Origin: a phage
Sequence record: PZ172995.1
Reading direction: 5' to 3' (one strand)
DNA: 64,000 nucleotides
The notes under the pieces are model-generated. The model was not told the origin of the DNA, did not search any database, and saw only the letters and a list, made by a program, of their open reading frames with translations. How positions within the stretch are numbered: position 1 is the first letter of the stretch; every line of letters begins with the position of its first letter. The position numbers and the translations under genes were made by a program. This document shows positions 1 through 64,000 of the stretch, one piece after another.

Positions 1-12
1 GCCCCCTTAACA

Positions 13-980
13 TTTTCTTAACAATTTCTTAACAATCCCTACATAGTTATGCTTTTAAGGTACTTGTTAGCAACTTGTTAGCCCCTTGTTAAATCTCTGT
101 TAAAACCACGTAAAAGCCTTGTAAGAGCCTTTGACATAGCCTATAAAGCCTCTGTAAAGCCCTATAAATAGCTTTCTGTATAGTTGGGGTGTAATTACTA
201 GGAAGAGACTAAAAAGAGCTTATAAGGAGCTATAAAGGGCTTTTAAGAGGGCTATTTAAAGGGTCACTAAGAGAGAAAGGGAACGATAAGAAAAGAGATA
301 GTGACCATGTTAATAGCTTGTTAAAAAGATTAAACACTTGTTAGAAACTTGTTAATTATCTTAACAAAATAACTCTTTAAAATTAACTTGTTAGCTCTTG
401 TTAGTCATCTGTTAAGACACTGTAAAGCCTATGTATCAACTGTTAAGAAACTGTTAAGTTCTTGTTAAAACTGTTAAGAATCTGTTAAGACCTCTGAAGA
501 GATGTTAAGAGGTTGTAAGAACTGTTAAGAGATTGTTAATGATATTTTAAAATTCTGCAAAGGGGATGTTACAGGGCTGTTAAGGGCTACCAAGCAGATA
601 TACATCTTTTACAGATATTTTTGAGTTCCTTCAAAGACCCTAAAAAATGACTTGATAGTCCTATTTTATAAAAATTTTAAAATTCTGAATAATTACCTAG
701 ACAGTCTTTTAAAAATACAGGCATAAACAGGCTTATAAGATACCTTGTTAATACCGTGTTAGACCTTGTGAGATAAGGTCTGTAAAGATATTCCTGTTAA
801 GTTTGTTAAAACAGTCTATATAGAGGCTTAGTAATACCTAGTGAACACCTATAGAGGGTAACATAGCTGACATAGAGATTAAGAGGTGTATAGGGGCTTC
901 TAAGAGGCTATAGAGAGATGGTTAAGGTGATTGTATAGGTTGTTAAGAAGGCTTGTTAGAAGGCTTGTTAGAGGGCTATT
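13..980. repeat. Dense array of about 30 degenerate short repeats (core YTGTTAR, e.g. CTTGTTAG, CTGTTAAG) in a non-coding region of about 1.2 kb
   Basis: Read directly: clusters at 13-40 (opposite orientation), 61-110, 305-545, 741-830, 931-975; no convincing ORF with RBS in 1-1190. Confidence 0.75.
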
Positions 981-1191
981 TAGAAGGTTTATACAGAGTG
1001 GCTATTAAGACCACTAGATAGATACTAAGATACTATATAGTACTATATAACTATATAGAGAGTAAGCTTAAGAAGGATGTTAAGAAGGGTAGATATTTTA
1101 TTCACATATGATGGTGACCCAGAGGTTGGAACAACCGATAAAATTTTATAAAAATTAAAAAGCCCCCAATTAAGGAGGCTCTTAAGATATT

Positions 1192-1740
1192 TTAAACCAG
1201 TGTTTCCAGAACTGTCTTCAGTGATGACTTGGTTGTCTGATAAAAATGAGTAAATCCATTGTTGTTATCAAATACCTGCATCATGATATCATCTCCCTTA
1301 ATTGGGTACACTCGGATATCATAGTGAAAACCATTAAAGACACAAGAACCACTACAGAATGCTCTAAAGTCATCTACTGAGATATACTCTTCATGACCTG
1401 TGATTTTTATACAAACACCTTTACTCGGTCTCTTAGGGTTGATATCTTCCATTACAGACATACTCTGTCCACCAAGAGATACCATAGTGACCACTTTACG
1501 GTTCTTCTGTTTAAAGTACATCTTAACTTTCTGCAAAGTGTCTTCATAGAACGGATAAGATTTCTCTACAAAGACTCCTTCAAGTGGGTCTTTACCATTT
1601 TTAACTTCTCTGTAACCCCGTACTGCAAAAACAATCTGTTTTAATCTGTCAAGACTTTCTTCAGAGAGTGCTTCTTGAGCATCACTCCAGTCAAGGACTA
1701 GATAGTTACCTTCAACATCTTTTAAGTTATCTTTTTCCAT
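1192..1740 (-). CDS. hypothetical protein
   Basis: ORF track 1192..1785 begins at a TTG; first ATG at 1740 avoids overlap with the upstream gene. Confidence 0.55.
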   Translation of the reverse strand: MEKDNLKDVEGNYLVLDWSDAQEALSEESLDRLKQIVFAVRGYREVKNGKDPLEGVFVEKSYPFYEDTLQKVKMYFKQKNRKVVTMVSLGGQSMSVMEDINPKRPSKGVCIKITGHEEYISVDDFRAFCSGSCVFNGFHYDIRVYPIKGDDIMMQVFDNNNGFTHFYQTTKSSLKTVLETLV

Positions 1741-1753
1741 ATCTATCACACCA

Positions 1754-2218
1754 TTATCGTAAAACTTGGTAATCTGGGACTGCAAACTTGTTGTCTTTGT
1801 TTTTAATGAGGTCTTCTTTTGTTACAAAGAATGTAAGCCCACACAAGTGTGTATAGTGGCTATCATACTCAAATACTTTAAGTAAGTATTCTCCATCATC
1901 ATAAACATGCTCTACTACACCTTTTGCAACAATCTTTCCAGTCTTGAAGTCTTTAAGGTGGTATACATTACCAACTTTAGGAACTGTTTTCATCTCAGGT
2001 TCTTTTAGCTTCTCACCAACTTCTACATCACCTAGTAAGTGAGAACTTTCAAAAGCTACATATTGCATATAAGCCTCTGAGCATTCCCAGATAAAACAAT
2101 GTACAAGAACCTTAGCAGCATGTCTTGAGCAATTCAACTTATCACAAATTTCTTTGTACATTTCATCTTTAGTTGAGTTATCAAGCATTGCTTTTCGAAC
2201 TGTTTCTTTAATTTTCAT
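1754..2218 (-). CDS. hypothetical protein
   Basis: ORF with ATG and GGGAG RBS. Confidence 0.6.
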   Translation of the reverse strand: MKIKETVRKAMLDNSTKDEMYKEICDKLNCSRHAAKVLVHCFIWECSEAYMQYVAFESSHLLGDVEVGEKLKEPEMKTVPKVGNVYHLKDFKTGKIVAKGVVEHVYDDGEYLLKVFEYDSHYTHLCGLTFFVTKEDLIKNKDNKFAVPDYQVLR

Positions 2219-2636
2219 AAGCTCCCCGAATAACCCTATTAAGCATCTCTAAAGTCAGCTTTCCAGATTCTAAATGTGGCACAATAAGTTTTAAAGCTTC
2301 TTCAACATCATGCACAACATCTATTATACCTTCTGCATAGGCTTCTACAAGGATATCTTTTACATTTTGTGATTTACCTTTTTGTGGTATCACTAGACGC
2401 ATATCAAACTCATTTGCTTGAGGATGGTTCTTACCTTGCCAGTAACCATCTTTGTTAAAGCTGATGTAGTCACCGTGGTAAAAGTGTACACCATTAGCTT
2501 TAAACTTCTCCAGCACAAGGCATTGAATTGGGTATTCAGTATTCCACTCCCTGACTCCTATAACCTTCACTGTTGCGATGTACTCCTGTGTTTTTGCATC
2601 TATGATGTCAAGTTCTTGACCAGCTATGATTTGCAT
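2208..2636 (-). CDS. hypothetical protein
   Basis: ORF with ATG and AAGGTAG RBS; overlaps neighbour by a few nt. Confidence 0.6.
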   Translation of the reverse strand: MQIIAGQELDIIDAKTQEYIATVKVIGVREWNTEYPIQCLVLEKFKANGVHFYHGDYISFNKDGYWQGKNHPQANEFDMRLVIPQKGKSQNVKDILVEAYAEGIIDVVHDVEEALKLIVPHLESGKLTLEMLNRVIRGAYEN

Positions 2637-2690
2637 ATTCGCTACCTTCTAAGTTCCTACAAAGGGGCTATCAAGTAACCCCTCAAGTTG

Positions 2691-2915
2691 TTACTCAGAC
2701 TTTTCAGTCTTCTTATCAGATTTCTTACTAGTCTTCTTCTCAGCTTTCTGCTCAGGTTCCTTCTCAGAAGTTGCCTTGATAACCATATCAAGAAGCTCTG
2801 ATAAGTCACTCTTCAGCAAAGTAACAGGCTGCTCATTGTAGAAGTTTTTGTCAAGATAAACTTTGAACTCTTCAATAGAAGGAAATCCAAAAATTGGTAC
2901 AGGTGTCTTAGTCAT
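2691..2915 (-). CDS. hypothetical small lysine-rich protein
   Basis: ORF with GGAGA RBS; K/E-rich C-terminus. Confidence 0.5.
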   Translation of the reverse strand: MTKTPVPIFGFPSIEEFKVYLDKNFYNEQPVTLLKSDLSELLDMVIKATSEKEPEQKAEKKTSKKSDKKTEKSE

Positions 2916-2991
2916 TACTTAGTTTCTCCATAGGCATCTTTCAAGATTGCCTTGTTAATCATTTCAGCGATTGCAAAACGAACACATACAG

Positions 2992-3495
2992 CTATAATTG
3001 TAGGTTGCATTCTTTACTTACCTCTTCAAGTTTAACCTCAGAGTCCTTAAGTCGTTTCTTATGAACTCTAAATCTCATTAGTGCGATGATGATACCAACT
3101 AAAGGAACAGCATACAAGTACCAGACATCATATACCTTTGCAGTAATCTGTGTAATGGTCAAGTCTTGAGCTATGGAACTGATTGCTGATACTGCCAGTA
3201 ATGTTGCTAAGAAAAATGCCAGTACCATTACCGTACTTAAACAACCTCTGGCATGGTGTTCATGCTTAATGCACTTATTCTTTTCGTCAACAACCCTATT
3301 GTAGTCGTTTGTAAAGTCTCTGTAGAAAGCTTTCAAGTATTCTTTATTGTAGCCTTCAAAGCAACCTGTACCGTACCAATAATCACCACCAAAATGTGCT
3401 ATGATACCAGTATCCCCATTTGGTTTAGTTACTCTCAAAGATGTGTGATGACGAGTATCTTGATAGTCTATTTTGTATCTTTCTTCGTAAATCAT
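2992..3495 (-). CDS. hypothetical membrane protein (two predicted TM helices near C-terminus)
   Basis: Track start 3525 is GTG without RBS; ATG at 3495 has GAGAGGGA RBS and ATGA overlap with upstream stop; hydrophobic segments VMVLAFFLATLLAV and AVPLVGIIIALM. Confidence 0.6.
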   Translation of the reverse strand: MIYEERYKIDYQDTRHHTSLRVTKPNGDTGIIAHFGGDYWYGTGCFEGYNKEYLKAFYRDFTNDYNRVVDEKNKCIKHEHHARGCLSTVMVLAFFLATLLAVSAISSIAQDLTITQITAKVYDVWYLYAVPLVGIIIALMRFRVHKKRLKDSEVKLEEVSKECNLQL

Positions 3496-3710
3496 TTCCC
3501 AATCCCTCTCAATCGTTTGTTCCACTCAAGGTCAACAAGTCTTTGTAGGACTTTCCCTCTAGGTGTTACACCTTTTAAATCTGCATCATAACAATGGTAA
3601 AAGTCACCTTCAGCGTGTTTACCATAGCATTTTCTGATGTTCTGACTCCTACGATACTGCTCTAACAGGGACAGTTTGTAGTAATCTTCAACTGTAGTTA
3701 GTTTTTTCAT
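3492..3710 (-). CDS. hypothetical protein
   Basis: ORF, ATG start, coupled to neighbours. Confidence 0.5.
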   Translation of the reverse strand: MKKLTTVEDYYKLSLLEQYRRSQNIRKCYGKHAEGDFYHCYDADLKGVTPRGKVLQRLVDLEWNKRLRGIGK

Positions 3711-4252
3711 TCTTTCACCATAGCATTTCTGAACTGACGTTGAGTTTCTCTTGTAATTTCGTCTGGAGTAAACCCTGCTTTCAGCATATCTCTGAAAAGA
3801 ACTTCTAAGTGATTCTTTTCAATAATGTAAATTGCATTCTGCACAGATGTTTTAAGTTCCTTCAGGTCACTGCTAATTTCTTCACACTTGTTGATAATCT
3901 CTGTATCAACTTTCTTAAAGACTGGCATAGCATATCGACAACCACTATTAGCAGCATCCATGAAAAATTTAAAAGATTCCTCAGAGTCCTTTAAAGCAAT
4001 CCCGATAAAGTTCTTGTAAGCACCTGTGAAAGCTAAAGACTCAATCTCAGCAGTTGAGTACACAGTTCCTGCGCACAGTCTTGCAGAGGTACTAAATGTG
4101 TAGCTTTGTGTTATGTCAAAGTCTAAGTTCTTCAGTGGTCGAAAATAAACTGTGCCAGTATGCGAGACATGTGTTACAACAGCCTCCACACTCTTTGAAG
4201 GGTTCTGTTTAACATACAAAATAATTTTATCGTGTTCTTTCACTTTAGGCAT
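3707..4252 (-). CDS. hypothetical protein
   Basis: ORF with GGAGA RBS. Confidence 0.6.
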   Translation of the reverse strand: MPKVKEHDKIILYVKQNPSKSVEAVVTHVSHTGTVYFRPLKNLDFDITQSYTFSTSARLCAGTVYSTAEIESLAFTGAYKNFIGIALKDSEESFKFFMDAANSGCRYAMPVFKKVDTEIINKCEEISSDLKELKTSVQNAIYIIEKNHLEVLFRDMLKAGFTPDEITRETQRQFRNAMVKE

Positions 4253-4324
4253 ATCTATTCTCCAGAAACTAAAAAGGGAACTACCTCTCGATAGCTCCCA
4301 TCATAGTTAATATTGTATATTCGG

Positions 4325-4906
4325 TCAAGAGTATTTTTTAGGCAGTAATGCGCTACGCTTGTTACTCTCTTCACTCAATAGTGCAATAAATTCATCGCCT
4401 TTCCCTTTCCACGGACTGAATGTAGGGATATGCTCTCGGATAGCCTCAATCACTGTTTTCAGGGCGTTGTTCTTTAACCACCAATCAGACACTGCCGAAG
4501 CTACAATGTAGTAAGCACCATCATCTGTGAAGATTGGCTCAGAGATACATGGTGAAATCATAGTGGTAATGATAGAACCATTATTCATGTAGTATGTTCT
4601 TTTTTCAACCTTGTCAAGAAGTTTATGAAGGTCTGCAAAGAGACTTACCACCTCTTTATGGTCAATATCTTTTTCAAGATTTGCCCTGTATTTCAATAGT
4701 GCAGCATCAACCTCTTTATCATTGAATTTGAAGTATTGGACTTCTTCATTCACACATACACTAATGTTGTTGGTGTTTATCGTCAATTTGCACAGTTTGA
4801 CTGGAGAGTTGATGTTGGTCTGGAAAAGTGCTACACAGCCTTCTACATTCCCGAAATGTTTGACTAATGTAACTTCTGGTTGAATGTGTTCATGCTCTTC
4901 TGACAT
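4325..4906 (-). CDS. hypothetical protein
   Basis: ORF with GAGGA RBS. Confidence 0.6.
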   Translation of the reverse strand: MSEEHEHIQPEVTLVKHFGNVEGCVALFQTNINSPVKLCKLTINTNNISVCVNEEVQYFKFNDKEVDAALLKYRANLEKDIDHKEVVSLFADLHKLLDKVEKRTYYMNNGSIITTMISPCISEPIFTDDGAYYIVASAVSDWWLKNNALKTVIEAIREHIPTFSPWKGKGDEFIALLSEESNKRSALLPKKYS

Positions 4907-5250
4907 TATAGTTTCCTCATTAAATACTTTTTAAGTTGTGTGTTAGGTTTCTCAAAAACTTCTATAGAAGATATCTTGACAGATTCACCACGCATACCAG
5001 TGTGTTTGAAAATATAGTACTCCAACATACCTATGTATTTTGCTGGTAAGTCATACTTGACGTACACTGTTACAGAATCTTCAAATTCAACAACCTTTGT
5101 ACCATCTTTGTAGTTAAACTCTTTAGGATGGTTGTAATTGTCGATGTCGTACATTAAAAAGAGTCTTTTCCGTTGCATGTCAAGCTTATTGGTTAAAGAC
5201 TCTTTGATATCTGAGAAGTTTTTATAGACTATGACATGGAGCTTACTCAT
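4906..5250 (-). CDS. hypothetical protein
   Basis: ORF with GAGAG RBS; start overlaps upstream stop. Confidence 0.6.
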   Translation of the reverse strand: MSKLHVIVYKNFSDIKESLTNKLDMQRKRLFLMYDIDNYNHPKEFNYKDGTKVVEFEDSVTVYVKYDLPAKYIGMLEYYIFKHTGMRGESVKISSIEVFEKPNTQLKKYLMRKL

Positions 5251-5536
5251 CGTTAAACTCTCTGACGAAGAAATAGTTGACTTTGTTATTACCTACCATA
5301 AGGTCAAAGCAGGTGTTCTCAAAAGGTTTGTTGTAGGCATCATATGAAGTGTACGTATCAGCTACTTGTTTAGTATTGAGCTTTTTACTTGATGGATTTA
5401 AGAGGCCACCATACAGTTTCTTGATAGCCTCTTCTACAACAGACCAGATGATTTCGTCAGTAATTTCTTCGTACAGGTCAAGTTCACGCTCTAGTGAGAA
5501 GTCACAAATAGGGAAAATAACCTGTACTTTACTCAT
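5243..5536 (-). CDS. hypothetical protein
   Basis: ORF; weak RBS. Confidence 0.5.
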   Translation of the reverse strand: MSKVQVIFPICDFSLERELDLYEEITDEIIWSVVEEAIKKLYGGLLNPSSKKLNTKQVADTYTSYDAYNKPFENTCFDLMVGNNKVNYFFVREFNDE

Positions 5537-5931
5537 TAGCGAATAACCTGTGTGACTTGAATTGCTTCAGTTACGGACAAATCACCTACTTTCTCTTCTT
5601 TGATAAAAGTGAAGGTGAGTTCAACAGGTTCTTGCTCTTCTTGCTCAACTGGAATACCGTTAAGCTCATCAAAGATTGATTGGGTAGTCCAGTCTTCTCC
5701 ACCATCTGGATAGTGGATGGCATAAAGAGGAAACTCTAAATTATACCAAGCAAAAACAGGACAACCGTCTGCATCATCTCGGCATCTGTGGAGGTACGTA
5801 TTTGTACCTTCAAAATGCAAATGAAGATTGCCATTCTTCTCAAATAGAAGAGCATCTCGCAGGTCTAGTTCCTCATTTTCGCTGTAACGACTGACATCAA
5901 CTTTAACGTGGATATGACTGTTATTATTCAT
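5536..5931 (-). CDS. hypothetical protein
   Basis: ORF with GAGAGAGG RBS. Confidence 0.6.
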   Translation of the reverse strand: MNNNSHIHVKVDVSRYSENEELDLRDALLFEKNGNLHLHFEGTNTYLHRCRDDADGCPVFAWYNLEFPLYAIHYPDGGEDWTTQSIFDELNGIPVEQEEQEPVELTFTFIKEEKVGDLSVTEAIQVTQVIR

Positions 5932-6322
5932 AAAAACCTCTCTCTGCTTGTTCGATTTTTGCTCTTAAAGTTTCGCAATGCTGTAAATGGTAGTTAGCTT
6001 CTTGTTCATGTGTTGCTAACTGCCTTTCAAGAACAGTTTTATAGTAACCTGCAAGTTGCTCTTTTGTCAATGGGTGCTCTGAAATAATATCAAGTCCACT
6101 TTCACCAAGAGGATTGAATTGTCCATGCTCATTGACATTGTAAGTCTCAAACTTGAACATACCATTGTTCACAGACTCAATAGGTGACAGTTCAACAAGC
6201 TCTACAGTAAACCGTGTATACACCTTGTCGCCTCTTGAAACTACATTGTTTCCAATGATGCGTACAAGCGAACCATTACGAGTGTACTTAAAAGTCCCAA
6301 AGTCACTAGCCCAAAGCTTCAT
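5924..6322 (-). CDS. hypothetical protein
   Basis: ORF with AAGGAGA RBS. Confidence 0.6.
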   Translation of the reverse strand: MKLWASDFGTFKYTRNGSLVRIIGNNVVSRGDKVYTRFTVELVELSPIESVNNGMFKFETYNVNEHGQFNPLGESGLDIISEHPLTKEQLAGYYKTVLERQLATHEQEANYHLQHCETLRAKIEQAERGFYE

Positions 6323-6327
6323 AGTTT

Positions 6328-6362
6328 TCTCCTTAGAAAATAAAAAAGGCTCCCGAAGGAGC
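6328..6362 (-). terminator. Rho-independent terminator downstream of endolysin gene
   Basis: Minus-strand hairpin GGCTCC-TTCG-GGAGCC followed by a T-run. Confidence 0.7.
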
Positions 6363-6373
6363 CTATGAAGATA

Positions 6374-6838
6374 TTACTTTGGGTATACACTGTCAAGATA
6401 AATGTCAGCTTCCATTCTACGTCTGTTTTTCAGACCGTTTGAAGTGACCTTCTTACCTTTGACTGTAACCTTGTTCCACCACTGCATAGCTTCTGCACAA
6501 CCTACCTTATTACCAGCATTGTGACGCTTGATAAATGTAGAATCCTGCATAGCTGTGATACCGATGTTGTATGTTTCACTTACAAGTGCATCAAACTCAT
6601 TCTGAGAAGTTGGAACATTGATAGCTTTGTTCACTGCTGCAACGAATTTCTCAACATCTGCGAGAAGATACTGTTCAGCTTGTTCAGCAGTAATTTTCAT
6701 ACCCATCTTAACAGGTTTTTCGTCAATACTGATTGTACCATACCCGATTGTTGGGATTCCGGCAGAGTCTTCGTAAGCCTCTAACTTCAGACCTTCAAAG
6801 AACTTAATAGCTTCTAAACCTTTTCTTGAGAGTTGCAT
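6374..6838 (-). CDS. endolysin, T4-lysozyme-like (glycoside hydrolase family 24)
   Basis: N-terminal LEAYxDxAGIPTIGYG signature and overall T4 lysozyme-like layout in the 154-aa translation. Confidence 0.85.
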   Translation of the reverse strand: MQLSRKGLEAIKFFEGLKLEAYEDSAGIPTIGYGTISIDEKPVKMGMKITAEQAEQYLLADVEKFVAAVNKAINVPTSQNEFDALVSETYNIGITAMQDSTFIKRHNAGNKVGCAEAMQWWNKVTVKGKKVTSNGLKNRRRMEADIYLDSVYPK

Positions 6839-7722
6839 TATACCTCCCCTGTTGGGTTAACTGTAACTGTTGCTGCATTAGATGTCACAGAGCCACCTGC
6901 ACCAGTAACTACACAGGTGTAGCTTCCTGCGTCAGCAGTGGTTGCACCTTCTTTGGTGTAAGTTGCAGCAGTTGCGTCTGGGATGACTTCCTCACCTTTC
7001 TTCCACTGGTAACCTGTTGCACCAGTAGCTACAACACTTAGTGTCAAGGCAGAACCTTCAGTGATTTCTTGATTGGCTGGTTGTTGAGTGATAACTGGCA
7101 AAGCATTCACGGTTACTGTTGCTGCATCTGAGGTGACACTTGTCCCGCCCTCTCCAGATACAACGCAAGTGTATGAACCAGCATCAGAAGGAGCTACCGA
7201 CTGTTTTGTGTAAGTTGCAGAAGTGGCACTGGAGATATCCTCACCATCTTTCTTCCACTGATAACCAGTGGCATTAGATGCAACAACACTCAGAGTAAGC
7301 GTTCCACCTTCATTGACTGTTTGGTTTGTTGGTTGCTGAGTGATTGATGGTGGTGTGATGGCATCTTTCAACTTAGCGTTCAGCATTGAAAAAGGTTTAA
7401 CCCTTGCCAGCCATTCACAGTAAATTGTGTCAACATCTTTACCGTTGATGATTGCATACTGTAAATCCATGAAGAAATCAGCAGTCCTCATCTGTGCACC
7501 AACACTGTAAAGGAGTTCATCACTAAAAGGAACTTTGTAGTCTGGTTTGTAGTCAAACTTCTTAACCTCTGCGATATCAGCTTCAGGCCAATATGAGCTA
7601 TAGGTGAGTGGTAAAATAGCTTCTTGATATGTTCTAAAATCATATCTCTTACCAGCCTTTACATTTGCGATGAAACCCTTCACAAATTCTTTGAAGTCTG
7701 GGTAAGTCTTTGCTTTAATCAT
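6838..7722 (-). CDS. protein with two tandem Ig-like domains and an N-terminal domain paralogous to the upstream gene
   Basis: Two repeats of about 85 aa, each with YQWKK...DAGSYTCVV; N-terminus aligns with 7719..8090 product (FFMDLQYAI vs FLMDIQYVI); start overlaps upstream stop. Confidence 0.7.
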   Translation of the reverse strand: MIKAKTYPDFKEFVKGFIANVKAGKRYDFRTYQEAILPLTYSSYWPEADIAEVKKFDYKPDYKVPFSDELLYSVGAQMRTADFFMDLQYAIINGKDVDTIYCEWLARVKPFSMLNAKLKDAITPPSITQQPTNQTVNEGGTLTLSVVASNATGYQWKKDGEDISSATSATYTKQSVAPSDAGSYTCVVSGEGGTSVTSDAATVTVNALPVITQQPANQEITEGSALTLSVVATGATGYQWKKGEEVIPDATAATYTKEGATTADAGSYTCVVTGAGGSVTSNAATVTVNPTGEV

Positions 7723-8090
7723 TTCTTTTTAGCCTCTAAACGTGCGTTTAATCTAAAATAGCCTTTATGTTGTGGAGACACGTCACCAACAACGATACCT
7801 TCAACTTTATAACCTTTACCGATTACATACTGGATATCCATAAGAAATGTACCAAGTCCTACAATGTGGAACATTGGATATAATAACTTATCTGAATCTG
7901 GGAGATTAATGTCTGGGTTGTAGGTAGGTTGTTTACTAGTAGGTGTAATATCTTCTTCAGGCCATTTACTTAGTCTCCATGTCAAAGGTGTTGGGATAAC
8001 ATCATTAAGATTATATCTCTCACCTCTCTCCACGGAATTGATATAGGATTGTAGGAAGCAATAAAAGTCTTTTGCACTCTTAGCCTTCAT
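7719..8090 (-). CDS. hypothetical protein, paralog of N-terminal domain of the Ig-like protein
   Basis: Visible similarity to residues 1-110 of the 6838..7722 product; AAGGA RBS. Confidence 0.65.
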   Translation of the reverse strand: MKAKSAKDFYCFLQSYINSVERGERYNLNDVIPTPLTWRLSKWPEEDITPTSKQPTYNPDINLPDSDKLLYPMFHIVGLGTFLMDIQYVIGKGYKVEGIVVGDVSPQHKGYFRLNARLEAKKK

Positions 8091-8100
8091 TAAATATCCT

Positions 8101-8130
8101 TATAAATAGATAAAGGGGCATTAGCCCCTA
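8101..8130 (-). terminator. putative Rho-independent terminator
   Basis: Hairpin AGGGGC-ATTA-GCCCCT with T-rich tail on the minus strand. Confidence 0.45.
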
Positions 8131-8137
8131 TTTATAC

Positions 8138-8728
8138 TTAAGCTTTGGTCTTAAGTAGGTTCTTAAGTTTTTTGAGATTCATGCTCTCGTCAAACTTAAA
8201 ACCAAATCCATTGACATAATCAATGAACTCGGATTTCTTACTAAGTGATAGCGCGTAACTCATATCAAAGTTATTACTTGTTTCTGCGTCTGGGCTAGAG
8301 TTCACATCAAATGAAATTTCTGTAGGCTCTTGCTTGCTACTTCTCATATTATCAATCAATAGGCATGTATAGTTCGCTGGATAGAAGTTTGCACTACCAT
8401 CAACATACCCATACTTATTGTTGTGAATAAGGTTTGAAAATACCTTAAGAAATGTTTCTGAGTCGTGGCATACAAGTTTGAATTGACTGCACTCTCCAAG
8501 AGCCACTAGAGAGTAAGGGCTTTCACTATCAATGTCATAGTTTGGATTTAATGCTGTAACCGTCACACGCATCAAGTTATTAGCAATAGTCTTCTGTTTA
8601 AAAGAATTTGGGACATAGTGAAGACCTCTATCACACTGATTAACTAACTCTTTAAGTAGGTCATTTGCATAGGGTGAATTAATTGATACAGAGCCGTCAC
8701 TATTGTAATTAAAACTTACTGTTAACAT
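8138..8728 (-). CDS. hypothetical protein
   Basis: ORF with AGGAGA RBS. Confidence 0.65.
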   Translation of the reverse strand: MLTVSFNYNSDGSVSINSPYANDLLKELVNQCDRGLHYVPNSFKQKTIANNLMRVTVTALNPNYDIDSESPYSLVALGECSQFKLVCHDSETFLKVFSNLIHNNKYGYVDGSANFYPANYTCLLIDNMRSSKQEPTEISFDVNSSPDAETSNNFDMSYALSLSKKSEFIDYVNGFGFKFDESMNLKKLKNLLKTKA

Positions 8729-8955
8729 TTTTCAGTTCTCCTGCGATTTATGATTTTGCTGCAATAGAGAAACGAAGTAAACTCACTGGAAGAAACCATC
8801 AAGTGCTGTTCACTAGATTGAGCCATTGCCCTGAAATACATTCCAGTCAAAGCATCGTAGTGACTATTCTTTCCAATTGAGGTTATATAGCCATGACTCT
8901 TTGCAGTTTGATATAAATCTATAATATCTGCGATTTCTAATTGGGAACTACACAT
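8722..8955 (-). CDS. hypothetical protein
   Basis: ORF with AGAGGA RBS. Confidence 0.55.
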   Translation of the reverse strand: MCSSQLEIADIIDLYQTAKSHGYITSIGKNSHYDALTGMYFRAMAQSSEQHLMVSSSEFTSFLYCSKIINRRRTEKC

Positions 8956-9098
8956 AGATAATCCTCTTGTCTTCTGTAATTTTGAAAGAACAGGTACAGA
9001 CCAATTTCAGAGGATGAATAGTAGAGTAACTCTACCCTTTTTGATTCCTTACAGTGATTGGTATTTTTACCTTTCTTCGGGTTGTTTGATTTTCTCAT
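8937..9098 (-). CDS. hypothetical small basic protein
   Basis: Track start 9119 not supported; ATG at 9098 has AAGGAG RBS. Confidence 0.5.
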   Translation of the reverse strand: MRKSNNPKKGKNTNHCKESKRVELLYYSSSEIGLYLFFQNYRRQEDYLCVVPN

Positions 9099-9192
9099 TA
9101 AGTCTCCTTTGTAGAACAAGGCAGACCTACAGCTTTAAGTAAGATGGTACAGTAATCCATACAACAAGTCAAGAACTATTGCAAGTTAAAAA

Positions 9193-9220
9193 AGTTGTTG
9201 ACAAAGTACTTGACAAGGTG
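9193..9220 (+). promoter_or_regulatory. conserved 24-nt element with tandem TTGACAA (GTTGACAAAGTACTTGACAAGGTGT) in the divergent switch region
   Basis: Near-identical copy at 51326-51353 in the other divergent switch region; contains two -35-like hexamers. Confidence 0.55.
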
Positions 9221-9347
9221 TAGGCTTATAAATACTTAGAAGATAACTTAAAAGGTTCCTCTAAAAAGGCTATTTAAACAGATATCTTTCTGGATATCTA
9301 TCTTTTATCTTAAAAGCCTTTTAAGAGGTCTTATAAGAGGCATACCA

Positions 9348-9719
9348 ATGAAAAACAGAACAAACAAAGGCCAGTTTAAAAAAGGCCAGTCTGGAAACCC
9401 ATCTGGAAGACCAAAAGGCTCTCGTAACAAAAGCTCACTCGTAAAAGCTCAACTGACCATTGACAATTCTGCTGAGTTTGCTGCAAAGTTGTTTGAAGCA
9501 ATTGTTACAAGGGACGCTGCTAAGCTTGCAGAGTTCGGGTTAAACACAGATGACGTAACCATCAAGAGCATGATTGAGGTCGGTAAAACTATCTTTACTC
9601 ACTCAGCAGGTGAGATGAAAGCACTTGCAGCAGACACTAAGAAGACTTCTGATAATGGTGGTCAGTCACAGACAGATAACAAACCAACGTTCTCTGCTGT
9701 AGCGACTCTCAAAAAATAA
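9348..9719 (+). CDS. hypothetical protein with basic Gly/Pro-rich N-terminus (KKGQSGNPSGRPKG)
   Basis: ORF with AGAGG RBS; first gene of the rightward block. Confidence 0.65.
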   Translation: MKNRTNKGQFKKGQSGNPSGRPKGSRNKSSLVKAQLTIDNSAEFAAKLFEAIVTRDAAKLAEFGLNTDDVTIKSMIEVGKTIFTHSAGEMKALAADTKKTSDNGGQSQTDNKPTFSAVATLKK

Positions 9720-9731
9720 TTTTAAAAGGTG

Positions 9732-9767
9732 TTGACAGACTCTACAAAGTTGCTCTAAAGTCTGTCA
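9732..9767 (+). promoter_or_regulatory. sigma70-like promoter (TTGACA, 18-nt spacer, TAAAGT) overlapped by a 9-bp inverted repeat
   Basis: TTGACA at 9732-9737; TGACAGACT at 9733-9741 and AGTCTGTCA at 9759-9767. Confidence 0.5.
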
Positions 9768-9800
9768 CATCAAACAACAAATGAGAGAAGAGAGTAAAAT

Positions 9801-11216
9801 ATGAGCGAATTATTTAAACATGCGCACCTTCATGCAGGTCGAACTGAAAATGGTGCTGTAAACCATACTTCATCAATGTCTGCTCTGGTGGACTTTTACA
9901 AAGCCGCTGGCTCAAGCCGTAGCAATGTAGAAATCTTACCAGACCTGTTCTACAAAGCTTTGCGTGAGGATGTTGATGTTGCAGTTCGTATTTTACTGCA
10001 TATGCGAGATGTACGAGAAGGTATGGGTGAGCGTAAAGCTTTCCGAACTGTTTTACTTCAAGCGATTGAAGATAAGGTTTTAGAACCTACACAGGTTCTT
10101 CGCATTATGGATAAGATTGCAGAACTTGGTCGTTTTGATGACTTCAAAATCTTCGTAGGCACTCGTTTTGAGACAGATGCCTTCAAACATTTAGAAGCAG
10201 CATTACTAGACCCTGCAACAGCAGGTTTAGCAGCTAAGTGGTTACCACGAGTAAAACCACGCCACAAACAGTTTGTAAAACGTTTCTGTAAGTTTGCAAA
10301 CTTAAGCGAGAAGGAGTATCGCACACTGTTATCTGCACTGTCTGATACGGTTGAGCAAAAAATCTCTGCTAATGAGTTTGGTAAGATTGACTACAGCAAG
10401 GTTCCTTCACTCGCTGCTGCACGTTACCAAAAACTCTTTAACCGTAAAGATGGGGAACGTTACAAAGCTTACGTTGAGTCACTCTCAAAGGGTGAGGCTA
10501 AGATTAACGCTGGTGCTGTTTACCCATACGATGTGATTAAATCTATCAAGTATGGTAATGCAGATGTGGCTAATGAGCAGTGGAAAGCACTACCAAACTG
10601 GATGGCAGAAGGTGAGAACATCTTGTGTATGACTGATGTTTCAAGTTCAATGTCTTGGGTGAGTCTTGGTTCAATCACTGCCCTTGATGTTGGTGTATCC
10701 CTTGCCTTGTATGTAGCAGAACGCAACACAGGTTGCTTTAAAGATGAGTTAATGGTCTATTCAACAAACCCTCATTTCATTGAACTGAGTGGTGATTTAC
10801 GAAACCGTCATCGTCAGGTAATGCGTCATGTTGAATATGGTTCAACTAACTTACAAGCAGCTTTTGACCGCATTCTTGAAATAGGTAAGAGAAACAACTT
10901 GACTCAGAAAGATATGCCAAGTAAGCTTATTATCTTCTCTGATATGGAGTTTAATCAGGTTGATGGTGCAAATGGTCGTACAAACTTTGAAGCAATTCAG
11001 AGTAAGTACAAAAAAGCTGGATACGAAATGCCACAACTAGTATTCTGGTACTTAGCAAACCGTAATGGTACTTGCGAAGTATCTGTTAAGGATAATGGTG
11101 TAGCAATGGTATCAGGGTTCTCTCCAGCCACTTTAAAAGCTCTGCTTGGTGGTGAGAAGTTTGACCCAATCAGCGTAATGCTCAAAGCAGTAATGATTGA
11201 CCGTTACATCTGGTAA
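9801..11216 (+). CDS. DUF2828-like protein with C-terminal vWA/MIDAS-like motif (possible TROVE/Ro60-like fold)
   Basis: N-terminal RTENGAVNHTSSMSAL motif and DVSSSMS (DxSxS) motif in the 471-aa translation; strong RBS; family assignment from recalled signatures, not a search. Confidence 0.6.
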   Translation: MSELFKHAHLHAGRTENGAVNHTSSMSALVDFYKAAGSSRSNVEILPDLFYKALREDVDVAVRILLHMRDVREGMGERKAFRTVLLQAIEDKVLEPTQVLRIMDKIAELGRFDDFKIFVGTRFETDAFKHLEAALLDPATAGLAAKWLPRVKPRHKQFVKRFCKFANLSEKEYRTLLSALSDTVEQKISANEFGKIDYSKVPSLAAARYQKLFNRKDGERYKAYVESLSKGEAKINAGAVYPYDVIKSIKYGNADVANEQWKALPNWMAEGENILCMTDVSSSMSWVSLGSITALDVGVSLALYVAERNTGCFKDELMVYSTNPHFIELSGDLRNRHRQVMRHVEYGSTNLQAAFDRILEIGKRNNLTQKDMPSKLIIFSDMEFNQVDGANGRTNFEAIQSKYKKAGYEMPQLVFWYLANRNGTCEVSVKDNGVAMVSGFSPATLKALLGGEKFDPISVMLKAVMIDRYIW

Positions 11217-11228
11217 AAAGTTTTAAAA

Positions 11229-11263
11229 AGGGTATTGACAATGTGTTTGATACCCTTTAATAT
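11229..11263 (+). promoter_or_regulatory. sigma70-like promoter (TTGACA, 17 nt, TAATAT) with flanking palindrome, upstream of tRNA array
   Basis: TTGACA 11235-11240, TAATAT 11258-11263; AAGGGTAT / ATACCCTT inverted repeat around the -35. Confidence 0.6.
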
Positions 11264-11324
11264 GTTCTACATAGAAACGAAATGAGAGCTTTTCTAAGAT
11301 ACTGAAAAATATTTTAAAAAGTTC

Positions 11325-11353
11325 TTGACAACCACTAAAAAATAATGTTAAAG
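11325..11353 (+). promoter_or_regulatory. second sigma70-like promoter (TTGACA, 18 nt, TAAAGT) upstream of tRNA array
   Basis: Same -35, spacer and -10 pattern as the promoter at 9732. Confidence 0.5.
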
Positions 11354-11380
11354 TGGTTACATAGAGTTTGAAAAGTTTAT

Positions 11381-11457
11381 CTCTGTTTAGCTCAGCTTGG
11401 TAGAGCGTTCCGTTTGGGGCGGTAAGGCCGGAGGTTCAAGTCCTCCAACAGAGACCA
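11381..11457 (+). tRNA. tRNA-Pro (TGG)
   Basis: Hand-folded cloverleaf: acceptor CTCTGTT/AACAGAG, anticodon loop TTTGGGG, T-arm GGAGG-TTCAAGT-CCTCC, CCA encoded. Confidence 0.75.
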
Positions 11458-11464
11458 AATTAAT

Positions 11465-11542
11465 GTTCCAGTAGACAAAACGGTAAAGTCACCACTCTTT
11501 CAAAGTGGATATTTGAGGGTTCAAATCCCTTCTGGAACGCCA
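11465..11542 (+). tRNA. tRNA-Glu (TTC)
   Basis: Acceptor GTTCCAG/CTGGAAC, anticodon stem CCACT/AGTGG with loop CTTTCAA, T-loop TTCAAAT, CCA encoded. Confidence 0.75.
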
Positions 11543-11547
11543 GTTTT

Positions 11548-11623
11548 GACAGAAGACCAATTACAGCAAACTTAATCTACTCATCTGACACGAAATCGGA
11601 CAAAGAAGATATTTGGTCTGGTC
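11548..11623 (+). ncRNA. conserved hairpin element, copy 1 (basal stem CAGAAGACC / GGTCTGG, loop with CAGCAA)
   Basis: GACAGAAGACCA pairs with TGGTCTGGTC around a loop of about 50 nt; same stem in three further copies. Confidence 0.5.
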
Positions 11624-11632
11624 ATTAAGAAT

Positions 11633-11709
11633 TGCGGGTATAGAGAAAGGGCGTCTCACATGTCTCATTAGCATGGTATCGGCAGGTTCGACTCCTGCAC
11701 CCGCCTCCA
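11633..11709 (+). tRNA. tRNA-Met (CAT), irregular acceptor stem
   Basis: D-stem GAGA/TCTC, anticodon stem CATGT/GCATG with loop CTCATTA, T-arm GCAGG-TTCGACT-CCTGC; acceptor pairing imperfect. Confidence 0.55.
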
Positions 11710-11714
11710 ATTTT

Positions 11715-11778
11715 GCAGAAGACCGTATGCAGCAACAAACTACTTTTTTTGCGGATAAAAGAAAAAACACGGTCTGGC
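11715..11778 (+). ncRNA. conserved hairpin element, copy 2
   Basis: GCAGAAGACCG ... CAGCAA ... CGGTCTGGC. Confidence 0.5.
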
Positions 11779-11788
11779 AATATATTAA

Positions 11789-11865
11789 GGTTAGGAAGCA
11801 CATAAGGTATGTGCGGTCGCCTGTTAAGCGAATGGCACAGGGTTCGAATCCCTGACTAACCGCCA
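11789..11865 (+). tRNA. tRNA-Asn (GTT)
   Basis: D-stem GCAC/GTGC, anticodon loop CTGTTAA, T-arm CAGGG-TTCGAAT-CCCTG, CCA encoded. Confidence 0.7.
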
Positions 11866-11874
11866 AATTTAAAT

Positions 11875-11962
11875 GTGTCGTTATCCCGTAGATGGTAGCG
11901 GTGGGGACTGTAAATCCCTTGTCATTGAGACTCGGTAGGTTCGACTCCTACACGGCACACCA
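11875..11962 (+). tRNA. tRNA-Tyr (GTA), long variable arm
   Basis: Acceptor GTGTCGT/ACGGCAC, anticodon loop CTGTAAA, long variable arm, T-arm GTAGG-TTCGACT-CCTAC, CCA encoded. Confidence 0.7.
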
Positions 11963-11968
11963 AATAAA

Positions 11969-12046
11969 GGTTATGTAGTTTAATCTGGTTAAAATACTCC
12001 CCTGTCACGGGAGATGATGAGGGTTCAAATCCCTTCGTAACCGCCA
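11969..12046 (+). tRNA. tRNA-Asp (GTC)
   Basis: Anticodon stem CTCCC/GGGAG with loop CTGTCAC, T-arm GAGGG-TTCAAAT-CCCTT, CCA encoded. Confidence 0.8.
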
Positions 12047-12129
12047 AATTATAATAAGTATTTCAAAATGATGTTTGAGAGGGCTATTTAGCCCCTCCCT
12101 TAAAGAGTTCTTACGAGTATTCTTTAAAG

Positions 12130-12212
12130 GAGCAGAAGACCAAATTCAGCAAGTACGTATGATATTTTCAAGCCAATTTAATTTTGAAAAAATTTAAAAC
12201 TTGGTCTGGCTC
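12130..12212 (+). ncRNA. conserved hairpin element, copy 3
   Basis: GAGCAGAAGACCAA pairs with TTGGTCTGGCTC; loop contains CAGCAA. Confidence 0.5.
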
Positions 12213-12221
12213 AACAAATTT

Positions 12222-12357
12222 ACAGAAGACCGTTTACAGCAAAACTTAAACAATCTATTTCTCCGGTAAAGAAAAGGCGAAGGTTCGATTCCTTCACTCG
12301 GCAGATGTCGAGTTGGTGTAATGGTAGCACTTAAGATGACAAACAACGGTCTGGTAA
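12222..12357 (+). ncRNA. conserved hairpin element, copy 4, enclosing a tRNA-like module (T-arm hairpin, acceptor-like hairpin, D-arm-like hairpin); candidate Y-RNA-like RNA
   Basis: Basal stem ACAGAAGACCGTT / AACGGTCTGGTA; inside: GAAGG-TTCGATT-CCTTC (12279-12295), ACTCGGC-AGAT-GTCGAGT (12296-12313), GTGT-AATGGTA-GCAC (12316-12330). Confidence 0.45.
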
Positions 12358-12503
12358 TTATCTTTGTAGGTGAGCTATTAAGCTTACTTGTGAGTATGCG
12401 ACCACAAAGGGTGAAAGGGCAAATTCTAGATTTAAACCCAACAAGGCACATCGCTACAGACCTTAAGCAAGTCTGGGTAGCTTATCTACAAAGATAATTT
12501 AAT

Positions 12504-12579
12504 GGAAGTGTAGCAGAATGGTGATGCGGCAGACTTTTAATCTGACAGGCGATGGGTTCGAATCCCTCCACTTCTACCA
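12504..12579 (+). tRNA. tRNA-Lys (TTT)
   Basis: Acceptor GGAAGTG/CACTTCT, anticodon loop CTTTTAA, T-loop TTCGAAT, CCA encoded; paralogous to the Lys(CTT) tRNA at 13820. Confidence 0.7.
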
Positions 12580-12583
12580 ATAT

Positions 12584-12660
12584 GGTTCAGTCGCAGATAA
12601 GGTAATGCAGGGGTCTCATAAGCCCTATGAATGTGGGTTCGATTCCCATCTGAACCTCCA
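12584..12660 (+). tRNA. tRNA with CAT anticodon (Met or lysidine-Ile)
   Basis: Acceptor GGTTCAG/CTGAACC, anticodon loop CTCATAA, T-arm GTGGG-TTCGATT-CCCAT, CCA encoded. Confidence 0.7.
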
Positions 12661-12661
12661 A

Positions 12662-12737
12662 GCTGGTATAGTTAAGAAGGTTATAACACTCCCCTGATAA
12701 GGGAATATCGGTGGTTCGATTCCACCTACCAGTACCA
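12662..12737 (+). tRNA. tRNA-Ile (GAT)
   Basis: D-stem GTTA/TAAC, anticodon loop CTGATAA, T-arm GGTGG-TTCGATT-CCACC, CCA encoded. Confidence 0.75.
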
Positions 12738-12752
12738 ATTTCAATAAAGTTG

Positions 12753-12781
12753 TTGACATTGATATGTGACTATTTTATAGT
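12753..12781 (+). promoter_or_regulatory. sigma70-like promoter (TTGACA, 17 nt, TATAGT) inside the tRNA array
   Basis: TTGACA 12753-12758, TATAGT 12776-12781; downstream about 300 nt has no tRNA or ORF. Confidence 0.55.
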
Positions 12782-12832
12782 AACTGAAAATGATTCAGCA
12801 TATGTATAATTCAAACACCAATACATGAGCGT

Positions 12833-12904
12833 TAGACGTAACACAATGTGGGGAAATTTGTTGTACATATTCTGAATAGTTTTCGTTGCGTAGCGTCTAT
12901 TTTG
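12833..12904 (+). terminator. putative structured element ending in a T-run (possible sRNA 3' end)
   Basis: TAGACG ... CGTCTA stem enclosing about 55 nt, followed by TTTTGC. Confidence 0.3.
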
Positions 12905-13074
12905 CAAATTTAAAATAAATGCAAACGACAATGTTTTTCTGGCAGTAGCTTGATAGGCTAAACACCAGTGAGGTCTTCCAATCCCTCATCAAAGAATTTG
13001 GCGTACTAGCCCACGGTATGATTAATAAGGTGGGCATCTTTAAGGGCTTTCTAAGAGAGTCTTTAAAGATTAAT

Positions 13075-13151
13075 GCACCCTTAGTTCAATTGGATAGAGC
13101 AACGGTCTTCTAAATCGTTAGTTACAGGTTCGAATCCTGTAGGGTGTGCCA
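13075..13151 (+). tRNA. tRNA-Arg (TCT)
   Basis: Acceptor GCACCCT/AGGGTGT, anticodon loop CTTCTAA, T-arm ACAGG-TTCGAAT-CCTGT, CCA encoded. Confidence 0.75.
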
Positions 13152-13293
13152 AATAGTTAGCAGATTGCTTAGACGACCTTATCGGGTCTCCGCGTAAGGA
13201 GGTGGTCTGTATCTCATGTTTTCCAGAACATGTAAATAATCTGAGAAGGGGCTTTACAGTGTTGCGAAAATACGGTAAGCTTCGAATTATAGT

Positions 13294-13376
13294 GTGGGAC
13301 GATGTTAAGACTCTAAGGCATGAGCAACGGCCTCCAAAACCGTTTCAAAGGGGTTCAACTCCTCCGTCCCATGCCA
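13294..13376 (+). tRNA. tRNA-Trp (CCA)-like, atypical length and D-region
   Basis: Acceptor GTGGGAC/GTCCCAT, anticodon loop CTCCAAA, T-loop TTCAACT, CCA encoded; about 7 nt longer than canonical. Confidence 0.45.
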
Positions 13377-13389
13377 AAGTCTTATTAGG

Positions 13390-13477
13390 GGTAGGTAGCG
13401 GCTAATGGCAGCCAAACAGTCTTGAAAACTGTTGCAACTGTAGAGATACGGTGAGGGTTCGACTCCTTTACTTACCA
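13390..13477 (+). tRNA. tRNA-Ser (TGA), long variable arm
   Basis: Acceptor GGTAGGT/ACTTACC, anticodon stem ACAGT/ACTGT with loop CTTGAAA, variable arm about 20 nt, T-loop TTCGACT. Confidence 0.7.
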
Positions 13478-13634
13478 CCTAATAAGATTTTACACCGTCC
13501 ATGCTTGCTCGCATTTTCGGTTTATCCCTCGTGTATTGTCGTACACACTGATAAAGCACCTAGTAGGTGTCACGGAGAAGAGATAATATCAAGCTCTCCA
13601 AAGGTTCTAGTCACCGGATTAAACAAGACTATGC

Positions 13635-13656
13635 AAAGACCAATTTAGGTCTTTTT
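13635..13656 (+). terminator. putative Rho-independent terminator
   Basis: AAAGACC-AATTTA-GGTCTTT followed by TTT. Confidence 0.45.
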
Positions 13657-13735
13657 AGAGGGCTTCTAAGGTTATTACAGCTTGTTGTGGAACCTTGTTG
13701 CTTAGGTTCTTAGAAGTTCTCTAAAAAGATTTAAT

Positions 13736-13812
13736 GCACCTATAGCCCAACTGGTAGAGGCAGCAGACTTAGAATCTGCTCAGTGTGAGTTCGAATCTCT
13801 CTAGGTGTACCA
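13736..13812 (+). tRNA. tRNA with TAG anticodon (Leu by anticodon), short variable arm
   Basis: Acceptor GCACCTA/TAGGTGT, anticodon stem GCAGA/TCTGC with loop CTTAGAA, T-loop TTCGAAT, A73, CCA encoded. Confidence 0.65.
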
Positions 13813-13819
13813 AATTAAT

Positions 13820-13895
13820 GCAGGTGTAGCAAAATGGTTATGCGGCTGACTCTTAATCAGTAAGACGATGGGTTCAATTCCCTCCACCTGTACCA
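13820..13895 (+). tRNA. tRNA-Lys (CTT)
   Basis: Acceptor GCAGGTG/CACCTGT, anticodon loop CTCTTAA, T-loop TTCAATT, CCA encoded. Confidence 0.7.
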
Positions 13896-13901
13896 AACAT
13901 T

Positions 13902-13977
13902 GGGGTCATAGTTTATATGGTTAAAATTCGAGTTTTGCAAACTTGGGAACTGAGTTCAATTCTCAGTGACTCCACCA
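13902..13977 (+). tRNA. tRNA-Ala (TGC)
   Basis: Acceptor GGGGTCA/TGACTCC, anticodon loop TTTGCAA, T-arm CTGAG-TTCAATT-CTCAG, CCA encoded. Confidence 0.7.
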
Positions 13978-13983
13978 ATTAGT

Positions 13984-14058
13984 GCATCCATAGTTTAAAC
14001 GGGAAAATTACAGTCTTCCAAACTGAGGTTGAGGGTTCGATTCCCTCTGGATGCTCCA
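13984..14058 (+). tRNA. tRNA-Gly (TCC)
   Basis: Acceptor GCATCCA/TGGATGC, anticodon loop CTTCCAA, T-loop TTCGATT, CCA encoded. Confidence 0.75.
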
Positions 14059-14065
14059 AATTAAT

Positions 14066-14141
14066 GCTCCTATCGTATAATTGGCTATTACGGTTGCCTT
14101 GTAAGTAACTTATCAGGGTTCGAATCCTTGTGGGAGCACCA
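14066..14141 (+). tRNA. tRNA-Thr (TGT)
   Basis: Acceptor GCTCCTA/TGGGAGC, anticodon loop CTTGTAA, T-arm CAGGG-TTCGAAT-CCTTG, CCA encoded. Confidence 0.7.
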
Positions 14142-14238
14142 ATTTAGAGGTCAAGTGAAAGACCGCTTTGAGTCAACTGAAGACCGTAACAAATCCCACG
14201 GAGTTGAGTTAGCGGCACAACTTCAGACCTCTTTCCAC

Positions 14239-14313
14239 ACTCGCTTAGTTTATATGGTAAAACATCACCCTTACAAGATGAAGAAAAAGGTTCAAGTCCT
14301 TTAGTGAGTACCA
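14239..14313 (+). tRNA. tRNA-Val (TAC)
   Basis: D-stem GTTT/AAAC, anticodon loop CTTACAA, T-arm AAAGG-TTCAAGT-CCTTT, CCA encoded. Confidence 0.7.
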
Positions 14314-14314
14314 T

Positions 14315-14392
14315 GTTCCAGTATCCCAATTGGCAGAGGATGCAAGCTCAAACCTTGCACTAGTGACGGTTCGAATCCGTCTTGGAACACCA
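14315..14392 (+). tRNA. tRNA with CAA anticodon (Leu by anticodon), short variable arm
   Basis: Acceptor GTTCCAG/TTGGAAC, anticodon stem GCAAG/CTTGC with loop CTCAAAC, T-arm GACGG-TTCGAAT-CCGTC, A73, CCA encoded. Confidence 0.65.
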
Positions 14393-14397
14393 ATTTT

Positions 14398-14473
14398 GCA
14401 GGATTAGTTCAAATGGATAGAGCAACAGTCTACGAAGCTGTTAATAGGGGTTCGAGTCCCTTATCCTGCGCCA
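14398..14473 (+). tRNA. tRNA-Arg (ACG)
   Basis: Acceptor GCAGGAT/ATCCTGC, anticodon loop CTACGAA, T-loop TTCGAGT, CCA encoded. Confidence 0.75.
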
Positions 14474-14491
14474 GATAAGTAAGAGTGATTT

Positions 14492-14734
14492 ATGCAAACA
14501 TTAATCGTCGTTGAACATGAAAATTCCAATAGCATTGAGTTTGTAAGGGTTCCCACTATAGATACCCACATTTTCTTGAAAGTAGGCTGGGAATGTGACC
14601 CAATAAGAGTAGAAAAATTTATTGGTCATTACTTTGGTGGAAGACAACTTAAAAGTGTTAATTTTGAGACAATGTTACCAGAAAACTCAGAAACAAATAA
14701 TAATGTTTACCTCCTTACAAGGATTAGACAATGA
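14492..14734 (+). CDS. hypothetical protein encoded inside the tRNA array
   Basis: ORF with RBS; ATGA overlap with the next gene. Confidence 0.5.
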   Translation: MQTLIVVEHENSNSIEFVRVPTIDTHIFLKVGWECDPIRVEKFIGHYFGGRQLKSVNFETMLPENSETNNNVYLLTRIRQ

Positions 14735-15288
14735 GATATTTGAAGTATGTTTCATGGATTTTCTTAGCTTTGCTAGAGCCATTTGCAGCAATCTTAGCAG
14801 TCATCTTAGCACCTTTTGTAGTTCTATTCTACAGTGAGAAGAGAGGACACTTACCTTTCGGCTTCAGATGGATGGAAACATATGATAACCCAATTGATGG
14901 TGATAAAGGTCATGTCGAACGATGGGCTAAGATTAGAAAGATTGGTAAGCTTGGTATCTATATGCAGAGAGTTGGTTGGCTCTGGAGAAACAAAGCTTAT
15001 AACTTCTCTTACCATGTGTTAGGAAGAGATGTAAAAGATGTTACTAAGTGGAAAGGTAATATCAATGTAAGTTCTAACCCTGAAGATAATCAGACAGGTT
15101 ATCTCCTAATGTGGAACAGTAATGCTTGGGGATTATTCGCTTTTATCCCATCAATTAAACTCTTTGGTAAGCAATTCTACTGGAGAATTTATGTTGGATG
15201 GAAACTTAAAAGTGTTGTTCCAAAAGAAAGAGCATTCTCAAGGGAAAGAGTTATGTTGGCATTCTTTATTCATCCACTGAGAAAGTAA
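14731..15288 (+). CDS. hypothetical Trp-rich membrane protein encoded inside the tRNA array
   Basis: N-terminal hydrophobic helix WIFLALLEPFAAILAVILAPFVVLF in the 185-aa translation. Confidence 0.6.
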   Translation: MRYLKYVSWIFLALLEPFAAILAVILAPFVVLFYSEKRGHLPFGFRWMETYDNPIDGDKGHVERWAKIRKIGKLGIYMQRVGWLWRNKAYNFSYHVLGRDVKDVTKWKGNINVSSNPEDNQTGYLLMWNSNAWGLFAFIPSIKLFGKQFYWRIYVGWKLKSVVPKERAFSRERVMLAFFIHPLRK

Positions 15289-15296
15289 AGATTTAA

Positions 15297-15372
15297 AGGG
15301 GATTAGTTTACAAGGTTAAAACCTCGGTCTTTGAAATCGAAGAAGTTGGTTCAATTCCAACATCCCCCGCCA
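15297..15372 (+). tRNA. tRNA-Gln (TTG)
   Basis: Anticodon stem TCGGT/ATCGA with loop CTTTGAA, T-arm GTTGG-TTCAATT-CCAAC, CCA encoded. Confidence 0.7.
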
Positions 15373-15374
15373 AT

Positions 15375-15453
15375 GCTCCATTACTCCAATTGGCAGAGAG
15401 GCCAGACTTAAAATCTGTGTTATGTATCGGTTCGAATCCGATATGGAGTACCA
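15375..15453 (+). tRNA. tRNA with TAA anticodon (Leu by anticodon), short variable arm
   Basis: Acceptor GCTCCAT/ATGGAGT, anticodon loop CTTAAAA, T-arm ATCGG-TTCGAAT-CCGAT, A73, CCA encoded. Confidence 0.65.
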
Positions 15454-15458
15454 AATTT

Positions 15459-15534
15459 AGCGGTATAGCATAACTGGCAATGCAGCAGTCTCTGAAGCTG
15501 TCTTATTAAGGTTCAAATCCTTATGCCGCTGCCA
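15459..15534 (+). tRNA. tRNA-Gln (CTG)
   Basis: D-stem GCAT/ATGC, anticodon loop CTCTGAA, T-arm TAAGG-TTCAAAT-CCTTA, CCA encoded. Confidence 0.7.
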
Positions 15535-15565
15535 CTTCTAAGGATTCTTACGAGAGTCCTTAAAT

Positions 15566-15641
15566 GTGGCCTTATCATAAATGGTAATGACCCATGCTGT
15601 GAACATGGTCTATACGGGTTCAAATCCCGTAGGTCACCCCA
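15566..15641 (+). tRNA. tRNA-His (GTG)
   Basis: D-stem TCAT/ATGA, anticodon stem CCATG/CATGG with loop CTGTGAA, T-arm ACGGG-TTCAAAT-CCCGT, CCA encoded. Confidence 0.75.
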
Positions 15642-15646
15642 ATTTA

Positions 15647-15723
15647 TAGTCCAAGTAGCTTATATGGTTAAAGCGCGTGTCTGAAAAACATGAGAAGAGG
15701 GTTCAAATCCCACTGGACTACCA
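15647..15723 (+). tRNA. tRNA-Phe (GAA)
   Basis: Acceptor TAGTCCA/TGGACTA, anticodon stem CGTGT/ACATG with loop CTGAAAA, T-loop TTCAAAT; linker lengths slightly irregular. Confidence 0.65.
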
Positions 15724-15739
15724 ATTTCAAAGGTGCTTA

Positions 15740-16474
15740 ATGAAAGAGATGACAGGACAAGGTAAGGAGATTTTTAATCTCTTAAAAACCGGTAGAGGGT
15801 TTTCTAATCCCCTTATTACTGGTGCAGCAGTTCTCGGTGGAACCGTAGCTGCCTCTACATCACTTGTAAGCTCTATTAGCTCTGTAACAGACCCTACAAT
15901 AAAGGATAAACTTGTTGCCGCTGGACTTACAACAGTTCTGCTTAACAGCTTTACAACGAGTCTGACAAGCACTACATCCACCACTAAGACATTGACAGAT
16001 TACGGTCAAAAATCAATTGATGAGTTTTCATCACGTATGCAGGTAGCAAAAGGATATTCCAATGTTATGGGTGCAGCAGGAGAGCAAGTTGGTTGTACAC
16101 CATTTAGTGGTATTATGGGTGTTGCTACAGAATATGGTCAAAAAGCTATTGACACGATTAACAACACGTTAGACAGTGTTAACGGCGTGTTAAGTGACTT
16201 ACAGGATGCTATTGATAAAGGTCTTGATACTGTTTCTGATTTAGCTAACCAAGCTGTTAGCAAGATTAATGAAGGTATCTCGAAGATTACAGCTTATGCA
16301 GATGAAGTTGTGCAGATGATTGAAGAAGAAGCTGCCCTTATTGCAGAGTACCTTAAAACGAATATCAATGGGTTCTTAGCAGGTATTTTACCAGACTGGT
16401 TTGATGATGCTTGTAAAACTGGTGTGATTGACACTATTGCAACACCAGAAATGAAGAACGCATTACAGAAATAA
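15740..16474 (+). CDS. hypothetical Ser/Thr-rich protein encoded inside the tRNA array
   Basis: Track start 15677 lies inside tRNA-Phe; ATG at 15740 has AAAGGTG RBS; low-complexity S/T region then a helical C-terminal half. Confidence 0.6.
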   Translation: MKEMTGQGKEIFNLLKTGRGFSNPLITGAAVLGGTVAASTSLVSSISSVTDPTIKDKLVAAGLTTVLLNSFTTSLTSTTSTTKTLTDYGQKSIDEFSSRMQVAKGYSNVMGAAGEQVGCTPFSGIMGVATEYGQKAIDTINNTLDSVNGVLSDLQDAIDKGLDTVSDLANQAVSKINEGISKITAYADEVVQMIEEEAALIAEYLKTNINGFLAGILPDWFDDACKTGVIDTIATPEMKNALQK

Positions 16475-16475
16475 T

Positions 16476-16568
16476 GGAAGATTAACCCTAAAAGGTAAGG
16501 GAGCAGTTTGCTAAACTGCCAGTAGCTGAGAAATCGGTGTACCAGTTCAAGTCTGGTATCTTCCCCCA
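16476..16568 (+). tRNA. tRNA-Ser (GCT), long variable arm
   Basis: Acceptor GGAAGAT/ATCTTCC, anticodon stem GCAGT/ACTGC with loop TTGCTAA, variable arm about 21 nt, T-arm ACCAG-TTCAAGT-CTGGT, CCA encoded. Confidence 0.75.
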
Positions 16569-16572
16569 ATTT

Positions 16573-16648
16573 GAATCCGTGACAGAAATGGCTATGTGCC
16601 TGTCTGCAAAACAGGTTTATAAGGGTTCGAGTCCCTTCGGATTCTCCA
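16573..16648 (+). tRNA. tRNA-Cys (GCA)
   Basis: Acceptor GAATCCG/CGGATTC, anticodon stem CCTGT/ACAGG with loop CTGCAAA, T-arm AAGGG-TTCGAGT-CCCTT, CCA encoded. Confidence 0.8.
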
Positions 16649-16685
16649 AGTTATTTTACTCTCTCTCAATTAAAATAATAATAAT

Positions 16686-16746
16686 GCCCTGCTATAAGTA
16701 TTCTTCCTTTCGCTACCGAAGAGTATTTTTAGACAGGGCTTTTTTA
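16686..16746 (+). terminator. putative terminator (long imperfect hairpin plus T-run) after the tRNA array
   Basis: GCCCTG ... CAGGGC followed by TTTTTT. Confidence 0.45.
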
Positions 16747-16810
16747 CAGAGTTATACTTTATAAGAAGGCTTATACAGTATGTCTCTGACGTACATTGTG
16801 GTTTCTCCTT

Positions 16811-16834
16811 GACGGTCTCTGTACCGTCTTTTTT
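16811..16834 (+). terminator. Rho-independent terminator after the tRNA array
   Basis: GACGGT-CTCTGT-ACCGTC followed by TTTTTT. Confidence 0.75.
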
Positions 16835-16870
16835 AAGGGGAAACATGGTTAATTATTTGGAGAAAACATA

Positions 16871-17071
16871 ATGAGTGAGACCGTTTATAAAGAACTTTAT
16901 GAAGCTAACAAAAAGCTAGAATTTATGCAGAACACTATCATGGCAATTGCAGATAGATTGTCTGTAGCAACAGGTATTGATATCAAAGAAGCCTCTATGG
17001 ATACACTTCTTGATGCTGTTGATGCAAAGTTCGAAGTTAAGAAAGAAGAGACTGCTACAGACTCTGAATAA
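16871..17071 (+). CDS. hypothetical small acidic protein immediately upstream of the large terminase
   Basis: ORF with GGAGAAA RBS; position would fit a small terminase partner but sequence is uninformative. Confidence 0.5.
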   Translation: MSETVYKELYEANKKLEFMQNTIMAIADRLSVATGIDIKEASMDTLLDAVDAKFEVKKEETATDSE

Positions 17072-17092
17072 TTCTATTTGCGGAGGTGCTTA

Positions 17093-18694
17093 ATGGACTT
17101 AAATGCTGTTAAGCAGAAGCGAGTGGAAGATGTTAGGAAAGTCCTAGCTGGAGAGTTGGGGCTTTCTGATGAAGTAAAAGAAATTATCAAATCATTCGGT
17201 AAAGACCCCTCTAAATTCCTTCCAACTCAAATTCTGACTTTATTAAGATACACACCAGACCAAGTTAGACTTATCTTCAAATTGATGACTGATAAGAACT
17301 ATGTAGCCCCTCAGCCGGGTTCTCAAGAGGTGTTTTTAAATACTAATGCTGACTTGGTTTTATATGGTGGTGCTGCTGGTGCTGGTAAAACTGCTGCATT
17401 GTTAATGGACTCTTTAAGGTTTATTGAAGACCCTAACTATAATGCTGTATATTTCCGTCGAAATACAACACAGTTACAAGGTGGTTTATGGCCTGCTGCA
17501 AAGAAACTATTTGGTAAGTTTGGTGGGGTTCCGCACGAGCAGAAGATGACTATCACATTCCCTTCTGGGGCAACTATCAAGTTCACCTACCTAGAACTTG
17601 AAAAGCACGCTGAAGGTCATCAGGGTATTGAATACTCAGCTATCTATTTTGACGAAGGTACACACTTCTCTGCTTCACAGATTTCATACCTACAGACCCG
17701 TCTACGTTCTGGTGCTGAAGGTGACTCATACATGAAGATTTCTATGAACCCAGATAGAGACCACTTCATTTATGATTGGGTAGAACCATTCTTAGATGAA
17801 GAAGGTTACCCAGACCCTGAGAAGTGCGGTCGTATTCGTTGGTATGTTATGAATGATGGTGTGATGGTTTCTGATTGGGAGAGAGACAAGATTCTTGAAA
17901 TGTTCCCTCTTGAGATTCCTCAGACATACACCTTCATCTCTGGTACGATTGATGATAACCCAATTCTTGACTTCTTAGAACCTAAATATCGTGGTAAGTT
18001 GGAAAACAACACACCTGTAAACGTTGCAAGACTTCGTTTCGGTAACTGGAAGGCTCGTGCAGAAGGTTCAAACTATTGGCAAAGACAATGGTGTGAGATT
18101 GTTGATTCACTCCCAGAAGATGTGTTTGATGTCAGAGCATGGGACTTAGCAGCAACTTTACCATCTGAGATTAACCCTAATCCAGACTGGACAGCAGGTG
18201 TTAAGATGGGTAAATCTAAAAAAGACGGTTGCTATTATATCATTGATGTAGTAAGATTTAGAGATAGACCCTCTGGAGTCGAAACACAAATTAATTTGAC
18301 TGCTGAAAGTGACGGTAAGCGAACTGGTATTTTTATCCCTCAAGACCCAGGCGCTGCTGGTAAATCCTATGCAACATCCCTCATCAGGAAACTTGCCGAG
18401 AAAGGTTATCGCGCAAGAGCTAAACCAACAAATAAAGATAAAGTTACCCGCTTTGCGGGATTTTCTGCTGCTTCTGAAGCTGGACTTGTAAAAGTCTTGA
18501 GAGGAAGTTGGAACGAAGCTTATTTCCAAGAACTTGAAGGTTTTTGTGGTGATGGCAAAACTAAAGATGACCAAGTGGATGCTACCAGTGATGCTTTCAA
18601 CAGTCTTAACGAAGTTAAATTATTCAAGCCACCATCAATGGGTGCTCACACAGACTTAGTGAGAGGAAACCCATACGAGGGGCTTAGACGTTGA
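17093..18694 (+). CDS. terminase large subunit
   Basis: Walker A GGAAGAGKT and Walker B IYFDEGTH in the translation; C-terminal nuclease-like domain; ATG at 17093 with GGAGGTG RBS (track start 17078 is TTG). Confidence 0.9.
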   Translation: MDLNAVKQKRVEDVRKVLAGELGLSDEVKEIIKSFGKDPSKFLPTQILTLLRYTPDQVRLIFKLMTDKNYVAPQPGSQEVFLNTNADLVLYGGAAGAGKTAALLMDSLRFIEDPNYNAVYFRRNTTQLQGGLWPAAKKLFGKFGGVPHEQKMTITFPSGATIKFTYLELEKHAEGHQGIEYSAIYFDEGTHFSASQISYLQTRLRSGAEGDSYMKISMNPDRDHFIYDWVEPFLDEEGYPDPEKCGRIRWYVMNDGVMVSDWERDKILEMFPLEIPQTYTFISGTIDDNPILDFLEPKYRGKLENNTPVNVARLRFGNWKARAEGSNYWQRQWCEIVDSLPEDVFDVRAWDLAATLPSEINPNPDWTAGVKMGKSKKDGCYYIIDVVRFRDRPSGVETQINLTAESDGKRTGIFIPQDPGAAGKSYATSLIRKLAEKGYRARAKPTNKDKVTRFAGFSAASEAGLVKVLRGSWNEAYFQELEGFCGDGKTKDDQVDATSDAFNSLNEVKLFKPPSMGAHTDLVRGNPYEGLRR

Positions 18695-18710
18695 TAGCTA
18701 GGTGAGAAGA

Positions 18711-20177
18711 ATGGCAGAAATTACAGAAACACAAGAAAGCTTACCACCATTTAGAATGGGTGAAGTAGGTTCTTTGGGTCTGAAGGTTAAGAATGGTAGA
18801 ATCTATGAAGAACCTCGTCAGGCACTAAGGTTCCCTGAAAGTATTAAAACTTTCCAATTAATGATGCGTGACCCTGCTGTAGCAGCATCTGTAAATATTA
18901 TTAAGATGTTTGTCAGAAAAGTCAACTGGAGATTCGTACCTCCAAAGGGAAAAGAGCAAGACCCTAAAATGCTTGAAAGAGCAGACTTCTTTAATTCTTT
19001 AATGGATGACATGGAGCATGATTGGGCAGATTTTATTAACTCTGTAATGTCATTCTGCACTTATGGGTTCTGTGTTAACGAAAAGGTTTATAAGAAACGT
19101 CAGGGTAAAAAAGGAAAGTATCAGTCGAAATTTGATGATGGTCTAATTGGGTGGGCTAAATTACCAATCAGAAACCAGTCAACGCTTGATAAGTGGTATT
19201 TTGACGAAGACTTTAGAAAAGTTACTGGTGTCAGACAAAATCTAAGAAATGTTTCACATATTGCTGGAGCAATTAATCTTGGAGAAAGACCACTAACAAG
19301 AAAACTTCCACGAGCTAAATTCATGCTGTTTAAGTATGATGATGAGTATGGTAACCCAGAAGGTCGTTCACCATTACTTAATGCTTATGTACCGTGGAAG
19401 TATAAAGTACAGATTGAAGAGTATGAAGCTGTTGGTGTTTCAAGAGACTTAGTAGGTATGCCAAAGATTGGTTTACCACCAGATTATCTGGATGAAAATG
19501 CAGAACCTGAAAAGAAAGCTTTCGTACAATACTGCAAAACTGTTGTTAATGATATGATTGCTAATGACAGAGCAGGTTTAATCTGGCCTAGATATATCGA
19601 CCCAGATACTAAAGAGGATATTTTTGAGTTCTCATTAGTTTCTAGACAGGGTGCTAAAGCATACGATACAGGTTCTATTATTGACAGATATTCCAAGCAA
19701 ATTATGATGGCATTTATGTCAGATGTTCTTGCTATGGGTCAGTCAAAATACGGTTCATTCTCTCTTGCAGATTCTAAGACAAGCTTATTAGCAATGTCAG
19801 TAGATATTCTGCTGAAGCAAATTAAGAACGTAATTAACCGTGACTTAGTTGCACAGACTTATGCTCTTAATATGTGGGATGATGAAGAACATGTGCAAAT
19901 CACATATGATGATATCGAAACTCCAGACCTTGAAGCAATTGGTTCTTATATTCAGAAGACTGTTGCAGTAGGTGCTTTGGAAGTTGACAAAGAGCTATCT
20001 AACAAACTTAGAGAGCATATTGGTCTTCCTCCTGCTGATGAGTCTCAGCCAGTATCTGAAAAGCTTTCTCCGAATAGTCAAAGCCGTTCAGGAGATGGTT
20101 ATAAGACCGCTGGGGAAGGTACTGCAAAGACACCTTCAGCGAAAGACCCAAGCACAGCAAATAAGGCAAATAAATAA
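18711..20177 (+). CDS. portal protein
   Basis: About 490-aa protein directly after the terminase with acidic C-terminus; ATG at 18711 with RBS (track start is GTG). Confidence 0.7.
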   Translation: MAEITETQESLPPFRMGEVGSLGLKVKNGRIYEEPRQALRFPESIKTFQLMMRDPAVAASVNIIKMFVRKVNWRFVPPKGKEQDPKMLERADFFNSLMDDMEHDWADFINSVMSFCTYGFCVNEKVYKKRQGKKGKYQSKFDDGLIGWAKLPIRNQSTLDKWYFDEDFRKVTGVRQNLRNVSHIAGAINLGERPLTRKLPRAKFMLFKYDDEYGNPEGRSPLLNAYVPWKYKVQIEEYEAVGVSRDLVGMPKIGLPPDYLDENAEPEKKAFVQYCKTVVNDMIANDRAGLIWPRYIDPDTKEDIFEFSLVSRQGAKAYDTGSIIDRYSKQIMMAFMSDVLAMGQSKYGSFSLADSKTSLLAMSVDILLKQIKNVINRDLVAQTYALNMWDDEEHVQITYDDIETPDLEAIGSYIQKTVAVGALEVDKELSNKLREHIGLPPADESQPVSEKLSPNSQSRSGDGYKTAGEGTAKTPSAKDPSTANKANK

Positions 20178-20677
20178 TGGCTGAAGTTATCTCTATTTCA
20201 AATGCTACACGAGTGCATTCGTATAGAGGTGTCCTTATCATTACTGATAAGTTATCTGTAGAGGCTGGCTCAAGGGTCAGCCTTTCAGGTTATGTTAGTG
20301 ATGGTGGAATCTCTGACGTTTTCACTATTTGTAGGTTACTTGATGCACCAATGAGTGGAAAACCGTTTATTTCAGGAAATTGTAGTGAAATTGTTAAAAT
20401 TCCATTTGACAGTTCATGCCTTTTGGGTGTAAAGTTATATAACTGCGAGAATAAACGTATCAATGTTAATAGCATTGAAGCCGCTTTCATTACCCTCGAC
20501 ACTGCATTTCAATCTCCAATGACAGTTAATAAAGAAACAAACAGACTTGAATACATTTTTTCACAAAATGATTACAAAGTACTTGTCAAAGGTAAAGTAT
20601 ATGATATGATTGTAAATGTGGTAGATGAATCTGGTAACCATTCAACAGTCCTTAAACAAAAAGTAAGGTTTAATTAA
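20177..20677 (+). CDS. hypothetical head-associated protein
   Basis: ORF coupled to portal (TAATG overlap). Confidence 0.55.
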   Translation: MAEVISISNATRVHSYRGVLIITDKLSVEAGSRVSLSGYVSDGGISDVFTICRLLDAPMSGKPFISGNCSEIVKIPFDSSCLLGVKLYNCENKRINVNSIEAAFITLDTAFQSPMTVNKETNRLEYIFSQNDYKVLVKGKVYDMIVNVVDESGNHSTVLKQKVRFN

Positions 20678-21009
20678 TGGGAACATTAACTATTGATGGT
20701 AAGAATAAAATCCTCGCCACGCTAACCCCAACGACTATTATTTTACACAATGTAGACCCAACGGCAGACCCTACAGCAAATAAGGTTACTCAGCCAGTGG
20801 CTATTTATTTTTCTGAACCGGATAATGGCTTAATTGCCTCAGAAGACACAGTTAATATTACTGTCCCAGCTTCTGCAACGGTCTCACACTATAGCTTGTG
20901 GGATGCTAACGATAAATGCGTGGCAACTGGTGCTCTTAGCAAACCTCAATTCTTTGCTGAAGAAGGTATCTATGTTATCTCTTCAGTCTCTGTAGATTTA
21001 AACAAATAG
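20677..21009 (+). CDS. hypothetical protein
   Basis: ORF with AAGGT RBS, coupled. Confidence 0.55.
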   Translation: MGTLTIDGKNKILATLTPTTIILHNVDPTADPTANKVTQPVAIYFSEPDNGLIASEDTVNITVPASATVSHYSLWDANDKCVATGALSKPQFFAEEGIYVISSVSVDLNK

Positions 21010-21020
21010 GGTGAGTAAAA

Positions 21021-22367
21021 ATGAGTTCGAATATCTTCAGACTTGCTGATAGATTATTCAACCAACCTTTACTAGCCACTGAATCATTAGCTCACTCAGC
21101 AGCAACTTATGTGAATAACAGATTGCTGGGTGATGTCCAAGCAGCAGTAAACTTTGATAAACCTAAAGGTGAAGCAAGAAGTCTTTTAAAAGTAAAAGAC
21201 GATATTGCTATTATCCCTATTATGGGTGGTTTAACTCATCGTATGACATTCATTGATGCAATGTGTACAGGTGGTTTAAGCTCTTATGAAGGTTTACGCA
21301 GAGGCTTTGACGAAGCTCTAGCAGATGAGTCAATCAAGACTATTGTTCTGCACATTGATTCTGGTGGTGGTGAAGCTTCAGGTTGCTTTGAATTAGCACG
21401 TCACATCATGGCTTCAAGAGGCCAAAAGAAAATTATTGCTTATGTAGATGAGTTCGCTTGTTCCGCTGCATATGCTCTTGCATCTTCTGCTGAAGAAATT
21501 ATTGCATCACCAGATGCAGATGTTGGTTCTATTGGTGTAATCATGGTTCATCAGGAATTAACTAAGGCATTTGAAAAGAATGGCGTAACAATTAACGTCA
21601 TCAAAGCTGGTGAGTTTAAAGGTATGGGTTCACCATTCCAAGCACTTTCAGAAGAAAGCAAAGAAAGACTTCAAAAGAGAATTAATGATACCTACGCAAC
21701 CTTTACAGGTTTTGTAGCTGAATCTCGTAATCTCTCTGAAGAAGCTGTAAAGAATACTGAGGCGAATGTTTATTCTGCTCAGGAAGCTCTTGAACTTGGT
21801 TTAATTAACTCAATCATGTCTCAAGATGATTTCTTAAATTACTTACAAGGTTCTGAAGAGGCTCCTGTAAGTTTAAACGTTAACAATTCAGGTGAAGAAA
21901 TGACTGAACAAGAAAAGCAAGAACTAGAAGCTTTGCGTCTTCAGGTTGCTCAAATGAAAGCTAAAGAACAGGAAGCTGCTTTGTCAGATTTGACTAATAA
22001 GATTTCTGCTTCTGCTGAAGCTTTTGGATTTGATGCAAAAGAAGCTGCAACGACTATTTTAGGTGCTGGTCTTGATAACCCTCTGAGTGTTCTGTTTATG
22101 AATGCTATGGAAGGTGCTAACCAGAAACTTAATGAAACTATCGCATCCCATGCTTCTGCAATGGAAGAAAAAGAATCAGAAATTACCAAGCTGAAAGAAA
22201 CTGCTGGTGCTGTTCTTGAACATTCCAACGCTATGGAAGAAGTGGGTAATGACGGCGAAGCTGATTTGGTTGAAGAAGAAAAAGAACCAGCTAAGAATGC
22301 TTCCGAAGACACCGCTGAACAACGCAAACTGGCTCTCCAGAATGCTCTAAAATCTCTTATCAAATAA
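21021..22367 (+). CDS. prohead protease (S49/ClpP-like) fused to an acidic coiled-coil scaffold-like C-terminal region
   Basis: IDSGGGEASG and FACSAAYALASSA protease-like motifs in N-terminal half; E/K/A-rich repetitive C-terminal half. Confidence 0.8.
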   Translation: MSSNIFRLADRLFNQPLLATESLAHSAATYVNNRLLGDVQAAVNFDKPKGEARSLLKVKDDIAIIPIMGGLTHRMTFIDAMCTGGLSSYEGLRRGFDEALADESIKTIVLHIDSGGGEASGCFELARHIMASRGQKKIIAYVDEFACSAAYALASSAEEIIASPDADVGSIGVIMVHQELTKAFEKNGVTINVIKAGEFKGMGSPFQALSEESKERLQKRINDTYATFTGFVAESRNLSEEAVKNTEANVYSAQEALELGLINSIMSQDDFLNYLQGSEEAPVSLNVNNSGEEMTEQEKQELEALRLQVAQMKAKEQEAALSDLTNKISASAEAFGFDAKEAATTILGAGLDNPLSVLFMNAMEGANQKLNETIASHASAMEEKESEITKLKETAGAVLEHSNAMEEVGNDGEADLVEEEKEPAKNASEDTAEQRKLALQNALKSLIK

Positions 22368-22378
22368 GGAACACAACA

Positions 22379-22756
22379 ATGGCATATCAAGGTTTTACTA
22401 AGTTAGGTAAAAGAGAACCTCTGAATGATATCATTCTTTGGGAACAGGTTACCCCAACAGGCCACTCTCGTAAAGAGTACACTCCACAGGCGTCTACAGA
22501 ATATCGTGTAGGTGAGGTTCTGAAGGCAGACGGTACTAAAGTTACAGCAGGACAAGAAGCTCAGGCTGATTCGGTATGTATCGTTAACTTCTATGCAGAC
22601 CTGCAACTGTCTTACCACGGTCAGTTGAAAGTTGTTGGCATTTACCGCGACGCAGAACTAAAAGACCTGCTTACTCTTGAGTCTGGTGTTGATGCTGCCG
22701 CAGTCAAGACAGCTCTGGCTGCTAAAGGTATTGATTTCGTACCAACTGGCCTGTAA
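22379..22756 (+). CDS. hypothetical head protein
   Basis: ORF between protease and capsid genes. Confidence 0.5.
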   Translation: MAYQGFTKLGKREPLNDIILWEQVTPTGHSRKEYTPQASTEYRVGEVLKADGTKVTAGQEAQADSVCIVNFYADLQLSYHGQLKVVGIYRDAELKDLLTLESGVDAAAVKTALAAKGIDFVPTGL

Positions 22757-22789
22757 TAACAATAATAAGACATTCTGGAGAATTTTACA

Positions 22790-23896
22790 ATGTTGACTAA
22801 TTCTGAAAAAAGCAGATTTTTCCTTGCTGACCTGACTGGTGAAGTCCAGTCTATCCCAAATACTTATGGGTATATTTCCAACTTAGGTCTGTTCCGTTCA
22901 GCACCAATCACCCAAACTACTTTCCTTATGGACTTGACTGATTGGGATGTTAGCTTGCTTGATGCGGTAGACCGTGATAGCCGTAAAGCAGAGACTAGCG
23001 CACCTGAGCGTGTTCGCCAAATCAGCTTCCCAATGATGTACTTCAAAGAAGTTGAAAGCATCACTCCTGATGAGATTCAGGGTGTACGTCAGCCAGGCAC
23101 TGCAAACGAACTGACTACTGAAGCTGTAGTACGTGCTAAGAAGCTGATGAAGATTCGTACCAAGTTCGATATTACTCGTGAGTTCCTGTTTATGCAAGCT
23201 CTGAAGGGTAAAGTTGTCGATGCTCGTGGTACTCTGTACGCTGACCTGTACAAGCAGTTCGACGTTGAGAAGAAGACTATTTACTTCGACCTTGACAATC
23301 CTAATGCTGACATTGACGCTGCTATTGAAGAACTGCGTATGCACATGGAAGACGAAGCTAAGACTGGCACTGTAATCAACGGTGAAGAAATTCACGTAGT
23401 TGTTGACCGCTTATTCTTCAGCAAACTGGTTAAACACCCTAAGATTCGTGACGCTTATCTTGCACAGCAGACTCCGCTGGCTTGGCAACAGATTACTGGT
23501 TCTCTGAGAACTGGTGGTACTGACGGCGTTCAGGCTCACATGAACACCTTCTACTACGGTGGTGTTAAGTTTGTCCAGTACAACGGTAAGTTCAAAGACA
23601 AGCGTGGCAAGGTTCACACTCTGGTGAGCATTGATAGTGTAGCAGCAACTGTTGGTGTAGGTCATGCTTTCCCTAACGTTTCTATGCTGGGTGAAGCAAA
23701 CAACATCTTCGAAGTGGCATATGGTCCATGTCCTAAGATGGGTTATGCAAATACACTTGGTCAGGAACTGTATGTATTCGAATACGAAAAAGACCGTGAC
23801 GAAGGTATTGACTTTGAAGCTCACTCTTACATGCTGCCATACTGCACACGTCCTCAGTTGCTGGTAGACGTTCGTTCTGACGCTAAACCAGACTAA
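22790..23896 (+). CDS. major capsid protein (by synteny and size)
   Basis: 368-aa ORF with GGAGA RBS directly after the protease/scaffold and small head gene. Confidence 0.65.
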   Translation: MLTNSEKSRFFLADLTGEVQSIPNTYGYISNLGLFRSAPITQTTFLMDLTDWDVSLLDAVDRDSRKAETSAPERVRQISFPMMYFKEVESITPDEIQGVRQPGTANELTTEAVVRAKKLMKIRTKFDITREFLFMQALKGKVVDARGTLYADLYKQFDVEKKTIYFDLDNPNADIDAAIEELRMHMEDEAKTGTVINGEEIHVVVDRLFFSKLVKHPKIRDAYLAQQTPLAWQQITGSLRTGGTDGVQAHMNTFYYGGVKFVQYNGKFKDKRGKVHTLVSIDSVAATVGVGHAFPNVSMLGEANNIFEVAYGPCPKMGYANTLGQELYVFEYEKDRDEGIDFEAHSYMLPYCTRPQLLVDVRSDAKPD

Positions 23897-23917
23897 TATT
23901 CTTAAGGGGGGTTATGA

Positions 23918-24367
23918 ATGTGCTATACAGGCGACCCAGCCAATAACCCTCTTGATAGAGTAAGAATCCTCTGCACAGACACCAATAATGATGAAATTCT
24001 TATTGAACAGTCTGTGCTAGAGTGGTTCTATCTAGAATCTGGAAAGGATGAAAAGAAAGCAGCCATCAAAGCTCTTAAATATTTACTCTTTCAAGTAGCC
24101 AAGATGGGAGATGAGAAGGTTGGTGGTGTTTATTTACGTAACTCTTCCAGATTCAAATCTCTGAAAGCTGTTTATGACGACCTTGTTAAAAGCTCTGTTT
24201 CAGGACTACCCTATGCAGGTGGTATTAACCAGTGTGACATTGACATGCGTCGTCAGAATCCTTGCTCTGTCAAGAAATACACAGAATATGGTGATGCTGC
24301 CAGATACGAAGGCAGAGATTACTGCAACCGTGTTAATGGCGTATTTATTATCGAGCGAGATGAATAA
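23918..24367 (+). CDS. putative head-tail connector/adaptor protein
   Basis: Synteny only. Confidence 0.4.
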   Translation: MCYTGDPANNPLDRVRILCTDTNNDEILIEQSVLEWFYLESGKDEKKAAIKALKYLLFQVAKMGDEKVGGVYLRNSSRFKSLKAVYDDLVKSSVSGLPYAGGINQCDIDMRRQNPCSVKKYTEYGDAARYEGRDYCNRVNGVFIIERDE

Positions 24368-24849
24368 TGGTTAAAAGGGTTATTCACCCCGCTAGAGCAA
24401 AATTAGTCGGGGCTATGAAGAACTTGCAAACGGCTAATGCTCAAGTTGGGTATTTTCAAGAACAAGGTCAACATAGCTCTGGTTTTTCTTATCCTGCTTT
24501 AATGTATTTACAAGAAGTTATTGGGGTTCCTTCAGCTTCTGGTAAAGTATATCGTAGGTTGTTTGAAATCACTATGATGCTAAACAGACAGACCTTGTTA
24601 GAGCAGACTAAGAAGAATCTATATAAGCAACTTAGCAGTCTCAACACAGACCCTTCAAATACCTTAGAAGCATTTGCAAAGAATGCTCAGAAGGCAATTA
24701 AAAGAGGTTTTGGTAATTCTGCTATCCTCCCTCCTAACGCACCTTCCACAGTCAAGAAAAAAGGCTTTAATGCACCTCTTGTTGAGACAGGTGACTTAAG
24801 GGATAACCTTGCTTATAAAATTTCTACTAAGAAGGGTATTAAAAAATGA
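24367..24849 (+). CDS. putative head completion or neck protein
   Basis: Synteny; overlapping start/stop. Confidence 0.4.
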   Translation: MVKRVIHPARAKLVGAMKNLQTANAQVGYFQEQGQHSSGFSYPALMYLQEVIGVPSASGKVYRRLFEITMMLNRQTLLEQTKKNLYKQLSSLNTDPSNTLEAFAKNAQKAIKRGFGNSAILPPNAPSTVKKKGFNAPLVETGDLRDNLAYKISTKKGIKK

Positions 24850-25247
24850 GACTCTTAAACAGACACAGCTTTGTAGTAAAGCGTAAAGTCTCTGAAGACG
24901 GTTATTATAATGATGATGGTGATTGGGTAGCTTCACAAGATATTGTAGAGGTTAACTGTAAAGGTAATATCCAACCATACATCAAAGGTTCTGTAAAGAA
25001 TGGTACGCAGATTGCTTTACCGGAAGGTATTAGGCTCACTGATACAAGAATCCTGTATACAACATATAAACTTAGAACTTCAGATGATGTAGAGTGGAAT
25101 GAGTCTGATATTGTTATGATTGATGGTCATGAGTATGAAGTATTTATGACTATGGATTGGTCACAGCAATTAGCCCATACGTCCCATTATGAATATATCA
25201 TTATTAGAAGGGATAAAATGAATGCAGTTAGAAACAGCAGAACTTGA
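24846..25247 (+). CDS. putative neck or tail-completion protein
   Basis: Synteny; ATGA overlap. Confidence 0.4.
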   Translation: MRLLNRHSFVVKRKVSEDGYYNDDGDWVASQDIVEVNCKGNIQPYIKGSVKNGTQIALPEGIRLTDTRILYTTYKLRTSDDVEWNESDIVMIDGHEYEVFMTMDWSQQLAHTSHYEYIIIRRDKMNAVRNSRT

Positions 25248-25821
25248 AAAAGGTCTAGTTAGAACCTTAGTGGATGTTATTGGTCACAGACTAGCTCGTG
25301 ATAAAAATAATAGACCAAATGTAATTAGAGCTTACCCTTCTGATAACTCAAATGACAAAGGTTTAAAACCTGACCAGCCATTTATTACCGTATATTGTCA
25401 AGATGCTGCAACACCTTATGGTTGGGTTCTTGATAAATTTGTTGAAGATGATGTAGTTTGTTACAGAATTGCTTTTCAGATTCCTGTACTGATTACGGTA
25501 AATGGTAAAGGTGCTCACAGCATCATGCTTGAGCTTAAACAACGATTAGAGATGAGTTCAGTCAGAGATTTAATCCTTGAAGAAACAGGGGCTACAGTAC
25601 TAGACACTGGAGCAATCCCAAATGATTATACTTATCTCAATACAGATTTCGAAAATTCTGCACCTCTTGTTGTAACTCTTGTAAAAAATTCAGTCCTGAA
25701 AGATGAACGTGGGGGTATTATTGAACGTGTCATTGTCGATGGTGAATTGGTTTACGAAGAAGGACAAGAGCCACCAGAATATACTATCCATCTAGATGTA
25801 GACTCCAAAGGGGTAAAATAA
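25222..25821 (+). CDS. putative tail terminator or completion protein
   Basis: Synteny. Confidence 0.4.
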   Translation: MQLETAELEKGLVRTLVDVIGHRLARDKNNRPNVIRAYPSDNSNDKGLKPDQPFITVYCQDAATPYGWVLDKFVEDDVVCYRIAFQIPVLITVNGKGAHSIMLELKQRLEMSSVRDLILEETGATVLDTGAIPNDYTYLNTDFENSAPLVVTLVKNSVLKDERGGIIERVIVDGELVYEEGQEPPEYTIHLDVDSKGVK

Positions 25822-27174
25822 ATGTGGAATCCAATTGTTAATGTAGATATTACATTGAACACCGCAGGAACTACAAGAGAAGGTTTTGGGCTACCACTAT
25901 TTTTAGCTTCAACAGATAACTTTGAAGAAAGAGTCCGTGGTTACACTTCCTTAACTGAAGTTGCTGAAGATTTCGATGAAAATTCTGCTGCATATAAGGC
26001 TGCTAAACAACTTTGGAGTCAGACTCCTAAAGTAACTCAGCTTTATATTGGTAGACGTGCTATGCAGTACACTGTGTCAATTCCTGACTCTGTTACTGAA
26101 AGTACCGATTATTCTTTAACTGTAGCTGTTAGAGGTGGAGTTTCTCAACCATTCCAGTACACTTCACAGTCAGAAGATACTGCTGAGAAGGTGTTACAGC
26201 AGCTTAAAACACAGATTGAAGCAGAACCTTCTGTAAAAGACCTTGTTACTGTCAATGTAACTGGTACTGGTGGTTCAGCAACAATGGTAATCACCAAAGC
26301 TGGTGACAACGACTTCGTGAAGGTTACTACTACAGCACAAACAGTGTCAATTGCAAGTACAACTGCTGACACGGCATCGACTGCTCTGGCAGCTATTGAA
26401 GCTTATTCAACTGACTGGTATTTCATTGCAGCAGAAGACAGAACTCAACAGTTTGTCTTAGCAATGGCTTCTGAGATTCAAGCTCGCAAGAAGATTTTCT
26501 TTACAGCTAACTCCGATGTAGCAGCACTGCAAGGTACAGAATTAGCTAGTGCAAATGATGTTCCAGCACAACTTGCTAAGAATAAATACACTCGTACAGT
26601 TTGCTTGTGGCATCACACAGCAGCAGAAGACTATCCAGAAATGGCATACATTGCTTATGGTGCTCCATATGATGCAGGTTCAATTGCTTGGGGTAACGCA
26701 CAGTTAACTGGCGTAGCTGCTTCTCTACAGCCATCTAATCAGAGACCTCTGACAAGTATTCAGAAGTCAGCTTTAGATGCACGTCACTGTAACTTCATTG
26801 ACCTTGATGGTGGTGTTCCAGTGGTTCGTAGAGGGATTACTTCTGGTGGGGAATGGATTGATATCATTCGTGGTGTTGACTGGTTAGAATCAGACCTGAA
26901 AACTTCTCTGAGAGACTTGCTAATTAACCAGAAGGGTGGTAAGATTACTTATGATGATACTGGTATTACCCGTATTCGTCAAGTCATTGAAACCTCTCTA
27001 CAAAGAGCAGTCAACAGAAACTTCCTGTCATCTTACACAGTTAATGTTCCTAAAGCCTCTCAAGTTGCTTTAGCAGACAAGAAAGCTCGTATCCTGAAAG
27101 ATGTTACCTTCGCAGGTATCTTAGCAGGGGCTATCTTGGATGTTGACTTGAAAGGTACAGTGGCTTACGAATAA
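25822..27174 (+). CDS. tail sheath protein (putative)
   Basis: 450-aa protein directly followed by a 148-aa tube-like protein, a terminator, a chaperone pair and tape measure: canonical contractile-tail gene order. Confidence 0.6.
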   Translation: MWNPIVNVDITLNTAGTTREGFGLPLFLASTDNFEERVRGYTSLTEVAEDFDENSAAYKAAKQLWSQTPKVTQLYIGRRAMQYTVSIPDSVTESTDYSLTVAVRGGVSQPFQYTSQSEDTAEKVLQQLKTQIEAEPSVKDLVTVNVTGTGGSATMVITKAGDNDFVKVTTTAQTVSIASTTADTASTALAAIEAYSTDWYFIAAEDRTQQFVLAMASEIQARKKIFFTANSDVAALQGTELASANDVPAQLAKNKYTRTVCLWHHTAAEDYPEMAYIAYGAPYDAGSIAWGNAQLTGVAASLQPSNQRPLTSIQKSALDARHCNFIDLDGGVPVVRRGITSGGEWIDIIRGVDWLESDLKTSLRDLLINQKGGKITYDDTGITRIRQVIETSLQRAVNRNFLSSYTVNVPKASQVALADKKARILKDVTFAGILAGAILDVDLKGTVAYE

Positions 27175-27189
27175 TAGAGGTAAATTGGA

Positions 27190-27636
27190 ATGGCTATGTA
27201 TCAGCAATATTCCCCTAAAGACGTTGTGTGTAGCTGGAATGGTATTGCCATTGAAGGCTTTGCCCCAGACTCATTTTTACGTCTACAGAGAACATCACCA
27301 CTTGTGACACCAGTTGTAGGTGCAGGTGGTCAAGTTGCTCTGACAAGAAATGCAGACAAGACAGGTACTATTGAGATTGAGCTAATGCAGACTTCTCTCT
27401 CTAATCAGATGCTTTCTGCAATTCAAGCTAAACAAGACAATATGGAACTTGAAGAAGATATCTCTTCTAACTTCGTAATCTACGACCCATCAGGCTCTGT
27501 TCTGGCAACTGGTATTAATGCTTGGTTGCAGGAACTACCACAGATTGAACTTGGTCGTGACCAGAACTCTAAAACTTGGATTTTTGGTTGTGAGAAGCTA
27601 GACTACACTTCTACAATTCCAGCGTCAAGTGTTTAA
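27190..27636 (+). CDS. tail tube protein (putative)
   Basis: 148-aa protein after sheath; synteny. Confidence 0.6.
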   Translation: MAMYQQYSPKDVVCSWNGIAIEGFAPDSFLRLQRTSPLVTPVVGAGGQVALTRNADKTGTIEIELMQTSLSNQMLSAIQAKQDNMELEEDISSNFVIYDPSGSVLATGINAWLQELPQIELGRDQNSKTWIFGCEKLDYTSTIPASSV

Positions 27637-27648
27637 TAAATCCTATAA

Positions 27649-27680
27649 GGGGGAGACTTTAAAAGGTCTTCCCCTTTTTT
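27649..27680 (+). terminator. Rho-independent terminator after sheath/tube genes
   Basis: GGGGGAGAC-loop-GTCTTCCCC followed by TTTTTT. Confidence 0.75.
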
Positions 27681-27709
27681 GTTTCTTTTAAAAGTATTAA
27701 GGAATCACA

Positions 27710-28108
27710 ATGAAAACAGAAGCTAGAGTAATTAATGGTAAGAAAGTAAATATCGTTCTGCTTGGGGCAAGAGATGGTATTAAGATGTCTATGAAGCTGG
27801 GTAAAATTGTTGTTCCAACCTTTGCACAGATGCTGTCAAGCCTGACTGATAAAGATAAGAAAGAAGCTCCAATGGTTCCATTTAAAGAACTTGTTGAAGC
27901 TTGTTTTGACAGAATTGAAGAAATTAACCTTGAAGAAATGGCTACCCTGTTATTTCAAGGGGCAACTGTTGATGACTTCCCACTTAATATTGATACATAC
28001 TTCCAAGCAAACTATGGTGAATTTATTGATTACTTAGCATTTGCGCTGGAGGCAAACTTCGGAAGTTTTTTCGAAGCAAGCATTTTCAAAAGCCTAACTT
28101 CTCAGTAA
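27710..28108 (+). CDS. tail assembly chaperone (G-like)
   Basis: Position between tube and tape measure; slippery TTTTTTC near 3' end. Confidence 0.6.
   Translation: MKTEARVINGKKVNIVLLGARDGIKMSMKLGKIVVPTFAQMLSSLTDKDKKEAPMVPFKELVEACFDRIEEINLEEMATLLFQGATVDDFPLNIDTYFQANYGEFIDYLAFALEANFGSFFEASIFKSLTSQ
28066..28072 (+). other. candidate -1 programmed ribosomal frameshift site (T_TTT_TTC)
   Basis: Heptamer in the zero frame of 27710..28108; the -1 frame runs open from here into 28111..28350. Confidence 0.55.
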
Positions 28109-28110
28109 AC

Positions 28111-28349
28111 ATGGGTAACACTCTACAGACACCACTAACTGATGCTGCTGTAGAGGCAACCTATGAAGAAGCAGACGAGATGAAATTTGTGCTTGCTATT
28201 TATGGTATGGAAGGGTGTAAAGAAACACTTGACCAACTCTTTGCTATGACATTCTCTGATTTATTATCATTGAGACAATTTCTTGAAATTCAGAGGTCGT
28301 ATAAAGAGGAAATTGCTTACAACGAACTTAGAAGAGCAGGAAAAATGTA

Positions 28350-28350
<1 letters not shown>
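28111..28350 (+). CDS. tail assembly chaperone extension (T-like; probably expressed as G-T fusion by -1 frameshift)
   Basis: -1 frame relative to upstream gene; no stop between slippery site and this ORF. Confidence 0.55.
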
Positions 28351-33737
<5,387 letters not shown>

Positions 33738-33738
<1 letters not shown>

Positions 33739-35207
33739 TGGCAGGACTAACTACAACAGGATTACAAACTCTAAGATATCAGGAGATTTTTGATAATATC
33801 AAATCAAGACTTCTTAGAGATATTTCACCAAACCTTGACGTTTCTGAAGATAGTCAATTAGGACTCTTCCTAGCTTCAATTGCAAGGTCTTTAGCAGATA
33901 CCCATGAGATTCTATCAGAAGTCTATGACGGTGGAACAATTGACAAGGCCGAAGGCTTTAACCTTGATGATATTACAGCTTTAAATGCTGTATATAGATA
34001 TGTTGCTCAGGCAACAAGAGGTCAGGTAGAGTTTACTGGAACGACTGGTGCTACCATTCCTTCAACAACAAGATTAAGAAGTACTGCCGGAAATATCTTT
34101 TATCCAGTTAACAACATTACCCTAACCCCATCATATTGTGTTGAAGCTGTCCTTGAAGTTAACTCTTTACGAACTGATGCAGATTATGTTATTATTATTG
34201 ATAACGTCATTTTCTCATATAAACCAACCTCATCAGACACAATCACCACACTTCTAACAAAATTAGCAGAAGCTATTAATGGTGGTATTGTAGCAAAGGC
34301 AGAAGTCATTAATGATGGAGCATCATTGAGAGTCTATAAAGATGAGGGTGATATCATTGCCAGAACAAACCCTATGGTTGTCACTGCGACAACATTTCTG
34401 ACCTTTACAAAAATTACAACTATTTCAGATGTAGTAGCTGAAGAGGTGGGTGCTACCCCTGCTTTGGCTGGTACGCTTATTGAGATTGAGACAACTGTTG
34501 ATGGTCTTGACAGTATTTATAACAGATATGACTTAACAACTGGTAGAAACGAAGAAACTGACACAGAACTGAGACAGAGATATTTAGAATCCTTAGCAGT
34601 TACTGGTGTGGGGACTTTAGATGCAATTGTAGCTGCTGTTAAAAGAGTTCAAGGTGTCTCAGATGCTTCAGGTGTTGAAAATGATACTGAAGAGACAAAC
34701 TCAGAAGGTCTTCCACCAAAATCTTTTAAGATTGTCGTAGTTGGTGGTCAAAATGATAATGTAGCTCAGGCAATCTGGGATACAAAACCTGCTGGTATTA
34801 GAGCTTATGGTTCAATTTTTGGTACAGCCTATGATTTAGGTGGTTTAGCACATAATATCTATTTTAGCAGACCAACACCAAAATACGCATTTGTTAAAGT
34901 CTCTTACTCTTTATATGATGAAGAAAGCTTGACAATCCCTGAAGAAGATATCAGAGACAGTATTGTACAAGGTATTAATGCCTACGGAAGAACTCTTAAG
35001 GTTGGTAATGACGTTATCCCTAACAGAATCTATGGATATATCTATGACGTAATTAAAGGTATTGAGATTAATGAAGTTAAAGTAGCATTATCAAACAGTC
35101 AATCAGTTCCACCTAGTGACGGACAGTATACTACAGCAAGAATTACTGTTGACGGTGACCAATATACTGTTTGGGAAAGCAGCCAGTATACCATCACTAA
35201 GGAGTAA
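33738..35207 (+). CDS. putative baseplate protein (gpJ-like, by position)
   Basis: 489 aa; synteny. Confidence 0.4.
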
Positions 35208-35209
35208 TA

Positions 35210-36064
35210 ATGTTTGAAAAGATTGATAGTGTTTATTACAAAACACTTGATGAACGAACTGTAACACAGTTTAAAGATAAGTTTATCTACACAAGCATCT
35301 TGAAAGCAATCACTGATGAGTTACAAACACTAGAGGATGTTTGCTGGCAGATGCACACAGAGAGAAATATCAGGACATCAGTAGGTCAACAACTTGATAA
35401 TATTGGCTCACTGATTAAAGTTCCTAGACCTTTAGGTGCTGATGATGAAACATATAGAGCTATGCTTTATATCCAAATCTTCCTAAGACGCTCTGACACT
35501 ACTCCAACATTCTTGCAAAAAGCAATTATGACACTGTATGGTGCAACTTTCTCTCAGATTTTTGAGCATATTACTCCTAAGACTGGTGGTATCGTTATCC
35601 GTATCAACACTAGGAAAAGCGTTCTAGATGCTGCATATACACTGTCAAAGATTTCTGCAACAACTACTGGTTCTGCTGTTATCTTAAGAGATGTTACTTT
35701 AAAAGGAACTGCTTGGACACCTGTAGAGGTTGCTGATTCAGCACTTGCCATTGTTGATGATAAAGAGAACTGGTTTGTAACTGATGCTAACAGAGGTCTT
35801 GTCACAAATAACACTGGTGGCTCTCTGGAGTCCAACCTAGTAGGAAGTCTTGCAGATGCTGGTGTTATTGATGGTTACTTTAAGGTTGACAGAACAGCAA
35901 ACTCACAGAGTGATGATTACATGACTGTAGATAGGTCTAATAATAGTGGATATTTCATCGTTGGTAAAGAAGCTGTTGCAGGTGGTGCATACGGAATCAT
36001 GGCTGAGGTTGCACAAATTGTCAAAGGCAGAAAAGATAAATCACAACAAGAAGGAAATTCTTAA
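35210..36064 (+). CDS. putative baseplate or tail-fibre attachment protein
   Basis: 284 aa; synteny. Confidence 0.4.
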
Positions 36065-36366
36065 TGGCAGTTTTAAATTGGTCTACAAATGAAGTGGATA
36101 CTGATGGTAATCAGTTAAAAGTTTTACCACCACCGGAAATTCAAGAGACAGGTCTTTTAAAGGGTGAGCCTATGGGTAGACAGTGGTTCAACTATATTAT
36201 CAACTACCTGCTGAATAAAGTAAACGGCACTGTTGGTGAAGTTCGCTCATATGCAACTGAGCAACCAGATTTAGTGGCTAATGGCTGGAATCTAATTAAG
36301 TCTGAGACAGGGACTGCATCAACAAGCACAAGAAACCTTTACACATATGAATATGTAGGAGCTTAA
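36064..36366 (+). CDS. hypothetical tail protein
   Basis: ORF, overlapping start/stop. Confidence 0.45.
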
Positions 36367-36368
36367 TA

Positions 36369-37544
36369 ATGGCAGTAGGTGAAATTCAAATTAGTGCCTT
36401 GCCACAAGCGGCCTTACCAATTGATTTGAGTGATATCTTCCATCTTAAGCAAGGTGTTGAGGATAAAAGATGTACGCTTGAACAGTTGTTAGCACCTCAC
36501 GCATCTTTGAGGAATAATCCTCATGGTGTAACTAAATCACAAGTAGGTCTTGATAATGTTATTAACTCTCTTCAATTAGTTGCAGCTAATAACTTGTCAG
36601 ATATTGTAAATGTTGCTGAGGCAAGAGCAAATCTACAAATTATGTCGTCAGAGGAAGTGAATAACTTAATTCAGCAACATATTGACGACAAAAGTAACCC
36701 ACACAACACAACGAAAGCACAGGTTGGTTTAAGTAATGTTCAGAACTGGACAACATCCAACCTGTACAATGAAGATGCTGATAAATATGCTACCGCGAGA
36801 GCAGTGAATAATCTATACAAAGCTATCCAAGCATCATATCCAGTGGGGACTATTCATCTGTCTGTTAACTCTGCTAACCCATCCACTTACTTGCTTTGTG
36901 GAGGTACTTGGGAGTTGGTTTCTAAAGGTAGGGCGCTTGTTGGTTATGATACAGAAGCTAGACCTGTTGGTTCAACGTTCGGTTCTCAGACTGTAGCATT
37001 AACAAATAATAATTTACCAGCACACACCCACTCTATCTATTTAACAGGTGGTGGTCACACACACTCTGCAAGCGTATCTATCTCTAGTTTTGATTATGGT
37101 TCAAAAAGTACATCAACTTTTGATTACGGTACAAAAACGACTAATAGTGCTGGTGCTCACACTCACACGTTTAGCGGCACGACAAGTAATGATGGTAACC
37201 ATAACCATAGAGTACCACTGAGAGGTAATGATAGAAGTGGGGGGGATGCTATTACTGCATCTGCTTATGCTGGGGTTAATAATAATACGTATACTGATTT
37301 AGCAGGTGCTCACACCCATAGCTTCTCAGGCACAACTGCATCATCTGGTGCTCATAACCATACTGTTGCAATTGGTGCTCATAGCCACACTGTTAATATT
37401 GGTTCACACAGTCATACGGGCACTGTTACTGTCTCTAGCTCTGAACATACACACTCAGGAACATCTGGTTCTGTTGGTGGTGGTCAAGCTTTCAGTGTTG
37501 AGCAGCCATCTTTTGTCGTGTATGTATGGCAGAGAACAGCTTAA
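36369..37544 (+). CDS. tail fibre protein with His-rich HxH repeat tip
   Basis: C-terminal AHTHS, GHTHS, AHTHTF, NHNH, AHSHTV, SHSHTG repeats; terminal motif shared with the next gene. Confidence 0.7.
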   Translation: MAVGEIQISALPQAALPIDLSDIFHLKQGVEDKRCTLEQLLAPHASLRNNPHGVTKSQVGLDNVINSLQLVAANNLSDIVNVAEARANLQIMSSEEVNNLIQQHIDDKSNPHNTTKAQVGLSNVQNWTTSNLYNEDADKYATARAVNNLYKAIQASYPVGTIHLSVNSANPSTYLLCGGTWELVSKGRALVGYDTEARPVGSTFGSQTVALTNNNLPAHTHSIYLTGGGHTHSASVSISSFDYGSKSTSTFDYGTKTTNSAGAHTHTFSGTTSNDGNHNHRVPLRGNDRSGGDAITASAYAGVNNNTYTDLAGAHTHSFSGTTASSGAHNHTVAIGAHSHTVNIGSHSHTGTVTVSSSEHTHSGTSGSVGGGQAFSVEQPSFVVYVWQRTA

Positions 37545-37590
37545 TTTCTTTACAGGGGCTTTGTAGCCCCTTTTAAGAGGAAAATTCATA

Positions 37591-39957
37591 ATGGCAGATT
37601 ACAAATTGAGTCAGTTAAACTCAATCGACACAATTCGTTCAGAAGACCTATTGCATATCAGAGTTAAGAAAAGACCTGAAATGTTGGGTGACGAAGACCG
37701 TAGAATGACCTATCAAGACTTCTTAGCTTCCTTCAAACTAGAAAGGTTTGTTCAGATTGCTGGGAGTAATATGACTGGGGATTTAGGTATTGTCAAGCTA
37801 CTTTACGGTGGAAAGATTGTATTTGACCCTACAGGCTCTTCTGAGATTACTATTGGGGATGTTTTAAAGACTTTTAAACTTAATGCAAGTGGCCTTAAAC
37901 TCACTATTGCAGACTCTTCAAGGTCAGCAACTGTTTATCACACTCTGAATAAGCCAAGCCCTAATGAGCTTGGTATGAGAACTAATGAAGAGAATGATGC
38001 AAGATATGCAAGGCTTGCTGCAAATAACATCTTTACATCCCAACAGACTATCCAAGCAAATGGTGAAGGTATTAGGTTAAAAAACTCTTCTGAGAACTCA
38101 CCGTTGTATATCAGAGGTCAGGATAGTGCTGGTGAGAATAGATGGTATATCGGTAATGGTTCAGGGGGTGATAATGTTACTATCCGCAACCACAAGACAG
38201 ACTGTGAAGTTATTCTATCTAGTGTCGTGGCTATCAATAAAACATTAAGCATCACTGGTCAAGTCAAACCTTCAGATTTCTCTAACTTAGATGCTAGATA
38301 CTTCACTCAGACAGTTGCTAATCAGAGATTTGCACAGTTAGCTGGTAATAACACTTTTACAGGTGCTAATACATTTAGGACTATGAGTATTATCTCAAAT
38401 GCTGCTGCTATCACACTACAATGTGCATCAGCAAATGAATCCCTGTATCTACTTGCAAAAGATTATCAAGGTGGTAACTTATGGTATGTTGGTAAAGGTA
38501 GCTCAGGTGATGGTGTAACTATCTACAACTATACCACTAACACCTCTTTGGTCTTAGATGCTGCTGGAGTATCAGCAAATAAAAATGTCAGAATCACTGG
38601 TCAAGTTCAACCTTCTGATTGGGCTAATATTGACTCTAGATACATTCCAGCAGGAACTTTGAGTAACCTTGCTAAACTGAGTGATGTGAATACTTTTAGG
38701 TCTGCGCAAGTTATTAAACAGAATGGTCCAGTGTTGCAGCTAAGGAATACTATTCAGGACAGGGAGCTATATATCTCTGCTCATAATGCTGATGATGTTA
38801 GAAAGTGGTACATCGGTAACGGGGATGCTAACCCAGCAAGGCTTATTATCCACAACGACAGAACTGCAACTACGATTTATATGCAAGACGATTTCTTGCT
38901 GAATAAAACAGTTAGAATCACTGGTCAAGTCCAACCTTCAGATTTCTCTAACTTAGATGCTAGATATTATACGCAATCTGTAGCAAACTCTAGGTACATG
39001 CTTGCTGTCTCTACTGGTTCTGGTACAGAGGCTGGTGATGGTGATGGTATTGCTTGGAATGCTAGGACTGGTCTGTATAATGTTACAGGGAAATCTGGTT
39101 GTTCAACACAGCTAGTTTATCAAATGTTTATCGGTGGTGGCTCAACACCAACTGCACAGTTGAAGTTTAGCTACAGGAATGGTGGTGTCTGGTATAGGAC
39201 AGCAAGAGATGGCTATGGATTTGAGAATAGCTGGGCTAAAATCTATACAGACCAAGATAAGCCAACCCCTTCAGATATCGGTGCATACACTAAAGCTGAA
39301 ACTGACCAGAAGATTGCAGAAGCAATTAGTGACTCTACAGACCTGAATAAAATCTATCCAGTAGGTATTGTAACGTGGTTTAACAGTAATGTTAACCCTA
39401 ATACAGCACTTCCTGGTCTAACTTGGACGTACCTGAATAATGGTGTTGGCAGAACTATTAGGATTGCAGCAGCAAATGGTTCAGATGTTGCTACAACTGG
39501 TGGTTCAGACTCTGTAACGTTATCTGTTGGTAACTTACCTTCACACACACATAGTTTCTCTGCTACCACTTCATCATTTGATTATGGTACTAAGACTTCT
39601 AGCACAACTGGTAACCATAACCACAACAGAGGTAACATGGAAATTTCTGGTGTGGTTGGTTGGTTCAGAAGTGATAACAGTGCATTCTACACTGCGAGCG
39701 GTGCGTTTCAGATGGGTAGTTCTCAGGCTTCACATGGCTTCACAGGCTCTAACTTCACTTACGGTGCTGCTGCTGATTTCCACGCGTCAAGAACTTGGAC
39801 AGGTGTAACCAACACAACTGGCAACCACGCGCACACTGTTGGTATTGGTGCTCACAGCCACACAGTTAGCGGTAACACAGGTGGTACTGGTTCTGGTTCA
39901 GCATTTAGCGTCACTAACCAGTTCTACAAGTTAATGGCTTGGGTAAGGACTGCTTAA
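37591..39957 (+). CDS. long tail fibre protein with internal repeats and His-rich HxH repeat tip
   Basis: 788 aa; repeated ITGQVxPSD(F/W)SNLD(A/S)RY modules; C-terminal SHTHSF, NHNHN, NHAHTV, AHSHTV motifs. Confidence 0.75.
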   Translation: MADYKLSQLNSIDTIRSEDLLHIRVKKRPEMLGDEDRRMTYQDFLASFKLERFVQIAGSNMTGDLGIVKLLYGGKIVFDPTGSSEITIGDVLKTFKLNASGLKLTIADSSRSATVYHTLNKPSPNELGMRTNEENDARYARLAANNIFTSQQTIQANGEGIRLKNSSENSPLYIRGQDSAGENRWYIGNGSGGDNVTIRNHKTDCEVILSSVVAINKTLSITGQVKPSDFSNLDARYFTQTVANQRFAQLAGNNTFTGANTFRTMSIISNAAAITLQCASANESLYLLAKDYQGGNLWYVGKGSSGDGVTIYNYTTNTSLVLDAAGVSANKNVRITGQVQPSDWANIDSRYIPAGTLSNLAKLSDVNTFRSAQVIKQNGPVLQLRNTIQDRELYISAHNADDVRKWYIGNGDANPARLIIHNDRTATTIYMQDDFLLNKTVRITGQVQPSDFSNLDARYYTQSVANSRYMLAVSTGSGTEAGDGDGIAWNARTGLYNVTGKSGCSTQLVYQMFIGGGSTPTAQLKFSYRNGGVWYRTARDGYGFENSWAKIYTDQDKPTPSDIGAYTKAETDQKIAEAISDSTDLNKIYPVGIVTWFNSNVNPNTALPGLTWTYLNNGVGRTIRIAAANGSDVATTGGSDSVTLSVGNLPSHTHSFSATTSSFDYGTKTSSTTGNHNHNRGNMEISGVVGWFRSDNSAFYTASGAFQMGSSQASHGFTGSNFTYGAAADFHASRTWTGVTNTTGNHAHTVGIGAHSHTVSGNTGGTGSGSAFSVTNQFYKLMAWVRTA

Positions 39958-40036
39958 TCCCTTGTTGACTGATTGTTAAGATGGTGTTAATATTCTTTAT
40001 GGGTATTCTCACCATCTTGGCTGATGAGGTGATTAA

Positions 40037-40234
40037 ATGCCTACAATCCTAGCAATTCTTCTAAAAAATCTAGGTAGCTTCTTCTGGAAACTCATTTTAT
40101 CCCTTCTAAGTGAATACATGATTGAGAAAGTGTTCTTTAAGCTTGCAAGATATCTTGCTAGTAAGACAGACACACCTATTGATGATGAGTTCGTAGATAA
40201 CTTAGAAAAAGCTTTTAAGGGGGAGAATAAATGA
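40037..40234 (+). CDS. hypothetical small protein with hydrophobic N-terminus
   Basis: 65 aa, ILAILLKNLGSFFWKLILSLL segment. Confidence 0.45.
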   Translation: MPTILAILLKNLGSFFWKLILSLLSEYMIEKVFFKLARYLASKTDTPIDDEFVDNLEKAFKGENK

Positions 40235-40602
40235 AGTGGCTAGAGGAAGCTTTTAAAAATAATATTGGTGCAATTGTAGTTGGTATTTTTAGTGTTATTG
40301 GGATGTATACCACGATGCAAGTTTCAAGTGGTAAACAAGAAGTGTCTATCACAACAAAATTACAGCAGCTAGATAATTATTCCAAAAGTAATTATTCAGC
40401 TATTCGTGATTTACAGTCTGATATGAGGCTGCTTCAGCTAGGGATGGAGAACCAGAAAGTCCAGTTAGAGAATGTTAAGGGTGAGAACGCAAAACTTACT
40501 AAGACTCTTGATAAATTCTCTGATAGTGTGAACAATCTGGCTCAATCAGTATCAGCCCTCCAAGCTATTACTGAAAAGAACACAAAGAATACTGAAAAGT
40601 AA
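40231..40602 (+). CDS. hypothetical membrane-anchored coiled-coil protein
   Basis: N-terminal TM IGAIVVGIFSVIGMY then heptad-like region. Confidence 0.5.
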   Translation: MKWLEEAFKNNIGAIVVGIFSVIGMYTTMQVSSGKQEVSITTKLQQLDNYSKSNYSAIRDLQSDMRLLQLGMENQKVQLENVKGENAKLTKTLDKFSDSVNNLAQSVSALQAITEKNTKNTEK

Positions 40603-40607
40603 AGTTT

Positions 40608-40637
40608 AAGGCTCCTTTTTACGGGAGCCTTTTTTGT
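40608..40637. terminator. bidirectional Rho-independent terminator between convergent late and replication blocks
   Basis: AGGCTCC-loop-GGAGCCT with T-runs on both strands. Confidence 0.75.
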
Positions 40638-40638
40638 T

Positions 40639-41538
40639 TTATTTACCTACTGATAAAGGTGCTTCAATCTTTCCTGCATGTTGGTAGTTGTTAATTCCAC
40701 CGATAAAGTCACTTGCAGTGAGATGTTTTAGGTCACTTAAAGTATTAAGTTGTAAACCAATCTCAAAAGTAGGTGCATGAAACTCTTCATTGTTCATCAG
40801 TTCATAAACCTGCTTCATATGATTCTGATAAATCTGAGTATCTCCAAAGACACCTATCAAGTACCGTGGAGTGTATCCAGTCATCTTACAAAGAACTTCC
40901 AGAATAAAACCGTAAGATGCAATATTGAATGGAAGTCCTAAAAAGGTGTCTACTGAACGCTGATACCATTGTAAGTCAACTTCACCCTCGTTAGTAATAT
41001 AAATCTGAAACAGAACATGACAAGGTGCTAGAGCCATTGAGTTTGCTGCAATATCTGCTGCATTCCAAGCATTAACAAGCATGTAACGGTCTGTGATATC
41101 ACCCTTCATCTTTGTTACTAAGGTCTCTAACTGGTCTACAACACAACCGTTATGACCTTCAAAGTTTCTCCACTGAACTCCGTAGATTCTTCCACCTGCA
41201 TCCTCTAACCAATCTTGTTCAGAAGAATAATTAGAGCTTAACCAGCGTTTAAAATCATCTGACCAGATAGTCCAACGTTCCCCATCATTTTCACCCCAAG
41301 TGCGGTAACGGAGTTCACCAAGCTTATTCTCACCGTTCAGGAACCATAAAGCTTCCCCAATAACTTGCCGTGTAAACACCTGTTTAGATGTTAAGAGCGG
41401 GAAACCAGTTCGCATATCAAAACGAAACTGAGGTGGAGCAAATGCAGAGATAACATCTCCAGTTCGTGTAGTACGCAGTTCGCCAACTGATAAAACATGG
41501 TTCAGGATATTTTTGTAACTTGAATCTGCTTGTGACAT
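40639..41538 (-). CDS. thyA: thymidylate synthase
   Basis: LAPCHVLFQ active-site region and QRSVD motif in the 299-aa translation; adjacent DHFR. Confidence 0.85.
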   Translation of the reverse strand: MSQADSSYKNILNHVLSVGELRTTRTGDVISAFAPPQFRFDMRTGFPLLTSKQVFTRQVIGEALWFLNGENKLGELRYRTWGENDGERWTIWSDDFKRWLSSNYSSEQDWLEDAGGRIYGVQWRNFEGHNGCVVDQLETLVTKMKGDITDRYMLVNAWNAADIAANSMALAPCHVLFQIYITNEGEVDLQWYQRSVDTFLGLPFNIASYGFILEVLCKMTGYTPRYLIGVFGDTQIYQNHMKQVYELMNNEEFHAPTFEIGLQLNTLSDLKHLTASDFIGGINNYQHAGKIEAPLSVGK

Positions 41539-41539
41539 A

Positions 41540-42085
41540 TCAAAAGTGTCCTTTTACTTGTGGAACATAAATTTCAAAGGTTGCTTTACCATCATCTGAT
41601 GGTTTTGACTGTACCTTTGTAAATACACGACCATCATACAACTTCTCGAAGAAGTTTTCAAAAGGTAAATGCACAGTGACCTCTTCAGTAACCTTATGGA
41701 AAACTGTATGGAACACTACATCAGCATACGGTAAAGCATTGATAAGGACACCTGCACCACCAATTACAAAGACATCTTCATCAATAGAGCTATCAAGATA
41801 CTTCAAAAATGCTCCAAACGACTCTTTACTGGCTTTAGCATACATTACCTCATCTTTGCCAAAGTCTATGCCTAAGTATGGTACAGAGTTTGTTAAGATG
41901 AGGTTTGCACGTTCTGGTAAAGGTTTACTACCCAGAGTCTTAAAAGTCTCATTCCCCATCACTACTAAGTTATTTTTAGTGAGTCTCTTAAACTCTTGCA
42001 TGTCCTGTTTATGTCGAGGCCACGGCATACCAGTTGGAGTACCAAACTCACCATTTTCACCACTTGCAAAGATTAGTTTAATCAT
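41540..42085 (-). CDS. folA: dihydrofolate reductase
   Basis: GMPWP and VVMGNETF motifs; 181 aa. Confidence 0.85.
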   Translation of the reverse strand: MIKLIFASGENGEFGTPTGMPWPRHKQDMQEFKRLTKNNLVVMGNETFKTLGSKPLPERANLILTNSVPYLGIDFGKDEVMYAKASKESFGAFLKYLDSSIDEDVFVIGGAGVLINALPYADVVFHTVFHKVTEEVTVHLPFENFFEKLYDGRVFTKVQSKPSDDGKATFEIYVPQVKGHF

Positions 42086-42342
42086 TTTATAAATCCTTTC
42101 TTAATGAACCAGTTGATAACATTCTTCACAGCTTTATTGCTATGGTAGATTAAGTGTGGTGTAGGCTGGTATGAACCATAGGCCCAGAATGATAGATGCT
42201 CACCACAACCAACACATGTAGTACTTTCTTCAGCTATATGACCATTAACAATCACATGAACTTCACCTTGCAAGTCTGTACACCCACAATGTGGGCAACG
42301 GATAGGTGTTCCATCAGACTCATAGCAGTGTTCAATTTTCAT
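42082..42342 (-). CDS. hypothetical zinc-ribbon protein
   Basis: CPHCGC ... CVGCGEH cysteine pairs. Confidence 0.5.
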   Translation of the reverse strand: MKIEHCYESDGTPIRCPHCGCTDLQGEVHVIVNGHIAEESTTCVGCGEHLSFWAYGSYQPTPHLIYHSNKAVKNVINWFIKKGFIK

Positions 42343-42858
42343 TTATTTAACCTCAAAAACTGGTTCAAGAACCAATATAAAGTCTACACAGTCATCTTCT
42401 TCATCCAGAATACCATCAAAGTTCTTAGGAACGAAGTCGAATAGACTCATAACAAAACAGTCAGAAGTAACCCTAATAGTGCCTCCCATATTCTCTACAG
42501 TCAACACTGTACGACTTTCTTTTACCTCTCGCAGAAGATTGCTCACAAAGTCATCTAAGAAGTACTTCATCAGTGACTTAAAACCTTTAGGGTAATCTGT
42601 ACCAGAGTATGTTTCAATCTGGGGCGCAAGCTTAACATTTATACTAGTCTTTGCTAAGAACGTGCTAGAGAACATACTATCAGGTAACTTACAAACAGTC
42701 TTTCCAGTACCTTCATGTTCAATCTCAACAAAACCAGCTTCGTCGCCACATGTGACTATTTTAAAAGATGCTTCATTATCATGCTGTGAAGCCATAAACT
42801 TTTTAAGCATCACTTTAAGGAAGTCTGCATGAGCATCTTGTAAGTAGATATCAATCAT
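42343..42858 (-). CDS. hypothetical protein
   Basis: ORF in operon. Confidence 0.55.
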   Translation of the reverse strand: MIDIYLQDAHADFLKVMLKKFMASQHDNEASFKIVTCGDEAGFVEIEHEGTGKTVCKLPDSMFSSTFLAKTSINVKLAPQIETYSGTDYPKGFKSLMKYFLDDFVSNLLREVKESRTVLTVENMGGTIRVTSDCFVMSLFDFVPKNFDGILDEEDDCVDFILVLEPVFEVK

Positions 42859-42871
42859 AGTTAATCACCTA

Positions 42872-43231
42872 TTATGGGAACAGACACTTGATGTCATCAT
42901 TTTTGAAAACGAAACTTGTGTAGTTGTGACCATCAACATCCAGCCAAACAGCCTGAACATCGACACCATCAAGATTGTGGTAAAGCTCTTTGATGAAGTG
43001 GTCTTTCACAATCTGGCTGCTAGTGGTTTCCAGCTTAATGTTTGAGATTGCTGAACCTACAGCCATATAACCCATTACACGTTTCTTCTCAGTATGCTTA
43101 ATCTTACCATCTTTGTAAGCCATAATGAGATTGGAAAGAATCTTCACACCATAATACTTTTCAAGGTGAGTAGGTACACCATAAAAGCCTAATGCGAAGT
43201 TTTCAGAGTGGATAATGTTTTCACGTTTCAT
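42872..43231 (-). CDS. hypothetical protein
   Basis: ORF in operon. Confidence 0.55.
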   Translation of the reverse strand: MKRENIIHSENFALGFYGVPTHLEKYYGVKILSNLIMAYKDGKIKHTEKKRVMGYMAVGSAISNIKLETTSSQIVKDHFIKELYHNLDGVDVQAVWLDVDGHNYTSFVFKNDDIKCLFP

Positions 43232-43232
43232 A

Positions 43233-43562
43233 TTAATCTGCCAACCTTAAGTTAAAATTAACACCAAATTTTTCGCATACTTCCAACATAAACTCAAGCG
43301 AGACATTACCAGTGAGATTGATTATGTTGGATACACGAGCCTGAGAGATACCACAAATTTTAGCAACTTGCTCTTGAGAAAGACCTCTGGATTTAATCTC
43401 TCTCTTAAAACGATGTGCAACGAAATCTCTCATTTCGTCTACATCCATTGGACAAATATAACTCTCCATTTCAGCTTCTCTGTCAGCCTCCCAATCATCT
43501 TGTGGAGCATAAGGGTCAAAAACCTCATTCATCTTTCTTCTTCCGTTTGCGTGAAGTGTCAA
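43233..43562 (-). CDS. helix-turn-helix DNA-binding protein
   Basis: LSQEQVAKICGISQARVSNIINL HTH-like segment; start may lie at a downstream ATG. Confidence 0.6.
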   Translation of the reverse strand: MTLHANGRRKMNEVFDPYAPQDDWEADREAEMESYICPMDVDEMRDFVAHRFKREIKSRGLSQEQVAKICGISQARVSNIINLTGNVSLEFMLEVCEKFGVNFNLRLAD

Positions 43563-43737
43563 TCAATGAATCTATGCTTGTAGCCCTAACCTTTTCACGT
43601 TCATCGTTAAGATAATCATCAAGAGCCTTTTCAATCTGTGAATCATCTTGACAGATAACTGTAAAGACTGTAAAGCCATCTGTATCATCAATTATCTTAC
43701 CATAACCGCTTCTTGGATGTAACTTTTTAAGAGCCAT
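43525..43737 (-). CDS. hypothetical protein
   Basis: ORF; overlaps downstream gene by about 38 nt. Confidence 0.45.
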   Translation of the reverse strand: MALKKLHPRSGYGKIIDDTDGFTVFTVICQDDSQIEKALDDYLNDEREKVRATSIDSLIDTSRKRKKKDE

Positions 43738-43738
43738 A

Positions 43739-44122
43739 TCAAATACCTGTGCAGCTTCTGTTTTCTAAGAAATACTCAACACCATACATAGCTTTTTGCA
43801 TCAAATCTTCTTTAAACTGAATACGATGATTGAGCATAGCCTGTACATCAATATCATCATGGTGCTTCTCTTTAATATTTGCAGATTGCAGGAAATACTC
43901 TGCAAGAACACGATACTGATAGTCAGTTACCTTGTCAGTCATCTCTGTTAAAGACTCTTCAGAGATTGGTTTAAGTAACTCACCATTAGCCAGAGCAACA
44001 CCTTTAACAATCTGGCAAGTGTCTTCTGGAACACCTGATAAGTCCACGTTTGGGAGTTCTGTTGCATTGACTGGTAAATTCATTGCCATAACCATTGCAG
44101 CAGCTAATAAAATCTTTTTCAT
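43739..44122 (-). CDS. secreted or periplasmic protein (signal peptide)
   Basis: MKKILLAAAMVMAMNLPVNA N-terminus in translation. Confidence 0.6.
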   Translation of the reverse strand: MKKILLAAAMVMAMNLPVNATELPNVDLSGVPEDTCQIVKGVALANGELLKPISEESLTEMTDKVTDYQYRVLAEYFLQSANIKEKHHDDIDVQAMLNHRIQFKEDLMQKAMYGVEYFLENRSCTGI

Positions 44123-44301
44123 AATGACCTCAAAGTTATATTAAATTTTGTATTACATTGAGTATAAAAATAAGCTATAACACCTGACTTGTCAACAGAT
44201 TTTATAGCTTATTTGGCAGATTTTTTATAAGGCTACTGCCATCCTTCCATACATTACCTAACCAAGCCGAACATCACACAACCAGACCGAGCCGCACCCC
44301 G

Positions 44302-44385
44302 CCTTATTAAAAGACCCTGTTTAAAGACCTTTTAAAAAGGTAAGTCTCATTTTAATGTAGCTGAGACTAACTACCCATACCTCAC
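44302..44385. repeat. about 83-bp intergenic repeat, copy A, with internal hairpin AGTCTCA ... TGAGACT
   Basis: Near-identical to 45696-45779; partial third copy at 44440-44477; flanked by C/A-rich tracts. Confidence 0.7.
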
Positions 44386-44476
44386 CTTACCACGCCGAAC
44401 AGTACCGGACTATACCAGACCATGCCGAACATTGCCGAGCCTTATTAAAAGACCCTCTTAAAGACCTTTTAAAAAG

Positions 44477-44494
44477 GAGCCTCCGAAGAGGCTA
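44477..44494 (-). terminator. putative terminator hairpin downstream of 44505..44945
   Basis: AGCCTC-TTCG-GAGGCT followed by CCTTTTT on the minus strand. Confidence 0.5.
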
Positions 44495-44504
44495 CCTAGT
44501 CAAC

Positions 44505-44945
44505 TTAGAAAGGTTTTCTACGTTGCTTGTTAATGTTAGCTTTCATAGCAGCTAAATGGTTTTGCTGTTCAATCAGTCGTGAACGTTCTTGATGACTAAG
44601 TGCCATAGTGTTCACATTCTCAATTGCTTGAGTGGCTTGCTTTAAAGCACGACCAATCTTACCAGACATTTTACGTTTTGCAATAGTTGCTTGATGTTTA
44701 GGTTCAACCACACGATAACCAACACCCATTGAAGCAACCAGATAAATCTTCTCTTCTTTAAGAAGCTTCTCAATAAACTTCTCAAGTCGGTTTAGACGTG
44801 TAAGTGCATAAGCCTTCATTTCATCTTCGTACTTAACAATGTCACCTTGATAAGTTGGCTTCGCAATACCTAAGAAGGTATCCATCTCAGAATGTGATAC
44901 AGTGTCACCGTAACTAAACTTTGCTGCTAATGCTTTTGTATTCAT
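44505..44945 (-). CDS. hypothetical protein
   Basis: ORF with ATG. Confidence 0.55.
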   Translation of the reverse strand: MNTKALAAKFSYGDTVSHSEMDTFLGIAKPTYQGDIVKYEDEMKAYALTRLNRLEKFIEKLLKEEKIYLVASMGVGYRVVEPKHQATIAKRKMSGKIGRALKQATQAIENVNTMALSHQERSRLIEQQNHLAAMKANINKQRRKPF

Positions 44946-44947
44946 AA

Positions 44948-45553
<606 letters not shown>

Positions 45554-45695
45554 TTAGTTGATTGTTAAGTTGTTTGTAAAGAACCCTCAACAGAAGACTC
45601 TTTAGAAACTTGGTAGATTTTTAACGTGGCTACTACCATCCACCCTTACCGCGACACACCGAACCAGACCTTACACCACCTTACACCACCCCACC

Positions 45696-45779
45696 TCATT
45701 AAAAGACCCTCTTAAAAGGCCTTTTAAAAAGGTAAGTCTCATTTTAATGTAGCTGAGACTAACTACCCATACCTCACAT
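45696..45779. repeat. about 83-bp intergenic repeat, copy B
   Basis: See copy A; flanked by C/A-rich tracts with repeated TTACACCACC. Confidence 0.7.
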
Positions 45780-45945
45780 CACCGCACCATACTACACCTG
45801 ACACCACCTTACACCACCGCACCATACCTGACCGAGCTACACATCACTTAAAAACCCTCTTAGAAAGACTCTTAAGTGATGCTGGTGAGTACCTGTTGGT
45901 TTATGCTGCTCAGTATACTCACCAAATTTTCTATGTCAACAACTT

Positions 45946-47046
45946 TTATTCATAATCTCGTATAACGAGACCAACAGGGAACTGTAAAGACCCCTTACGA
46001 GTCATCTTCTGGAACTGAACAGTTAAAGGTTTCCCGATAAACTCTTCAGGATGTTCAGCAAGATACTGTTTCTTCTCGTGTGTAGTTTTCCATGAGACAT
46101 CTACAAAGACGTTAGGAAGAGTCTCTACAACGAACTTGCCATGACCACGCTTATCAGTCTTTACACCAGTCACTTTAAACTCTTCAGTGTGCATCTTCTT
46201 GTGCTTAATCAAGAAGTATGAACGGTGACAACACTCATAGAAGGAGTCTTCAGAGATTGAACGGTACATTGCACCTTCAAACTTAGCTTCAACCCACTTA
46301 TCATGAGCTTCATCAAACTCTTCCCAAGAATTTACACGACGAGACTTAACAGGAACAACTTTACAGCCATCTCTAAAGTCATTCAATGGTGAAGTCTCAA
46401 TAATATCTCTACGCTCAGGCCACGTCTTAGTGCTGTCACAGATATCGTACCAGTAGAACTGGAGTAGATGTCGGTCTGGATTGTCAGCATTCTTAATCAT
46501 AGACACAATATCTTCTAAGTCCCAACCGTGAGCATAAATCTCACCATCAAAGTCTTCTACTTGTGGATGCAATTTAAGCAACAAAAGCAAATCTGGGATT
46601 AGTTCTTCTGGGACGTTGTAAATAGTATTCTCACGAGAATAAGCCGTGAAGCTAACTAAATCAGCATCTCTTGAAATCCTACAACGGACACCATCAAGTT
46701 TCGGTTGAGCATCAGCAGGGAACTTCAGATACTTTGCATGGCTAACCTTTGCAGCATCATGAGCAAGCTGTACACCTACCTTCTCAGTATTCTGTGCAGA
46801 CTCTTTTGTGTAAGCATAACCTTTGCGGTCAACCTGCTTTTTATACTTTGCAGCAACTTCAAAGAGAGCTTGCTGTTCAGCGTTACGCTCATTCTTTTTA
46901 CCGATGTTTTTAGGTTCTGCTGTATACTCTTCAAACATCATCTTGCCATTTTCTTTACCGTAGGTTGTAATAACTTTGTCACCTACAGCAACGCATGACC
47001 AGACGTTGAAAGAGCCATCTTTATTTTGTTTGTACAGTATTGTCAT
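45946..47046 (-). CDS. ATP-dependent DNA ligase
   Basis: KLDGVRC adenylation motif I; ATG at 47046 with AGAGG RBS (track start is upstream non-ATG). Confidence 0.8.
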   Translation of the reverse strand: MTILYKQNKDGSFNVWSCVAVGDKVITTYGKENGKMMFEEYTAEPKNIGKKNERNAEQQALFEVAAKYKKQVDRKGYAYTKESAQNTEKVGVQLAHDAAKVSHAKYLKFPADAQPKLDGVRCRISRDADLVSFTAYSRENTIYNVPEELIPDLLLLLKLHPQVEDFDGEIYAHGWDLEDIVSMIKNADNPDRHLLQFYWYDICDSTKTWPERRDIIETSPLNDFRDGCKVVPVKSRRVNSWEEFDEAHDKWVEAKFEGAMYRSISEDSFYECCHRSYFLIKHKKMHTEEFKVTGVKTDKRGHGKFVVETLPNVFVDVSWKTTHEKKQYLAEHPEEFIGKPLTVQFQKMTRKGSLQFPVGLVIRDYE

Positions 47047-47239
47047 TTTTAACCTCTGAGTGATACCAAGTGTAACAAGCATTACATGCGTAAAGCTCTA
47101 AGTCATTTTTATCTGGTTTATGGAAACAGTTTGACCCACAACGACACCGAAATAGTTTACCATCAACACGAAGAATGAATGTTTCAAGCTCACCATCTTC
47201 TGTAAGAACTGCGTTCTTAAATTTATCTGCTACAGTCAT
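47021..47239 (-). CDS. hypothetical zinc-ribbon protein
   Basis: CRCGSNC ... CNACYTW motifs. Confidence 0.5.
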   Translation of the reverse strand: MTVADKFKNAVLTEDGELETFILRVDGKLFRCRCGSNCFHKPDKNDLELYACNACYTWYHSEVKNDNTVQTK

Positions 47240-47442
47240 TTTCTCTTACCGCCAATCTCTACGTCGATAACTTGAACATCACCAGCAACATCAAACTTAT
47301 GGATGATGCTTTCCACAGTGTAAGTCCAACCCCCAATGCGAACCAACTCACCTTCTCGTGGGACGATTGGATTACGTTGAGCTACGGTTGTAGTGGAGTG
47401 AACAACATCATAACAGTAGATATAGTTTACTAGGACTTCCAT
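47236..47442 (-). CDS. hypothetical protein
   Basis: ATG at 47442 with GAGTGAGG RBS; track start 47541 would overlap the upstream gene. Confidence 0.45.
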   Translation of the reverse strand: MEVLVNYIYCYDVVHSTTTVAQRNPIVPREGELVRIGGWTYTVESIIHKFDVAGDVQVIDVEIGGKRK

Positions 47443-47452
47443 CGTAAAAACC

Positions 47453-47689
47453 TCACTCAATAACCGTGGTATGTGATTGACTATTTTTACCATATCTATA
47501 AGATGTTGTTGTTTGAGAGTTTGGACATCTGACAACAACAATATCTGTGCTTATTGCATCACCATTTAACTTATAGACTTTGCAATCTTGCATCTCTGGC
47601 GGGAGACTATAAGAAGCATTCTTGTCCTCGTAAGAGGGGTTACAGCCAGATAGAAAGATAATACTAAGCACAATTACTGCTTTCCACAT
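47453..47689 (-). CDS. lipoprotein (signal peptide with lipobox LSGC)
   Basis: MWKAVIVLSIIFLSGC N-terminus; ATG at 47689 with AGGAGA RBS. Confidence 0.65.
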   Translation of the reverse strand: MWKAVIVLSIIFLSGCNPSYEDKNASYSLPPEMQDCKVYKLNGDAISTDIVVVRCPNSQTTTSYRYGKNSQSHTTVIE

Positions 47690-47702
47690 AATACTTCTCC
47701 TA

Positions 47703-47858
47703 TTACTGTTCACGATGTTCTACTTCTCTGTACGTTCGTCGATAGTTTATAATAAGCTGTGCTAATTCGTTGCTTTTAACATCTGAACGTAGCAGTTGCC
47801 AATCAAAACCTTTACCGACCCTTCCATATAAACTAAAGAGTTTTACTTTGCGTTTCAT
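47703..47858 (-). CDS. hypothetical small basic protein (51 aa; not in ORF track)
   Basis: Hand translation MKRKVKLFSLYGRVGKGF...; GGAGA RBS. Confidence 0.4.
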   Translation of the reverse strand: MKRKVKLFSLYGRVGKGFDWQLLRSDVKSNELAQLIINYRRTYREVEHREQ

Positions 47859-47875
47859 TTTGGTATCTCCAATAC

Positions 47876-48088
47876 TCAGATGTCAATGCTAATACGTTCA
47901 CCCTTAAGGACTCCTGTACGGTCCCTTGCAATCTTACCGTCAACAATAAGGATATGCGCAGACTTTAAAGATTCACTATTAAAACCTTTTACGAACTTAC
48001 TAGGCATCACTACAATAAGCATCTCCTGAATCAACTCTGGAGTATAGCAATTGTCGTGAAGTTGCTGAATAACGTCTGAAAGTGTCAT
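47876..48088 (-). CDS. small protein, paralog A of a duplicated pair
   Basis: DGKIARDRTGVLKGERISID aligns with GGKIAKDKTGYLKGERVNIE of 48291..48509; ATGA coupling to the gene between. Confidence 0.6.
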   Translation of the reverse strand: MTLSDVIQQLHDNCYTPELIQEMLIVVMPSKFVKGFNSESLKSAHILIVDGKIARDRTGVLKGERISIDI

Positions 48089-48294
48089 TTTTGATGTCTC
48101 CAATACTCAATATCAATAAGTTCTTGTGCAATGCTTTTCAGATTACCTTTCAAGAAAACCTTCTCAGAACCTGAAAGAGATGAATTGTCAATTAACCTGT
48201 TCATTCTCTCAAACAACTTCTGCTTACGGTTCTTGATAGTTTCCTTTGAAGCATCTTTCATCATTGCTGCATGGGTTCTTCCACGGTGGCTCAT
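48085..48294 (-). CDS. small basic helical protein between the paralog pair
   Basis: ORF with ATG; ATGA overlaps at both ends. Confidence 0.55.
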   Translation of the reverse strand: MSHRGRTHAAMMKDASKETIKNRKQKLFERMNRLIDNSSLSGSEKVFLKGNLKSIAQELIDIEYWRHQK

Positions 48295-48509
48295 AGTAAA
48301 CTCTCAATATTTACACGCTCACCTTTTAAGTAGCCTGTCTTATCTTTTGCGATTTTACCTCCAGCAATAAAGATATCTACTCTACGTAGAACTTCAGGGT
48401 TTACCTTCAAATTCCTACAGCTACTGCAAAGAACAATAAACATCCCTTCAATCTCTTTTTGAGAATAACCTGCACATTGCAACTGAACTTCAATCTCTGA
48501 AAGTGTCAT
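48291..48509 (-). CDS. small protein, paralog B of a duplicated pair
   Basis: See paralog A. Confidence 0.6.
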   Translation of the reverse strand: MTLSEIEVQLQCAGYSQKEIEGMFIVLCSSCRNLKVNPEVLRRVDIFIAGGKIAKDKTGYLKGERVNIESLL

Positions 48510-48570
48510 GTGACCTCCTATACAAGATATAGTATAAGGTACTCTTCCATGAGCACCTTGTCAATACTAA

Positions 48571-51270
48571 TTAGTGTACTTCAAGCCAGCTTTTACCAAC
48601 CTTACCAGTACCTGTAACAAGTGTTTCTTTCTTAAGACCTAAGTTTTTAGAAGCTTGTCCATAATACCAGTCAGTAACTGCTTTCACATCTGCCGTCATA
48701 CTTTCTGGACATTCCCAGCTTGTTTCATCGTGATATGCGCAGAGCAAACGAGCACCAATAGCTGGTTGACGACCATTCAACTTCATCAAGCCTTCGTCAA
48801 TCATACGGCGACAAGCAAGGTTAATTGCCTCATTTTGAATCTGAGCCTCCGAACCCATTAGCAAATAATTCAATAACTTATGTGGAGATTTACACCACAA
48901 CCAAGCTCCAGCAACCTTTACAAAACCTCCTTTAGAGATTGCAGCAGTCTTACCAAACACCTCTTCAAGTGCCTTTTTAGTCGCTTTGTAGTCAGCTTCC
49001 AAGTCATCTAGCAGCTTCTTAATTTTAGGCAAACGAATAAAGTAAGTCTGTTTAGTCAGTGCACCTTCCTGAGTAGTTGCAGCTTTAATCGTCTTAGCAA
49101 ACTTCTCATCACCTGCACCGAACAGCAGTGCATAGATACCATTCTTAGCTTTCTTACGACCCTTACTAATCTCATGAAGGAGATTCTCATCTTGAGTAGC
49201 TCGGCAAGTCAAGATATCCTGCTCATCATTCAAGCTAAAGTAAATACTGTTCAGTGTGTGTGCATCAGTCCCTGAATAGACAACGTAAAGGTCATTCTCA
49301 GAGTCATAGCGAAGGTACTTATCAATCTCTGGATTGAGGTACTCATCAAAATGTTTGCAGTAATAGCGTCCATCTTCTTGACGAATAAACTCAATTTCTT
49401 CTTTACCTTGCGTTACCGCTTTGGTGAAGTCTTTGTCACCCATAAAGTTACAAAGAAGAACTAGCTGGGCTGAGTTCATGTCTACAGAGACAACGTTAGT
49501 ACCTTCTTCACAAATCCACACTGCCCTCATTGGTTCCCCATAGACAGCAGCACCAGACGGTACGTTTACAATACCATACTGTGTCATACGTCCAGTTGAA
49601 GTACCAAATACCATTGCACCAGCACTAAGGCGACCATCTGGACGAATCTGGTTCAACCAACCTTTTTCATCATCCTTTGAGTTCTCAATAGTTCTGCGTC
49701 GGTGCATCAAAGTATAGTACTTAGCAATCTTCTGTCCAAGCTCACCTTCAATCGTATCATAAGATGATTCAGTAAGTTTTGGTGAAGTACGGATTAAGCA
49801 AGGCTCAAGCAAATCTGTGTACTTCTTCACAGACCAGTTATGCTCAATGTATTGGACACCTTCATGTTCAACATAACTCAAACCACACCGTTCAACCATC
49901 TCCTGCCACTTAGGATGCTTGGTAATCATCTTTTTGTTGTCTTTGAAACGACAAACCTTAACAGGACGACCATCTGAGTCTTTCTTGTAGTTCCAGTCAT
50001 CTGGAATCCAACCAACTGATTTCAAGTAGTCTTTAACAACTGCTACCTGAGTCATACGAGAAACTTCGAACTCAATTGGTGTATATGGTGCATCAATCAA
50101 ACCTGTGTAGCGACTTGACTCAAGTTCAAAGTGGTTAACAACATGACTGTTATAGTACTTCACAGTCTTAACTGTTTTTACTGGCTTCCAGTCTTTGCAC
50201 TTCTTACCAATCTTTGCATTCAACTCATTGCAAATTGCACGAGCATCCTTCATTGCTACAAAACCTTCCTTGTACTCTTCACCAGTTACAGAGTTGGTTG
50301 GGGTATAGCAATTCCGCTTTTCAATGTTAAAAATCTTGGTAGTTGGTTTACCAAATGGCTTGATTTCATATGTCTGCATCTCACCGTTACGTACCTGTTG
50401 ACGATACTTTGTCTTAGGGTACTTGGTAATTCTTTTCAGTCCATCTGCATGACCAAACGCTTCAACATACTCATTCCAAGCTTTTGCAAACTCTTCTCCA
50501 GTAACTTTACCTTTGGTTTTAATAGTTGGAGGAAGATGTGGTTCAACTTCTGAAGCAAGCTCATTAGTCAACTTATCAAGTTCCTTTACATGGAACTCCA
50601 TAAGCTCTTTATCAGCTTTCCAACCATTGATAGCCTGTTGACTCATCCAGAAAGATGTTTCTTTAGCTCGCATGTAGGTTTCATAAGTATCTACGCCACA
50701 CTTCTTCAGCTTGAGATATTCATTATCCAGTGCACGTTTAGTTTTGGCGTTAATACGGATATCCTCTACGACACGAGTGAAGATTTCTGCATTCCACACA
50801 CCCCAATGTTCAATCTCTGGTTTACGTACACCAACACGAGCACCCCATGCTGCCAAGCCATGAGCACCTTTATAGCCCTTTGGAGTTGGTCTATCCATCC
50901 ACTGAACACGAGACTGGATAAGAGAATCCTGAAAGAAATTACTCCACGGCTTACACTTTGGATTATCAAAGTTCCATAAATCAGGTGCAATGTGATTGAA
51001 AACCCACCAGTCATAACCCAAACCATTATGGATGCAAAGTCGTTTTGCCTTTAACGCAAACTCAATACCTTCACGCAAACCACCCTTGATGTACTTGGTG
51101 TATTTGTGACCGAGGATAGGCTCATCTGTAAAGACCCATACAGGTGGCTCTTCATCGTCAGATTTATAGTCTGCGAAAGCCATTACGTGCACTTTAGTGA
51201 ACTCAAGGAGTAAACCATCAGTTTCTGTATCACCAACTAAATGTAAGTTTTTAAAATCTACGTTTTCCAT
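48571..51270 (-). CDS. DNA polymerase, family A, with 3'-5' exonuclease domain
   Basis: N-terminal DTETDG exo motif; pol motifs DMNSAQLVLL, KNGIYALLFGAG and YHDE; ATG at 51270 with GAGGGAG RBS. Confidence 0.9.
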   Translation of the reverse strand: MENVDFKNLHLVGDTETDGLLLEFTKVHVMAFADYKSDDEEPPVWVFTDEPILGHKYTKYIKGGLREGIEFALKAKRLCIHNGLGYDWWVFNHIAPDLWNFDNPKCKPWSNFFQDSLIQSRVQWMDRPTPKGYKGAHGLAAWGARVGVRKPEIEHWGVWNAEIFTRVVEDIRINAKTKRALDNEYLKLKKCGVDTYETYMRAKETSFWMSQQAINGWKADKELMEFHVKELDKLTNELASEVEPHLPPTIKTKGKVTGEEFAKAWNEYVEAFGHADGLKRITKYPKTKYRQQVRNGEMQTYEIKPFGKPTTKIFNIEKRNCYTPTNSVTGEEYKEGFVAMKDARAICNELNAKIGKKCKDWKPVKTVKTVKYYNSHVVNHFELESSRYTGLIDAPYTPIEFEVSRMTQVAVVKDYLKSVGWIPDDWNYKKDSDGRPVKVCRFKDNKKMITKHPKWQEMVERCGLSYVEHEGVQYIEHNWSVKKYTDLLEPCLIRTSPKLTESSYDTIEGELGQKIAKYYTLMHRRRTIENSKDDEKGWLNQIRPDGRLSAGAMVFGTSTGRMTQYGIVNVPSGAAVYGEPMRAVWICEEGTNVVSVDMNSAQLVLLCNFMGDKDFTKAVTQGKEEIEFIRQEDGRYYCKHFDEYLNPEIDKYLRYDSENDLYVVYSGTDAHTLNSIYFSLNDEQDILTCRATQDENLLHEISKGRKKAKNGIYALLFGAGDEKFAKTIKAATTQEGALTKQTYFIRLPKIKKLLDDLEADYKATKKALEEVFGKTAAISKGGFVKVAGAWLWCKSPHKLLNYLLMGSEAQIQNEAINLACRRMIDEGLMKLNGRQPAIGARLLCAYHDETSWECPESMTADVKAVTDWYYGQASKNLGLKKETLVTGTGKVGKSWLEVH

Positions 51271-51325
51271 TTTTACTCCCTCTAAAATCATTAACCTCAT
51301 ACATTACTGCAAAAAATTATAAAAA

Positions 51326-51353
51326 GCAAGTTGACAATGTACTTGACAAGGTG
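51326..51353 (+). promoter_or_regulatory. second copy of the conserved tandem-TTGACAA 24-nt element
   Basis: GTTGACAATGTACTTGACAAGGTGT; one mismatch to the copy at 9193-9220. Confidence 0.55.
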
Positions 51354-51527
51354 TTAATCTTTGCGAAGTGGGTTTTTACTTAAAAGGTTACTTAACAGTT
51401 TAACTATACAGATACTTTAAAACTCTTAAAAGATTATTTAATAGCTTTTAAAAAGCTTTAAAGTATAACGTATAGAATACGTTAAGATAAAAGATTAAAA
51501 CTTAATAGTTACTTAAAAGAGGCTTAC

Positions 51528-51950
51528 ATGCAGAAAATGTTTGTTCACCCAGACATAGCTGACTTTGTTAGAGCTTTGCAGAAGTTGGAAGAACTTGACA
51601 TTGCTGCTCAACGGGAATATGCTCACCATCACAGGAGAATGGTTGATATACAACATGAAATAGAGTTGTCTGAAAACTATGAAGATGACTTAAAATGCTC
51701 TGTGTTTGAGCATATGAAAGATGTTGCTACAGCGAGACGTAAAGCTAAAGACACAGTTGCTTTACTAGATTCTCTTAAAAAGAGGTTGCAAAGTGGTACA
51801 GACCTGTGTAATCTAGCGTCACTGATTAATGATGTTGAAACTTCTTGGGATAGACATTACTATCCACGTTCTGAAAAGACACTTGACTTTTCTTCATCAG
51901 AAAACTTAAAATGTTCTAGAAAGAAACTTAACCAACTGAGAGAGAAATAA
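51528..51950 (+). CDS. hypothetical protein
   Basis: ORF with AAGAGG RBS; first gene of rightward replication block. Confidence 0.6.
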   Translation: MQKMFVHPDIADFVRALQKLEELDIAAQREYAHHHRRMVDIQHEIELSENYEDDLKCSVFEHMKDVATARRKAKDTVALLDSLKKRLQSGTDLCNLASLINDVETSWDRHYYPRSEKTLDFSSSENLKCSRKKLNQLREK

Positions 51951-51951
51951 T

Positions 51952-52764
51952 ATGAATACTACTGTAGACCAGATGCTTGAAGAAAAAGGTATTGACGAAG
52001 CATTCTTAATCAATGCCGTAGAAAGCATGGCTATGATTCTTCGTGGAAACAACTACACAGAACAGTTTATGCCTGCAAGCTATAACTTGCCTAAAGACAA
52101 GTCTGATAACGGTGCTTTTGCAGAACAGGTTAATATGATGCTGTGCGACAAAAAACTTGCCTTAGCATCTATCGTTGTAGGTGTTGATGCTCTTGCAGAG
52201 TTCATTTTTTATGAGATGCAGAAAAATGACTATATTGCCATGACCTCTGAAGAAAAAGACTCGCTACTGCTCTTAGATAATAATGAGCTAGTTGACCTGT
52301 TAATTTCGTCAACGAGTGCTGTTATGGCTGCTCTTGAGAAGCGCATGGAAGAGAAGCTGTCACGATATGAAAAACTTGATTGGGGTGTAGAAGAGTTAAA
52401 CCCACGAATCAAAGAGATTATCCAGCAAACTAAAGACTCTTTAGCAGAAGCTGTGAAAGATGATTCTGTAGCTGATGTAGAACCACTACAGGTGAAGGTT
52501 GCTCTGATGATTCCAGCTATTTCTACAATGATGAATATCGTTGCACTAATCCAACTTTCTCAGATGTTGGGTGTGACCATTGAGTTCGTTGAGGAGATGA
52601 CTGGTGGTGTCAGTATGCAAGCAATCAATGATGTTTTGGTAAACATTGGTGCTTCAATCATTGAAGAGAAGCTACGTATCAACTTCGGTGATGATTTTGT
52701 GAAGCAAATCTCAGCTATGGCTGAAAAAGAGCACTCACAAATTACTAGTGACCAACTGCACTAA
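51952..52764 (+). CDS. hypothetical protein
   Basis: ORF with RBS. Confidence 0.6.
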   Translation: MNTTVDQMLEEKGIDEAFLINAVESMAMILRGNNYTEQFMPASYNLPKDKSDNGAFAEQVNMMLCDKKLALASIVVGVDALAEFIFYEMQKNDYIAMTSEEKDSLLLLDNNELVDLLISSTSAVMAALEKRMEEKLSRYEKLDWGVEELNPRIKEIIQQTKDSLAEAVKDDSVADVEPLQVKVALMIPAISTMMNIVALIQLSQMLGVTIEFVEEMTGGVSMQAINDVLVNIGASIIEEKLRINFGDDFVKQISAMAEKEHSQITSDQLH

Positions 52765-52782
52765 GTCTTTATGAATCTTATA

Positions 52783-52806
52783 AGCCTCCTTAGTTGGGGG
52801 CTTTTT
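52783..52806 (+). terminator. Rho-independent terminator
   Basis: AGCCTCC-loop-GGGGGCT followed by TTTTT. Confidence 0.6.
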
Positions 52807-52825
52807 AGTAATTAAGGGAGATAAA

Positions 52826-53569
52826 ATGAGTAGTATTATTGCATTTACTGGAAAAGCACGTTCTGGAAAGGACACCTCATGTTCTATTGTCAAGAATATC
52901 TTAGAAGATGAGTATGGCTACAATGTTGCAGTAATGGCCTATGCAGACAATCTTAAGCTATCTGCATCAAAGATATTTGACTTGACGTGGAATGACCTGT
53001 ACGGTGAAACTAAAGAGACTCCACAGGTCTTTGATTTATCATACTCTGAACTTATGAGTAAAGTTACAGAAGCTATGGAGTTCACCTTCAGAGATGAACG
53101 TTACCATATGGACTTTAAGCTTATGTCAGAGTTAACCGGACGATTAATCATGGAACTTAAGAAGGTTGCTAAGCCAACTCTATTGACACGTCTGGGATTT
53201 AGCAAGAAGTATAAATTCTCATCAAGACAAATTCAACAGATTTGGGGTACTGAAGTTATCCGTAAAGTTATGGGTGACAAGTTCTGGGCTAAAGACCTTG
53301 AAAAAAGAATGGTAAACTTCTTTGACGTTTGCTCACTTAGAAATCAAGAAGGTGTTGTTTTAATCAGTGACTTAAGGTTTGACTCTGAAGCTGAGTGGCT
53401 GAGCAGATTTGCACACCAAATTATTGAAGTAAAAAGAGACAATGTGGACAAGGTTTCATCACATGTTTCAGAAAATGGAATTTCTACCAAATATGCGCGT
53501 GACATTATTCATAATAATGGTACTCTTGAAGACCTTGAAAGCAAGCTAAGAGCTATCCTGAAAATTTAA
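52826..53569 (+). CDS. deoxynucleoside monophosphate kinase
   Basis: N-terminal P-loop FTGKARSGKDT in the 247-aa translation. Confidence 0.75.
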   Translation: MSSIIAFTGKARSGKDTSCSIVKNILEDEYGYNVAVMAYADNLKLSASKIFDLTWNDLYGETKETPQVFDLSYSELMSKVTEAMEFTFRDERYHMDFKLMSELTGRLIMELKKVAKPTLLTRLGFSKKYKFSSRQIQQIWGTEVIRKVMGDKFWAKDLEKRMVNFFDVCSLRNQEGVVLISDLRFDSEAEWLSRFAHQIIEVKRDNVDKVSSHVSENGISTKYARDIIHNNGTLEDLESKLRAILKI

Positions 53570-53577
53570 AAGAGAGA

Positions 53578-53778
53578 ATGAAGATGAGAGTAAAAGATAA
53601 TTTTAAAGTTATTGACCATCGTTTAGTGGAACTCTCATCTCTTTCCAATGAGGTAATGATTGAACGTCTTAAGAGAGTTGAATCACGAAGGAAAGAGATT
53701 GCAGATGAAATTCATGAACTGGACAAGATTGAAAATGGATTGAAGGCAGAACTACAACGAAGAGGTGCTAATGTCTAA
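53578..53778 (+). CDS. hypothetical small coiled-coil protein
   Basis: ORF; start 53578 or 53584. Confidence 0.45.
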   Translation: MKMRVKDNFKVIDHRLVELSSLSNEVMIERLKRVESRRKEIADEIHELDKIENGLKAELQRRGANV

Positions 53779-55756
53779 AGGTCGTAAATTGAAAGAGGCT
53801 GGTCAGTTTATTGGTCATTGTGCATGTCCACGTTGTGGTTCATCAGATGCTGGTTCAATCTACCATCATGACGATGATTCTTATTCGATGACTTGCTTTA
53901 GCTGTAACAAAGGTTTCCCAGAGTGGGATTTTGATAAAGGACAAATCGTGAGCACTTATTCTACTGGTTCAGATAATAAAAACCGTACTTTCCGTGGAAT
54001 GGATTTAGACGATGTAAAAGAAAACCTAGAAGCAATGGACTTGAAAGACAGGAAGATTCCTGCAAAAGTCCTCGAACGCTTAGGTATCAAGGTTGACATT
54101 GATAGTGACGGTGAAATTGATGCACATTTCTATCCAACTTACAAACGTAATGAAGATGGCAAGCTAGAACATGTTGGTTATCGTGTTCGTCACCGTTACC
54201 CAGAAGACCATCCAAAAGAACACCTACGTGGTAAGTTAAAAGACTTTTCAGGTGGTGTTGGAGATATTAAAGGTGAACTGGCAATGTTCGGTTCATGGAT
54301 TGCTCCAGAAGGTGGGAACCGACTGTTCATCTGGGAAGGTGAGATGGAATGTGCGACAGCTATCTACATGACTTCTTTGGCGATTAAAGATAAGTCTCGT
54401 CGTAAGAATTACTGTCACGTATCTGTTCCATCAGGTGCAAACATTAAGTCTATCAAAGACAACTATCAGTACATCACATCATTTGATGAGATTTACTTGT
54501 GCTTTGATAACGATGAAGCAGGTGCTAAAGCTACCAAAGAGGCTGCTGGTATCCTACCTATTGAGAAGGTTCGTTTGTTCCAGTATCCAGAGGGTGTAAA
54601 AGACCTTAATGAATGGTGGACAAAGTTCTACAAAGAGAAAGACACAGTTCTGGAAGGATTTAAACAGCGTATCTACAACGCACCTCGTTACTGTCCTGCT
54701 GGTATCAAGAACTTCGCAGATGGTTTTGAGGCAATGAAGAATCGTGGTCAGATTCCATTGATTCCTTTCCCAGAATCTTTCGGGGATTTGAACAGGTTGA
54801 CTTATGGTGGTTACGGTTTAGGTGAGATTACAACTCTGGCAGCACCATCTTCAGTAGGTAAATCAGCATACACCCGTGAAATGATTTACACTGCTTGGAA
54901 GGAAACCGATTACAATATTGGTGTAATTCCAGTTGAAGATACCTATGAAGAGTTGATGGAGATGCTCTGTGCAATCCACTTAAGCAAGCAGATTTCTGAG
55001 ATTCCTTATGACGAACGTGATTGGGATGAATTAAAGGAAGCACACGCAGAACTATCTAAAGGTCGTCGTATCCACATCGTAGACCATCAAGGGGCAATTG
55101 ACCAAGATAACCTGCTGGAATTTGTTGACTATCTTGTTAACAGTTTAGACTGTAAGATTATTATTCTTGACCCTATTACGTTGGCTCTGTCACGTTCAGA
55201 TACGGATGAAGAGGAAGTTTTGTCTGAACTATTGCGTCGTTGCAAACGCTACCAGTATGCACAGGTTAACGTCTGCCACGTTCGTAAGAGTGCAGGTGGT
55301 CAGAAAGCTAACTCTGAAGGTGGAGATATCTCTGAAGAGGATATTAAGGGTTCTGGTGCATACTTCCAGATTTCCATGAACAACATTCTGTTAATGCGTA
55401 ACAAGGTTGACCCAGACCCTGTTAAGAAAAACTTGACAAAAATCAAGTTAACTAAGTGTCGTCGTCATGGTAAGTCAACAGGTATTGCTGGTCACACTTG
55501 GTACAATCCAGATACAGGACGGCTTATCAAAGCTTCTGGGTGTGGTGTTGATATTGATGGTGCAGCAGAAAATATTCGTCAACAGTTTGGTATTGGTGAA
55601 GCTGAAGACCATTACGATGACTCTTTACCTCATTATGAGGATGAAGTGTTTGACCGTGAGACTGGTGAAGTCTATACTGAAGAACAGCGCCAAAGCTCAA
55701 CGATTCCACCTGTATTAAGTGAGGATGCAGATGACTGCCCGTTTGAAACTGAGTGA
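53771..55756 (+). CDS. DNA primase-helicase (zinc ribbon, TOPRIM, DnaB-like helicase fusion)
   Basis: CPRCGS...CFSCNKG zinc ribbon; TOPRIM-like EGEMECATAI and DNDEAG; Walker A APSSVGKSAYT, Walker B IIILDP; ATG at 53771. Confidence 0.9.
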   Translation: MSKGRKLKEAGQFIGHCACPRCGSSDAGSIYHHDDDSYSMTCFSCNKGFPEWDFDKGQIVSTYSTGSDNKNRTFRGMDLDDVKENLEAMDLKDRKIPAKVLERLGIKVDIDSDGEIDAHFYPTYKRNEDGKLEHVGYRVRHRYPEDHPKEHLRGKLKDFSGGVGDIKGELAMFGSWIAPEGGNRLFIWEGEMECATAIYMTSLAIKDKSRRKNYCHVSVPSGANIKSIKDNYQYITSFDEIYLCFDNDEAGAKATKEAAGILPIEKVRLFQYPEGVKDLNEWWTKFYKEKDTVLEGFKQRIYNAPRYCPAGIKNFADGFEAMKNRGQIPLIPFPESFGDLNRLTYGGYGLGEITTLAAPSSVGKSAYTREMIYTAWKETDYNIGVIPVEDTYEELMEMLCAIHLSKQISEIPYDERDWDELKEAHAELSKGRRIHIVDHQGAIDQDNLLEFVDYLVNSLDCKIIILDPITLALSRSDTDEEEVLSELLRRCKRYQYAQVNVCHVRKSAGGQKANSEGGDISEEDIKGSGAYFQISMNNILLMRNKVDPDPVKKNLTKIKLTKCRRHGKSTGIAGHTWYNPDTGRLIKASGCGVDIDGAAENIRQQFGIGEAEDHYDDSLPHYEDEVFDRETGEVYTEEQRQSSTIPPVLSEDADDCPFETE

Positions 55757-56012
55757 TAGTTATAAAAGAGAGGGGTTCATACCCTTCTTTGAAGAAAAAA
55801 GTTTAAACGAATTTCAGGAAGAGTGTTTGACAAAGGTTGATAGGTTCTATAGAATGCTCTACATGAAATGTGATGGAGGCGTTGAGGTAGAAGAAAAGTT
55901 CCATCACAGTATGATAACAGTCACTATTACTATACCTCGACATAATATTGGTTGGCTGTTTATAATTAAAGAAAATGTGTTTGAATATCAAGTATATCGG
56001 AGAATATCATGA
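55731..56012 (+). CDS. hypothetical protein
   Basis: ATG at 55731 has GAGGAT RBS; track start is GTG inside the primase gene. Confidence 0.45.
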   Translation: MTARLKLSDSYKREGFIPFFEEKSLNEFQEECLTKVDRFYRMLYMKCDGGVEVEEKFHHSMITVTITIPRHNIGWLFIIKENVFEYQVYRRIS

Positions 56013-56158
56013 AACACTCTAAAGCATTTGAACAAGTTTTTGGGGATTCCTTAAAAGCCACTGCTGGTAAACCAGCAAAATACTACGAAGAGAAGCGTGT
56101 AAGAACTGGAAAAACTGCACGTAAAGCAGCTTCTAAAGATAAGCACAACTTCCAGTAA
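56009..56158 (+). CDS. hypothetical small basic protein (49 aa; not in ORF track)
   Basis: Hand translation MKHSKAFEQVFGDSLKATAGKPAKYYEEKRVRTGKTARKAASKDKHNFQ; GGAGA RBS; ATGA overlap. Confidence 0.45.
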   Translation: MKHSKAFEQVFGDSLKATAGKPAKYYEEKRVRTGKTARKAASKDKHNFQ

Positions 56159-56165
56159 TTAATGT

Positions 56166-56194
56166 TTGACAATAGAGTATCAACAAATTAGAAT
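56166..56194 (+). promoter_or_regulatory. sigma70-like promoter (TTGACA, 17 nt, TAGAAT)
   Basis: Read directly upstream of 56231. Confidence 0.5.
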
Positions 56195-56230
56195 TGGTAC
56201 TCTTCATAAATTGAGATAGAGGTTTAAATA

Positions 56231-57088
56231 ATGTCTAAAGTTGTTAAAATGAAAGCTCCGGTAGAGAAGTACAATGGTACTGAACGTCAAACTCTGCGTT
56301 ACCTTCTGAAAGATGTCTGGTTTTATTACCTGAACACTTCACCACGTCCGGGAAAAGGTAAATCCATTGATAAGAAGTTCCCAGGAAAAGACTGCAACTA
56401 CAGTGTTTCAATTCTGGCAGAAGATGGTAACAAGCTGTTTAAAGAGTTCACTAAGTCTAAGAAAAACCCAGAAGGTTGGGATAAAGTTACTACTGAAGCT
56501 GTTGATGCAGATGACTTCGAAGAGAAGTTTGGTTGCAAACCACCATTTGAAGCAGACACTTACTACATCTTGAAAGTAAGTCGTGCAGCAGCTTATAAAG
56601 ATGGTGCTGTGTGGACAGCTAAACAGTCATTCCCTGTAATGCTGATTGAAGAAGTAAACGGTAAGCGTGTAGCTGTTAAGCAGCCGATGAAGAAAATCAA
56701 AGCTCAAGCATCTGACAAACATGAAGATGACAAGAACTATGATGTAATTCATCCAGATATTGCAGTTGGTAACGGTTCTTTTGGTAGCGTGATTCTTTCT
56801 ACTCACTTCTACACTTTTGAGAACAATGTTCTGACAAAACCTATTCAGGAACAGTTTATCATTGATACTCTTGTACCTTACACTGGTGGTAACGGTGGTA
56901 ACGGTGAACCTGAACTGGATGAAGACGAACTGGCTATGCTTGGTCTTGATGGTGTTGAAGATAACGGTGAAATCACTGAAGAAGACGCAAAAGACCACAA
57001 ACCTTCGAATCACTCTGATGATGGTGATGATGAAGACTTGCCAGACCCAGATGACGAAGAAGATGAAGACTTCGATACAGAAGACTAA
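56231..57088 (+). CDS. single-stranded DNA-binding protein (putative; acidic C-terminal tail)
   Basis: 285 aa with very acidic C-terminus ...DDEEDEDFDTED; position inside replication module. Confidence 0.5.
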   Translation: MSKVVKMKAPVEKYNGTERQTLRYLLKDVWFYYLNTSPRPGKGKSIDKKFPGKDCNYSVSILAEDGNKLFKEFTKSKKNPEGWDKVTTEAVDADDFEEKFGCKPPFEADTYYILKVSRAAAYKDGAVWTAKQSFPVMLIEEVNGKRVAVKQPMKKIKAQASDKHEDDKNYDVIHPDIAVGNGSFGSVILSTHFYTFENNVLTKPIQEQFIIDTLVPYTGGNGGNGEPELDEDELAMLGLDGVEDNGEITEEDAKDHKPSNHSDDGDDEDLPDPDDEEDEDFDTED

Positions 57089-57106
57089 TCTCTAAAAGTT
57101 ACTTTA

Positions 57107-57134
57107 AAGCCCTGTACTTAGTATGGGGCTTTTT
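57107..57134 (+). terminator. Rho-independent terminator
   Basis: AAGCCC-loop-GGGCTT followed by TTTT. Confidence 0.55.
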
Positions 57135-57150
57135 CATATGGAGAGTCACA

Positions 57151-58191
57151 ATGGAGAAGTATACGCTAACAAAACTTCCCGATTCAGTTACACATGTCTT
57201 TATTGACTCTGACAGTATTGCCTATAAAGGTGCTTGTGTAGTTGAGAAAGCAAAATATAAATACGTCAATAAACTCACAGCAGAAGAATCTGAATCATTT
57301 GATAATGCAAAAGATGCTGCAAGATGGTTAGCAGACCAGAGAATCCTTGTAGAAGAGCTTGGCCTAGCATTTGATGAAGATGAATGGGAAAGACAGACTT
57401 GGAAAGAAGCTAAGAGTGAAAAAGAAGCTATCATGGCTACTCAGCAGGTTCTTCAGGAATGGCTTAAGGTTGTTGGTAAAGAAAGAACTTGGGTAGGTTA
57501 CTTAACAGAGAAAGGTGTGCATAAGCATAAAGACGTTAAAGGTCTTGAGCACCAATATCAAGGTAACCGTAAAGATGCTGTCACACCAACACACTTAGTT
57601 GCTTGTCGTGAATATCTCCTGTCAAGACCAGAGTTCAAACTCTTAAAGGGTGGCTTCGAAGCCGACTCAATCGTTATTGCTAAAGCTGAAAAGATGGGTA
57701 AGAAAGCTGCTCTTATGAGTATTGACAAAGACCTTCGACAAGCTGAAGGGACTTATTGTATTGATATGACTTATGAAAAGTCACCACTAATTTTTATTGC
57801 TGACAATAATGTTGGTGATATCTGGGATTGCCCTATCAAATCAAAACCAAAAGCTGCAAAAACAGTTGGTGTAGGTTTTAAATTCTTGTGTTATCAGGCT
57901 GTTGCTGGAGATAATGCAGACAACTACTTCGGCCTTAAAGGTGCTGGTAAAGTAGCTGTGATGAATGCTTTAGAGGGTAAAGAGACCTACAAAGAGTGTC
58001 TTGATGCTATCTATGAACTTTATGCTAAAAAAGATTCTTATACCTATGTATCATGGGATGGACAGACTGTTACCAAAACACCATTAGAGTTAATGGAACA
58101 GCATTTCTGGATAGCATATCAAGAGAGAAATCCAAAAGATAATTTCTCTTTTAAGAAATATAATTGGGAGCCGTGTATGAATGAAGATTAA
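57151..58191 (+). CDS. 5'-3' exonuclease / flap endonuclease (FEN-like)
   Basis: N-terminal VFIDSDSIAYKG and later AGDNADNYFGLKGAGKVA (GDxSDN...G.G.KTA-like) in the translation. Confidence 0.6.
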   Translation: MEKYTLTKLPDSVTHVFIDSDSIAYKGACVVEKAKYKYVNKLTAEESESFDNAKDAARWLADQRILVEELGLAFDEDEWERQTWKEAKSEKEAIMATQQVLQEWLKVVGKERTWVGYLTEKGVHKHKDVKGLEHQYQGNRKDAVTPTHLVACREYLLSRPEFKLLKGGFEADSIVIAKAEKMGKKAALMSIDKDLRQAEGTYCIDMTYEKSPLIFIADNNVGDIWDCPIKSKPKAAKTVGVGFKFLCYQAVAGDNADNYFGLKGAGKVAVMNALEGKETYKECLDAIYELYAKKDSYTYVSWDGQTVTKTPLELMEQHFWIAYQERNPKDNFSFKKYNWEPCMNED

Positions 58192-58678
58192 AGGATTTGG
58201 CAATTGTCCTACCTATGGTCATTGGGTATCTTTATGTGGGGAAGTTGACCCCACTAAACATTTTGGTTTTGTCTATTTAGTACACTGTAAGAAGACCGGA
58301 CAATATTATATCGGAAAGAAACAGCTTAATAGTGTGACCAAAAGAAAAGTTGCTGGCAAGACTCGGAAGAAGGTAGTCACTAAGGAGAGTGATTGGATGA
58401 CTTATGAGACTTCTTCTGAGTATATTAAAAAAGATATTGAGAGCTTTGGGAAAGAATTTTTTGACTTTTACATTATCCAAACCTACTACACGAAAGGTGG
58501 TCTAGTTTATGGTGAAGCAAACCTCCAACATAAATTCGATGTAATGACAAAAAGGATTGACTCTAAGCTCAGACTCTTCTACAATGCCAATATTGCAGCA
58601 ATTAAGTTTATCACTAAAGAAACTTATGAAGATGCTGAAAAAAGAATCCATAAGGTAATGAAAGCAAATTGTGCTTGA
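58181..58678 (+). CDS. GIY-YIG family nuclease (putative)
   Basis: FVYLVHCKKTGQYYIGKK resembles the GIY-(9-11)-YIG motif; 165 aa. Confidence 0.5.
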   Translation: MKIKGFGNCPTYGHWVSLCGEVDPTKHFGFVYLVHCKKTGQYYIGKKQLNSVTKRKVAGKTRKKVVTKESDWMTYETSSEYIKKDIESFGKEFFDFYIIQTYYTKGGLVYGEANLQHKFDVMTKRIDSKLRLFYNANIAAIKFITKETYEDAEKRIHKVMKANCA

Positions 58679-58699
58679 TAACTATTGAGAGAGAATAAA

Positions 58700-58930
58700 A
58701 TGTTTAACAAAAGTAAAGCTGTGAGTCATGTAGCAAAGGTTGACAGCAAGATTGAAGAACTTGAGCGCATTCTTGCAAATGCCAGAGAGTCAATAATTAA
58801 AGAGGTTGAAGCTGTTGAATCTCAAATGCAGCACCTAATGCTTAAACGTCAAGAGTTACGTGAGCATCTGGAATATATTGAAACACGAGAGCTAAAAGTT
58901 AACAGATTTTTAAGGAGTCCGAATGTTTAA
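58700..58930 (+). CDS. hypothetical small coiled-coil protein
   Basis: ATG at 58700 with GAGAGAG RBS (track start is TTG). Confidence 0.5.
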   Translation: MFNKSKAVSHVAKVDSKIEELERILANARESIIKEVEAVESQMQHLMLKRQELREHLEYIETRELKVNRFLRSPNV

Positions 58931-59678
58931 CTCAAGAGAATCAGTAAAAAACTGGAATCTTCGTTGCGGAAACACCCAAAAGCAACCTTACAGTGATGAG
59001 TATTGGGAATCTTTGAAATCCCAGTCTCTGTGTATGCTTGAAGAAGCAAAAGAGCTTGTAAAAGCAATTGAAGAGAAAGACCCCATTGAGACATTGGATG
59101 CTCAGGCAGATTTGCAATATGTTCTTGACGGTCTAATTTATCTGTCACAACATGACCACAATGGCGCTATGGAAGCTGTTTGCCATAATAATGACCTGAA
59201 GTACACAGACGACTATGAAGAAGCTTTAAAACGTCTTGCAGATATTGAGAAGCGTACTGGTCAAGAGTGTATTATCAGAATGTCAGTGGTTGATGGTAAA
59301 GAGTGGTATGCGATTGTCCGTGCAGCCGATGGGAAGATTATGAAGCAATCAAATCTCCCTAAAGTACAACTTGGTGAATACATTGTAGAACTTGAAAGCC
59401 AAGAACTTTTTGTGGTAGTATCTGAGACATGCGTTATCTGCAAAGGTATTGTATGTAGCTTAAAGGATTTGGGTGTAGATGGTTTTGTAGAAGTTAATCC
59501 AATTACCTCTAAAGCAGATAAAGATTTCTGTAAAGAGAATGGATTATGGATTGCAGATATTGTCTACTACGATGGTGAGCAGTTCCATGTAACCTCATAC
59601 CCGAAACTGAATTATGATGCTAATAACCTAAAGTGCTGGTTAAAAGGGGTTGGTTATAATGGATTCACAGAACATTAA
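58923..59678 (+). CDS. hypothetical protein
   Basis: ORF with AGGAG RBS. Confidence 0.6.
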   Translation: MFNSRESVKNWNLRCGNTQKQPYSDEYWESLKSQSLCMLEEAKELVKAIEEKDPIETLDAQADLQYVLDGLIYLSQHDHNGAMEAVCHNNDLKYTDDYEEALKRLADIEKRTGQECIIRMSVVDGKEWYAIVRAADGKIMKQSNLPKVQLGEYIVELESQELFVVVSETCVICKGIVCSLKDLGVDGFVEVNPITSKADKDFCKENGLWIADIVYYDGEQFHVTSYPKLNYDANNLKCWLKGVGYNGFTEH

Positions 59679-59982
59679 TAAAGAAGGTGTGGCTCAGAAG
59701 AGCCACTTCTCAAACTACAATATTTCTATGACGGTGTTTATGAATGACCCGTTACTTGAGAAGTATGGTGAGACTCCAGATACACTTCTGGATAATGAAC
59801 AAGTTTTAAAAGCAGTCCTGTACAAATATGGGATTGATATTGAGAAAGAGTATTCCTTTGAAATCTGCCAACACAGAAATACTTTTGGTAAAGTTGTGAT
59901 GGCTCCGCTCTTTATGGGTGTAGAAAGGACTGACTACGGTTGGTTATATCTAAAAAGAAACTTGGAGAAATACCGTGTCTAA
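59659..59982 (+). CDS. hypothetical protein
   Basis: ATG at 59659 (track start is TTG). Confidence 0.5.
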   Translation: MDSQNINKEGVAQKSHFSNYNISMTVFMNDPLLEKYGETPDTLLDNEQVLKAVLYKYGIDIEKEYSFEICQHRNTFGKVVMAPLFMGVERTDYGWLYLKRNLEKYRV

Positions 59983-60316
59983 AGCAAAAAAGTTATCTTA
60001 TGATGACATTATCTCAGGTGCTAAGTTAGGTGTTGACAGTATCGGACAAGATGTTAAGCACGGAGACACAGTTATGTACTGTGATGACCGAAGAGGGAGA
60101 AGTGCAATCTTGTTTGGAAGAATTGTTTGCAAGATGCGAGGTAATTACGTTGTTGCAGACATGGATGTGAACGTTACACAAAAACTTGAAACACTTATGG
60201 ATGATAATACATCATCATCATGGTTCTTCCTGAATTGTATGCACACTTCTTCAGTCACAAAAGTAAGTGATAAGTTTTACGATATGTGGCAGAATGAGCA
60301 AATTTTCAAGATTTAA
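59975..60316 (+). CDS. hypothetical protein
   Basis: GTG start with GGAGAAA RBS. Confidence 0.5.
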   Translation: MSKAKKLSYDDIISGAKLGVDSIGQDVKHGDTVMYCDDRRGRSAILFGRIVCKMRGNYVVADMDVNVTQKLETLMDDNTSSSWFFLNCMHTSSVTKVSDKFYDMWQNEQIFKI

Positions 60317-60320
60317 ACTA

Positions 60321-60344
60321 GGGAGCCTCTTCGGAGGCTCTTTT
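60321..60344 (+). terminator. Rho-independent terminator upstream of nrdA
   Basis: GAGCCTC-TTCG-GAGGCTC followed by TTTT. Confidence 0.8.
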
Positions 60345-60362
60345 CACCTGTAGGATTCAAAA

Positions 60363-62597
60363 ATGATTAAGACAATTAAAAAATCAAACGGTACAGTAGT
60401 AAACTTTGACCCAGAAAGACTGAATAAGTGGGCATCATGGGCAGATAAGCGTGGTATTATCTGGTCAGAAGTCACTATGGAAGCTATGAAACGTGTCTAT
60501 GAAGGTTGCACCACAAAAGAGATGCACCAAGCCATGATTGATGTTTGTGTTGATAAACAAACTCAAGAGTACTCAGATATGGCTGGACGGCTACTTCTGG
60601 GAATTATCTACAAAGAAGCCTTTGGAGGCTTTACTAAGGTTCCTACGCTGGTTACCTTCGTTAAAAATATGGAGAGAGCAGGACTTTGGGAGAAGATGGA
60701 TTATTCTCAGGAAGAGCTTGAATATCTGCAAGGGTACATTGTGCACTCAAAAGATATCTCTTACGGTTATGCAGTCCTGAAACAGTTCAGAGACAAGTAT
60801 GGTATCCGTGATATTAAAACGGGAAGACTTTTTGAGTCACCACAATTTATGTTTATGGGTATGGCTATGAAAGCCTTTGAGAAGCAACCAAAGCACCGTA
60901 GACTGCAAGATGTTATCAAGCTGTACACTTACCTATCTGACCTGAAGATTAACGCTCCTACGCCTTATCTGAATGGTTTAAGAGCTACTAAATCAGGTTA
61001 TGCGTCATGCTGTTTGATTAAGGCGAATGATACTGCTGAGTCTCTAGGTATTGCTGCAAAGGTTGCCTATGACATGACCACAAAGCAAGCTGGTATTGGT
61101 ATGCTGATGGAGACTCGCACTATTGGTGATGGTATCCGTCAAAATACTATTGAGCATATGGGTAAGCTGCCTTATTACAAGCTTGTACGTTCATCTGTAG
61201 AGGCAAACAAACAAAAGAGCCGTGGTGGTTCAGCTAACAACTTCTACACTGCTCTAGACCCGCAGATTGAAGATTTACTGCGTTTGAAGCACCCTACAAC
61301 GGTTCCTTCGAAACGTATTAATGAGATGGACTACTCATTCGGCACAAATGATTATTTCTGGCAGTGTGTTCAATATGATACCGATTGGTTGCTATTCTCT
61401 TACAAGGATGCACCAAAACTCTATGACATGTTCTACACAGCATCTGCTGATGAGTTTGCTATGGCAGTTGGTCACGCAGTACATTCAGGTGTTAAGCACA
61501 GACGGGTGAAGGCTCGTGAAATTGCTAAACTGTTTATCCAGCAGCGTTATGCAACAGGCCGTGTGTACCCATTCTTCACGAATAATGCAAACACACATAC
61601 ACCATTTAAAGAACCTTTGAAGATGTCAAATCTTTGTATGGAAATTGTGTTGCCAGTGTATGGGTTTGAGAAAGAGACAGACCTTTACAGAGATGATGCT
61701 GTGAAAGAGGATGGTGAGGTAGCTCTTTGCTTCCTAGCTAGTTTGGTTGCAGGGAGAATTTCAGAAGATGAATACGCTGACGTTGCTTATTATGCTCTTG
61801 CAATGGTTGACTCCGTTATTGACCTTATGGATTATCCGTATCCGTCGATGCGCAACCATGTTCAGAAGCGTCGTTCTGTTGGTATTGGCCTTACAAATGT
61901 GGCTCATTACCTTGCGAAAAACTACGTGAACTACTCTTCAAGAGCAGGTAAGACGAAGCTTCATGAGCTTGCTGAAATGCACTCTTACTACTTACACGAA
62001 GCTTCTTTAAGACTTGCTAAAGAACGTGGTGTACCTGAGTATATGCAGTTCACTAAGTATCCTGAAGGTTGGGTTCCTCCGAAGACAGCTAACAGGAAGA
62101 TTGATGAGAAGCATGATGCAAAACTTCGTTATGATTGGGATGACTTAGCACAACGTATTAAAGAAAATGGTGGAATCCGCAACTCTGTATTAGAAGCTTA
62201 CATGCCTAATGAAAGTTCTTCACTGGCAACTAATACGACAAATGGCTTGTATCCAATTCGTGACTTTATTTTAACTAAAAAGTCTGCAACTGGTAACGTA
62301 CTGTTTATTGTTCCAGATTACGAAGAGTTGAAGTATGTCTATGAAATTGCTTGGGATATTGACACCTTTGACCTGATTGATTGTTATGCAATTGTTCAAA
62401 AGTTCACTGGTCAAGCTATCTCTTCAGATTTCTATGTTGACTATGCAAAGTCTAAGAAGGTATCATTGGCTCAAGCTTTGAAGTACATGATTTATGCCAA
62501 CTCAGTAGGTATGAAAACCATGTACTACCTTAACAGTCGCATTGGTGTAGGTAAATCTGCACTGCAAGATGCTTATTGCGAGGGTTGTGGTGTTTAG
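60363..62597 (+). CDS. nrdA: ribonucleoside-diphosphate reductase large subunit (class I)
   Basis: NLCMEIVLP active-site motif and C-terminal CEGCGV in the 744-aa translation; followed by nrdB. Confidence 0.9.
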   Translation: MIKTIKKSNGTVVNFDPERLNKWASWADKRGIIWSEVTMEAMKRVYEGCTTKEMHQAMIDVCVDKQTQEYSDMAGRLLLGIIYKEAFGGFTKVPTLVTFVKNMERAGLWEKMDYSQEELEYLQGYIVHSKDISYGYAVLKQFRDKYGIRDIKTGRLFESPQFMFMGMAMKAFEKQPKHRRLQDVIKLYTYLSDLKINAPTPYLNGLRATKSGYASCCLIKANDTAESLGIAAKVAYDMTTKQAGIGMLMETRTIGDGIRQNTIEHMGKLPYYKLVRSSVEANKQKSRGGSANNFYTALDPQIEDLLRLKHPTTVPSKRINEMDYSFGTNDYFWQCVQYDTDWLLFSYKDAPKLYDMFYTASADEFAMAVGHAVHSGVKHRRVKAREIAKLFIQQRYATGRVYPFFTNNANTHTPFKEPLKMSNLCMEIVLPVYGFEKETDLYRDDAVKEDGEVALCFLASLVAGRISEDEYADVAYYALAMVDSVIDLMDYPYPSMRNHVQKRRSVGIGLTNVAHYLAKNYVNYSSRAGKTKLHELAEMHSYYLHEASLRLAKERGVPEYMQFTKYPEGWVPPKTANRKIDEKHDAKLRYDWDDLAQRIKENGGIRNSVLEAYMPNESSSLATNTTNGLYPIRDFILTKKSATGNVLFIVPDYEELKYVYEIAWDIDTFDLIDCYAIVQKFTGQAISSDFYVDYAKSKKVSLAQALKYMIYANSVGMKTMYYLNSRIGVGKSALQDAYCEGCGV

Positions 62598-62610
62598 TTT
62601 TAATAACTAT

Positions 62611-62630
62611 GAGGGTCGTAAAAGACCCTC
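62611..62630 (+). terminator. hairpin between nrdA and the downstream small ORF (possible attenuator)
   Basis: GAGGGTC-GTAAAA-GACCCTC with weak T-tail. Confidence 0.35.
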
Positions 62631-62652
62631 TAAAATTAACTTTGGAGAAACT

Positions 62653-62910
62653 ATGAAAGACTTAATAGCAAATCACGAGTGGCCCATATACTTGCTCCAC
62701 AAACCTCGGAAAACGATGTACTATGTGAGTAGCACAGACATGATGATAAAACAAAATGATGACTCATGGGTCGCTGGTGTCTCTTACATCTCTACAGCAG
62801 ATGGTAAAATCTATGCAAGACCTTATGACATGTTTAACAAAGAAAATTGGGAAGTTTTAGACAGAAAACAAGCCTTAGAGATGATAAAGAAAGGAGAAAT
62901 CACACTATGA
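62653..62910 (+). CDS. hypothetical small protein between nrdA and nrdB
   Basis: ATG at 62653 with GGAGAAA RBS; stop overlaps nrdB start (ATGA). Confidence 0.5.
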   Translation: MKDLIANHEWPIYLLHKPRKTMYYVSSTDMMIKQNDDSWVAGVSYISTADGKIYARPYDMFNKENWEVLDRKQALEMIKKGEITL

Positions 62911-63980
62911 TTAACCAACACCCAATCTTTTTAGGTGGTGAGAGAAAAACTTTTGACTCACTTAATAAACACTACCCAAAAATCTTTGAACTTTATAAAC
63001 AACAAAAAGCACAAGACTGGTCAGAAGATGAGTTCCCTTTTGAACAATCACGTCTTGATTTTGAGAGTGTTCCAGCATCTATGTCAGGTGTAATGCTTGA
63101 GATTCTTAAGTGGCAATGGGAAGCAGATACCCAAGTTGCTAAGAGCTTGGCATTTGCCTTTGCACCATTTATCTCTGATGACATCTATGCAACTGCAATT
63201 ATGAAGCAGTCGGAGATTGAAAACCTACATGCTCTTACTTACTCGGAGATTGTAAGGCAATGTATTAAAAATCCTGAAACAATCTTAGATGAGATTAACC
63301 AGAATGTTGCTGTACAAGACCGATTAAAAACTGTGAATCGTGTTCTTGAAGAATTACTAGATGAAGGCATAAACTATCGTCTGAGTTATGTCCGTGACTC
63401 GCTTCTGGACAAAGACCCTTTACACTTTCATAAAGTGATTCTAAAAGGTCTATTTGCAGTGACTGCACTTGAAGGTATCTCTTTTATGGCATCCTTTGCA
63501 TGTACTTTTGCACTTGATGCTCAAGATAAATTTCAAGGTATTGCTCAAGCTGTCCAGAAAATTATGCTTGACGAAATCCTTCACACTAAAATTGATATTG
63601 AAGTTTTAAAAGAAACTTTAAGAGATGATGAGTGGCAAAAAGCTTTCCAACAAATTCTCCCAGAGATTAAAGTAATCTTAGATGAAGTAGTTGAAAGCGA
63701 AGAGAAATGGTCGTATTATATCTTCTCCGAAGGACGCGCTGTAGTTGGGTTAAATACAAAACTTCTTCATGAGTGGGTTTACTATAATGCTGCCCCACTG
63801 TATGATATGTTTGGCATTCCCAGAGATTTTGTAGCTCCTAAAGAACCACCTTTGAAGTATATGATTAAGAAGATGGAAATTGATAAAGAGCAGAATGCTA
63901 ATCAGGAGCAACAGAACGGTGCGTATTTATTGAATACTGTTGTAGATGATTTGAATAGTGGATTTTTAGAGGTTCCTTAA
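62907..63980 (+). CDS. nrdB: ribonucleoside-diphosphate reductase small subunit
   Basis: Diiron-ligand regions EIENLHALTYSEIV and MLDEILHTK; ATG at 62907 with AAGGAG RBS (track start 62847 is upstream non-ATG). Confidence 0.85.
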   Translation: MINQHPIFLGGERKTFDSLNKHYPKIFELYKQQKAQDWSEDEFPFEQSRLDFESVPASMSGVMLEILKWQWEADTQVAKSLAFAFAPFISDDIYATAIMKQSEIENLHALTYSEIVRQCIKNPETILDEINQNVAVQDRLKTVNRVLEELLDEGINYRLSYVRDSLLDKDPLHFHKVILKGLFAVTALEGISFMASFACTFALDAQDKFQGIAQAVQKIMLDEILHTKIDIEVLKETLRDDEWQKAFQQILPEIKVILDEVVESEEKWSYYIFSEGRAVVGLNTKLLHEWVYYNAAPLYDMFGIPRDFVAPKEPPLKYMIKKMEIDKEQNANQEQQNGAYLLNTVVDDLNSGFLEVP

Positions 63981-64000
63981 TGACTTATGTAATTTACTCC

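Follow-up and report, generated by a model that had tools for sequence, protein, structure and literature searches.

The DNA analysed here, referred to as the window, is a stretch of 64,000 nucleotides of phage record PZ172995.1. The phage is a Felixounavirus (Felix O1-like phage) with 98.5% identity to Escherichia phage JN01. On its plus strand, ARAGORN predicts 26 tRNA genes between positions 11381 and 16648, 23 of which are confirmed by Rfam. As an earlier note on this DNA had described, three ORFs, here called A, B and C, interrupt the tRNA array; they lie at the positions listed in Table 1, on the tRNA strand, and are intact in relatives. Nucleotide matches to the region are present in 278 phage records, and 208 of these cover at least 80% of it. 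A gene encoding a Ro60-like protein is located directly 5' of the array; an Rfam scan of the array for Y RNAs and other families near this gene returned tRNAs only.

Table 1. Features of the tRNA/ORF region, with positions in the window.
Feature	Position	Strand	Remarks
sigma-70-like promoter, TTGACA-18-TAAAGT with TG	11325..11354	+	just 5' of the first tRNA; consensus match
sigma-70 promoter, TTGACA-17-TATAGT, 11/12	12753..12781	+	within the array; near-consensus
tRNA-Arg(ACG), encoded CCA	14398..14473	+	directly 5' of ORF A; presence varies among relatives
leader, 18 nt, GATAAGTAAGAGTGATTT	14474..14491	+	weak Shine-Dalgarno for ORF A
ORF A, 80 aa	14492..14734	+	soluble; phrog_14202 is the sole family; accessory; ATGA overlap with ORF B
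ORF B, 185 aa	14731..15288	+	Pfam DUF7338 / phrog_2143; Felix O1 ORF48
tRNA-Gln(TTG)	15297..15372	+	begins 8 nt past the ORF B stop codon
tRNA-Phe(GAA)	15648..15723	+	contains the spurious GTG start (15677) of ORF C
leader, 16 nt, ATTTCAAAGGTGCTTA	15724..15739	+	AAGGTG Shine-Dalgarno for ORF C
ORF C, 244 aa	15740..16474	+	Pfam DUF7217 / phrog_2114; Felix O1 ORF49
tRNA-Ser(GCT) and tRNA-Cys(GCA)	16476..16648	+	final two tRNAs of the array; tRNA-Ser 1 nt past the ORF C stop
intrinsic terminator	16686..16739 plus U-run (to 16745)	+	20-pair interrupted hairpin and UUUUUU

ORFs A, B and C are real genes under purifying selection, not chance ORFs: the median pairwise dN/dS is 0.24 for A, 0.067 for B and 0.091 for C, and all three remain intact across 10-20 relatives. 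Most of what the earlier note had read from the letters is borne out. ORF A (80 aa) ends in a TGA that shares the letters ATGA (14731-14734) with the start codon of ORF B, and the 185-aa product of B is indeed Trp-rich (10 Trp) with an N-terminal TM helix (residues 2-33); the 244-aa product of C is Ser/Thr-rich (20% Ser+Thr) and all-helical in its model (pLDDT 66). The start that the ORF track assigns to C, GTG 15677, does fall inside tRNA-Phe and is spurious; the real start is ATG 15740, which is preceded by an AAGGTG Shine-Dalgarno and gives a protein that aligns with homologues of 244-253 aa, with M1 invariant in 13 out of 13. The assertion that none of the proteins carries a recognisable motif did not survive a profile search: B matches Pfam DUF7338 (PF24027) over residues 1-184 with 206.3 bits against a gathering cut-off of 27, and C matches DUF7217 (PF23854) over residues 8-243 with 296.1 bits against a cut-off of 29. 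PF24027 is present in all 36 database homologues of B.

The three genes are already annotated in phages of the Felix O1 type. B and C correspond to ORF48 and ORF49 of Felix O1, agp134 and agp133 of SUSP1, and 0153 and 0159 of Bas63; these orthologues, together with wV8 genes 52-54 and Mushroom gp87 ('holin'), are the same genes at the same array positions. Amino-acid identity to the Felix O1-type orthologues is 92-100% for B and 84-99% for C, with no material difference between them, save that the window additionally has ORF A, an optional gene that Felix O1, Mushroom, Bas63 and SUSP1 do not possess. All three ORFs match PHROG families of unknown function. A literature search for DUF7338 and DUF7217 returned no papers, and the Bas63 cryo-EM paper does not mention 0153 or 0159. 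A-C are not new, and their importance is small at present: hundreds of Felix O1-like genomes already have them annotated, and Pfam lists them as DUFs. They are probably ordinary Felix O1-type genes that have the tRNA-array transcription unit in common and do not act on tRNAs.

ORFs A-C share a strand with the tRNAs and lie in one unit bounded by sigma-70-like promoters and a single strong terminator, which makes co-transcription, as the earlier note had supposed, plausible. The site at 11325-11354 is a candidate start of this unit, judged from its match to the consensus; in total, the region has no excess of sigma-70-like sites over shuffled sequence. Felix O1 promoter P45, TTGACA(17)TATAGT, lies at the homologous position to the site at 12753-12781 and has the same hexamers and spacing (Whichard 2010, PMC3185647). 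Folding of the terminator yields -25.4 kcal/mol (z = -5.97; 0/200 shuffles fold as well), and it closes the unit ahead of a 66-aa ORF and the terminase gene. Transcripts of ORF48 and ORF49 were detected by RT-PCR in Felix O1, with a maximum at 5 min (PMC3185647 Table 3).

The packing of tRNAs and ORFs is extremely tight. The gaps between them measure 18, 8, 16 and 1 nt, made up of 16-18-nt leaders with Shine-Dalgarno sequences and 1-8-nt trailers, and with spacers this small the ORF mRNAs are probably cut out by tRNA processing. The array and the ORFs would be transcribed as one precursor, from which two short mRNAs, one for A-B and one for C, would be freed by RNase P cleaving at the tRNA that follows and by 3' maturation of the tRNA that precedes; to judge by the spacing, the ends of both may be set by these two processing events, much as in tRNA-punctuated transcripts. 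Known cases of protein genes co-transcribed with tRNAs are the E. coli thrU-tyrU-glyT-thrT-tufB operon, the tRNA region of T4, which also holds small ORFs, and mitochondria, for which the 'tRNA punctuation' model was formulated. The window resembles these systems in that its ORFs lie on the tRNA strand, in one promoter-to-terminator unit, with spacers of 1-18 nt, so short that the ends of the mRNAs would be those left by tRNA processing. Unlike in mitochondria, each window ORF retains its own Shine-Dalgarno leader, and punctuation is here a putative reading of the geometry. Genomes without ORF A have a different 18-19-nt leader, aatttaaagaggctattta, which links the upstream tRNA straight to ORF B, and the ORF B leader is conserved irrespective of the preceding tRNA. 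Such packing offers a simple system to probe tRNA-punctuated mRNA maturation in a phage.

Conservation of placement, which the earlier note had put forward as a check, differs among the three genes. Within the genus, B and C are invariably present, and all Felixounavirus, Suspvirus and Mooglevirus loci that were examined have them in the same position; A is patchy, occurring in 70 GenBank phage records as compared with the 278 that match the region (about a quarter) and in 10/22 Felix-like IMG/VR loci. Absence from close relatives, which that note regarded as counting against these genes, is thus found for A and not, within the genus, for B or C. ORF A is a fast-evolving, genus-restricted add-on that is translationally coupled to B.

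ORF B has a far wider distribution. Its homologues are found in 583 phage records, and those of Ounavirinae and T4-like phages are 55-60% identical. Among non-Felix loci with at least 55% identity to B, 24/25 have a same-strand tRNA no more than 1.1 kb upstream, and B lies between tRNAs in Avunavirus Av-05, in the loci L031 and L103, and in Krischvirus-like and S13-like loci; its occurrence in tRNA arrays extends over three unrelated phage lineages, Ounavirinae, Vequintavirinae and Straboviridae. In L031 and Av-05, nucleotide homology ends at the B ORF boundaries (within 8 nt) and the flanking tRNAs differ. ORF B behaves as a self-contained cassette that is placed between differing tRNA pairs across phage lineages. 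A second habitat is seen in tRNA-less contigs of temperate-type phages, where B lies within a lysis cassette or adjoins one, and canonical holin candidates are already present there: a Phage_holin_2 gene directly precedes the B homologue in two contigs (L099, L102), and a 2-TMD 75-aa ORF lies next to it in a third (L096). Erwinia phage M7, a member of the sister genus Kolesnikvirus in the same subfamily, has no B anywhere in its genome.

The recurrence of B in or near the tRNA arrays of three lineages speaks for the kind of role that the earlier note had in mind, in which A-C have tRNAs or translation as their target (through processing, modification or protection from anticodon nucleases) or serve as tRNA-island anti-defence genes. 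Phage tRNAs are known from the literature to counter tRNA-targeting defences, and the Bas63 homologue of the Ro60-like gene directly upstream of the array has been put forward as an anti-defence factor. Against such a role, B homologues below 45% identity have nearby tRNAs in 1/37 loci, and several sit in lysis cassettes; the Ackermannviridae homologues of C are far from tRNAs; A is dispensable in most relatives; and B has its conserved domain, by prediction, outside the cytoplasm. Searches of Pfam, NCBIfam, PADLOC and, by sequence, the PDB returned no significant RNA-binding, nuclease, transferase, catalytic, defence or anti-defence match for A-C, nor any other significant PDB match. In NCBIfam and PADLOC there were zero matches for A or B, and those for C amounted to weak coiled-coil noise (ZorA, MCE). 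Foldseek against BFVD retrieved uncharacterised relatives only, one ORF C match being an early TrEMBL fragment from Felix O1 that bears the name 'Red protein'. Although co-transcription with the tRNAs stands as plausible, a function directed at tRNAs, translation or defence is very improbable.

Could the placement be a by-product of gene flow, with no functional or regulatory meaning? In such a case, the array would be a recombination or homing hot spot in which B and A are hitch-hikers, and C would be embedded just because two tRNAs moved to its 3' side; both parts of this proposal are quite conceivable, if short of probable. T4 endonuclease SegB promotes preferential inheritance of the T4 tRNA region. 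Three HNH endonuclease genes (ORF44, 45 and 47) lie within the corresponding array of Felix O1, and they resemble A-C in being protein-coding insertions between tRNAs that are variably present. The array of the window, by contrast, has no endonuclease gene in its ORF list, A, B and C have neither an HNH or GIY-YIG motif nor a Pfam match of these types, and B and C are fixed in the genus. Movement of individual pieces is evident: tRNA-Arg(ACG) and ORF A are gained and lost as discrete units, the homology of B stops at the ORF borders while its neighbours vary by lineage, and in M7, where the ORF C homologue comes between the last tRNA and the terminase gene, tRNA-Ser(GCT) lies 5' of C rather than 3' as here. 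On the other hand, the very close spacing is conserved and B carries its leader along with it, which suggests an adaptation of expression to the tRNA context. Gene flow is compatible with the explanation favoured here, that of ordinary Felix O1-type genes sharing the tRNA transcription unit, and does not exclude it.

The protein encoded by ORF B has a single N-terminal TM helix followed by a basic, Trp-rich alpha+beta domain (Trp content 5.4%, pI 10.1, net charge +16). In its model (pLDDT 91.7), further helices and a sheet of 5 strands come after the hydrophobic helix; the PDB holds no example of the fold of this domain. Sixteen residues are invariant, mainly aromatic or polar, including D52 and a W83-W85-R86-N87 motif. 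In three divergent members, positive charge is greater on the N-flank of the helix than on the C-flank, a distribution that predicts N-in, C-out and would place the domain in the periplasm. B is thus predicted to be an inner-membrane protein with a conserved basic, Trp-rich periplasmic domain of ~150 aa. The topology is read from flanking charges only, and a net charge of +16 is unusual for a periplasmic domain.

In the SUSP1 CRISPRi-ART screen, the ORF B homologue was classed as 'Semi-Fit', the same class as T4 t, and T4 imm was 'Fit'. The SUSP1 assignment is based on 3 guides with p = 0.087; the guides begin 3-6 nt past tRNA-Arg and so may disturb tRNA maturation rather than B translation.

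The presence of B in lysis cassettes of temperate-type contigs as well as in tRNA arrays points to an envelope or lysis role. ORF B may be an accessory cell-envelope factor acting in lysis control or superinfection exclusion, a reading to which we give a little less than an even chance and which we rank above B being the holin itself. T4 Imm and Sp and the superinfection-exclusion proteins of the HK97 gp15 type are envelope morons. ORF B is like them a small accessory membrane/periplasmic protein, patchy and horizontally transferred; it occupies moron-type sites (the end of a lysis cassette, a position after tail-fibre genes, a hyperplastic tRNA region), and the fitness effect of its homologue comes from a high-multiplicity-of-infection screen. 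It differs in having no homology to these morons, and its exclusion role is putative. The idea that B replaces T4 Imm or Sp was considered and rejected: phage VR20 has imm and B together, so there is no clean complementarity.

The holin proposal has a history. The Mushroom genome paper described the ORF B orthologue as 'a class-III holin (1 TMD; N-in, C-out)', a name since copied to other records. If B were the holin that Felix O1-type phages are missing, it would be a class-III-like protein with one TM helix and a large periplasmic domain, and would accumulate in the inner membrane and trigger holes through which soluble endolysin is released. Later papers report Felix O1 and SUSP1 to be without an identifiable holin, the SUSP1 CRISPRi-ART authors call Ounavirinae host lysis 'a mystery', and no other holin is recognised in the window, where a comparison of the TM-bearing ORFs with PHROGs gave no holin match. 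The predicted topology (single TMD, N-in/C-out, large C-terminal periplasmic domain) fits class III, the lysis cassettes of temperate-type contigs contain B homologues, and the SUSP1 homologue shares the Semi-Fit class of T4 t in the same screen. B also resembles T4 holin T in its single N-terminal TM helix, predicted orientation, large extracytoplasmic domain and a gene located apart from the endolysin gene.

B also differs from T. The cytoplasmic N-terminus of ORF B is far shorter (~7 aa), its transcription context is of the early type, and canonical holins are found alongside it elsewhere, namely Phage_holin_2 and the 2-TMD ORF mentioned above; the T4-like phages that bear B homologues also have holin t. 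The same subfamily includes M7, whose whole genome is without B. Judged across the family, rather than in the window phage, B is not the sole hole-former, as it stands beside other holin genes or candidates and M7 lacks it. The sigma-70-like promoters of its unit and the 5-min transcript maximum in Felix O1 are not in keeping with late timing. The part of B outside the membrane shows strong conservation and includes residues, both polar and aromatic, that never vary; it resembles a specific binding or catalytic site and not a holin. [quoted passage not shown] A broader proposal is less likely again: DUF7338 would be a new lysis/envelope-control family, possibly including the missing Felix O1-type holin or its partner, which travels as a mobile cassette favouring tRNA arrays and whose mRNA would be excised and timed through processing of the tRNAs. 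Doubt about the holin label bears on how Ounavirinae lyse their hosts, and the dual habitat of DUF7338, in tRNA arrays of large virulent phages and lysis cassettes of temperate-type phages, together with the SUSP1 fitness effect, makes the family a tractable candidate envelope/lysis factor.

ORF C differs from B in where its relatives are found. The family is conserved in Ounavirinae and Ackermannviridae, and it adjoins tRNAs only in the former; the Ackermannviridae homologues have no tRNA within 5 kb. The contact of ORF C with tRNAs is positional only. The protein is acidic (pI 4.5) and aligns, full-length and colinear, with an 'unknown structural protein' (25.08 kDa) of Dickeya phage JA15 at 27% identity (E = 2e-27). 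The JA15 protein corresponds to LIMEstone1 ORF129 (25.03 kDa), of which mass spectrometry of virions recovered 2 peptides (18% coverage); plainly non-structural proteins are also among those listed for LIMEstone1 virions, though at one peptide each. The LIMEstone1 and JA15 proteins are like ORF C in size, acidity and two conserved cysteines, but their gene has the major capsid gene on one side and the gp3 gene on the other, tRNAs being absent from the vicinity, and virion association has been seen for the LIMEstone1 homologue only.

Within the Felix O1 group, Table S1 of the VpaE1 virion proteome does not flag the ORF C homologue as structural, no PDB chain is homologous to ORF C, although near-identical Felixounavirus capsid structures have been deposited, and the SUSP1 homologue was 'Not Fit' (no fitness effect on knockdown). 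The favoured reading of ORF C, though at less than even chances, is a dispensable, low-copy protein that is associated with the virion or related to its assembly. Two other identities were considered and set aside. A missing small terminase is contradicted by the Ackermannviridae homologues, which are not beside terminase genes, by LIMEstone1, which has its own small terminase, and by the Not Fit class in SUSP1; a DNA-mimic anti-restriction protein finds no support in a content of acidic residues of just 11%.

For Felix O1, a 'Gp49' band of 51 kDa was reported, as against 25.6 kDa predicted for ORF49 (PMC3185647); the mismatch may be a numbering error. In M7, the annotated start of the ORF C homologue, gp013, overlaps tRNA-Ser, the same mis-annotation as that of ORF C in the window.

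The region 14300-16700 of the window is 98.5% identical by nucleotide comparison to Escherichia phage JN01 and matches 278 phage records, 208 of them at ≥80% coverage, almost all from Felixounavirus-type myophages with Escherichia, Salmonella, Shigella or Citrobacter hosts. The Felixounavirus assignment agrees with the gene surroundings, a 26-tRNA array and, after it, a 66-aa ORF and the terminase and portal genes. The three protein genes within the array, ORFs A, B and C, all lie where an earlier note, made from the sequence alone, had described them. The ORF A stop and the ORF B start share an ATGA overlap; ORF B has 10 tryptophans (5.4%), a pI of 10.1, a net charge of +16 and a single N-terminal hydrophobic helix, and ORF C (Ser+Thr 20%, pI 4.5) is all-helical by prediction. 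The mechanical start of ORF C, GTG 15677, does fall within tRNA-Phe, as the note had observed; an AAGGTG Shine-Dalgarno sequence and an M1 invariant in 13/13 aligned homologues of 244-253 aa indicate that ATG 15740 is the true start. Erwinia phage M7, as annotated in RefSeq, shows an equal start-within-tRNA artefact. Comparative evidence marks all three ORFs as genuine genes, since ORF A is intact in 10/10 and ORFs B and C in 20/20 genomes compared, with median pairwise dN/dS values over the same sets of 0.24 (A), 0.067 (B) and 0.091 (C). The note was mistaken in seeing no recognisable motif in any of them: ORFs B and C match Pfam families with scores well over threshold, and each of the three belongs to a PHROG family of unknown function.

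Features of the tRNA array and its surroundings
Feature	Coordinates	Strand	Remarks
DUF5681 gene	9348-9719	+	123 aa
Ro60/TROVE-like gene	9801-11216	+	471 aa; directly upstream of tRNA array
sigma-70-like promoter	11325-11354	+	consensus match, ahead of first tRNA
tRNA array	11381-16648	+	26 tRNAs
non-coding gaps in array	12047-12503, 12738-13074, 13152-13389, 13480-13735		
sigma-70-like promoter	12753-12781	+	consensus match, within tRNA array
ORF A	14492-14734	+	80 aa
ORF B	14731-15288	+	185 aa; Pfam DUF7338
ORF C	15740-16474	+	244 aa; Pfam DUF7217
intrinsic terminator, strong	16686-16745	+	hairpin 16686-16739 plus U-run; after last tRNA
intrinsic terminator, weaker	16811-16834		second terminator
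66-aa ORF			3' of tRNA array, before large terminase gene
large terminase gene	17078-18694		portal gene next

Between the tRNA/ORF unit and the two genes that follow, the 66-aa ORF and the large terminase gene, stands the strong terminator, whose hairpin (-25.4 kcal/mol, z = -5.97, about -6) is matched in stability by 0/200 shuffles. The promoter-like site within the array shares its hexamers and spacing with 'P45' of Felix O1; the number of sigma-70-like consensus matches does not exceed shuffled expectation. ORF A begins 18 nt after the CCA of tRNA-Arg, tRNA-Gln follows the ORF B stop by 8 nt, the ORF C start codon lies 16 nt from tRNA-Phe, and 1 nt separates the ORF C stop from tRNA-Ser. 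A single precursor would be transcribed across tRNAs and ORFs, and tRNA end-processing would free one A-B mRNA and one C mRNA. Such mRNAs would resemble the products of the E. coli tRNA-tufB operon and of mitochondrial tRNA punctuation, established precedents for tRNA-processed transcripts.

ORFs B and C correspond to ORF48 and ORF49 in Felix O1, gp87 and gp86 in Mushroom, agp134 and agp133 in the close relative SUSP1, and 0153 and 0159 in Bas63. The tRNA clusters and their intervening genes were already described in the Felix O1 genome paper, in which RT-PCR revealed ORF48 and ORF49 transcripts with a maximum at 5 min post-infection (Whichard 2010; PMC3185647). ORF A was not found in any of these four phages; it is present in 10/22 Felix-like IMG/VR loci and 70 GenBank phage records, with no occurrence found beyond the Felixounavirus-type group, a distribution that points to an optional gene. 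In loci without ORF A, an 18-19-nt leader, aatttaaagaggctattta, connects the upstream tRNA (Arg-ACG, or Leu-CAA if Arg-ACG is absent too) straight to ORF B. Absence from close relatives, a possibility raised in the earlier note, is thus seen for ORF A only; ORFs B and C keep their position within the genus. The 147-kb GenBank record GU169904.1, 'Staphylococcus phage SA1', holds at its positions 60841-63350 a segment 95% identical to the tRNA/ORF region of the window, and is probably chimeric or contaminated.

The DUF7338 family of ORF B is present in 583 phage records. Homologues occur in Felixounavirus, in many T4-like genera (55-60% identity), in Avunavirus Av-05 (79%) and, at lower identity, in jumbo and other phages; the high identity across unrelated phage families implies that the gene moved by horizontal transfer. 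Among non-Felixounavirus loci with ≥55% identity, 24/25 have a same-strand tRNA ≤1.1 kb upstream, and in several the gene sits between tRNAs: Gly - B - Gln in Av-05, Asp - 27 nt - B - 11 nt - Ser and Asp - B - Pro in two other phage loci (L031 and L103), Phe - 69 nt - B - ~300 nt - Met in Krischvirus-like loci, and likewise in S13-like loci. Nucleotide homology stops ≤8 nt from the ORF borders and the adjoining tRNAs differ, so that, by alignment, ORF B behaves as a cassette. The sole exception to the tRNA association is the 121-kb IMG/VR contig L041, with 85% identity in the best segment and no tRNA ≤10 kb. Among distant homologues, a tRNA is nearby in 1/37 loci, and those with nameable neighbours are located in lysis cassettes. 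Two lambdoid-type contigs (L099, L102) have the order holin_2 - lysozyme - DUF2570 - LysC - DUF7338 - two small ORFs, with LysA next in L102 only; two contigs that carry baseplate genes of Mu type (L096, L097) have tail fibre - one ORF - DUF7338 - 96-aa ORF - GH108 endolysin - further ORFs - Rz-like spanin. In phage STP4-a, the homologue lies between tRNAs and the endolysin gene e.

The holin label inherited by ORF B stems from the Mushroom announcement, which assigned a 'class-III holin, 1 TMD, N-in, C-out' by topology; the same centre later stated, for Meda, another phage of Felix O1 type, that 'a holin was not identified', and the authors of the SUSP1 CRISPRi-ART study described Felix O1 as lacking an identifiable holin. 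The topology of ORF B is consistent with a class III holin and no other holin candidate was recognised within the window, but neither sequence nor fold links it to any holin family, and canonical holin candidates adjoin ORF B homologues. In T4-like phages these homologues co-occur with t. Further, Erwinia phage M7, from the same subfamily, has no ORF B anywhere in its complete genome, promoter context and the Felix O1 RT-PCR suggest early timing, and the conserved, ligand-site-like extracytoplasmic domain predicted for ORF B is unlike a holin. In SUSP1 the homologue falls in the Semi-Fit class (score 1.24, p = 0.087, 3 guides), shared with T4 t, yet its guides begin just 3-6 nt past tRNA-Arg and could disturb tRNA maturation; moreover, T4 imm is 'Fit' in the same CRISPRi-ART screen, making the score equally compatible with an exclusion-type protein. 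We consider ORF B unlikely to be a holin proper, and give just short of an even chance to an accessory factor at the envelope, acting in lysis control or superinfection exclusion.

In SUSP1 (NC_028808), agp135 (88136-88348) and agp137 (85762-85935) both overlap tRNA genes (compare loci L012/L018); given this overlap, the Semi-Fit score of agp137, and possibly of agp134 too, may reflect interference with tRNA maturation, not protein loss. In Erwinia phage M7 (NC_041978; L107, region 1068-1462, minus strand), the RefSeq 'holin' gp004 (77 aa) is without a hydrophobic segment; the neighbouring gp005 (54 aa), near the endolysin gene gp007, has two and is thus the likelier holin of the pair. No homologue of either is present within the window.

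ORF C homologues are found in 582 phage records from Ounavirinae and Ackermannviridae. ORF C counts as embedded in the window solely by virtue of tRNA-Ser(GCT) and tRNA-Cys on its 3' side; in Erwinia phage M7, the last tRNA, Ser-GCT, is followed by C, small ORFs and the terminase gene, with no tRNA 3' of C, and in Ackermannviridae the homologue lies between the major capsid and gp3 genes, with no tRNA ≤5 kb. The Dickeya phage JA15 homologue (25.08 kDa) aligns with ORF C along its entire length at 27% identity (E = 2e-27) and corresponds to LIMEstone1 ORF129 (25.03 kDa), which was listed as an 'unknown structural protein' and was identified in virions by 2 peptides (18% coverage), evidence in favour of virion association. 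Other observations speak against a firm structural role. VpaE1 ORF47 was left 'hypothetical' in a table marking other proteins structural, SUSP1 agp133 is Not Fit, and no PDB chain resembles ORF C, even though the PDB does contain Felixounavirus capsid structures that are near-identical (9ncf, 9c2d). In Felix O1, the gel band named 'Gp49', for which a sheath protein was considered (PMC3185647), ran at 51 kDa, inconsistent with a 25.6-kDa product. The terminator between ORF C and the terminase gene places ORF C in the tRNA unit, not the late operon. Our tentative reading, given somewhat less than an even chance, is that ORF C makes a helical protein of low copy number which the phage can dispense with and which is associated with virions or takes part in assembly; it may instead have an unrelated early accessory role. 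UniProt O80222, an early 150-aa TrEMBL fragment from Felix O1 that matches ORF C at 94% identity, bears the name 'Red protein', whose origin and meaning were not found in the literature searched.

Co-transcription with the tRNAs, proposed in the earlier note, is plausible; the suggested roles in tRNA processing, translation or anti-defence drew no support, with no such match for ORFs A-C in Pfam, NCBIfam, PADLOC and PDB searches, and homologue contexts point elsewhere. ORFs A-C, real but ordinary, are conserved genes without a known function that had been annotated before and that share a transcription unit with phage tRNAs. Beyond existing annotation, the analysis adds the dual habitat of DUF7338 in tRNA arrays and lysis cassettes, its cassette-like behaviour and the weakness of its holin label.

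The gene directly upstream of the array combines DUF2828, DUF7788 and VWA; the Bas63 preprint proposes that its homologue, gp130, counters Ppl defence and perhaps binds Y-RNA-like 'tRNAs'. Rfam, scanned permissively over 9000-17200, returned tRNAs only and no Y RNA. The DUF5681 protein has no known function; its SUSP1 homologue, agp130, is among the top 'Fit' genes in CRISPRi-ART, and one may speculate that it is a candidate for the small terminase subunit, none having been recognised in Felix O1-type phages. Felix O1 has three HNH endonucleases in its corresponding array (PMC3185647), and such genes fill parts of the stretch equivalent to the one that contains the non-coding gaps here. Within one of the gaps, 12877-13005 matches Erwinia phage M7 (L090, 4738-4866) with 80% identity over 131 nt and overlaps a sub-threshold tmRNA-like Rfam match at 12885-13074 (15 bits vs a gathering score of 47); this segment may represent a decayed tRNA or else a conserved non-coding RNA.

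Follow-up and report, generated by a model that had tools for sequence, protein, structure and literature searches.

Between its major tail protein and tape measure genes, phage lambda has two overlapping ORFs, and the −1 frameshift that gives gpG and gpGT from them was reportedly described by Levin, Hendrix and Casjens in 1993 and by Xu, Hendrix and Duda in 2004, 2013 and 2014. The G/GT-type class of tail-chaperone −1 frameshifts is likewise said to have been set out by Xu, Hendrix and Duda in 2004. Lambda is a siphovirus, and its heptamer is G_GGA_AAG, read by tRNA-Gly and tRNA-Lys. P2, which like the phage analysed here has a contractile tail, carries a −1 shift (E/E+E') in the chaperone gene upstream of its tape measure gene, at a T-rich heptamer, T_TTT_TTG. 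The frameshift efficiency of P2 is 2-3 times that of lambda, and the chaperone role that is proposed here is taken from lambda (PMC5009743).

Nearer relatives have been annotated in the same way. A −1 frameshift is stated in the genome announcements of the phages Moogle, Michonne, and Mijalis (PMC4319497, PMC4591319, PMC5543628), and the records of Salmonella phage Meda (MH586731), Mijalis, and Mordin contain a joined CDS in two pieces, 'tape measure chaperone frameshift product', over the interval that corresponds to the one considered here. A 2025 paper on Pseudomonas phage Adele covered Vandenendeviridae and 231 members of Andersonviridae, the family to which Felixounavirus belongs. It reported a GTTTTT that does not vary close to the 3' end of TAC-N, a −1 frame that stays open as far as the tape measure gene, and a rise in nucleotide conservation around the site (PMC12846349). 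That study reached the same comparative-genomics conclusion as ours, but was centred on Pakpunavirus; added here are Vequintavirinae and Myoalterovirus loci, the missing start codons, the missing Shine-Dalgarno (SD) sequence, and a test of Phe-Phe codon choice. The site described below is a standard tail-chaperone −1 frameshift that is already annotated and published for close relatives.

The DNA analysed was a stretch of 64,000 nucleotides from a phage (PZ172995.1), hereafter called the window. The phage is a Felix O1-like myophage of the genus Felixounavirus. Over positions 27190-28700, its DNA is 99.5% identical to that of Escherichia phage ZX4221 and 98.5% identical to that of Meda, and the 295 records that match this interval come nearly all from Felixounavirus and other Ounavirinae. 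The genes are ordered sheath, tube, terminator, chaperone ORF1, ORF2, and tape measure (Table 1), with two ORFs between the tube and tape measure genes, as in G/GT-type loci. The homologue of the tube gene product in phage Sf14, gp40, is the tail tube in a cryo-EM structure (PMC11821841). The terminator-like element between the tube and chaperone genes is strong, with a 13-bp stem containing six G-C pairs followed by TTTTGTTTCT, and its homologue is labelled 'terminator' in the Meda, Mijalis, and Mordin records. ORF1, which is preceded by an SD-like AAGGA (duplex of −6.1 kcal/mol), matched Pfam PF21822 Phage_TAC_15 with an E value of 1.2e-19 and 71.5 bits against a gathering cut-off of 22, residues 9-124 aligning to profile positions 1-124 of 127, and it matched PHROG 1613 and 3840, both 'tail assembly chaperone', with E values of 3e-48 and 4e-43. 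ORF2 matched a third PHROG called 'tail assembly chaperone', 4963, over its full length (1-79 on 1-79 of 79, E 2.8e-55). Phage_TAC_15 is a different Pfam TAC family from that of the lambda proteins, and no sequence similarity to lambda G/T was shown. A PDB profile search with an alignment of the fusion gave only chance-level matches, with E values of at least 0.13, and there is no solved structure for any relative in sequence.

Table 1. Features of the tail chaperone locus and its neighbours (positions in the window).
Feature	Position	Strand	Evidence
Tail sheath gene	25822..27174	+	PHROG 205 tail sheath, E 3e-125; Pfam DUF3383
Tail tube gene	27190..27636	+	Pfam KPP10_Orf10, E 3e-7; PHROG 280 virion structural protein, E 1e-47
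Intrinsic-terminator-like hairpin and T run between tube and chaperone genes	27647..27676	+	Terminator scan
ORF1, tail assembly chaperone short form (TAC-N, 'G-like'), 132 aa, zero-frame product	27710..28108	+	Pfam, PHROG
Slippery heptamer T_TTT_TTC in X_XXY_YYZ phase over Phe120-Phe121 of ORF1	28066..28072	+	Sequence
Most conserved nucleotides of the locus, CGAAGCAAGCATTTTCAAAA, directly 3' of the heptamer, dual-coding	28073..28092	+	blastn, sliding identity
−1 frame extension (TAC-C, 'T-like'), 92 codons and stop	28072..28350	+	Open frame; PHROG 4963
Tape measure protein gene	28350..30581	+	PHROG 4036, E 0, full length; Pfam TMP_3, E 2e-17

The preliminary description, which was made from the letters of this DNA, had placed a slippery heptamer T_TTT_TTC 12 codons before the stop of ORF1, with the −1 frame open from there into ORF2 and an expected fusion of about 213 aa. 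The letters TTTTTTC are at this place, and their first base is a third codon position of ORF1, the zero frame reading GGA AG[T TTT TTC] GAA GCA. The TTC is codon 121 of 132 and is followed by 11 sense codons and the stop. ORF2 is in the −1 frame of ORF1; after the last upstream stop in that frame, at 28027-28029, no other occurs from 28030 until the one at 28348-28350, which leaves an overlap window of 79 nt. The −1 extension takes in annotated ORF2 (28111-28350) plus 13 codons 5' of the ORF2 ATG, and its stop overlaps the tape measure ATG (TAATG). The join of 27710..28072 with 28072..28350 gives 121 + 92 residues, exactly 213 aa, with the predicted junction sequence ...ANFGSFF-RSKHFQKPNFSVN... 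PHROG 3840 aligned across this junction (residues 1-151 on profile positions 6-157 of 158) and reached further on the predicted fusion than on ORF1 alone. Moreover, fusions made by a shift at the heptamer are identical to the deposited proteins AXY86324.1 (Meda), ARB06563.1/AIW03804.1/YP_009145710.1 (Mijalis/Moogle), and ALA06885.1/AKU44019.1/YP_009177317.1 (Mordin/Michonne). The gene pair, heptamer, and junction are all the same in the window as in Meda (Felixounavirus) and in the Citrobacter phages Moogle, Michonne, Mordin, and Mijalis (Mooglevirus), and there is no substantial difference from the annotation of these phages; the closest, ZX4221-like records list two hypothetical proteins. 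The proposed tail-chaperone arrangement upstream of the tape measure gene was borne out by the Pfam and PHROG identities and by the conserved heptamer, phase, and extension, and the earlier observation was correct in all details. We conclude, with a probability of roughly 85%, that a programmed −1 ribosomal frameshift at U_UUU_UUC yields a 213-aa long form of the chaperone.

The preliminary description had also made its reading depend on whether relatives keep the heptamer, and they do, in 14/14 GenBank and 35/35 IMG/VR loci. The GenBank loci came from six groups, with fusion identities to the window from 84% down to 25%: Meda, ekra, and BPS15Q2 (Felixounavirus); Mijalis, Sf17, and Mordin (Mooglevirus); mistaenkt (Suspvirus); Yersinia phage P778, Erwinia phiEa21-4, 'Listeria' phage LPML1, and Pectobacterium Wc4-1 (other Ounavirinae or Ounavirinae-like); Alteromonas PT11-V22 (Myoalterovirus); and the rV5-like Vequintavirinae UPEC06 and PBES02. 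In each, a phased TTTTTTC (TTTTTTT in Alteromonas) is located at the homologous Phe-Phe within the −1 overlap, and the −1 frame continues past the ORF1 stop for 70-89 codons, to the tape measure start or to a few tens of bases short of it. The IMG/VR loci were retrieved with the pattern DxYFxGNYGE, which lies 20 residues upstream of the site and does not cover it, so that loci were retrieved irrespective of the heptamer; all have a phased TTTTTTC/T and a −1 extension of 80-99 codons. The heptamer is thereby conserved in 49/49 relatives' loci from Ounavirinae, Vequintavirinae, and Myoalterovirus, down to about 25-28% protein identity, the two sets being not fully independent, since they partly overlap (EC6, AYO145A, and PT11-V22 are apparently in both). 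Relatives with the site at 25-49% identity include the Erwinia, Pectobacterium, Yersinia, LPML1, Alteromonas, and rV5-like phages. In the protein alignment, N116, F120, and F121 are invariant, and R122, the first −1 residue, is nearly so.

A different reading of the same gene pair is that two separate proteins are made and no frameshift is functional, ORF2 being translated from the ATG at 28111 by termination-reinitiation and the heptamer being incidental coding for Ser-Phe-Phe. Most GenBank records annotate two genes, and in Felixounavirus this ATG lies 2 nt past the ORF1 stop (TAA AC ATG), as termination-reinitiation would have it. Across 17,549 codons in 68 putative genes, the window contains 64 phased X_XXY_YYZ heptamers, and the probability that one falls by chance in the 26-codon overlap is about 0.09, a further point for incidental occurrence. 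Chance is dismissed as the explanation because the heptamer is conserved in all relatives examined. The site is the sole phased heptamer within ORF1 and the sole TTTTTTN among the 64; the −1 frame that follows it is open for 92 codons, versus 39 for the next longest and fewer than 10 for most. Phe-Phe is written NNT-TTT-TTY in 1 of 19 dipeptides in the genes of the window, the one at the slip site, and 14 of those elsewhere begin with TTC. That the synonymous choices that make the heptamer are kept in all 49 loci, in a genome whose Phe-Phe is otherwise non-slippery, and that the −1 frame is always open from the heptamer on, both argue against two separate proteins.

The start signals of ORF2 bear on the same question. 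The ORF2 ATG has no SD sequence; its duplex with the anti-SD is +0.7 kcal/mol, versus a median of −5.8 kcal/mol for 61 genes, only 3% of which are as weak. In six diverged relatives (Erwinia Ea21-4, LPML1, Wc4-1, PT11-V22, UPEC06, and PBES02), no −1-frame ATG, GTG, or TTG was found near the ORF1 stop, and conserved residues of the T part are encoded 5' of the first possible start (e.g., CPRTEAAVDEGY and CPITDDAVKRTY, aligned with TPLTDAAVEATY). These residues can therefore be expressed only by a change of frame. The missing SD sequence and the missing starts for the conserved N-terminal part of the ORF2 homologue both weigh against separate proteins, and we consider this explanation, with a heptamer that does nothing, to be very improbable. 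Some separate synthesis of ORF2 by termination-reinitiation may occur in Felixounavirus alongside the programmed −1 frameshift. Gene order, the −1 frame, the phased heptamer and its conservation, and the ORF2 start signals are all those of a G/GT-type pair.

Mass spectrometry of particles of Shigella phage Sf14 (Mooglevirus) detected gp42 and did not detect gp41 (PMC11821841). It was confirmed that gp42 is the homologue of ORF2 and gp41 that of ORF1. The gp42 peptides show that the −1-frame ORF is translated, by a route of synthesis that they do not tell. Detection of gp42 without gp41 is not what an intact fusion alone predicts and is in keeping with separate proteins; the preparation was a crude pelleted lysate. 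The supplementary files of the Sf14 paper contain no mention of gp41 or gp42. Mature lambda virions contain neither gpG nor gpGT (PMC5009743). Virion mass spectrometry is poorly suited to finding the fusion, both because the lambda chaperones are absent from virions and because the predicted tryptic junction peptide (IEEINLEE...ANFGSFFR) has 54 residues. A second predicted tryptic peptide, HFQKPNFSVNMGNTLQTPLTDAAVEATYEEADEMK, has its first 10 residues coded in the −1 frame 5' of the ATG at 28111. In the literature on Felix O1-like and rV5-like phages, we found no direct detection of the fusion or of a junction peptide. From the Sf14 data, it is conceivable, though unlikely, that the T part, alone or processed, remains in the particle, unlike lambda gpGT.

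Nucleotide conservation in the locus peaks directly 3' of the heptamer. In a blastn search with a 641-nt query, the only match of the Erwinia phages, whose chaperone has about 40% protein identity to that of the window, was to query positions 346-386 (28055-28095), at 92.7% identity. Sliding identity among seven genus-level representatives peaked at 0.87-0.91 in windows centred on 28062-28080; against the four most distant relatives, the maximum was 0.93 for windows around 28073-28074, where the locus as a whole averaged 0.54. The 23 unique Felixounavirus sequences do not vary at all within 28066-28110. Of the sites that do vary in them, 47 of 59 in ORF1 are third codon positions, as are 5 of 6 in ORF2 when read in the −1 frame. 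The variable sites are thus mainly third positions in each frame, which implies that both frames are read as protein, and purifying selection acts on both. Because a base at the wobble position of one frame in the −1 overlap stands at the first or second position of a codon in the other, the conserved island could be explained by dual coding alone. Besides dual coding, the bases at 28073-28092 may also help the shift. A more specific proposal, in which CGAAGCAAGCAUUUUCAAAA at these positions is an unstructured, sequence-specific stimulator of −1 slippage on U_UUU_UUC, seems to us unlikely.

The preliminary description had suggested a check for a downstream stimulatory structure, and none was found. 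At 5-9 nt past the heptamer, where a dnaX-type site has a stable stem-loop or pseudoknot, the window has no stable structure of either type (z of about 0). The 40-68 nt that follow the heptamer fold no better than shuffled sequence, with minimum free energies of −2.3 kcal/mol for 28073-28112 and −3.4 kcal/mol for 28073-28140 (z of 0 to +1). Folds of 28073-28180 and of 28040-28140 contained nothing near the site, RNAalifold on nine relatives gave zero consensus pairs, and single folds of six relatives were not significant (z of −1.3 to +0.6). To our knowledge, lambda G/GT likewise works without a defined structure.

Three elements near the site were considered as candidates. The first is a hairpin at about 28124-28152 in which 28110-28116 pair with 28159-28165 as an outer helix. 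It covers the ORF2 ATG, is kept in Felixounavirus, Mooglevirus, and Suspvirus sequences with a few compensatory changes, and is absent in the wider set. Measured from the heptamer, the outer helix starts after 38 nt and the core after about 52 nt, and the hairpin was rejected as a stimulator because it is too far downstream to meet a ribosome on the slip site. A hairpin that includes the heptamer itself, pairing CUUCGGAA with UUUCGAAG, was also rejected; it arises from complementary Glu and Phe codons and is not conserved. The third element is the SD-like GGAGG at 28048-28052, which is 13 nt 5' of the heptamer and at the same time codes for the conserved Leu-Glu-Ala. Felixounavirus, Mooglevirus, and Wc4-1 have it, and in the Yersinia, Erwinia, and LPML1 phages it is degraded or missing. 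An SD-like element at such a spacing stimulates −1 shifting in dnaX; here the element is not kept in distant relatives.

The lack of a downstream structure of the type that often stimulates ribosomal shifting is a point in favour of transcriptional slippage, by which RNA polymerase would add an extra U on the T6 run at 28066-28071 and the same 213-aa protein would result. Every relative keeps the homopolymeric run (as T7 in the Alteromonas group), but T6 is short for productive slippage, bacterial RNA polymerase usually needing about 8-9 or more identical bases. A weak, terminator-like stem at 28046-28062, found in the terminator scan, precedes the T run, and a stem-loop-assisted form of polymerase slippage is described in a review (PMC5009743). 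However, this stem has only 4-6 weak pairs, is a product of complementary Glu (GAR) and Phe (UUC) codons, and is lost in relatives, so that it too was set aside. The exact X_XXY_YYZ phase of the heptamer, with a Z base that permits tRNA-Phe to re-pair, argues for the ribosome rather than the polymerase, and the precedents for this gene position (lambda, P2, and others) are ribosomal (PMC5009743). We therefore regard polymerase slippage as quite improbable, if somewhat less so than two separate proteins.

A ribosomal frameshift at this site would proceed as follows. From homology, most ribosomes would translate 27710-28108 to the TAA and release the 132-aa short chaperone. A minority, with tRNA-Phe in the P site (on UUU) and in the A site (on UUC), would slip back by one base on U_UUU_UUC. 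The two tRNA-Phe(GAA) would re-pair with UUU_UUU, C28072 would be read twice, and translation would go on with CGA AGC AAG to the stop at 28348-28350. The outcome predicted from the sequence and its relatives is the 213-aa long form, whose last 92 residues would be a 'T-like' domain. Compared with lambda, the phage of the window is a myovirus, and its U_UUU_UUC heptamer has tRNA-Phe at both sites. RNA structure is apparently unneeded, and the signal seems to consist of nothing more than the heptamer and the highly conserved linear sequence that flanks it.

What the two forms do may be proposed by analogy with lambda. The N-terminal part that both forms share would coat the tape measure protein, the product of the gene that follows, and the rare long form would use its extension to recruit the tail tube protein; a fixed frameshift rate would set a low ratio of long to short form. 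The tandem slippage, the fixed ratio, and the binding of tape measure and tube are all points that we infer. That both forms would be required for assembly, bind tape measure and tube proteins, and be absent from virions is drawn from lambda only.

The finding leaves the picture of phage tail assembly unchanged. Its value is in part one of annotation, since most Felixounavirus records list two hypothetical proteins where the joined 213-aa product belongs. In addition, the site offers a clean natural case of slippage on U_UUU_UUC without evident RNA structure, and its conservation across Ounavirinae, Vequintavirinae, and Myoalterovirus could make it a simple model for structure-independent frameshifting.

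Within Felixounavirus, nucleotide variability is far lower in ORF2 (the −1 frame extension, or T part, of the tail assembly chaperone) than in ORF1 (the chaperone short form), with 6 of 237 columns variable in ORF2 (28111-28347) versus 59 of 320 in ORF1 (27710-28029). The same disparity is found at synonymous sites. This low variability of ORF2 could result from mosaic recombination or from additional RNA constraints.

A hairpin is located over the start of ORF2 (see table), and its core in the window consists of CUCUACAG paired with CUGUAGAG. At the same site, the Mooglevirus and Suspvirus sequences form a core of CAG-ACCCC paired with GGGG-CUG. Compensatory changes are present at 4 pairs of this hairpin among the six sequences compared, and the fold in the window has a z of −1.9. 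This hairpin might occlude the start of ORF2.

Features in the region of the chaperone genes and in the tRNA gene cluster
Feature	Coordinates	Description
Hairpin	28110-28165	spans the ORF2 ATG and ORF2 codons 1-18
Intrinsic-terminator-like hairpin, strong	27647-27676	13-bp stem followed by a T run; between tail tube and chaperone genes
tRNA gene cluster	11381-16648	26 tRNA genes
tRNA-Phe(GAA) gene	15648-15723	within the 26-tRNA cluster

Mass spectrometry of Shigella phage Sf14 particles detected gp42, the ORF2 homologue, but not gp41, the ORF1 homologue (PMC11821841); the gp41/gp42 region corresponds to positions 901-1538 of the Sf14 locus sequence. Detection of gp42 without gp41 is oddly at variance with a T part that exists solely as a C-terminal extension of gp41. 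Moreover, by analogy with lambda, whose chaperones are absent from virions, the presence of gp42 in particles would itself be unexpected.

tRNA-Phe(GAA), the species by which both codons of the slip site (T_TTT_TTC, 28066-28072) are read, is also among the tRNAs that the phage itself encodes. The hairpin over the ORF2 start was ruled out as a stimulator of slippage, because its distance from the heptamer is too great. The mechanical ORF listing contains an ORF with a GTG start (15677-16474) that overlaps the tRNA-Phe gene, and the true start of this ORF is probably further downstream.

Two public records stand out by their host labels: an Ounavirinae genome is named 'Listeria phage LPML1' (OK283618.1), and a Felixounavirus chaperone is filed under 'Staphylococcus hyicus' (WP_252560994.1). 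Since the hosts of this clade are otherwise Enterobacterales, both labels look like host misassignment or contamination.

The records of phages Meda, Mijalis, and Mordin label a hairpin between the tube and chaperone genes as 'terminator'. In the window, the terminator-like hairpin at this location would leave the chaperone and tape measure genes less transcribed than the sheath and tube genes.

Follow-up and report, generated by a model that had tools for sequence, protein, structure and literature searches.

The window, a stretch of 64,000 nucleotides of phage DNA (sequence record PZ172995.1), carries two adjacent tail-fibre genes, both on the plus strand (Table 1). The first encodes a short tail fibre (TF1), the second a long tail fibre (TF2). 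The open reading frames have exactly the limits given in an earlier note made from the letters of the DNA, and the naming of both products as tail fibres there agrees with their PHROG tail-fibre families (2097 for TF1, E=3e-139; 4277 for TF2, 1325 bits) and with their orthology to the short and long tail fibres of phage Bas63.

Genes and domains of the fibre locus

The fibre region is 99% identical to that of Escherichia phage HMD-P10, which places the window in Felixounavirus. It is matched by 236 phage records, nearly all of Felixounavirus type, from Escherichia or Salmonella. Gene order in the window is that of genes 21-31 of Bas63, baseplate wedge through thymidylate synthase. Bas63 (Escherichia phage JohannRWettstein, genome MZ501086) belongs to the same genus, and its cryo-EM study appeared in Sci Adv in 2025 (PMC12609058).

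Upstream of TF1 are open reading frames of 489, 284 and 100 aa, placed as the Bas63 wedge 2, wedge 1 and LTF platform proteins. Chain S of PDB 9ndy, matched by the smallest of them, is the 'LTF platform protein (gp025)' of Bas63. From its sequence, we infer that the 100-aa protein is the baseplate attachment point of the long fibre. The neighbouring puncture apparatus (spike) protein matches a Bas63 chain in PDB 9ndy (E=1.7e-143). Two small genes 3' of TF2 are assigned to PHROG families of unknown function; one is labelled holin in HMD-P10. A scan within the TF1 and TF2 genes gave no promoter or terminator exceeding shuffle expectation. The sole terminator-like site of the scan is located at 40608-40631, 3' of the small genes downstream of TF2. 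A tblastn search of the window for the T4 assembly protein gp38 found no homologue (best E=0.79).

Table 1. Positions of the fibre genes, their domains and the platform gene in the window; residue limits are those of the encoded proteins.
Feature	Residues	Position	Strand	Remarks
Long-tail-fibre platform protein	100 aa	36064..36366	+	phmmer vs PDB 9ndy_S, E=7e-59, full length; PHROG 4141
TF1, short tail fibre	391 aa	36369..37544	+	Orthologue of Bas63 gp26
TF1, N-terminal baseplate-binding region and helical shaft	1-145	36369..36803	+	Bas63 gp26 near-identical there
TF1, collar (T4 gp10 C-terminal / gp37 collar type)	~146-216	36804..37016	+	Gp10_C; approximate boundaries
TF1, predicted outgoing needle strand	~217-281	37017..37211	+	HxH at 219, 230, 264, 278
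TF1, predicted head at chain turn	~282-313	37212..37307	+	Low conservation, T4 alignment
TF1, predicted returning needle strand	~314-365	37308..37463	+	HxH at 315, 329, 338, 347, 360
TF1, Gly-rich linker and final strand ...GGGQAFSVEQPSFVVYVWQRTA	366-391	37464..37541	+	Aligned to T4 gp37 C-terminal strand
TF2, long tail fibre	788 aa	37591..39957	+	Orthologue of Bas63 gp27
TF2, three ~110-aa shaft repeats	146-473 (146-256, 257-365, 366-473)	38026..39009	+
TF2, gp37_C / phage Mu fibre S-like domain	~475-583	39013..39339	+	Pfam PF12604, E=6.2e-21
TF2, C-terminal tip	~586-788	39346..39954	+	Similar to TF1 (E=1e-16), T4 gp37 (BLASTP) and 2xgf

TF1 contains the motif NPHxxTKxQVGLxNV twice, at residues 50 and 110, in a region whose counterpart in Bas63 gp26 is the baseplate-binding domain (PMC12609058). 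Its collar matches Pfam PF21939 Gp10_C (68 bits against a 27-bit cut-off, E=2.1e-18), the gp10 structures 2fkk and 5hx2 and the gp37 tip 2xgf. The outgoing needle strand includes two copies of an FDYG(S/T)K repeat. The segment at the chain turn aligns with the stretch of T4 gp37 between HxH motifs 3 and 4. The last 26 residues are conserved in the short-fibre family (identity 0.79-0.86), and the R and A of R-x-A are invariant where the final strand is aligned with the C-terminal strand of T4 gp37.

The shaft repeats of TF2 are 39-43% identical pairwise, each closing with ITGQV(K/Q)PSD(F/W)(S/A)N(L/I)D(A/S)RY. The three units of about 110 aa that had been noticed by this motif were recovered by Pfam PF20744 gp37_trimer, which hits TF2 three times (E=8.5e-65, 215 bits against a 21.7-bit cut-off), and by an HMM made from the repeats, with which exactly three copies were found. 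The Bas63 counterparts are described as beta-helix repeat domains like the rod of T4 gp34 (PMC12609058). Deletions of repeat units occur in relatives. The domain that follows corresponds to tail fibre S of phage Mu (PDB 8ju3), residues 330-427 of which match TF2 477-576 (E=1e-21). It is internal in TF2 and is followed there by the gp37-type tip; the rest of the two proteins is without similarity. The tip consists of a collar (586-649), a short needle with HxH motifs at 652, 676, 746 and 755, an enlarged predicted head (~680-744) and a final strand ending in ...AFSVTNQFYKLMAWVRTA. The collar scores 23.3 bits with Gp10_C, under the 27-bit cut-off, and is aligned with the TF1 collar within the alignment of the two tips.

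End to end, TF1 is 74% identical to Bas63 gp26 (391 vs 382 aa) and TF2 69% identical to Bas63 gp27 (788 vs 784 aa). Since the N-terminal regions of both fibres are near-identical in the two phages, a Bas63-like baseplate-binding region, shaft repeats and gp37-type tip are to be expected in TF1 and TF2. Both Bas63 fibres have a collar, HxH needle, head, chain reversal and six-stranded needle of the T4 gp37 type (PMC12609058). Two baseplate-attached trimeric fibres were seen in the virion by cryo-EM for Bas63 (PMC12609058) and Sf14 (PMC11821841). Bas63 differs in the distal needle and head, with seven HxH motifs against nine in TF1 and six against four in TF2; TF1 256-330 and TF2 ~680-745 are without a clear Bas63 counterpart.

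HxH motifs and needle architecture

The clusters HTHS, NHNH and HSHT are present in both proteins, as the earlier note had it. TF1 has 24 histidines and nine HxH motifs. Shuffling this protein 20,000 times gave 1.4 motifs on average and never more than 8, below the observed count. For TF2, with four motifs, the average after shuffling was 0.26, and a count of 4 came up in 3 of 20,000 shuffles. The C-terminal regions have a strong bias to S, T, G and H, from which the pattern might have arisen as a compositional or low-complexity accident, without a specific role. Such an origin is almost inconceivable: the counts are matched by no shuffle for TF1 and by just 3 of 20,000 for TF2, and the histidines are kept position by position in the family and out to T4. 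It is this conservation that rules the accident out.

Among 72 short-fibre relatives, the HxH histidines of TF1 are conserved at 0.53-1.0 (14 of 18 at >=0.8). Those of the outgoing strand match the query at 0.96-1.0, except H264 (0.53) and H266 (0.79); those of the returning strand match at 0.68-1.0. All eight HxH histidines of TF2 are invariant (1.0) among 118 long-fibre relatives; the remaining histidines of that tip lack such conservation (0.29-0.33). Nine motifs are the commonest short-fibre state (57 of 74 clusters), and four are found in 92 of 120 long-fibre clusters. Bas63, the structural reference, has minority counts (7 and 6); most relatives, like the present phage, have 9 and 4.

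TF1 146-362 matches the crystal structure of the T4 gp37 tip (PDB 2xgf; E=3e-27), which was solved by Bartual et al. 2010, cited in PMC12609058. TF2 matches 2xgf by phmmer (E=5e-4) and full-length gp37 by BLASTP (E=2e-10). Identity is 48% between T4 gp37 893-1011 and TF1 242-362. When gp37, TF1 and TF2 are aligned together, each of the seven HxH motifs of T4 pairs with an HxH in TF1, and four of the seven pair with one in TF2. The outgoing motifs of TF1 correspond to T4 motifs 1-3 and the returning ones to motifs 4-7, with 230 and 360 as extras. In both TF1 and TF2, HxH motifs flank the head segment on either side.

The tips of TF1 and TF2 would share with T4 gp37 the collar, the needle with its HxH motifs, the head and the strand that runs back. 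The T4 head segment is of about the same length as that of TF1, and both proteins finish with R-x-A. The head of TF2 is about twice as long as that of T4, without detectable similarity to it. Against the seven HxH motifs of T4, TF1 has two extra and TF2 three fewer. The setting also differs: in T4, gp37 (1026 aa) makes up the distal half-fibre and is joined via gp34-36, whereas here the tip is carried on a fibre of 391 or 788 aa that would attach directly to the baseplate.

The same needle occurs outside this group. In lambda Stf and related E. coli prophage fibres (PF07484 Collar and PF03335 Phage_fiber) it is 56-57% identical to TF1 242-353, and lambda and lambdoid records are among the tblastn matches. 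In all, 570 phage records have the module. These lambda-type side fibres share only the needle module; their N-terminal parts and virion context (siphovirus) differ.

The di-histidine motifs of T4 coordinate Fe along the needle (PMC12609058). Since the HxH clusters of TF1 and TF2 are homologous to these iron-coordinating motifs, a metal-stabilised tip is the best reading of them that the sequences offer. TF1 and TF2 are very probably the short and long fibres of a Felixounavirus myophage, a Felix O1-like phage of E. coli, each with a metal-pinned tip of the T4 gp37 type.

By orthology with Bas63, each fibre would be a homotrimer whose N terminus anchors it at the baseplate, with the platform protein as the attachment of the long one. 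The tip would begin with a globular collar, from which a needle extends. Each chain is predicted to run outward, form a small head at the far end and run back again, so that the needle would be a six-stranded beta structure. The last strand (...W.RTA) would rejoin the collar. Each HxH, contributed by all three chains, would place six histidines around a metal (Fe in T4) on the threefold axis. By homology to T4, these sites would pin the needle together. Nine are predicted in TF1 and four in TF2, compared with seven in T4.

Iron may not be the metal bound (zinc is one candidate), or part of the nine predicted sites of TF1 may be empty, with the architecture holding in either case. The HxH site of the T4 short tail fibre gp12 holds zinc. 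The link to the T4 Fe sites is one of sequence homology only, motifs 230 and 360 of TF1 are without a T4 counterpart, and H264, H266 and H331 are less conserved (0.53-0.79). The authors of the Bas63 study, however, equate their motifs with the T4 Fe sites (PMC12609058), and nine motifs being the commonest state of the short-fibre family, the extra ones are arguably maintained by selection. A different metal or partial occupancy is therefore unlikely, though its probability is appreciable.

An AlphaFold2 monomer of full-length TF1 has a mean pLDDT of 63.9, best in the collar (75-90). It is helical over residues 37-156 at low to moderate confidence. Long strands flank the low-confidence segment 288-307 in a hairpin-like arrangement, with a pLDDT of 43-67 in the needle. 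Foldseek of this model against the PDB gave no match at E<=0.001 (best E=0.034). The top non-significant matches are phage collar and tail chains and the T4 gp10 collar (33-34% identity, probability 0.6). The long hairpins of pore-forming toxins, also among the matches, were rejected because an isolated hairpin resembles them by geometry alone. For the TF2 tip, the AlphaFold2 monomer (residues 556-788, from an alignment of 32 sequences) has a mean pLDDT of 43.8 and is unusable.

Origin of the shared C-terminal module

The similarity of the two final segments (...AFSVEQPSFVVYVWQRTA in TF1, ...AFSVTNQFYKLMAWVRTA in TF2), remarked on in the earlier note, is borne out by alignment of the tips. Over the last 25 residues the local alignment score is 56, compared with an average of 17 after shuffling (z=10.5), and none of 5000 shuffles scores as high. 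TF1 136-342 and TF2 562-759 are 32% identical in amino acids with 17% gaps (E=1e-16). At the DNA level, similarity is limited to 37 bp at 86% (37359-37395 vs 39832-39868), encoding the repetitive GAHSHTV.

The shared module had been taken to suggest domain swapping between the fibres. If the two genes had recently exchanged sequence in the present genome, by a swap or by gene conversion, this would account for modules that are homologous, for final strands that are similar and for the short DNA match. Such a recent event is, however, very improbable. The proteins are too divergent, at the identity and gap content given above, and the DNA match is confined to a stretch coding for a repeat. Each tip is far closer to its orthologue elsewhere than to its neighbour, and the two-fibre arrangement is kept throughout the genus and also in Sf14, a related ounavirus (PMC12609058, PMC11821841). 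Given so low an amino acid identity and a DNA match of no more than 37 bp, the tips of TF1 and TF2 are, as judged from their sequences, old paralogues with no recent swap within the genome. Swapping holds in another form: exchange of modules as cassettes between phages is evident from sequence comparison.

Receptor contact and significance

Direct contact with the receptor is made by the head in T4 (PMC12609058). The gp37 chain runs out along the needle, makes the head and returns (PMC12609058), and for this reason the head is placed in the middle of the module. The corresponding segments are variable. Conservation in the short-fibre family is lowest at TF1 residues 286-300 (identity 0.12), and Bas63 gp26 is unrelated in sequence at the head segment. 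Residues 676-735 of TF2 are among the least conserved of the long-fibre family (0.59-0.68, 118 relatives). By this analysis, the HxH motifs would sit in the needle shaft and not at the receptor-contacting end. Receptor contact is likely made by a His-poor hypervariable loop, TF1 ~282-313 and TF2 ~680-744, which would meet the host surface. Of the metal-stabilised receptor-binding tip proposed in the earlier note, the metal part is thus retained, at the level of homology to the T4 iron sites, whereas the HxH motifs and the last strand would not form the end that touches the receptor. The receptor is probably lipopolysaccharide, as it is elsewhere in the genus. With a different head on each fibre, the phage would have two binding specificities.

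Host recognition by the long fibre might instead depend mainly on a lateral domain, either the Mu S-like domain (475-583) or the beta-helix repeats, and not on the needle head. Relatives of 846-849 aa have no match to TF2 residues ~512-548 (~476-548 in some) and carry ~90-130 unrelated residues at that place; their HxH tip remains 83-95% identical. The variability of the beta-helix repeats equals that of the head and was noted as unexpected in PMC12609058; the authors of the Sf14 study suggest that receptor contacts of related fibres may be proximal to the tip (PMC11821841). Yet TF2 676-735 is variable too and wholly different from Bas63, and the T4 precedent is one of direct contact by the head. 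A mainly lateral recognition is accordingly judged unlikely, and it is not mutually exclusive with recognition by the head. The hypervariable head loop is preferred here as the contact.

A further proposal is that the number of HxH motifs is tuned together with the head cassette. In that case the ~65-residue head of TF2 would represent a new fold for receptor binding, carried by a minimal needle of four sites, and together with the replaceable Mu S-like domain it would provide two specificity modules exchangeable independently of each other. This is speculative and rather improbable.

HxH tips of the gp37 type are already known and have been published for Felixounavirus (PMC12609058); those described here are real but ordinary. 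Little is added to phage biology, the T4 tip having been known since 2010 and the two-fibre HxH needles of the genus since 2025. Felix O1-like phages are used for typing and biocontrol of Salmonella and E. coli. The mapped boundaries are of modest practical value as cut sites for host-range engineering of such phages: the heads (TF1 ~282-313, TF2 ~680-744), the replaceable segment of TF2 (~475-548) and the repeat-unit deletions of relatives.

The fibre locus and its neighbours

Escherichia phage HMD-P10 is 99% identical to the fibre region at DNA level. The region matches 236 phage records, nearly all Felix O1-like, with Escherichia and Salmonella as hosts. Gene order is that of genes 21–31 of Bas63 (Escherichia phage JohannRWettstein, MZ501086). 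The two fibre ORFs reported in the earlier note lie at exactly 36369..37544 (short tail fibre, TF1) and 37591..39957 (long tail fibre, TF2), at the end of the baseplate gene block. TF1 and TF2 align end to end with Bas63 gp26 (74% identity) and gp27 (69% identity), respectively.

Features of the fibre locus and of the tRNA gene block
Feature	Coordinates	Strand	Remarks
tRNA gene block	11381-16648	+	26 genes
Central baseplate spike protein	32696..33319	+	207 aa
Wedge subunit			139 aa; in baseplate block
Baseplate_J protein			489 aa; in baseplate block
Baseplate protein			284 aa; in baseplate block
LTF platform-type protein	36064..36366	+	100 aa; 5' of TF1
TF1	36369..37544	+	391-aa ORF
TF2	37591..39957	+	788-aa ORF; adjoins TF1
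Small gene 1 after TF2	40037..40234	+	PHROG 402, family label without function
Small gene 2 after TF2	40231..40602	+	PHROG 4038, family label without function; holin in HMD-P10 annotation
Terminator-like hairpin	40608-40631		After small genes

Two neighbours match chains of the Bas63 baseplate structure 9ndy: the 100-aa protein upstream of TF1 matches 'LTF platform protein (gp025)' (E=7e-59), and the spike matches 'puncture apparatus (gp021)' (E=1.7e-143). HTHH occurs at spike residues 188–191; the HxH formed by H188/H190 is the one at the tip of the spike that the Bas63 study takes to bind iron, probably (PMC12609058). The spike would be a third metal-binding HxH protein of one tail module, with TF1 and TF2.

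The two small genes overlap each other, and their sequences suggest membrane proteins. The hairpin sits where gene direction turns leftward; thymidylate synthase and dihydrofolate reductase genes follow on the opposite strand. No T4 gp38 homologue was found in the window; unlike T4, with its gp38 chaperone gene, the phage has no tail-fibre chaperone gene adjoining TF1 or TF2. Out-of-frame ORFs of 71–93 aa within the His/Thr/Ser-rich tip-coding DNA (37306..37566 (+), 39354..39569 (-), 39527..39808 (+)) are most likely by-products of repetitive codon content, not genes. The tRNA block includes 2 Met, 2 Lys, 2 Gln, 2 Arg, 2 Ser and 3 Leu genes; its 26 genes compare with the 22 reported for Felix O1 (PMC3185647).

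HxH motifs and the T4 gp37-type tip

HxH clusters, noted earlier in both fibres, exceed shuffle expectation. TF1 has nine, at residues 219, 230, 264, 278, 315, 329, 338, 347 and 360 (nine reached in 0/20,000 shuffles); TF2 has four, at 652, 676, 746 and 755 (four reached in 3/20,000). TF1 146–362 matches the T4 gp37 tip structure 2xgf (E=3e-27); for the TF1 collar the match is to the C-terminal domain of T4 gp10 (68 bits to Pfam Gp10_C). TF2 is matched more weakly (2xgf, E=5e-4; gp37 by BLASTP, E=2e-10) and scores under the Pfam cut-off for Gp10_C (23.3 bits); its tip nevertheless aligns with that of TF1. In a three-way alignment all seven T4 HxH motifs pair with TF1 motifs. Compared with T4, TF1 has two additional motifs, 230 on the outgoing and 360 on the returning strand, whereas TF2 retains two outgoing and two returning. 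The head segment spans ~65 residues in TF2 versus ~32–34 in T4 and TF1. A C-terminal hydrophobic strand and R-x-A are common to all three proteins; the similar fibre ends are explained by a final strand predicted to go back to the collar.

In the TF1 monomer model (mean pLDDT 63.9) the collar is predicted with confidence, and long strands lie either side of a low-confidence turn at 288–307, as for a hairpin-needle chain. Foldseek with this model gave no significant match. The TF2 tip monomer model was too poor to use (pLDDT 43.8).

Of the 18 histidines in TF1 HxH motifs, 14 agree in 0.8–1.0 of sequences across 72 full-length relatives of the short fibre; H264 (0.53), H331 (0.68) and H266 (0.79) are less conserved, and H329 stands at 0.88. 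Conservation is lowest at 286–300 (identity 0.12), after the outgoing HxH run and before the returning one. All eight TF2 HxH histidines are invariant in 118 long-fibre relatives; the two remaining histidines of the tip (715, 731) agree in only ~0.3. Variable long-fibre regions are 676–735 and parts of shaft repeats 1 and 3 (151–225, 376–435). Such conservation is consistent with a structural metal scaffold that is kept constant and bears a variable receptor-contact head. Nine HxH occur in 57/74 short-fibre clusters; long-fibre clusters have four in 92/120 and six in 27/120. In HxH number the window phage is therefore typical, and Bas63 is in the minority.

Paralogy, module exchange and shaft repeats

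The common C-terminal module proposed earlier is borne out by tip alignment: 32% identity over ~220 residues (E=1e-16), with z=10.5 for the last 25 residues, beyond all 5000 shuffles. The proposed swap between the two fibres is not: DNA similarity of the tips is confined to 37 bp at 86%, encoding a GAHSHTV-type motif, and at such protein identity the tips are, judged by sequence, old paralogues, with no recent exchange. Module exchange among phages is evident from sequence comparison. Bas63 gp26 is near-identical to TF1 until ~residue 255, then unrelated over the distal needle and head. A tblastn query with TF1 225–365 hits 570 phage records, which fall into separate identity classes (at least 90%, n=37; 60–90%, n=15; below 60%, n=518). 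Among the records are gp37 genes of T-even phages and side tail fibres of the lambda type. E. coli prophage fibres are 56–57% identical over TF1 242–353.

The TF2 shaft has, as claimed, three repeats of ~110 aa (146–256, 257–365, 366–473), 39–43% identical, each closing with ITGQVxPSD(F/W)xNxDxRY. Two 65-bp DNA repeats, 94% identical, lie at 38236-38300 and 38902-38966. They encode the conserved ends of repeats 1 and 3; a related stretch lies at 38578-38620. TF2 relatives of 680 aa (P0161, P0194) are without exactly one 108-aa unit, plausibly lost by recombination between the 65-bp repeats. In relatives of 846–849 aa, query ~512–548 (~476–548 in some) is unmatched and replaced by ~90–130 unrelated residues; the HxH tip (83–95% identity) and flanking shaft are conserved. 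Examples are P0169 and P0234 of Escherichia phage ECOH1. TF2 ~475–548 (~39013-39234) may be a second exchangeable specificity module.

NPHxxTKxQVGLxNV occurs twice in the TF1 N-terminal shaft (residues 50–64 and 110–124; 36369-36803) and 4–6 times in tandem in uncharacterised proteins of 590–682 aa (P0089, P0090, P0094, P0119). The unit therefore seems to be a shaft repeat with a wide distribution.

Published architecture and significance

Cryo-EM of Bas63 resolved a 430 Å short fibre (gp26) and a 630 Å long fibre (gp27), each holding the baseplate by its N-terminal domain and ending in a T4 gp37-like receptor-binding tip of collar, needle and head; the chain turns back at the head, giving a six-stranded needle (PMC12609058). 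HxH motifs, which in T4 bind Fe along the needle, number seven in T4 and the Bas63 short fibre and six in the Bas63 long fibre; receptor-binding tips and, unexpectedly, long-fibre beta-helix repeats vary across the genus (PMC12609058). The related ounavirus Sf14 also has two fibres (PMC11821841). Bas63 depends on LPS with an intact core; LPS is also the target of Felix O1 (PMC8594841).

The sequences themselves show the identity of the fibres, their orthology, the homology of collar, needle and head, the alignment of the HxH motifs and the way conservation is distributed. On the model of T4 and Bas63, TF1 and TF2 would be trimeric with a six-stranded needle. Each HxH triplet would hold one metal ion, predicting nine sites in TF1 and four in TF2; the metal would probably be iron. 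The head would contact the receptor, which, from the genus, would be LPS. Homology supports the metal stabilisation of the fibre tip envisaged in the earlier note; the note's placement of the receptor-binding part needs correcting. The observation overall is confirmed and its interpretation partly supported. Because the architecture is described for Bas63 (PMC12609058), the earlier note has rediscovered a feature known in T4 since 2010 and in the genus Felixounavirus since 2025.
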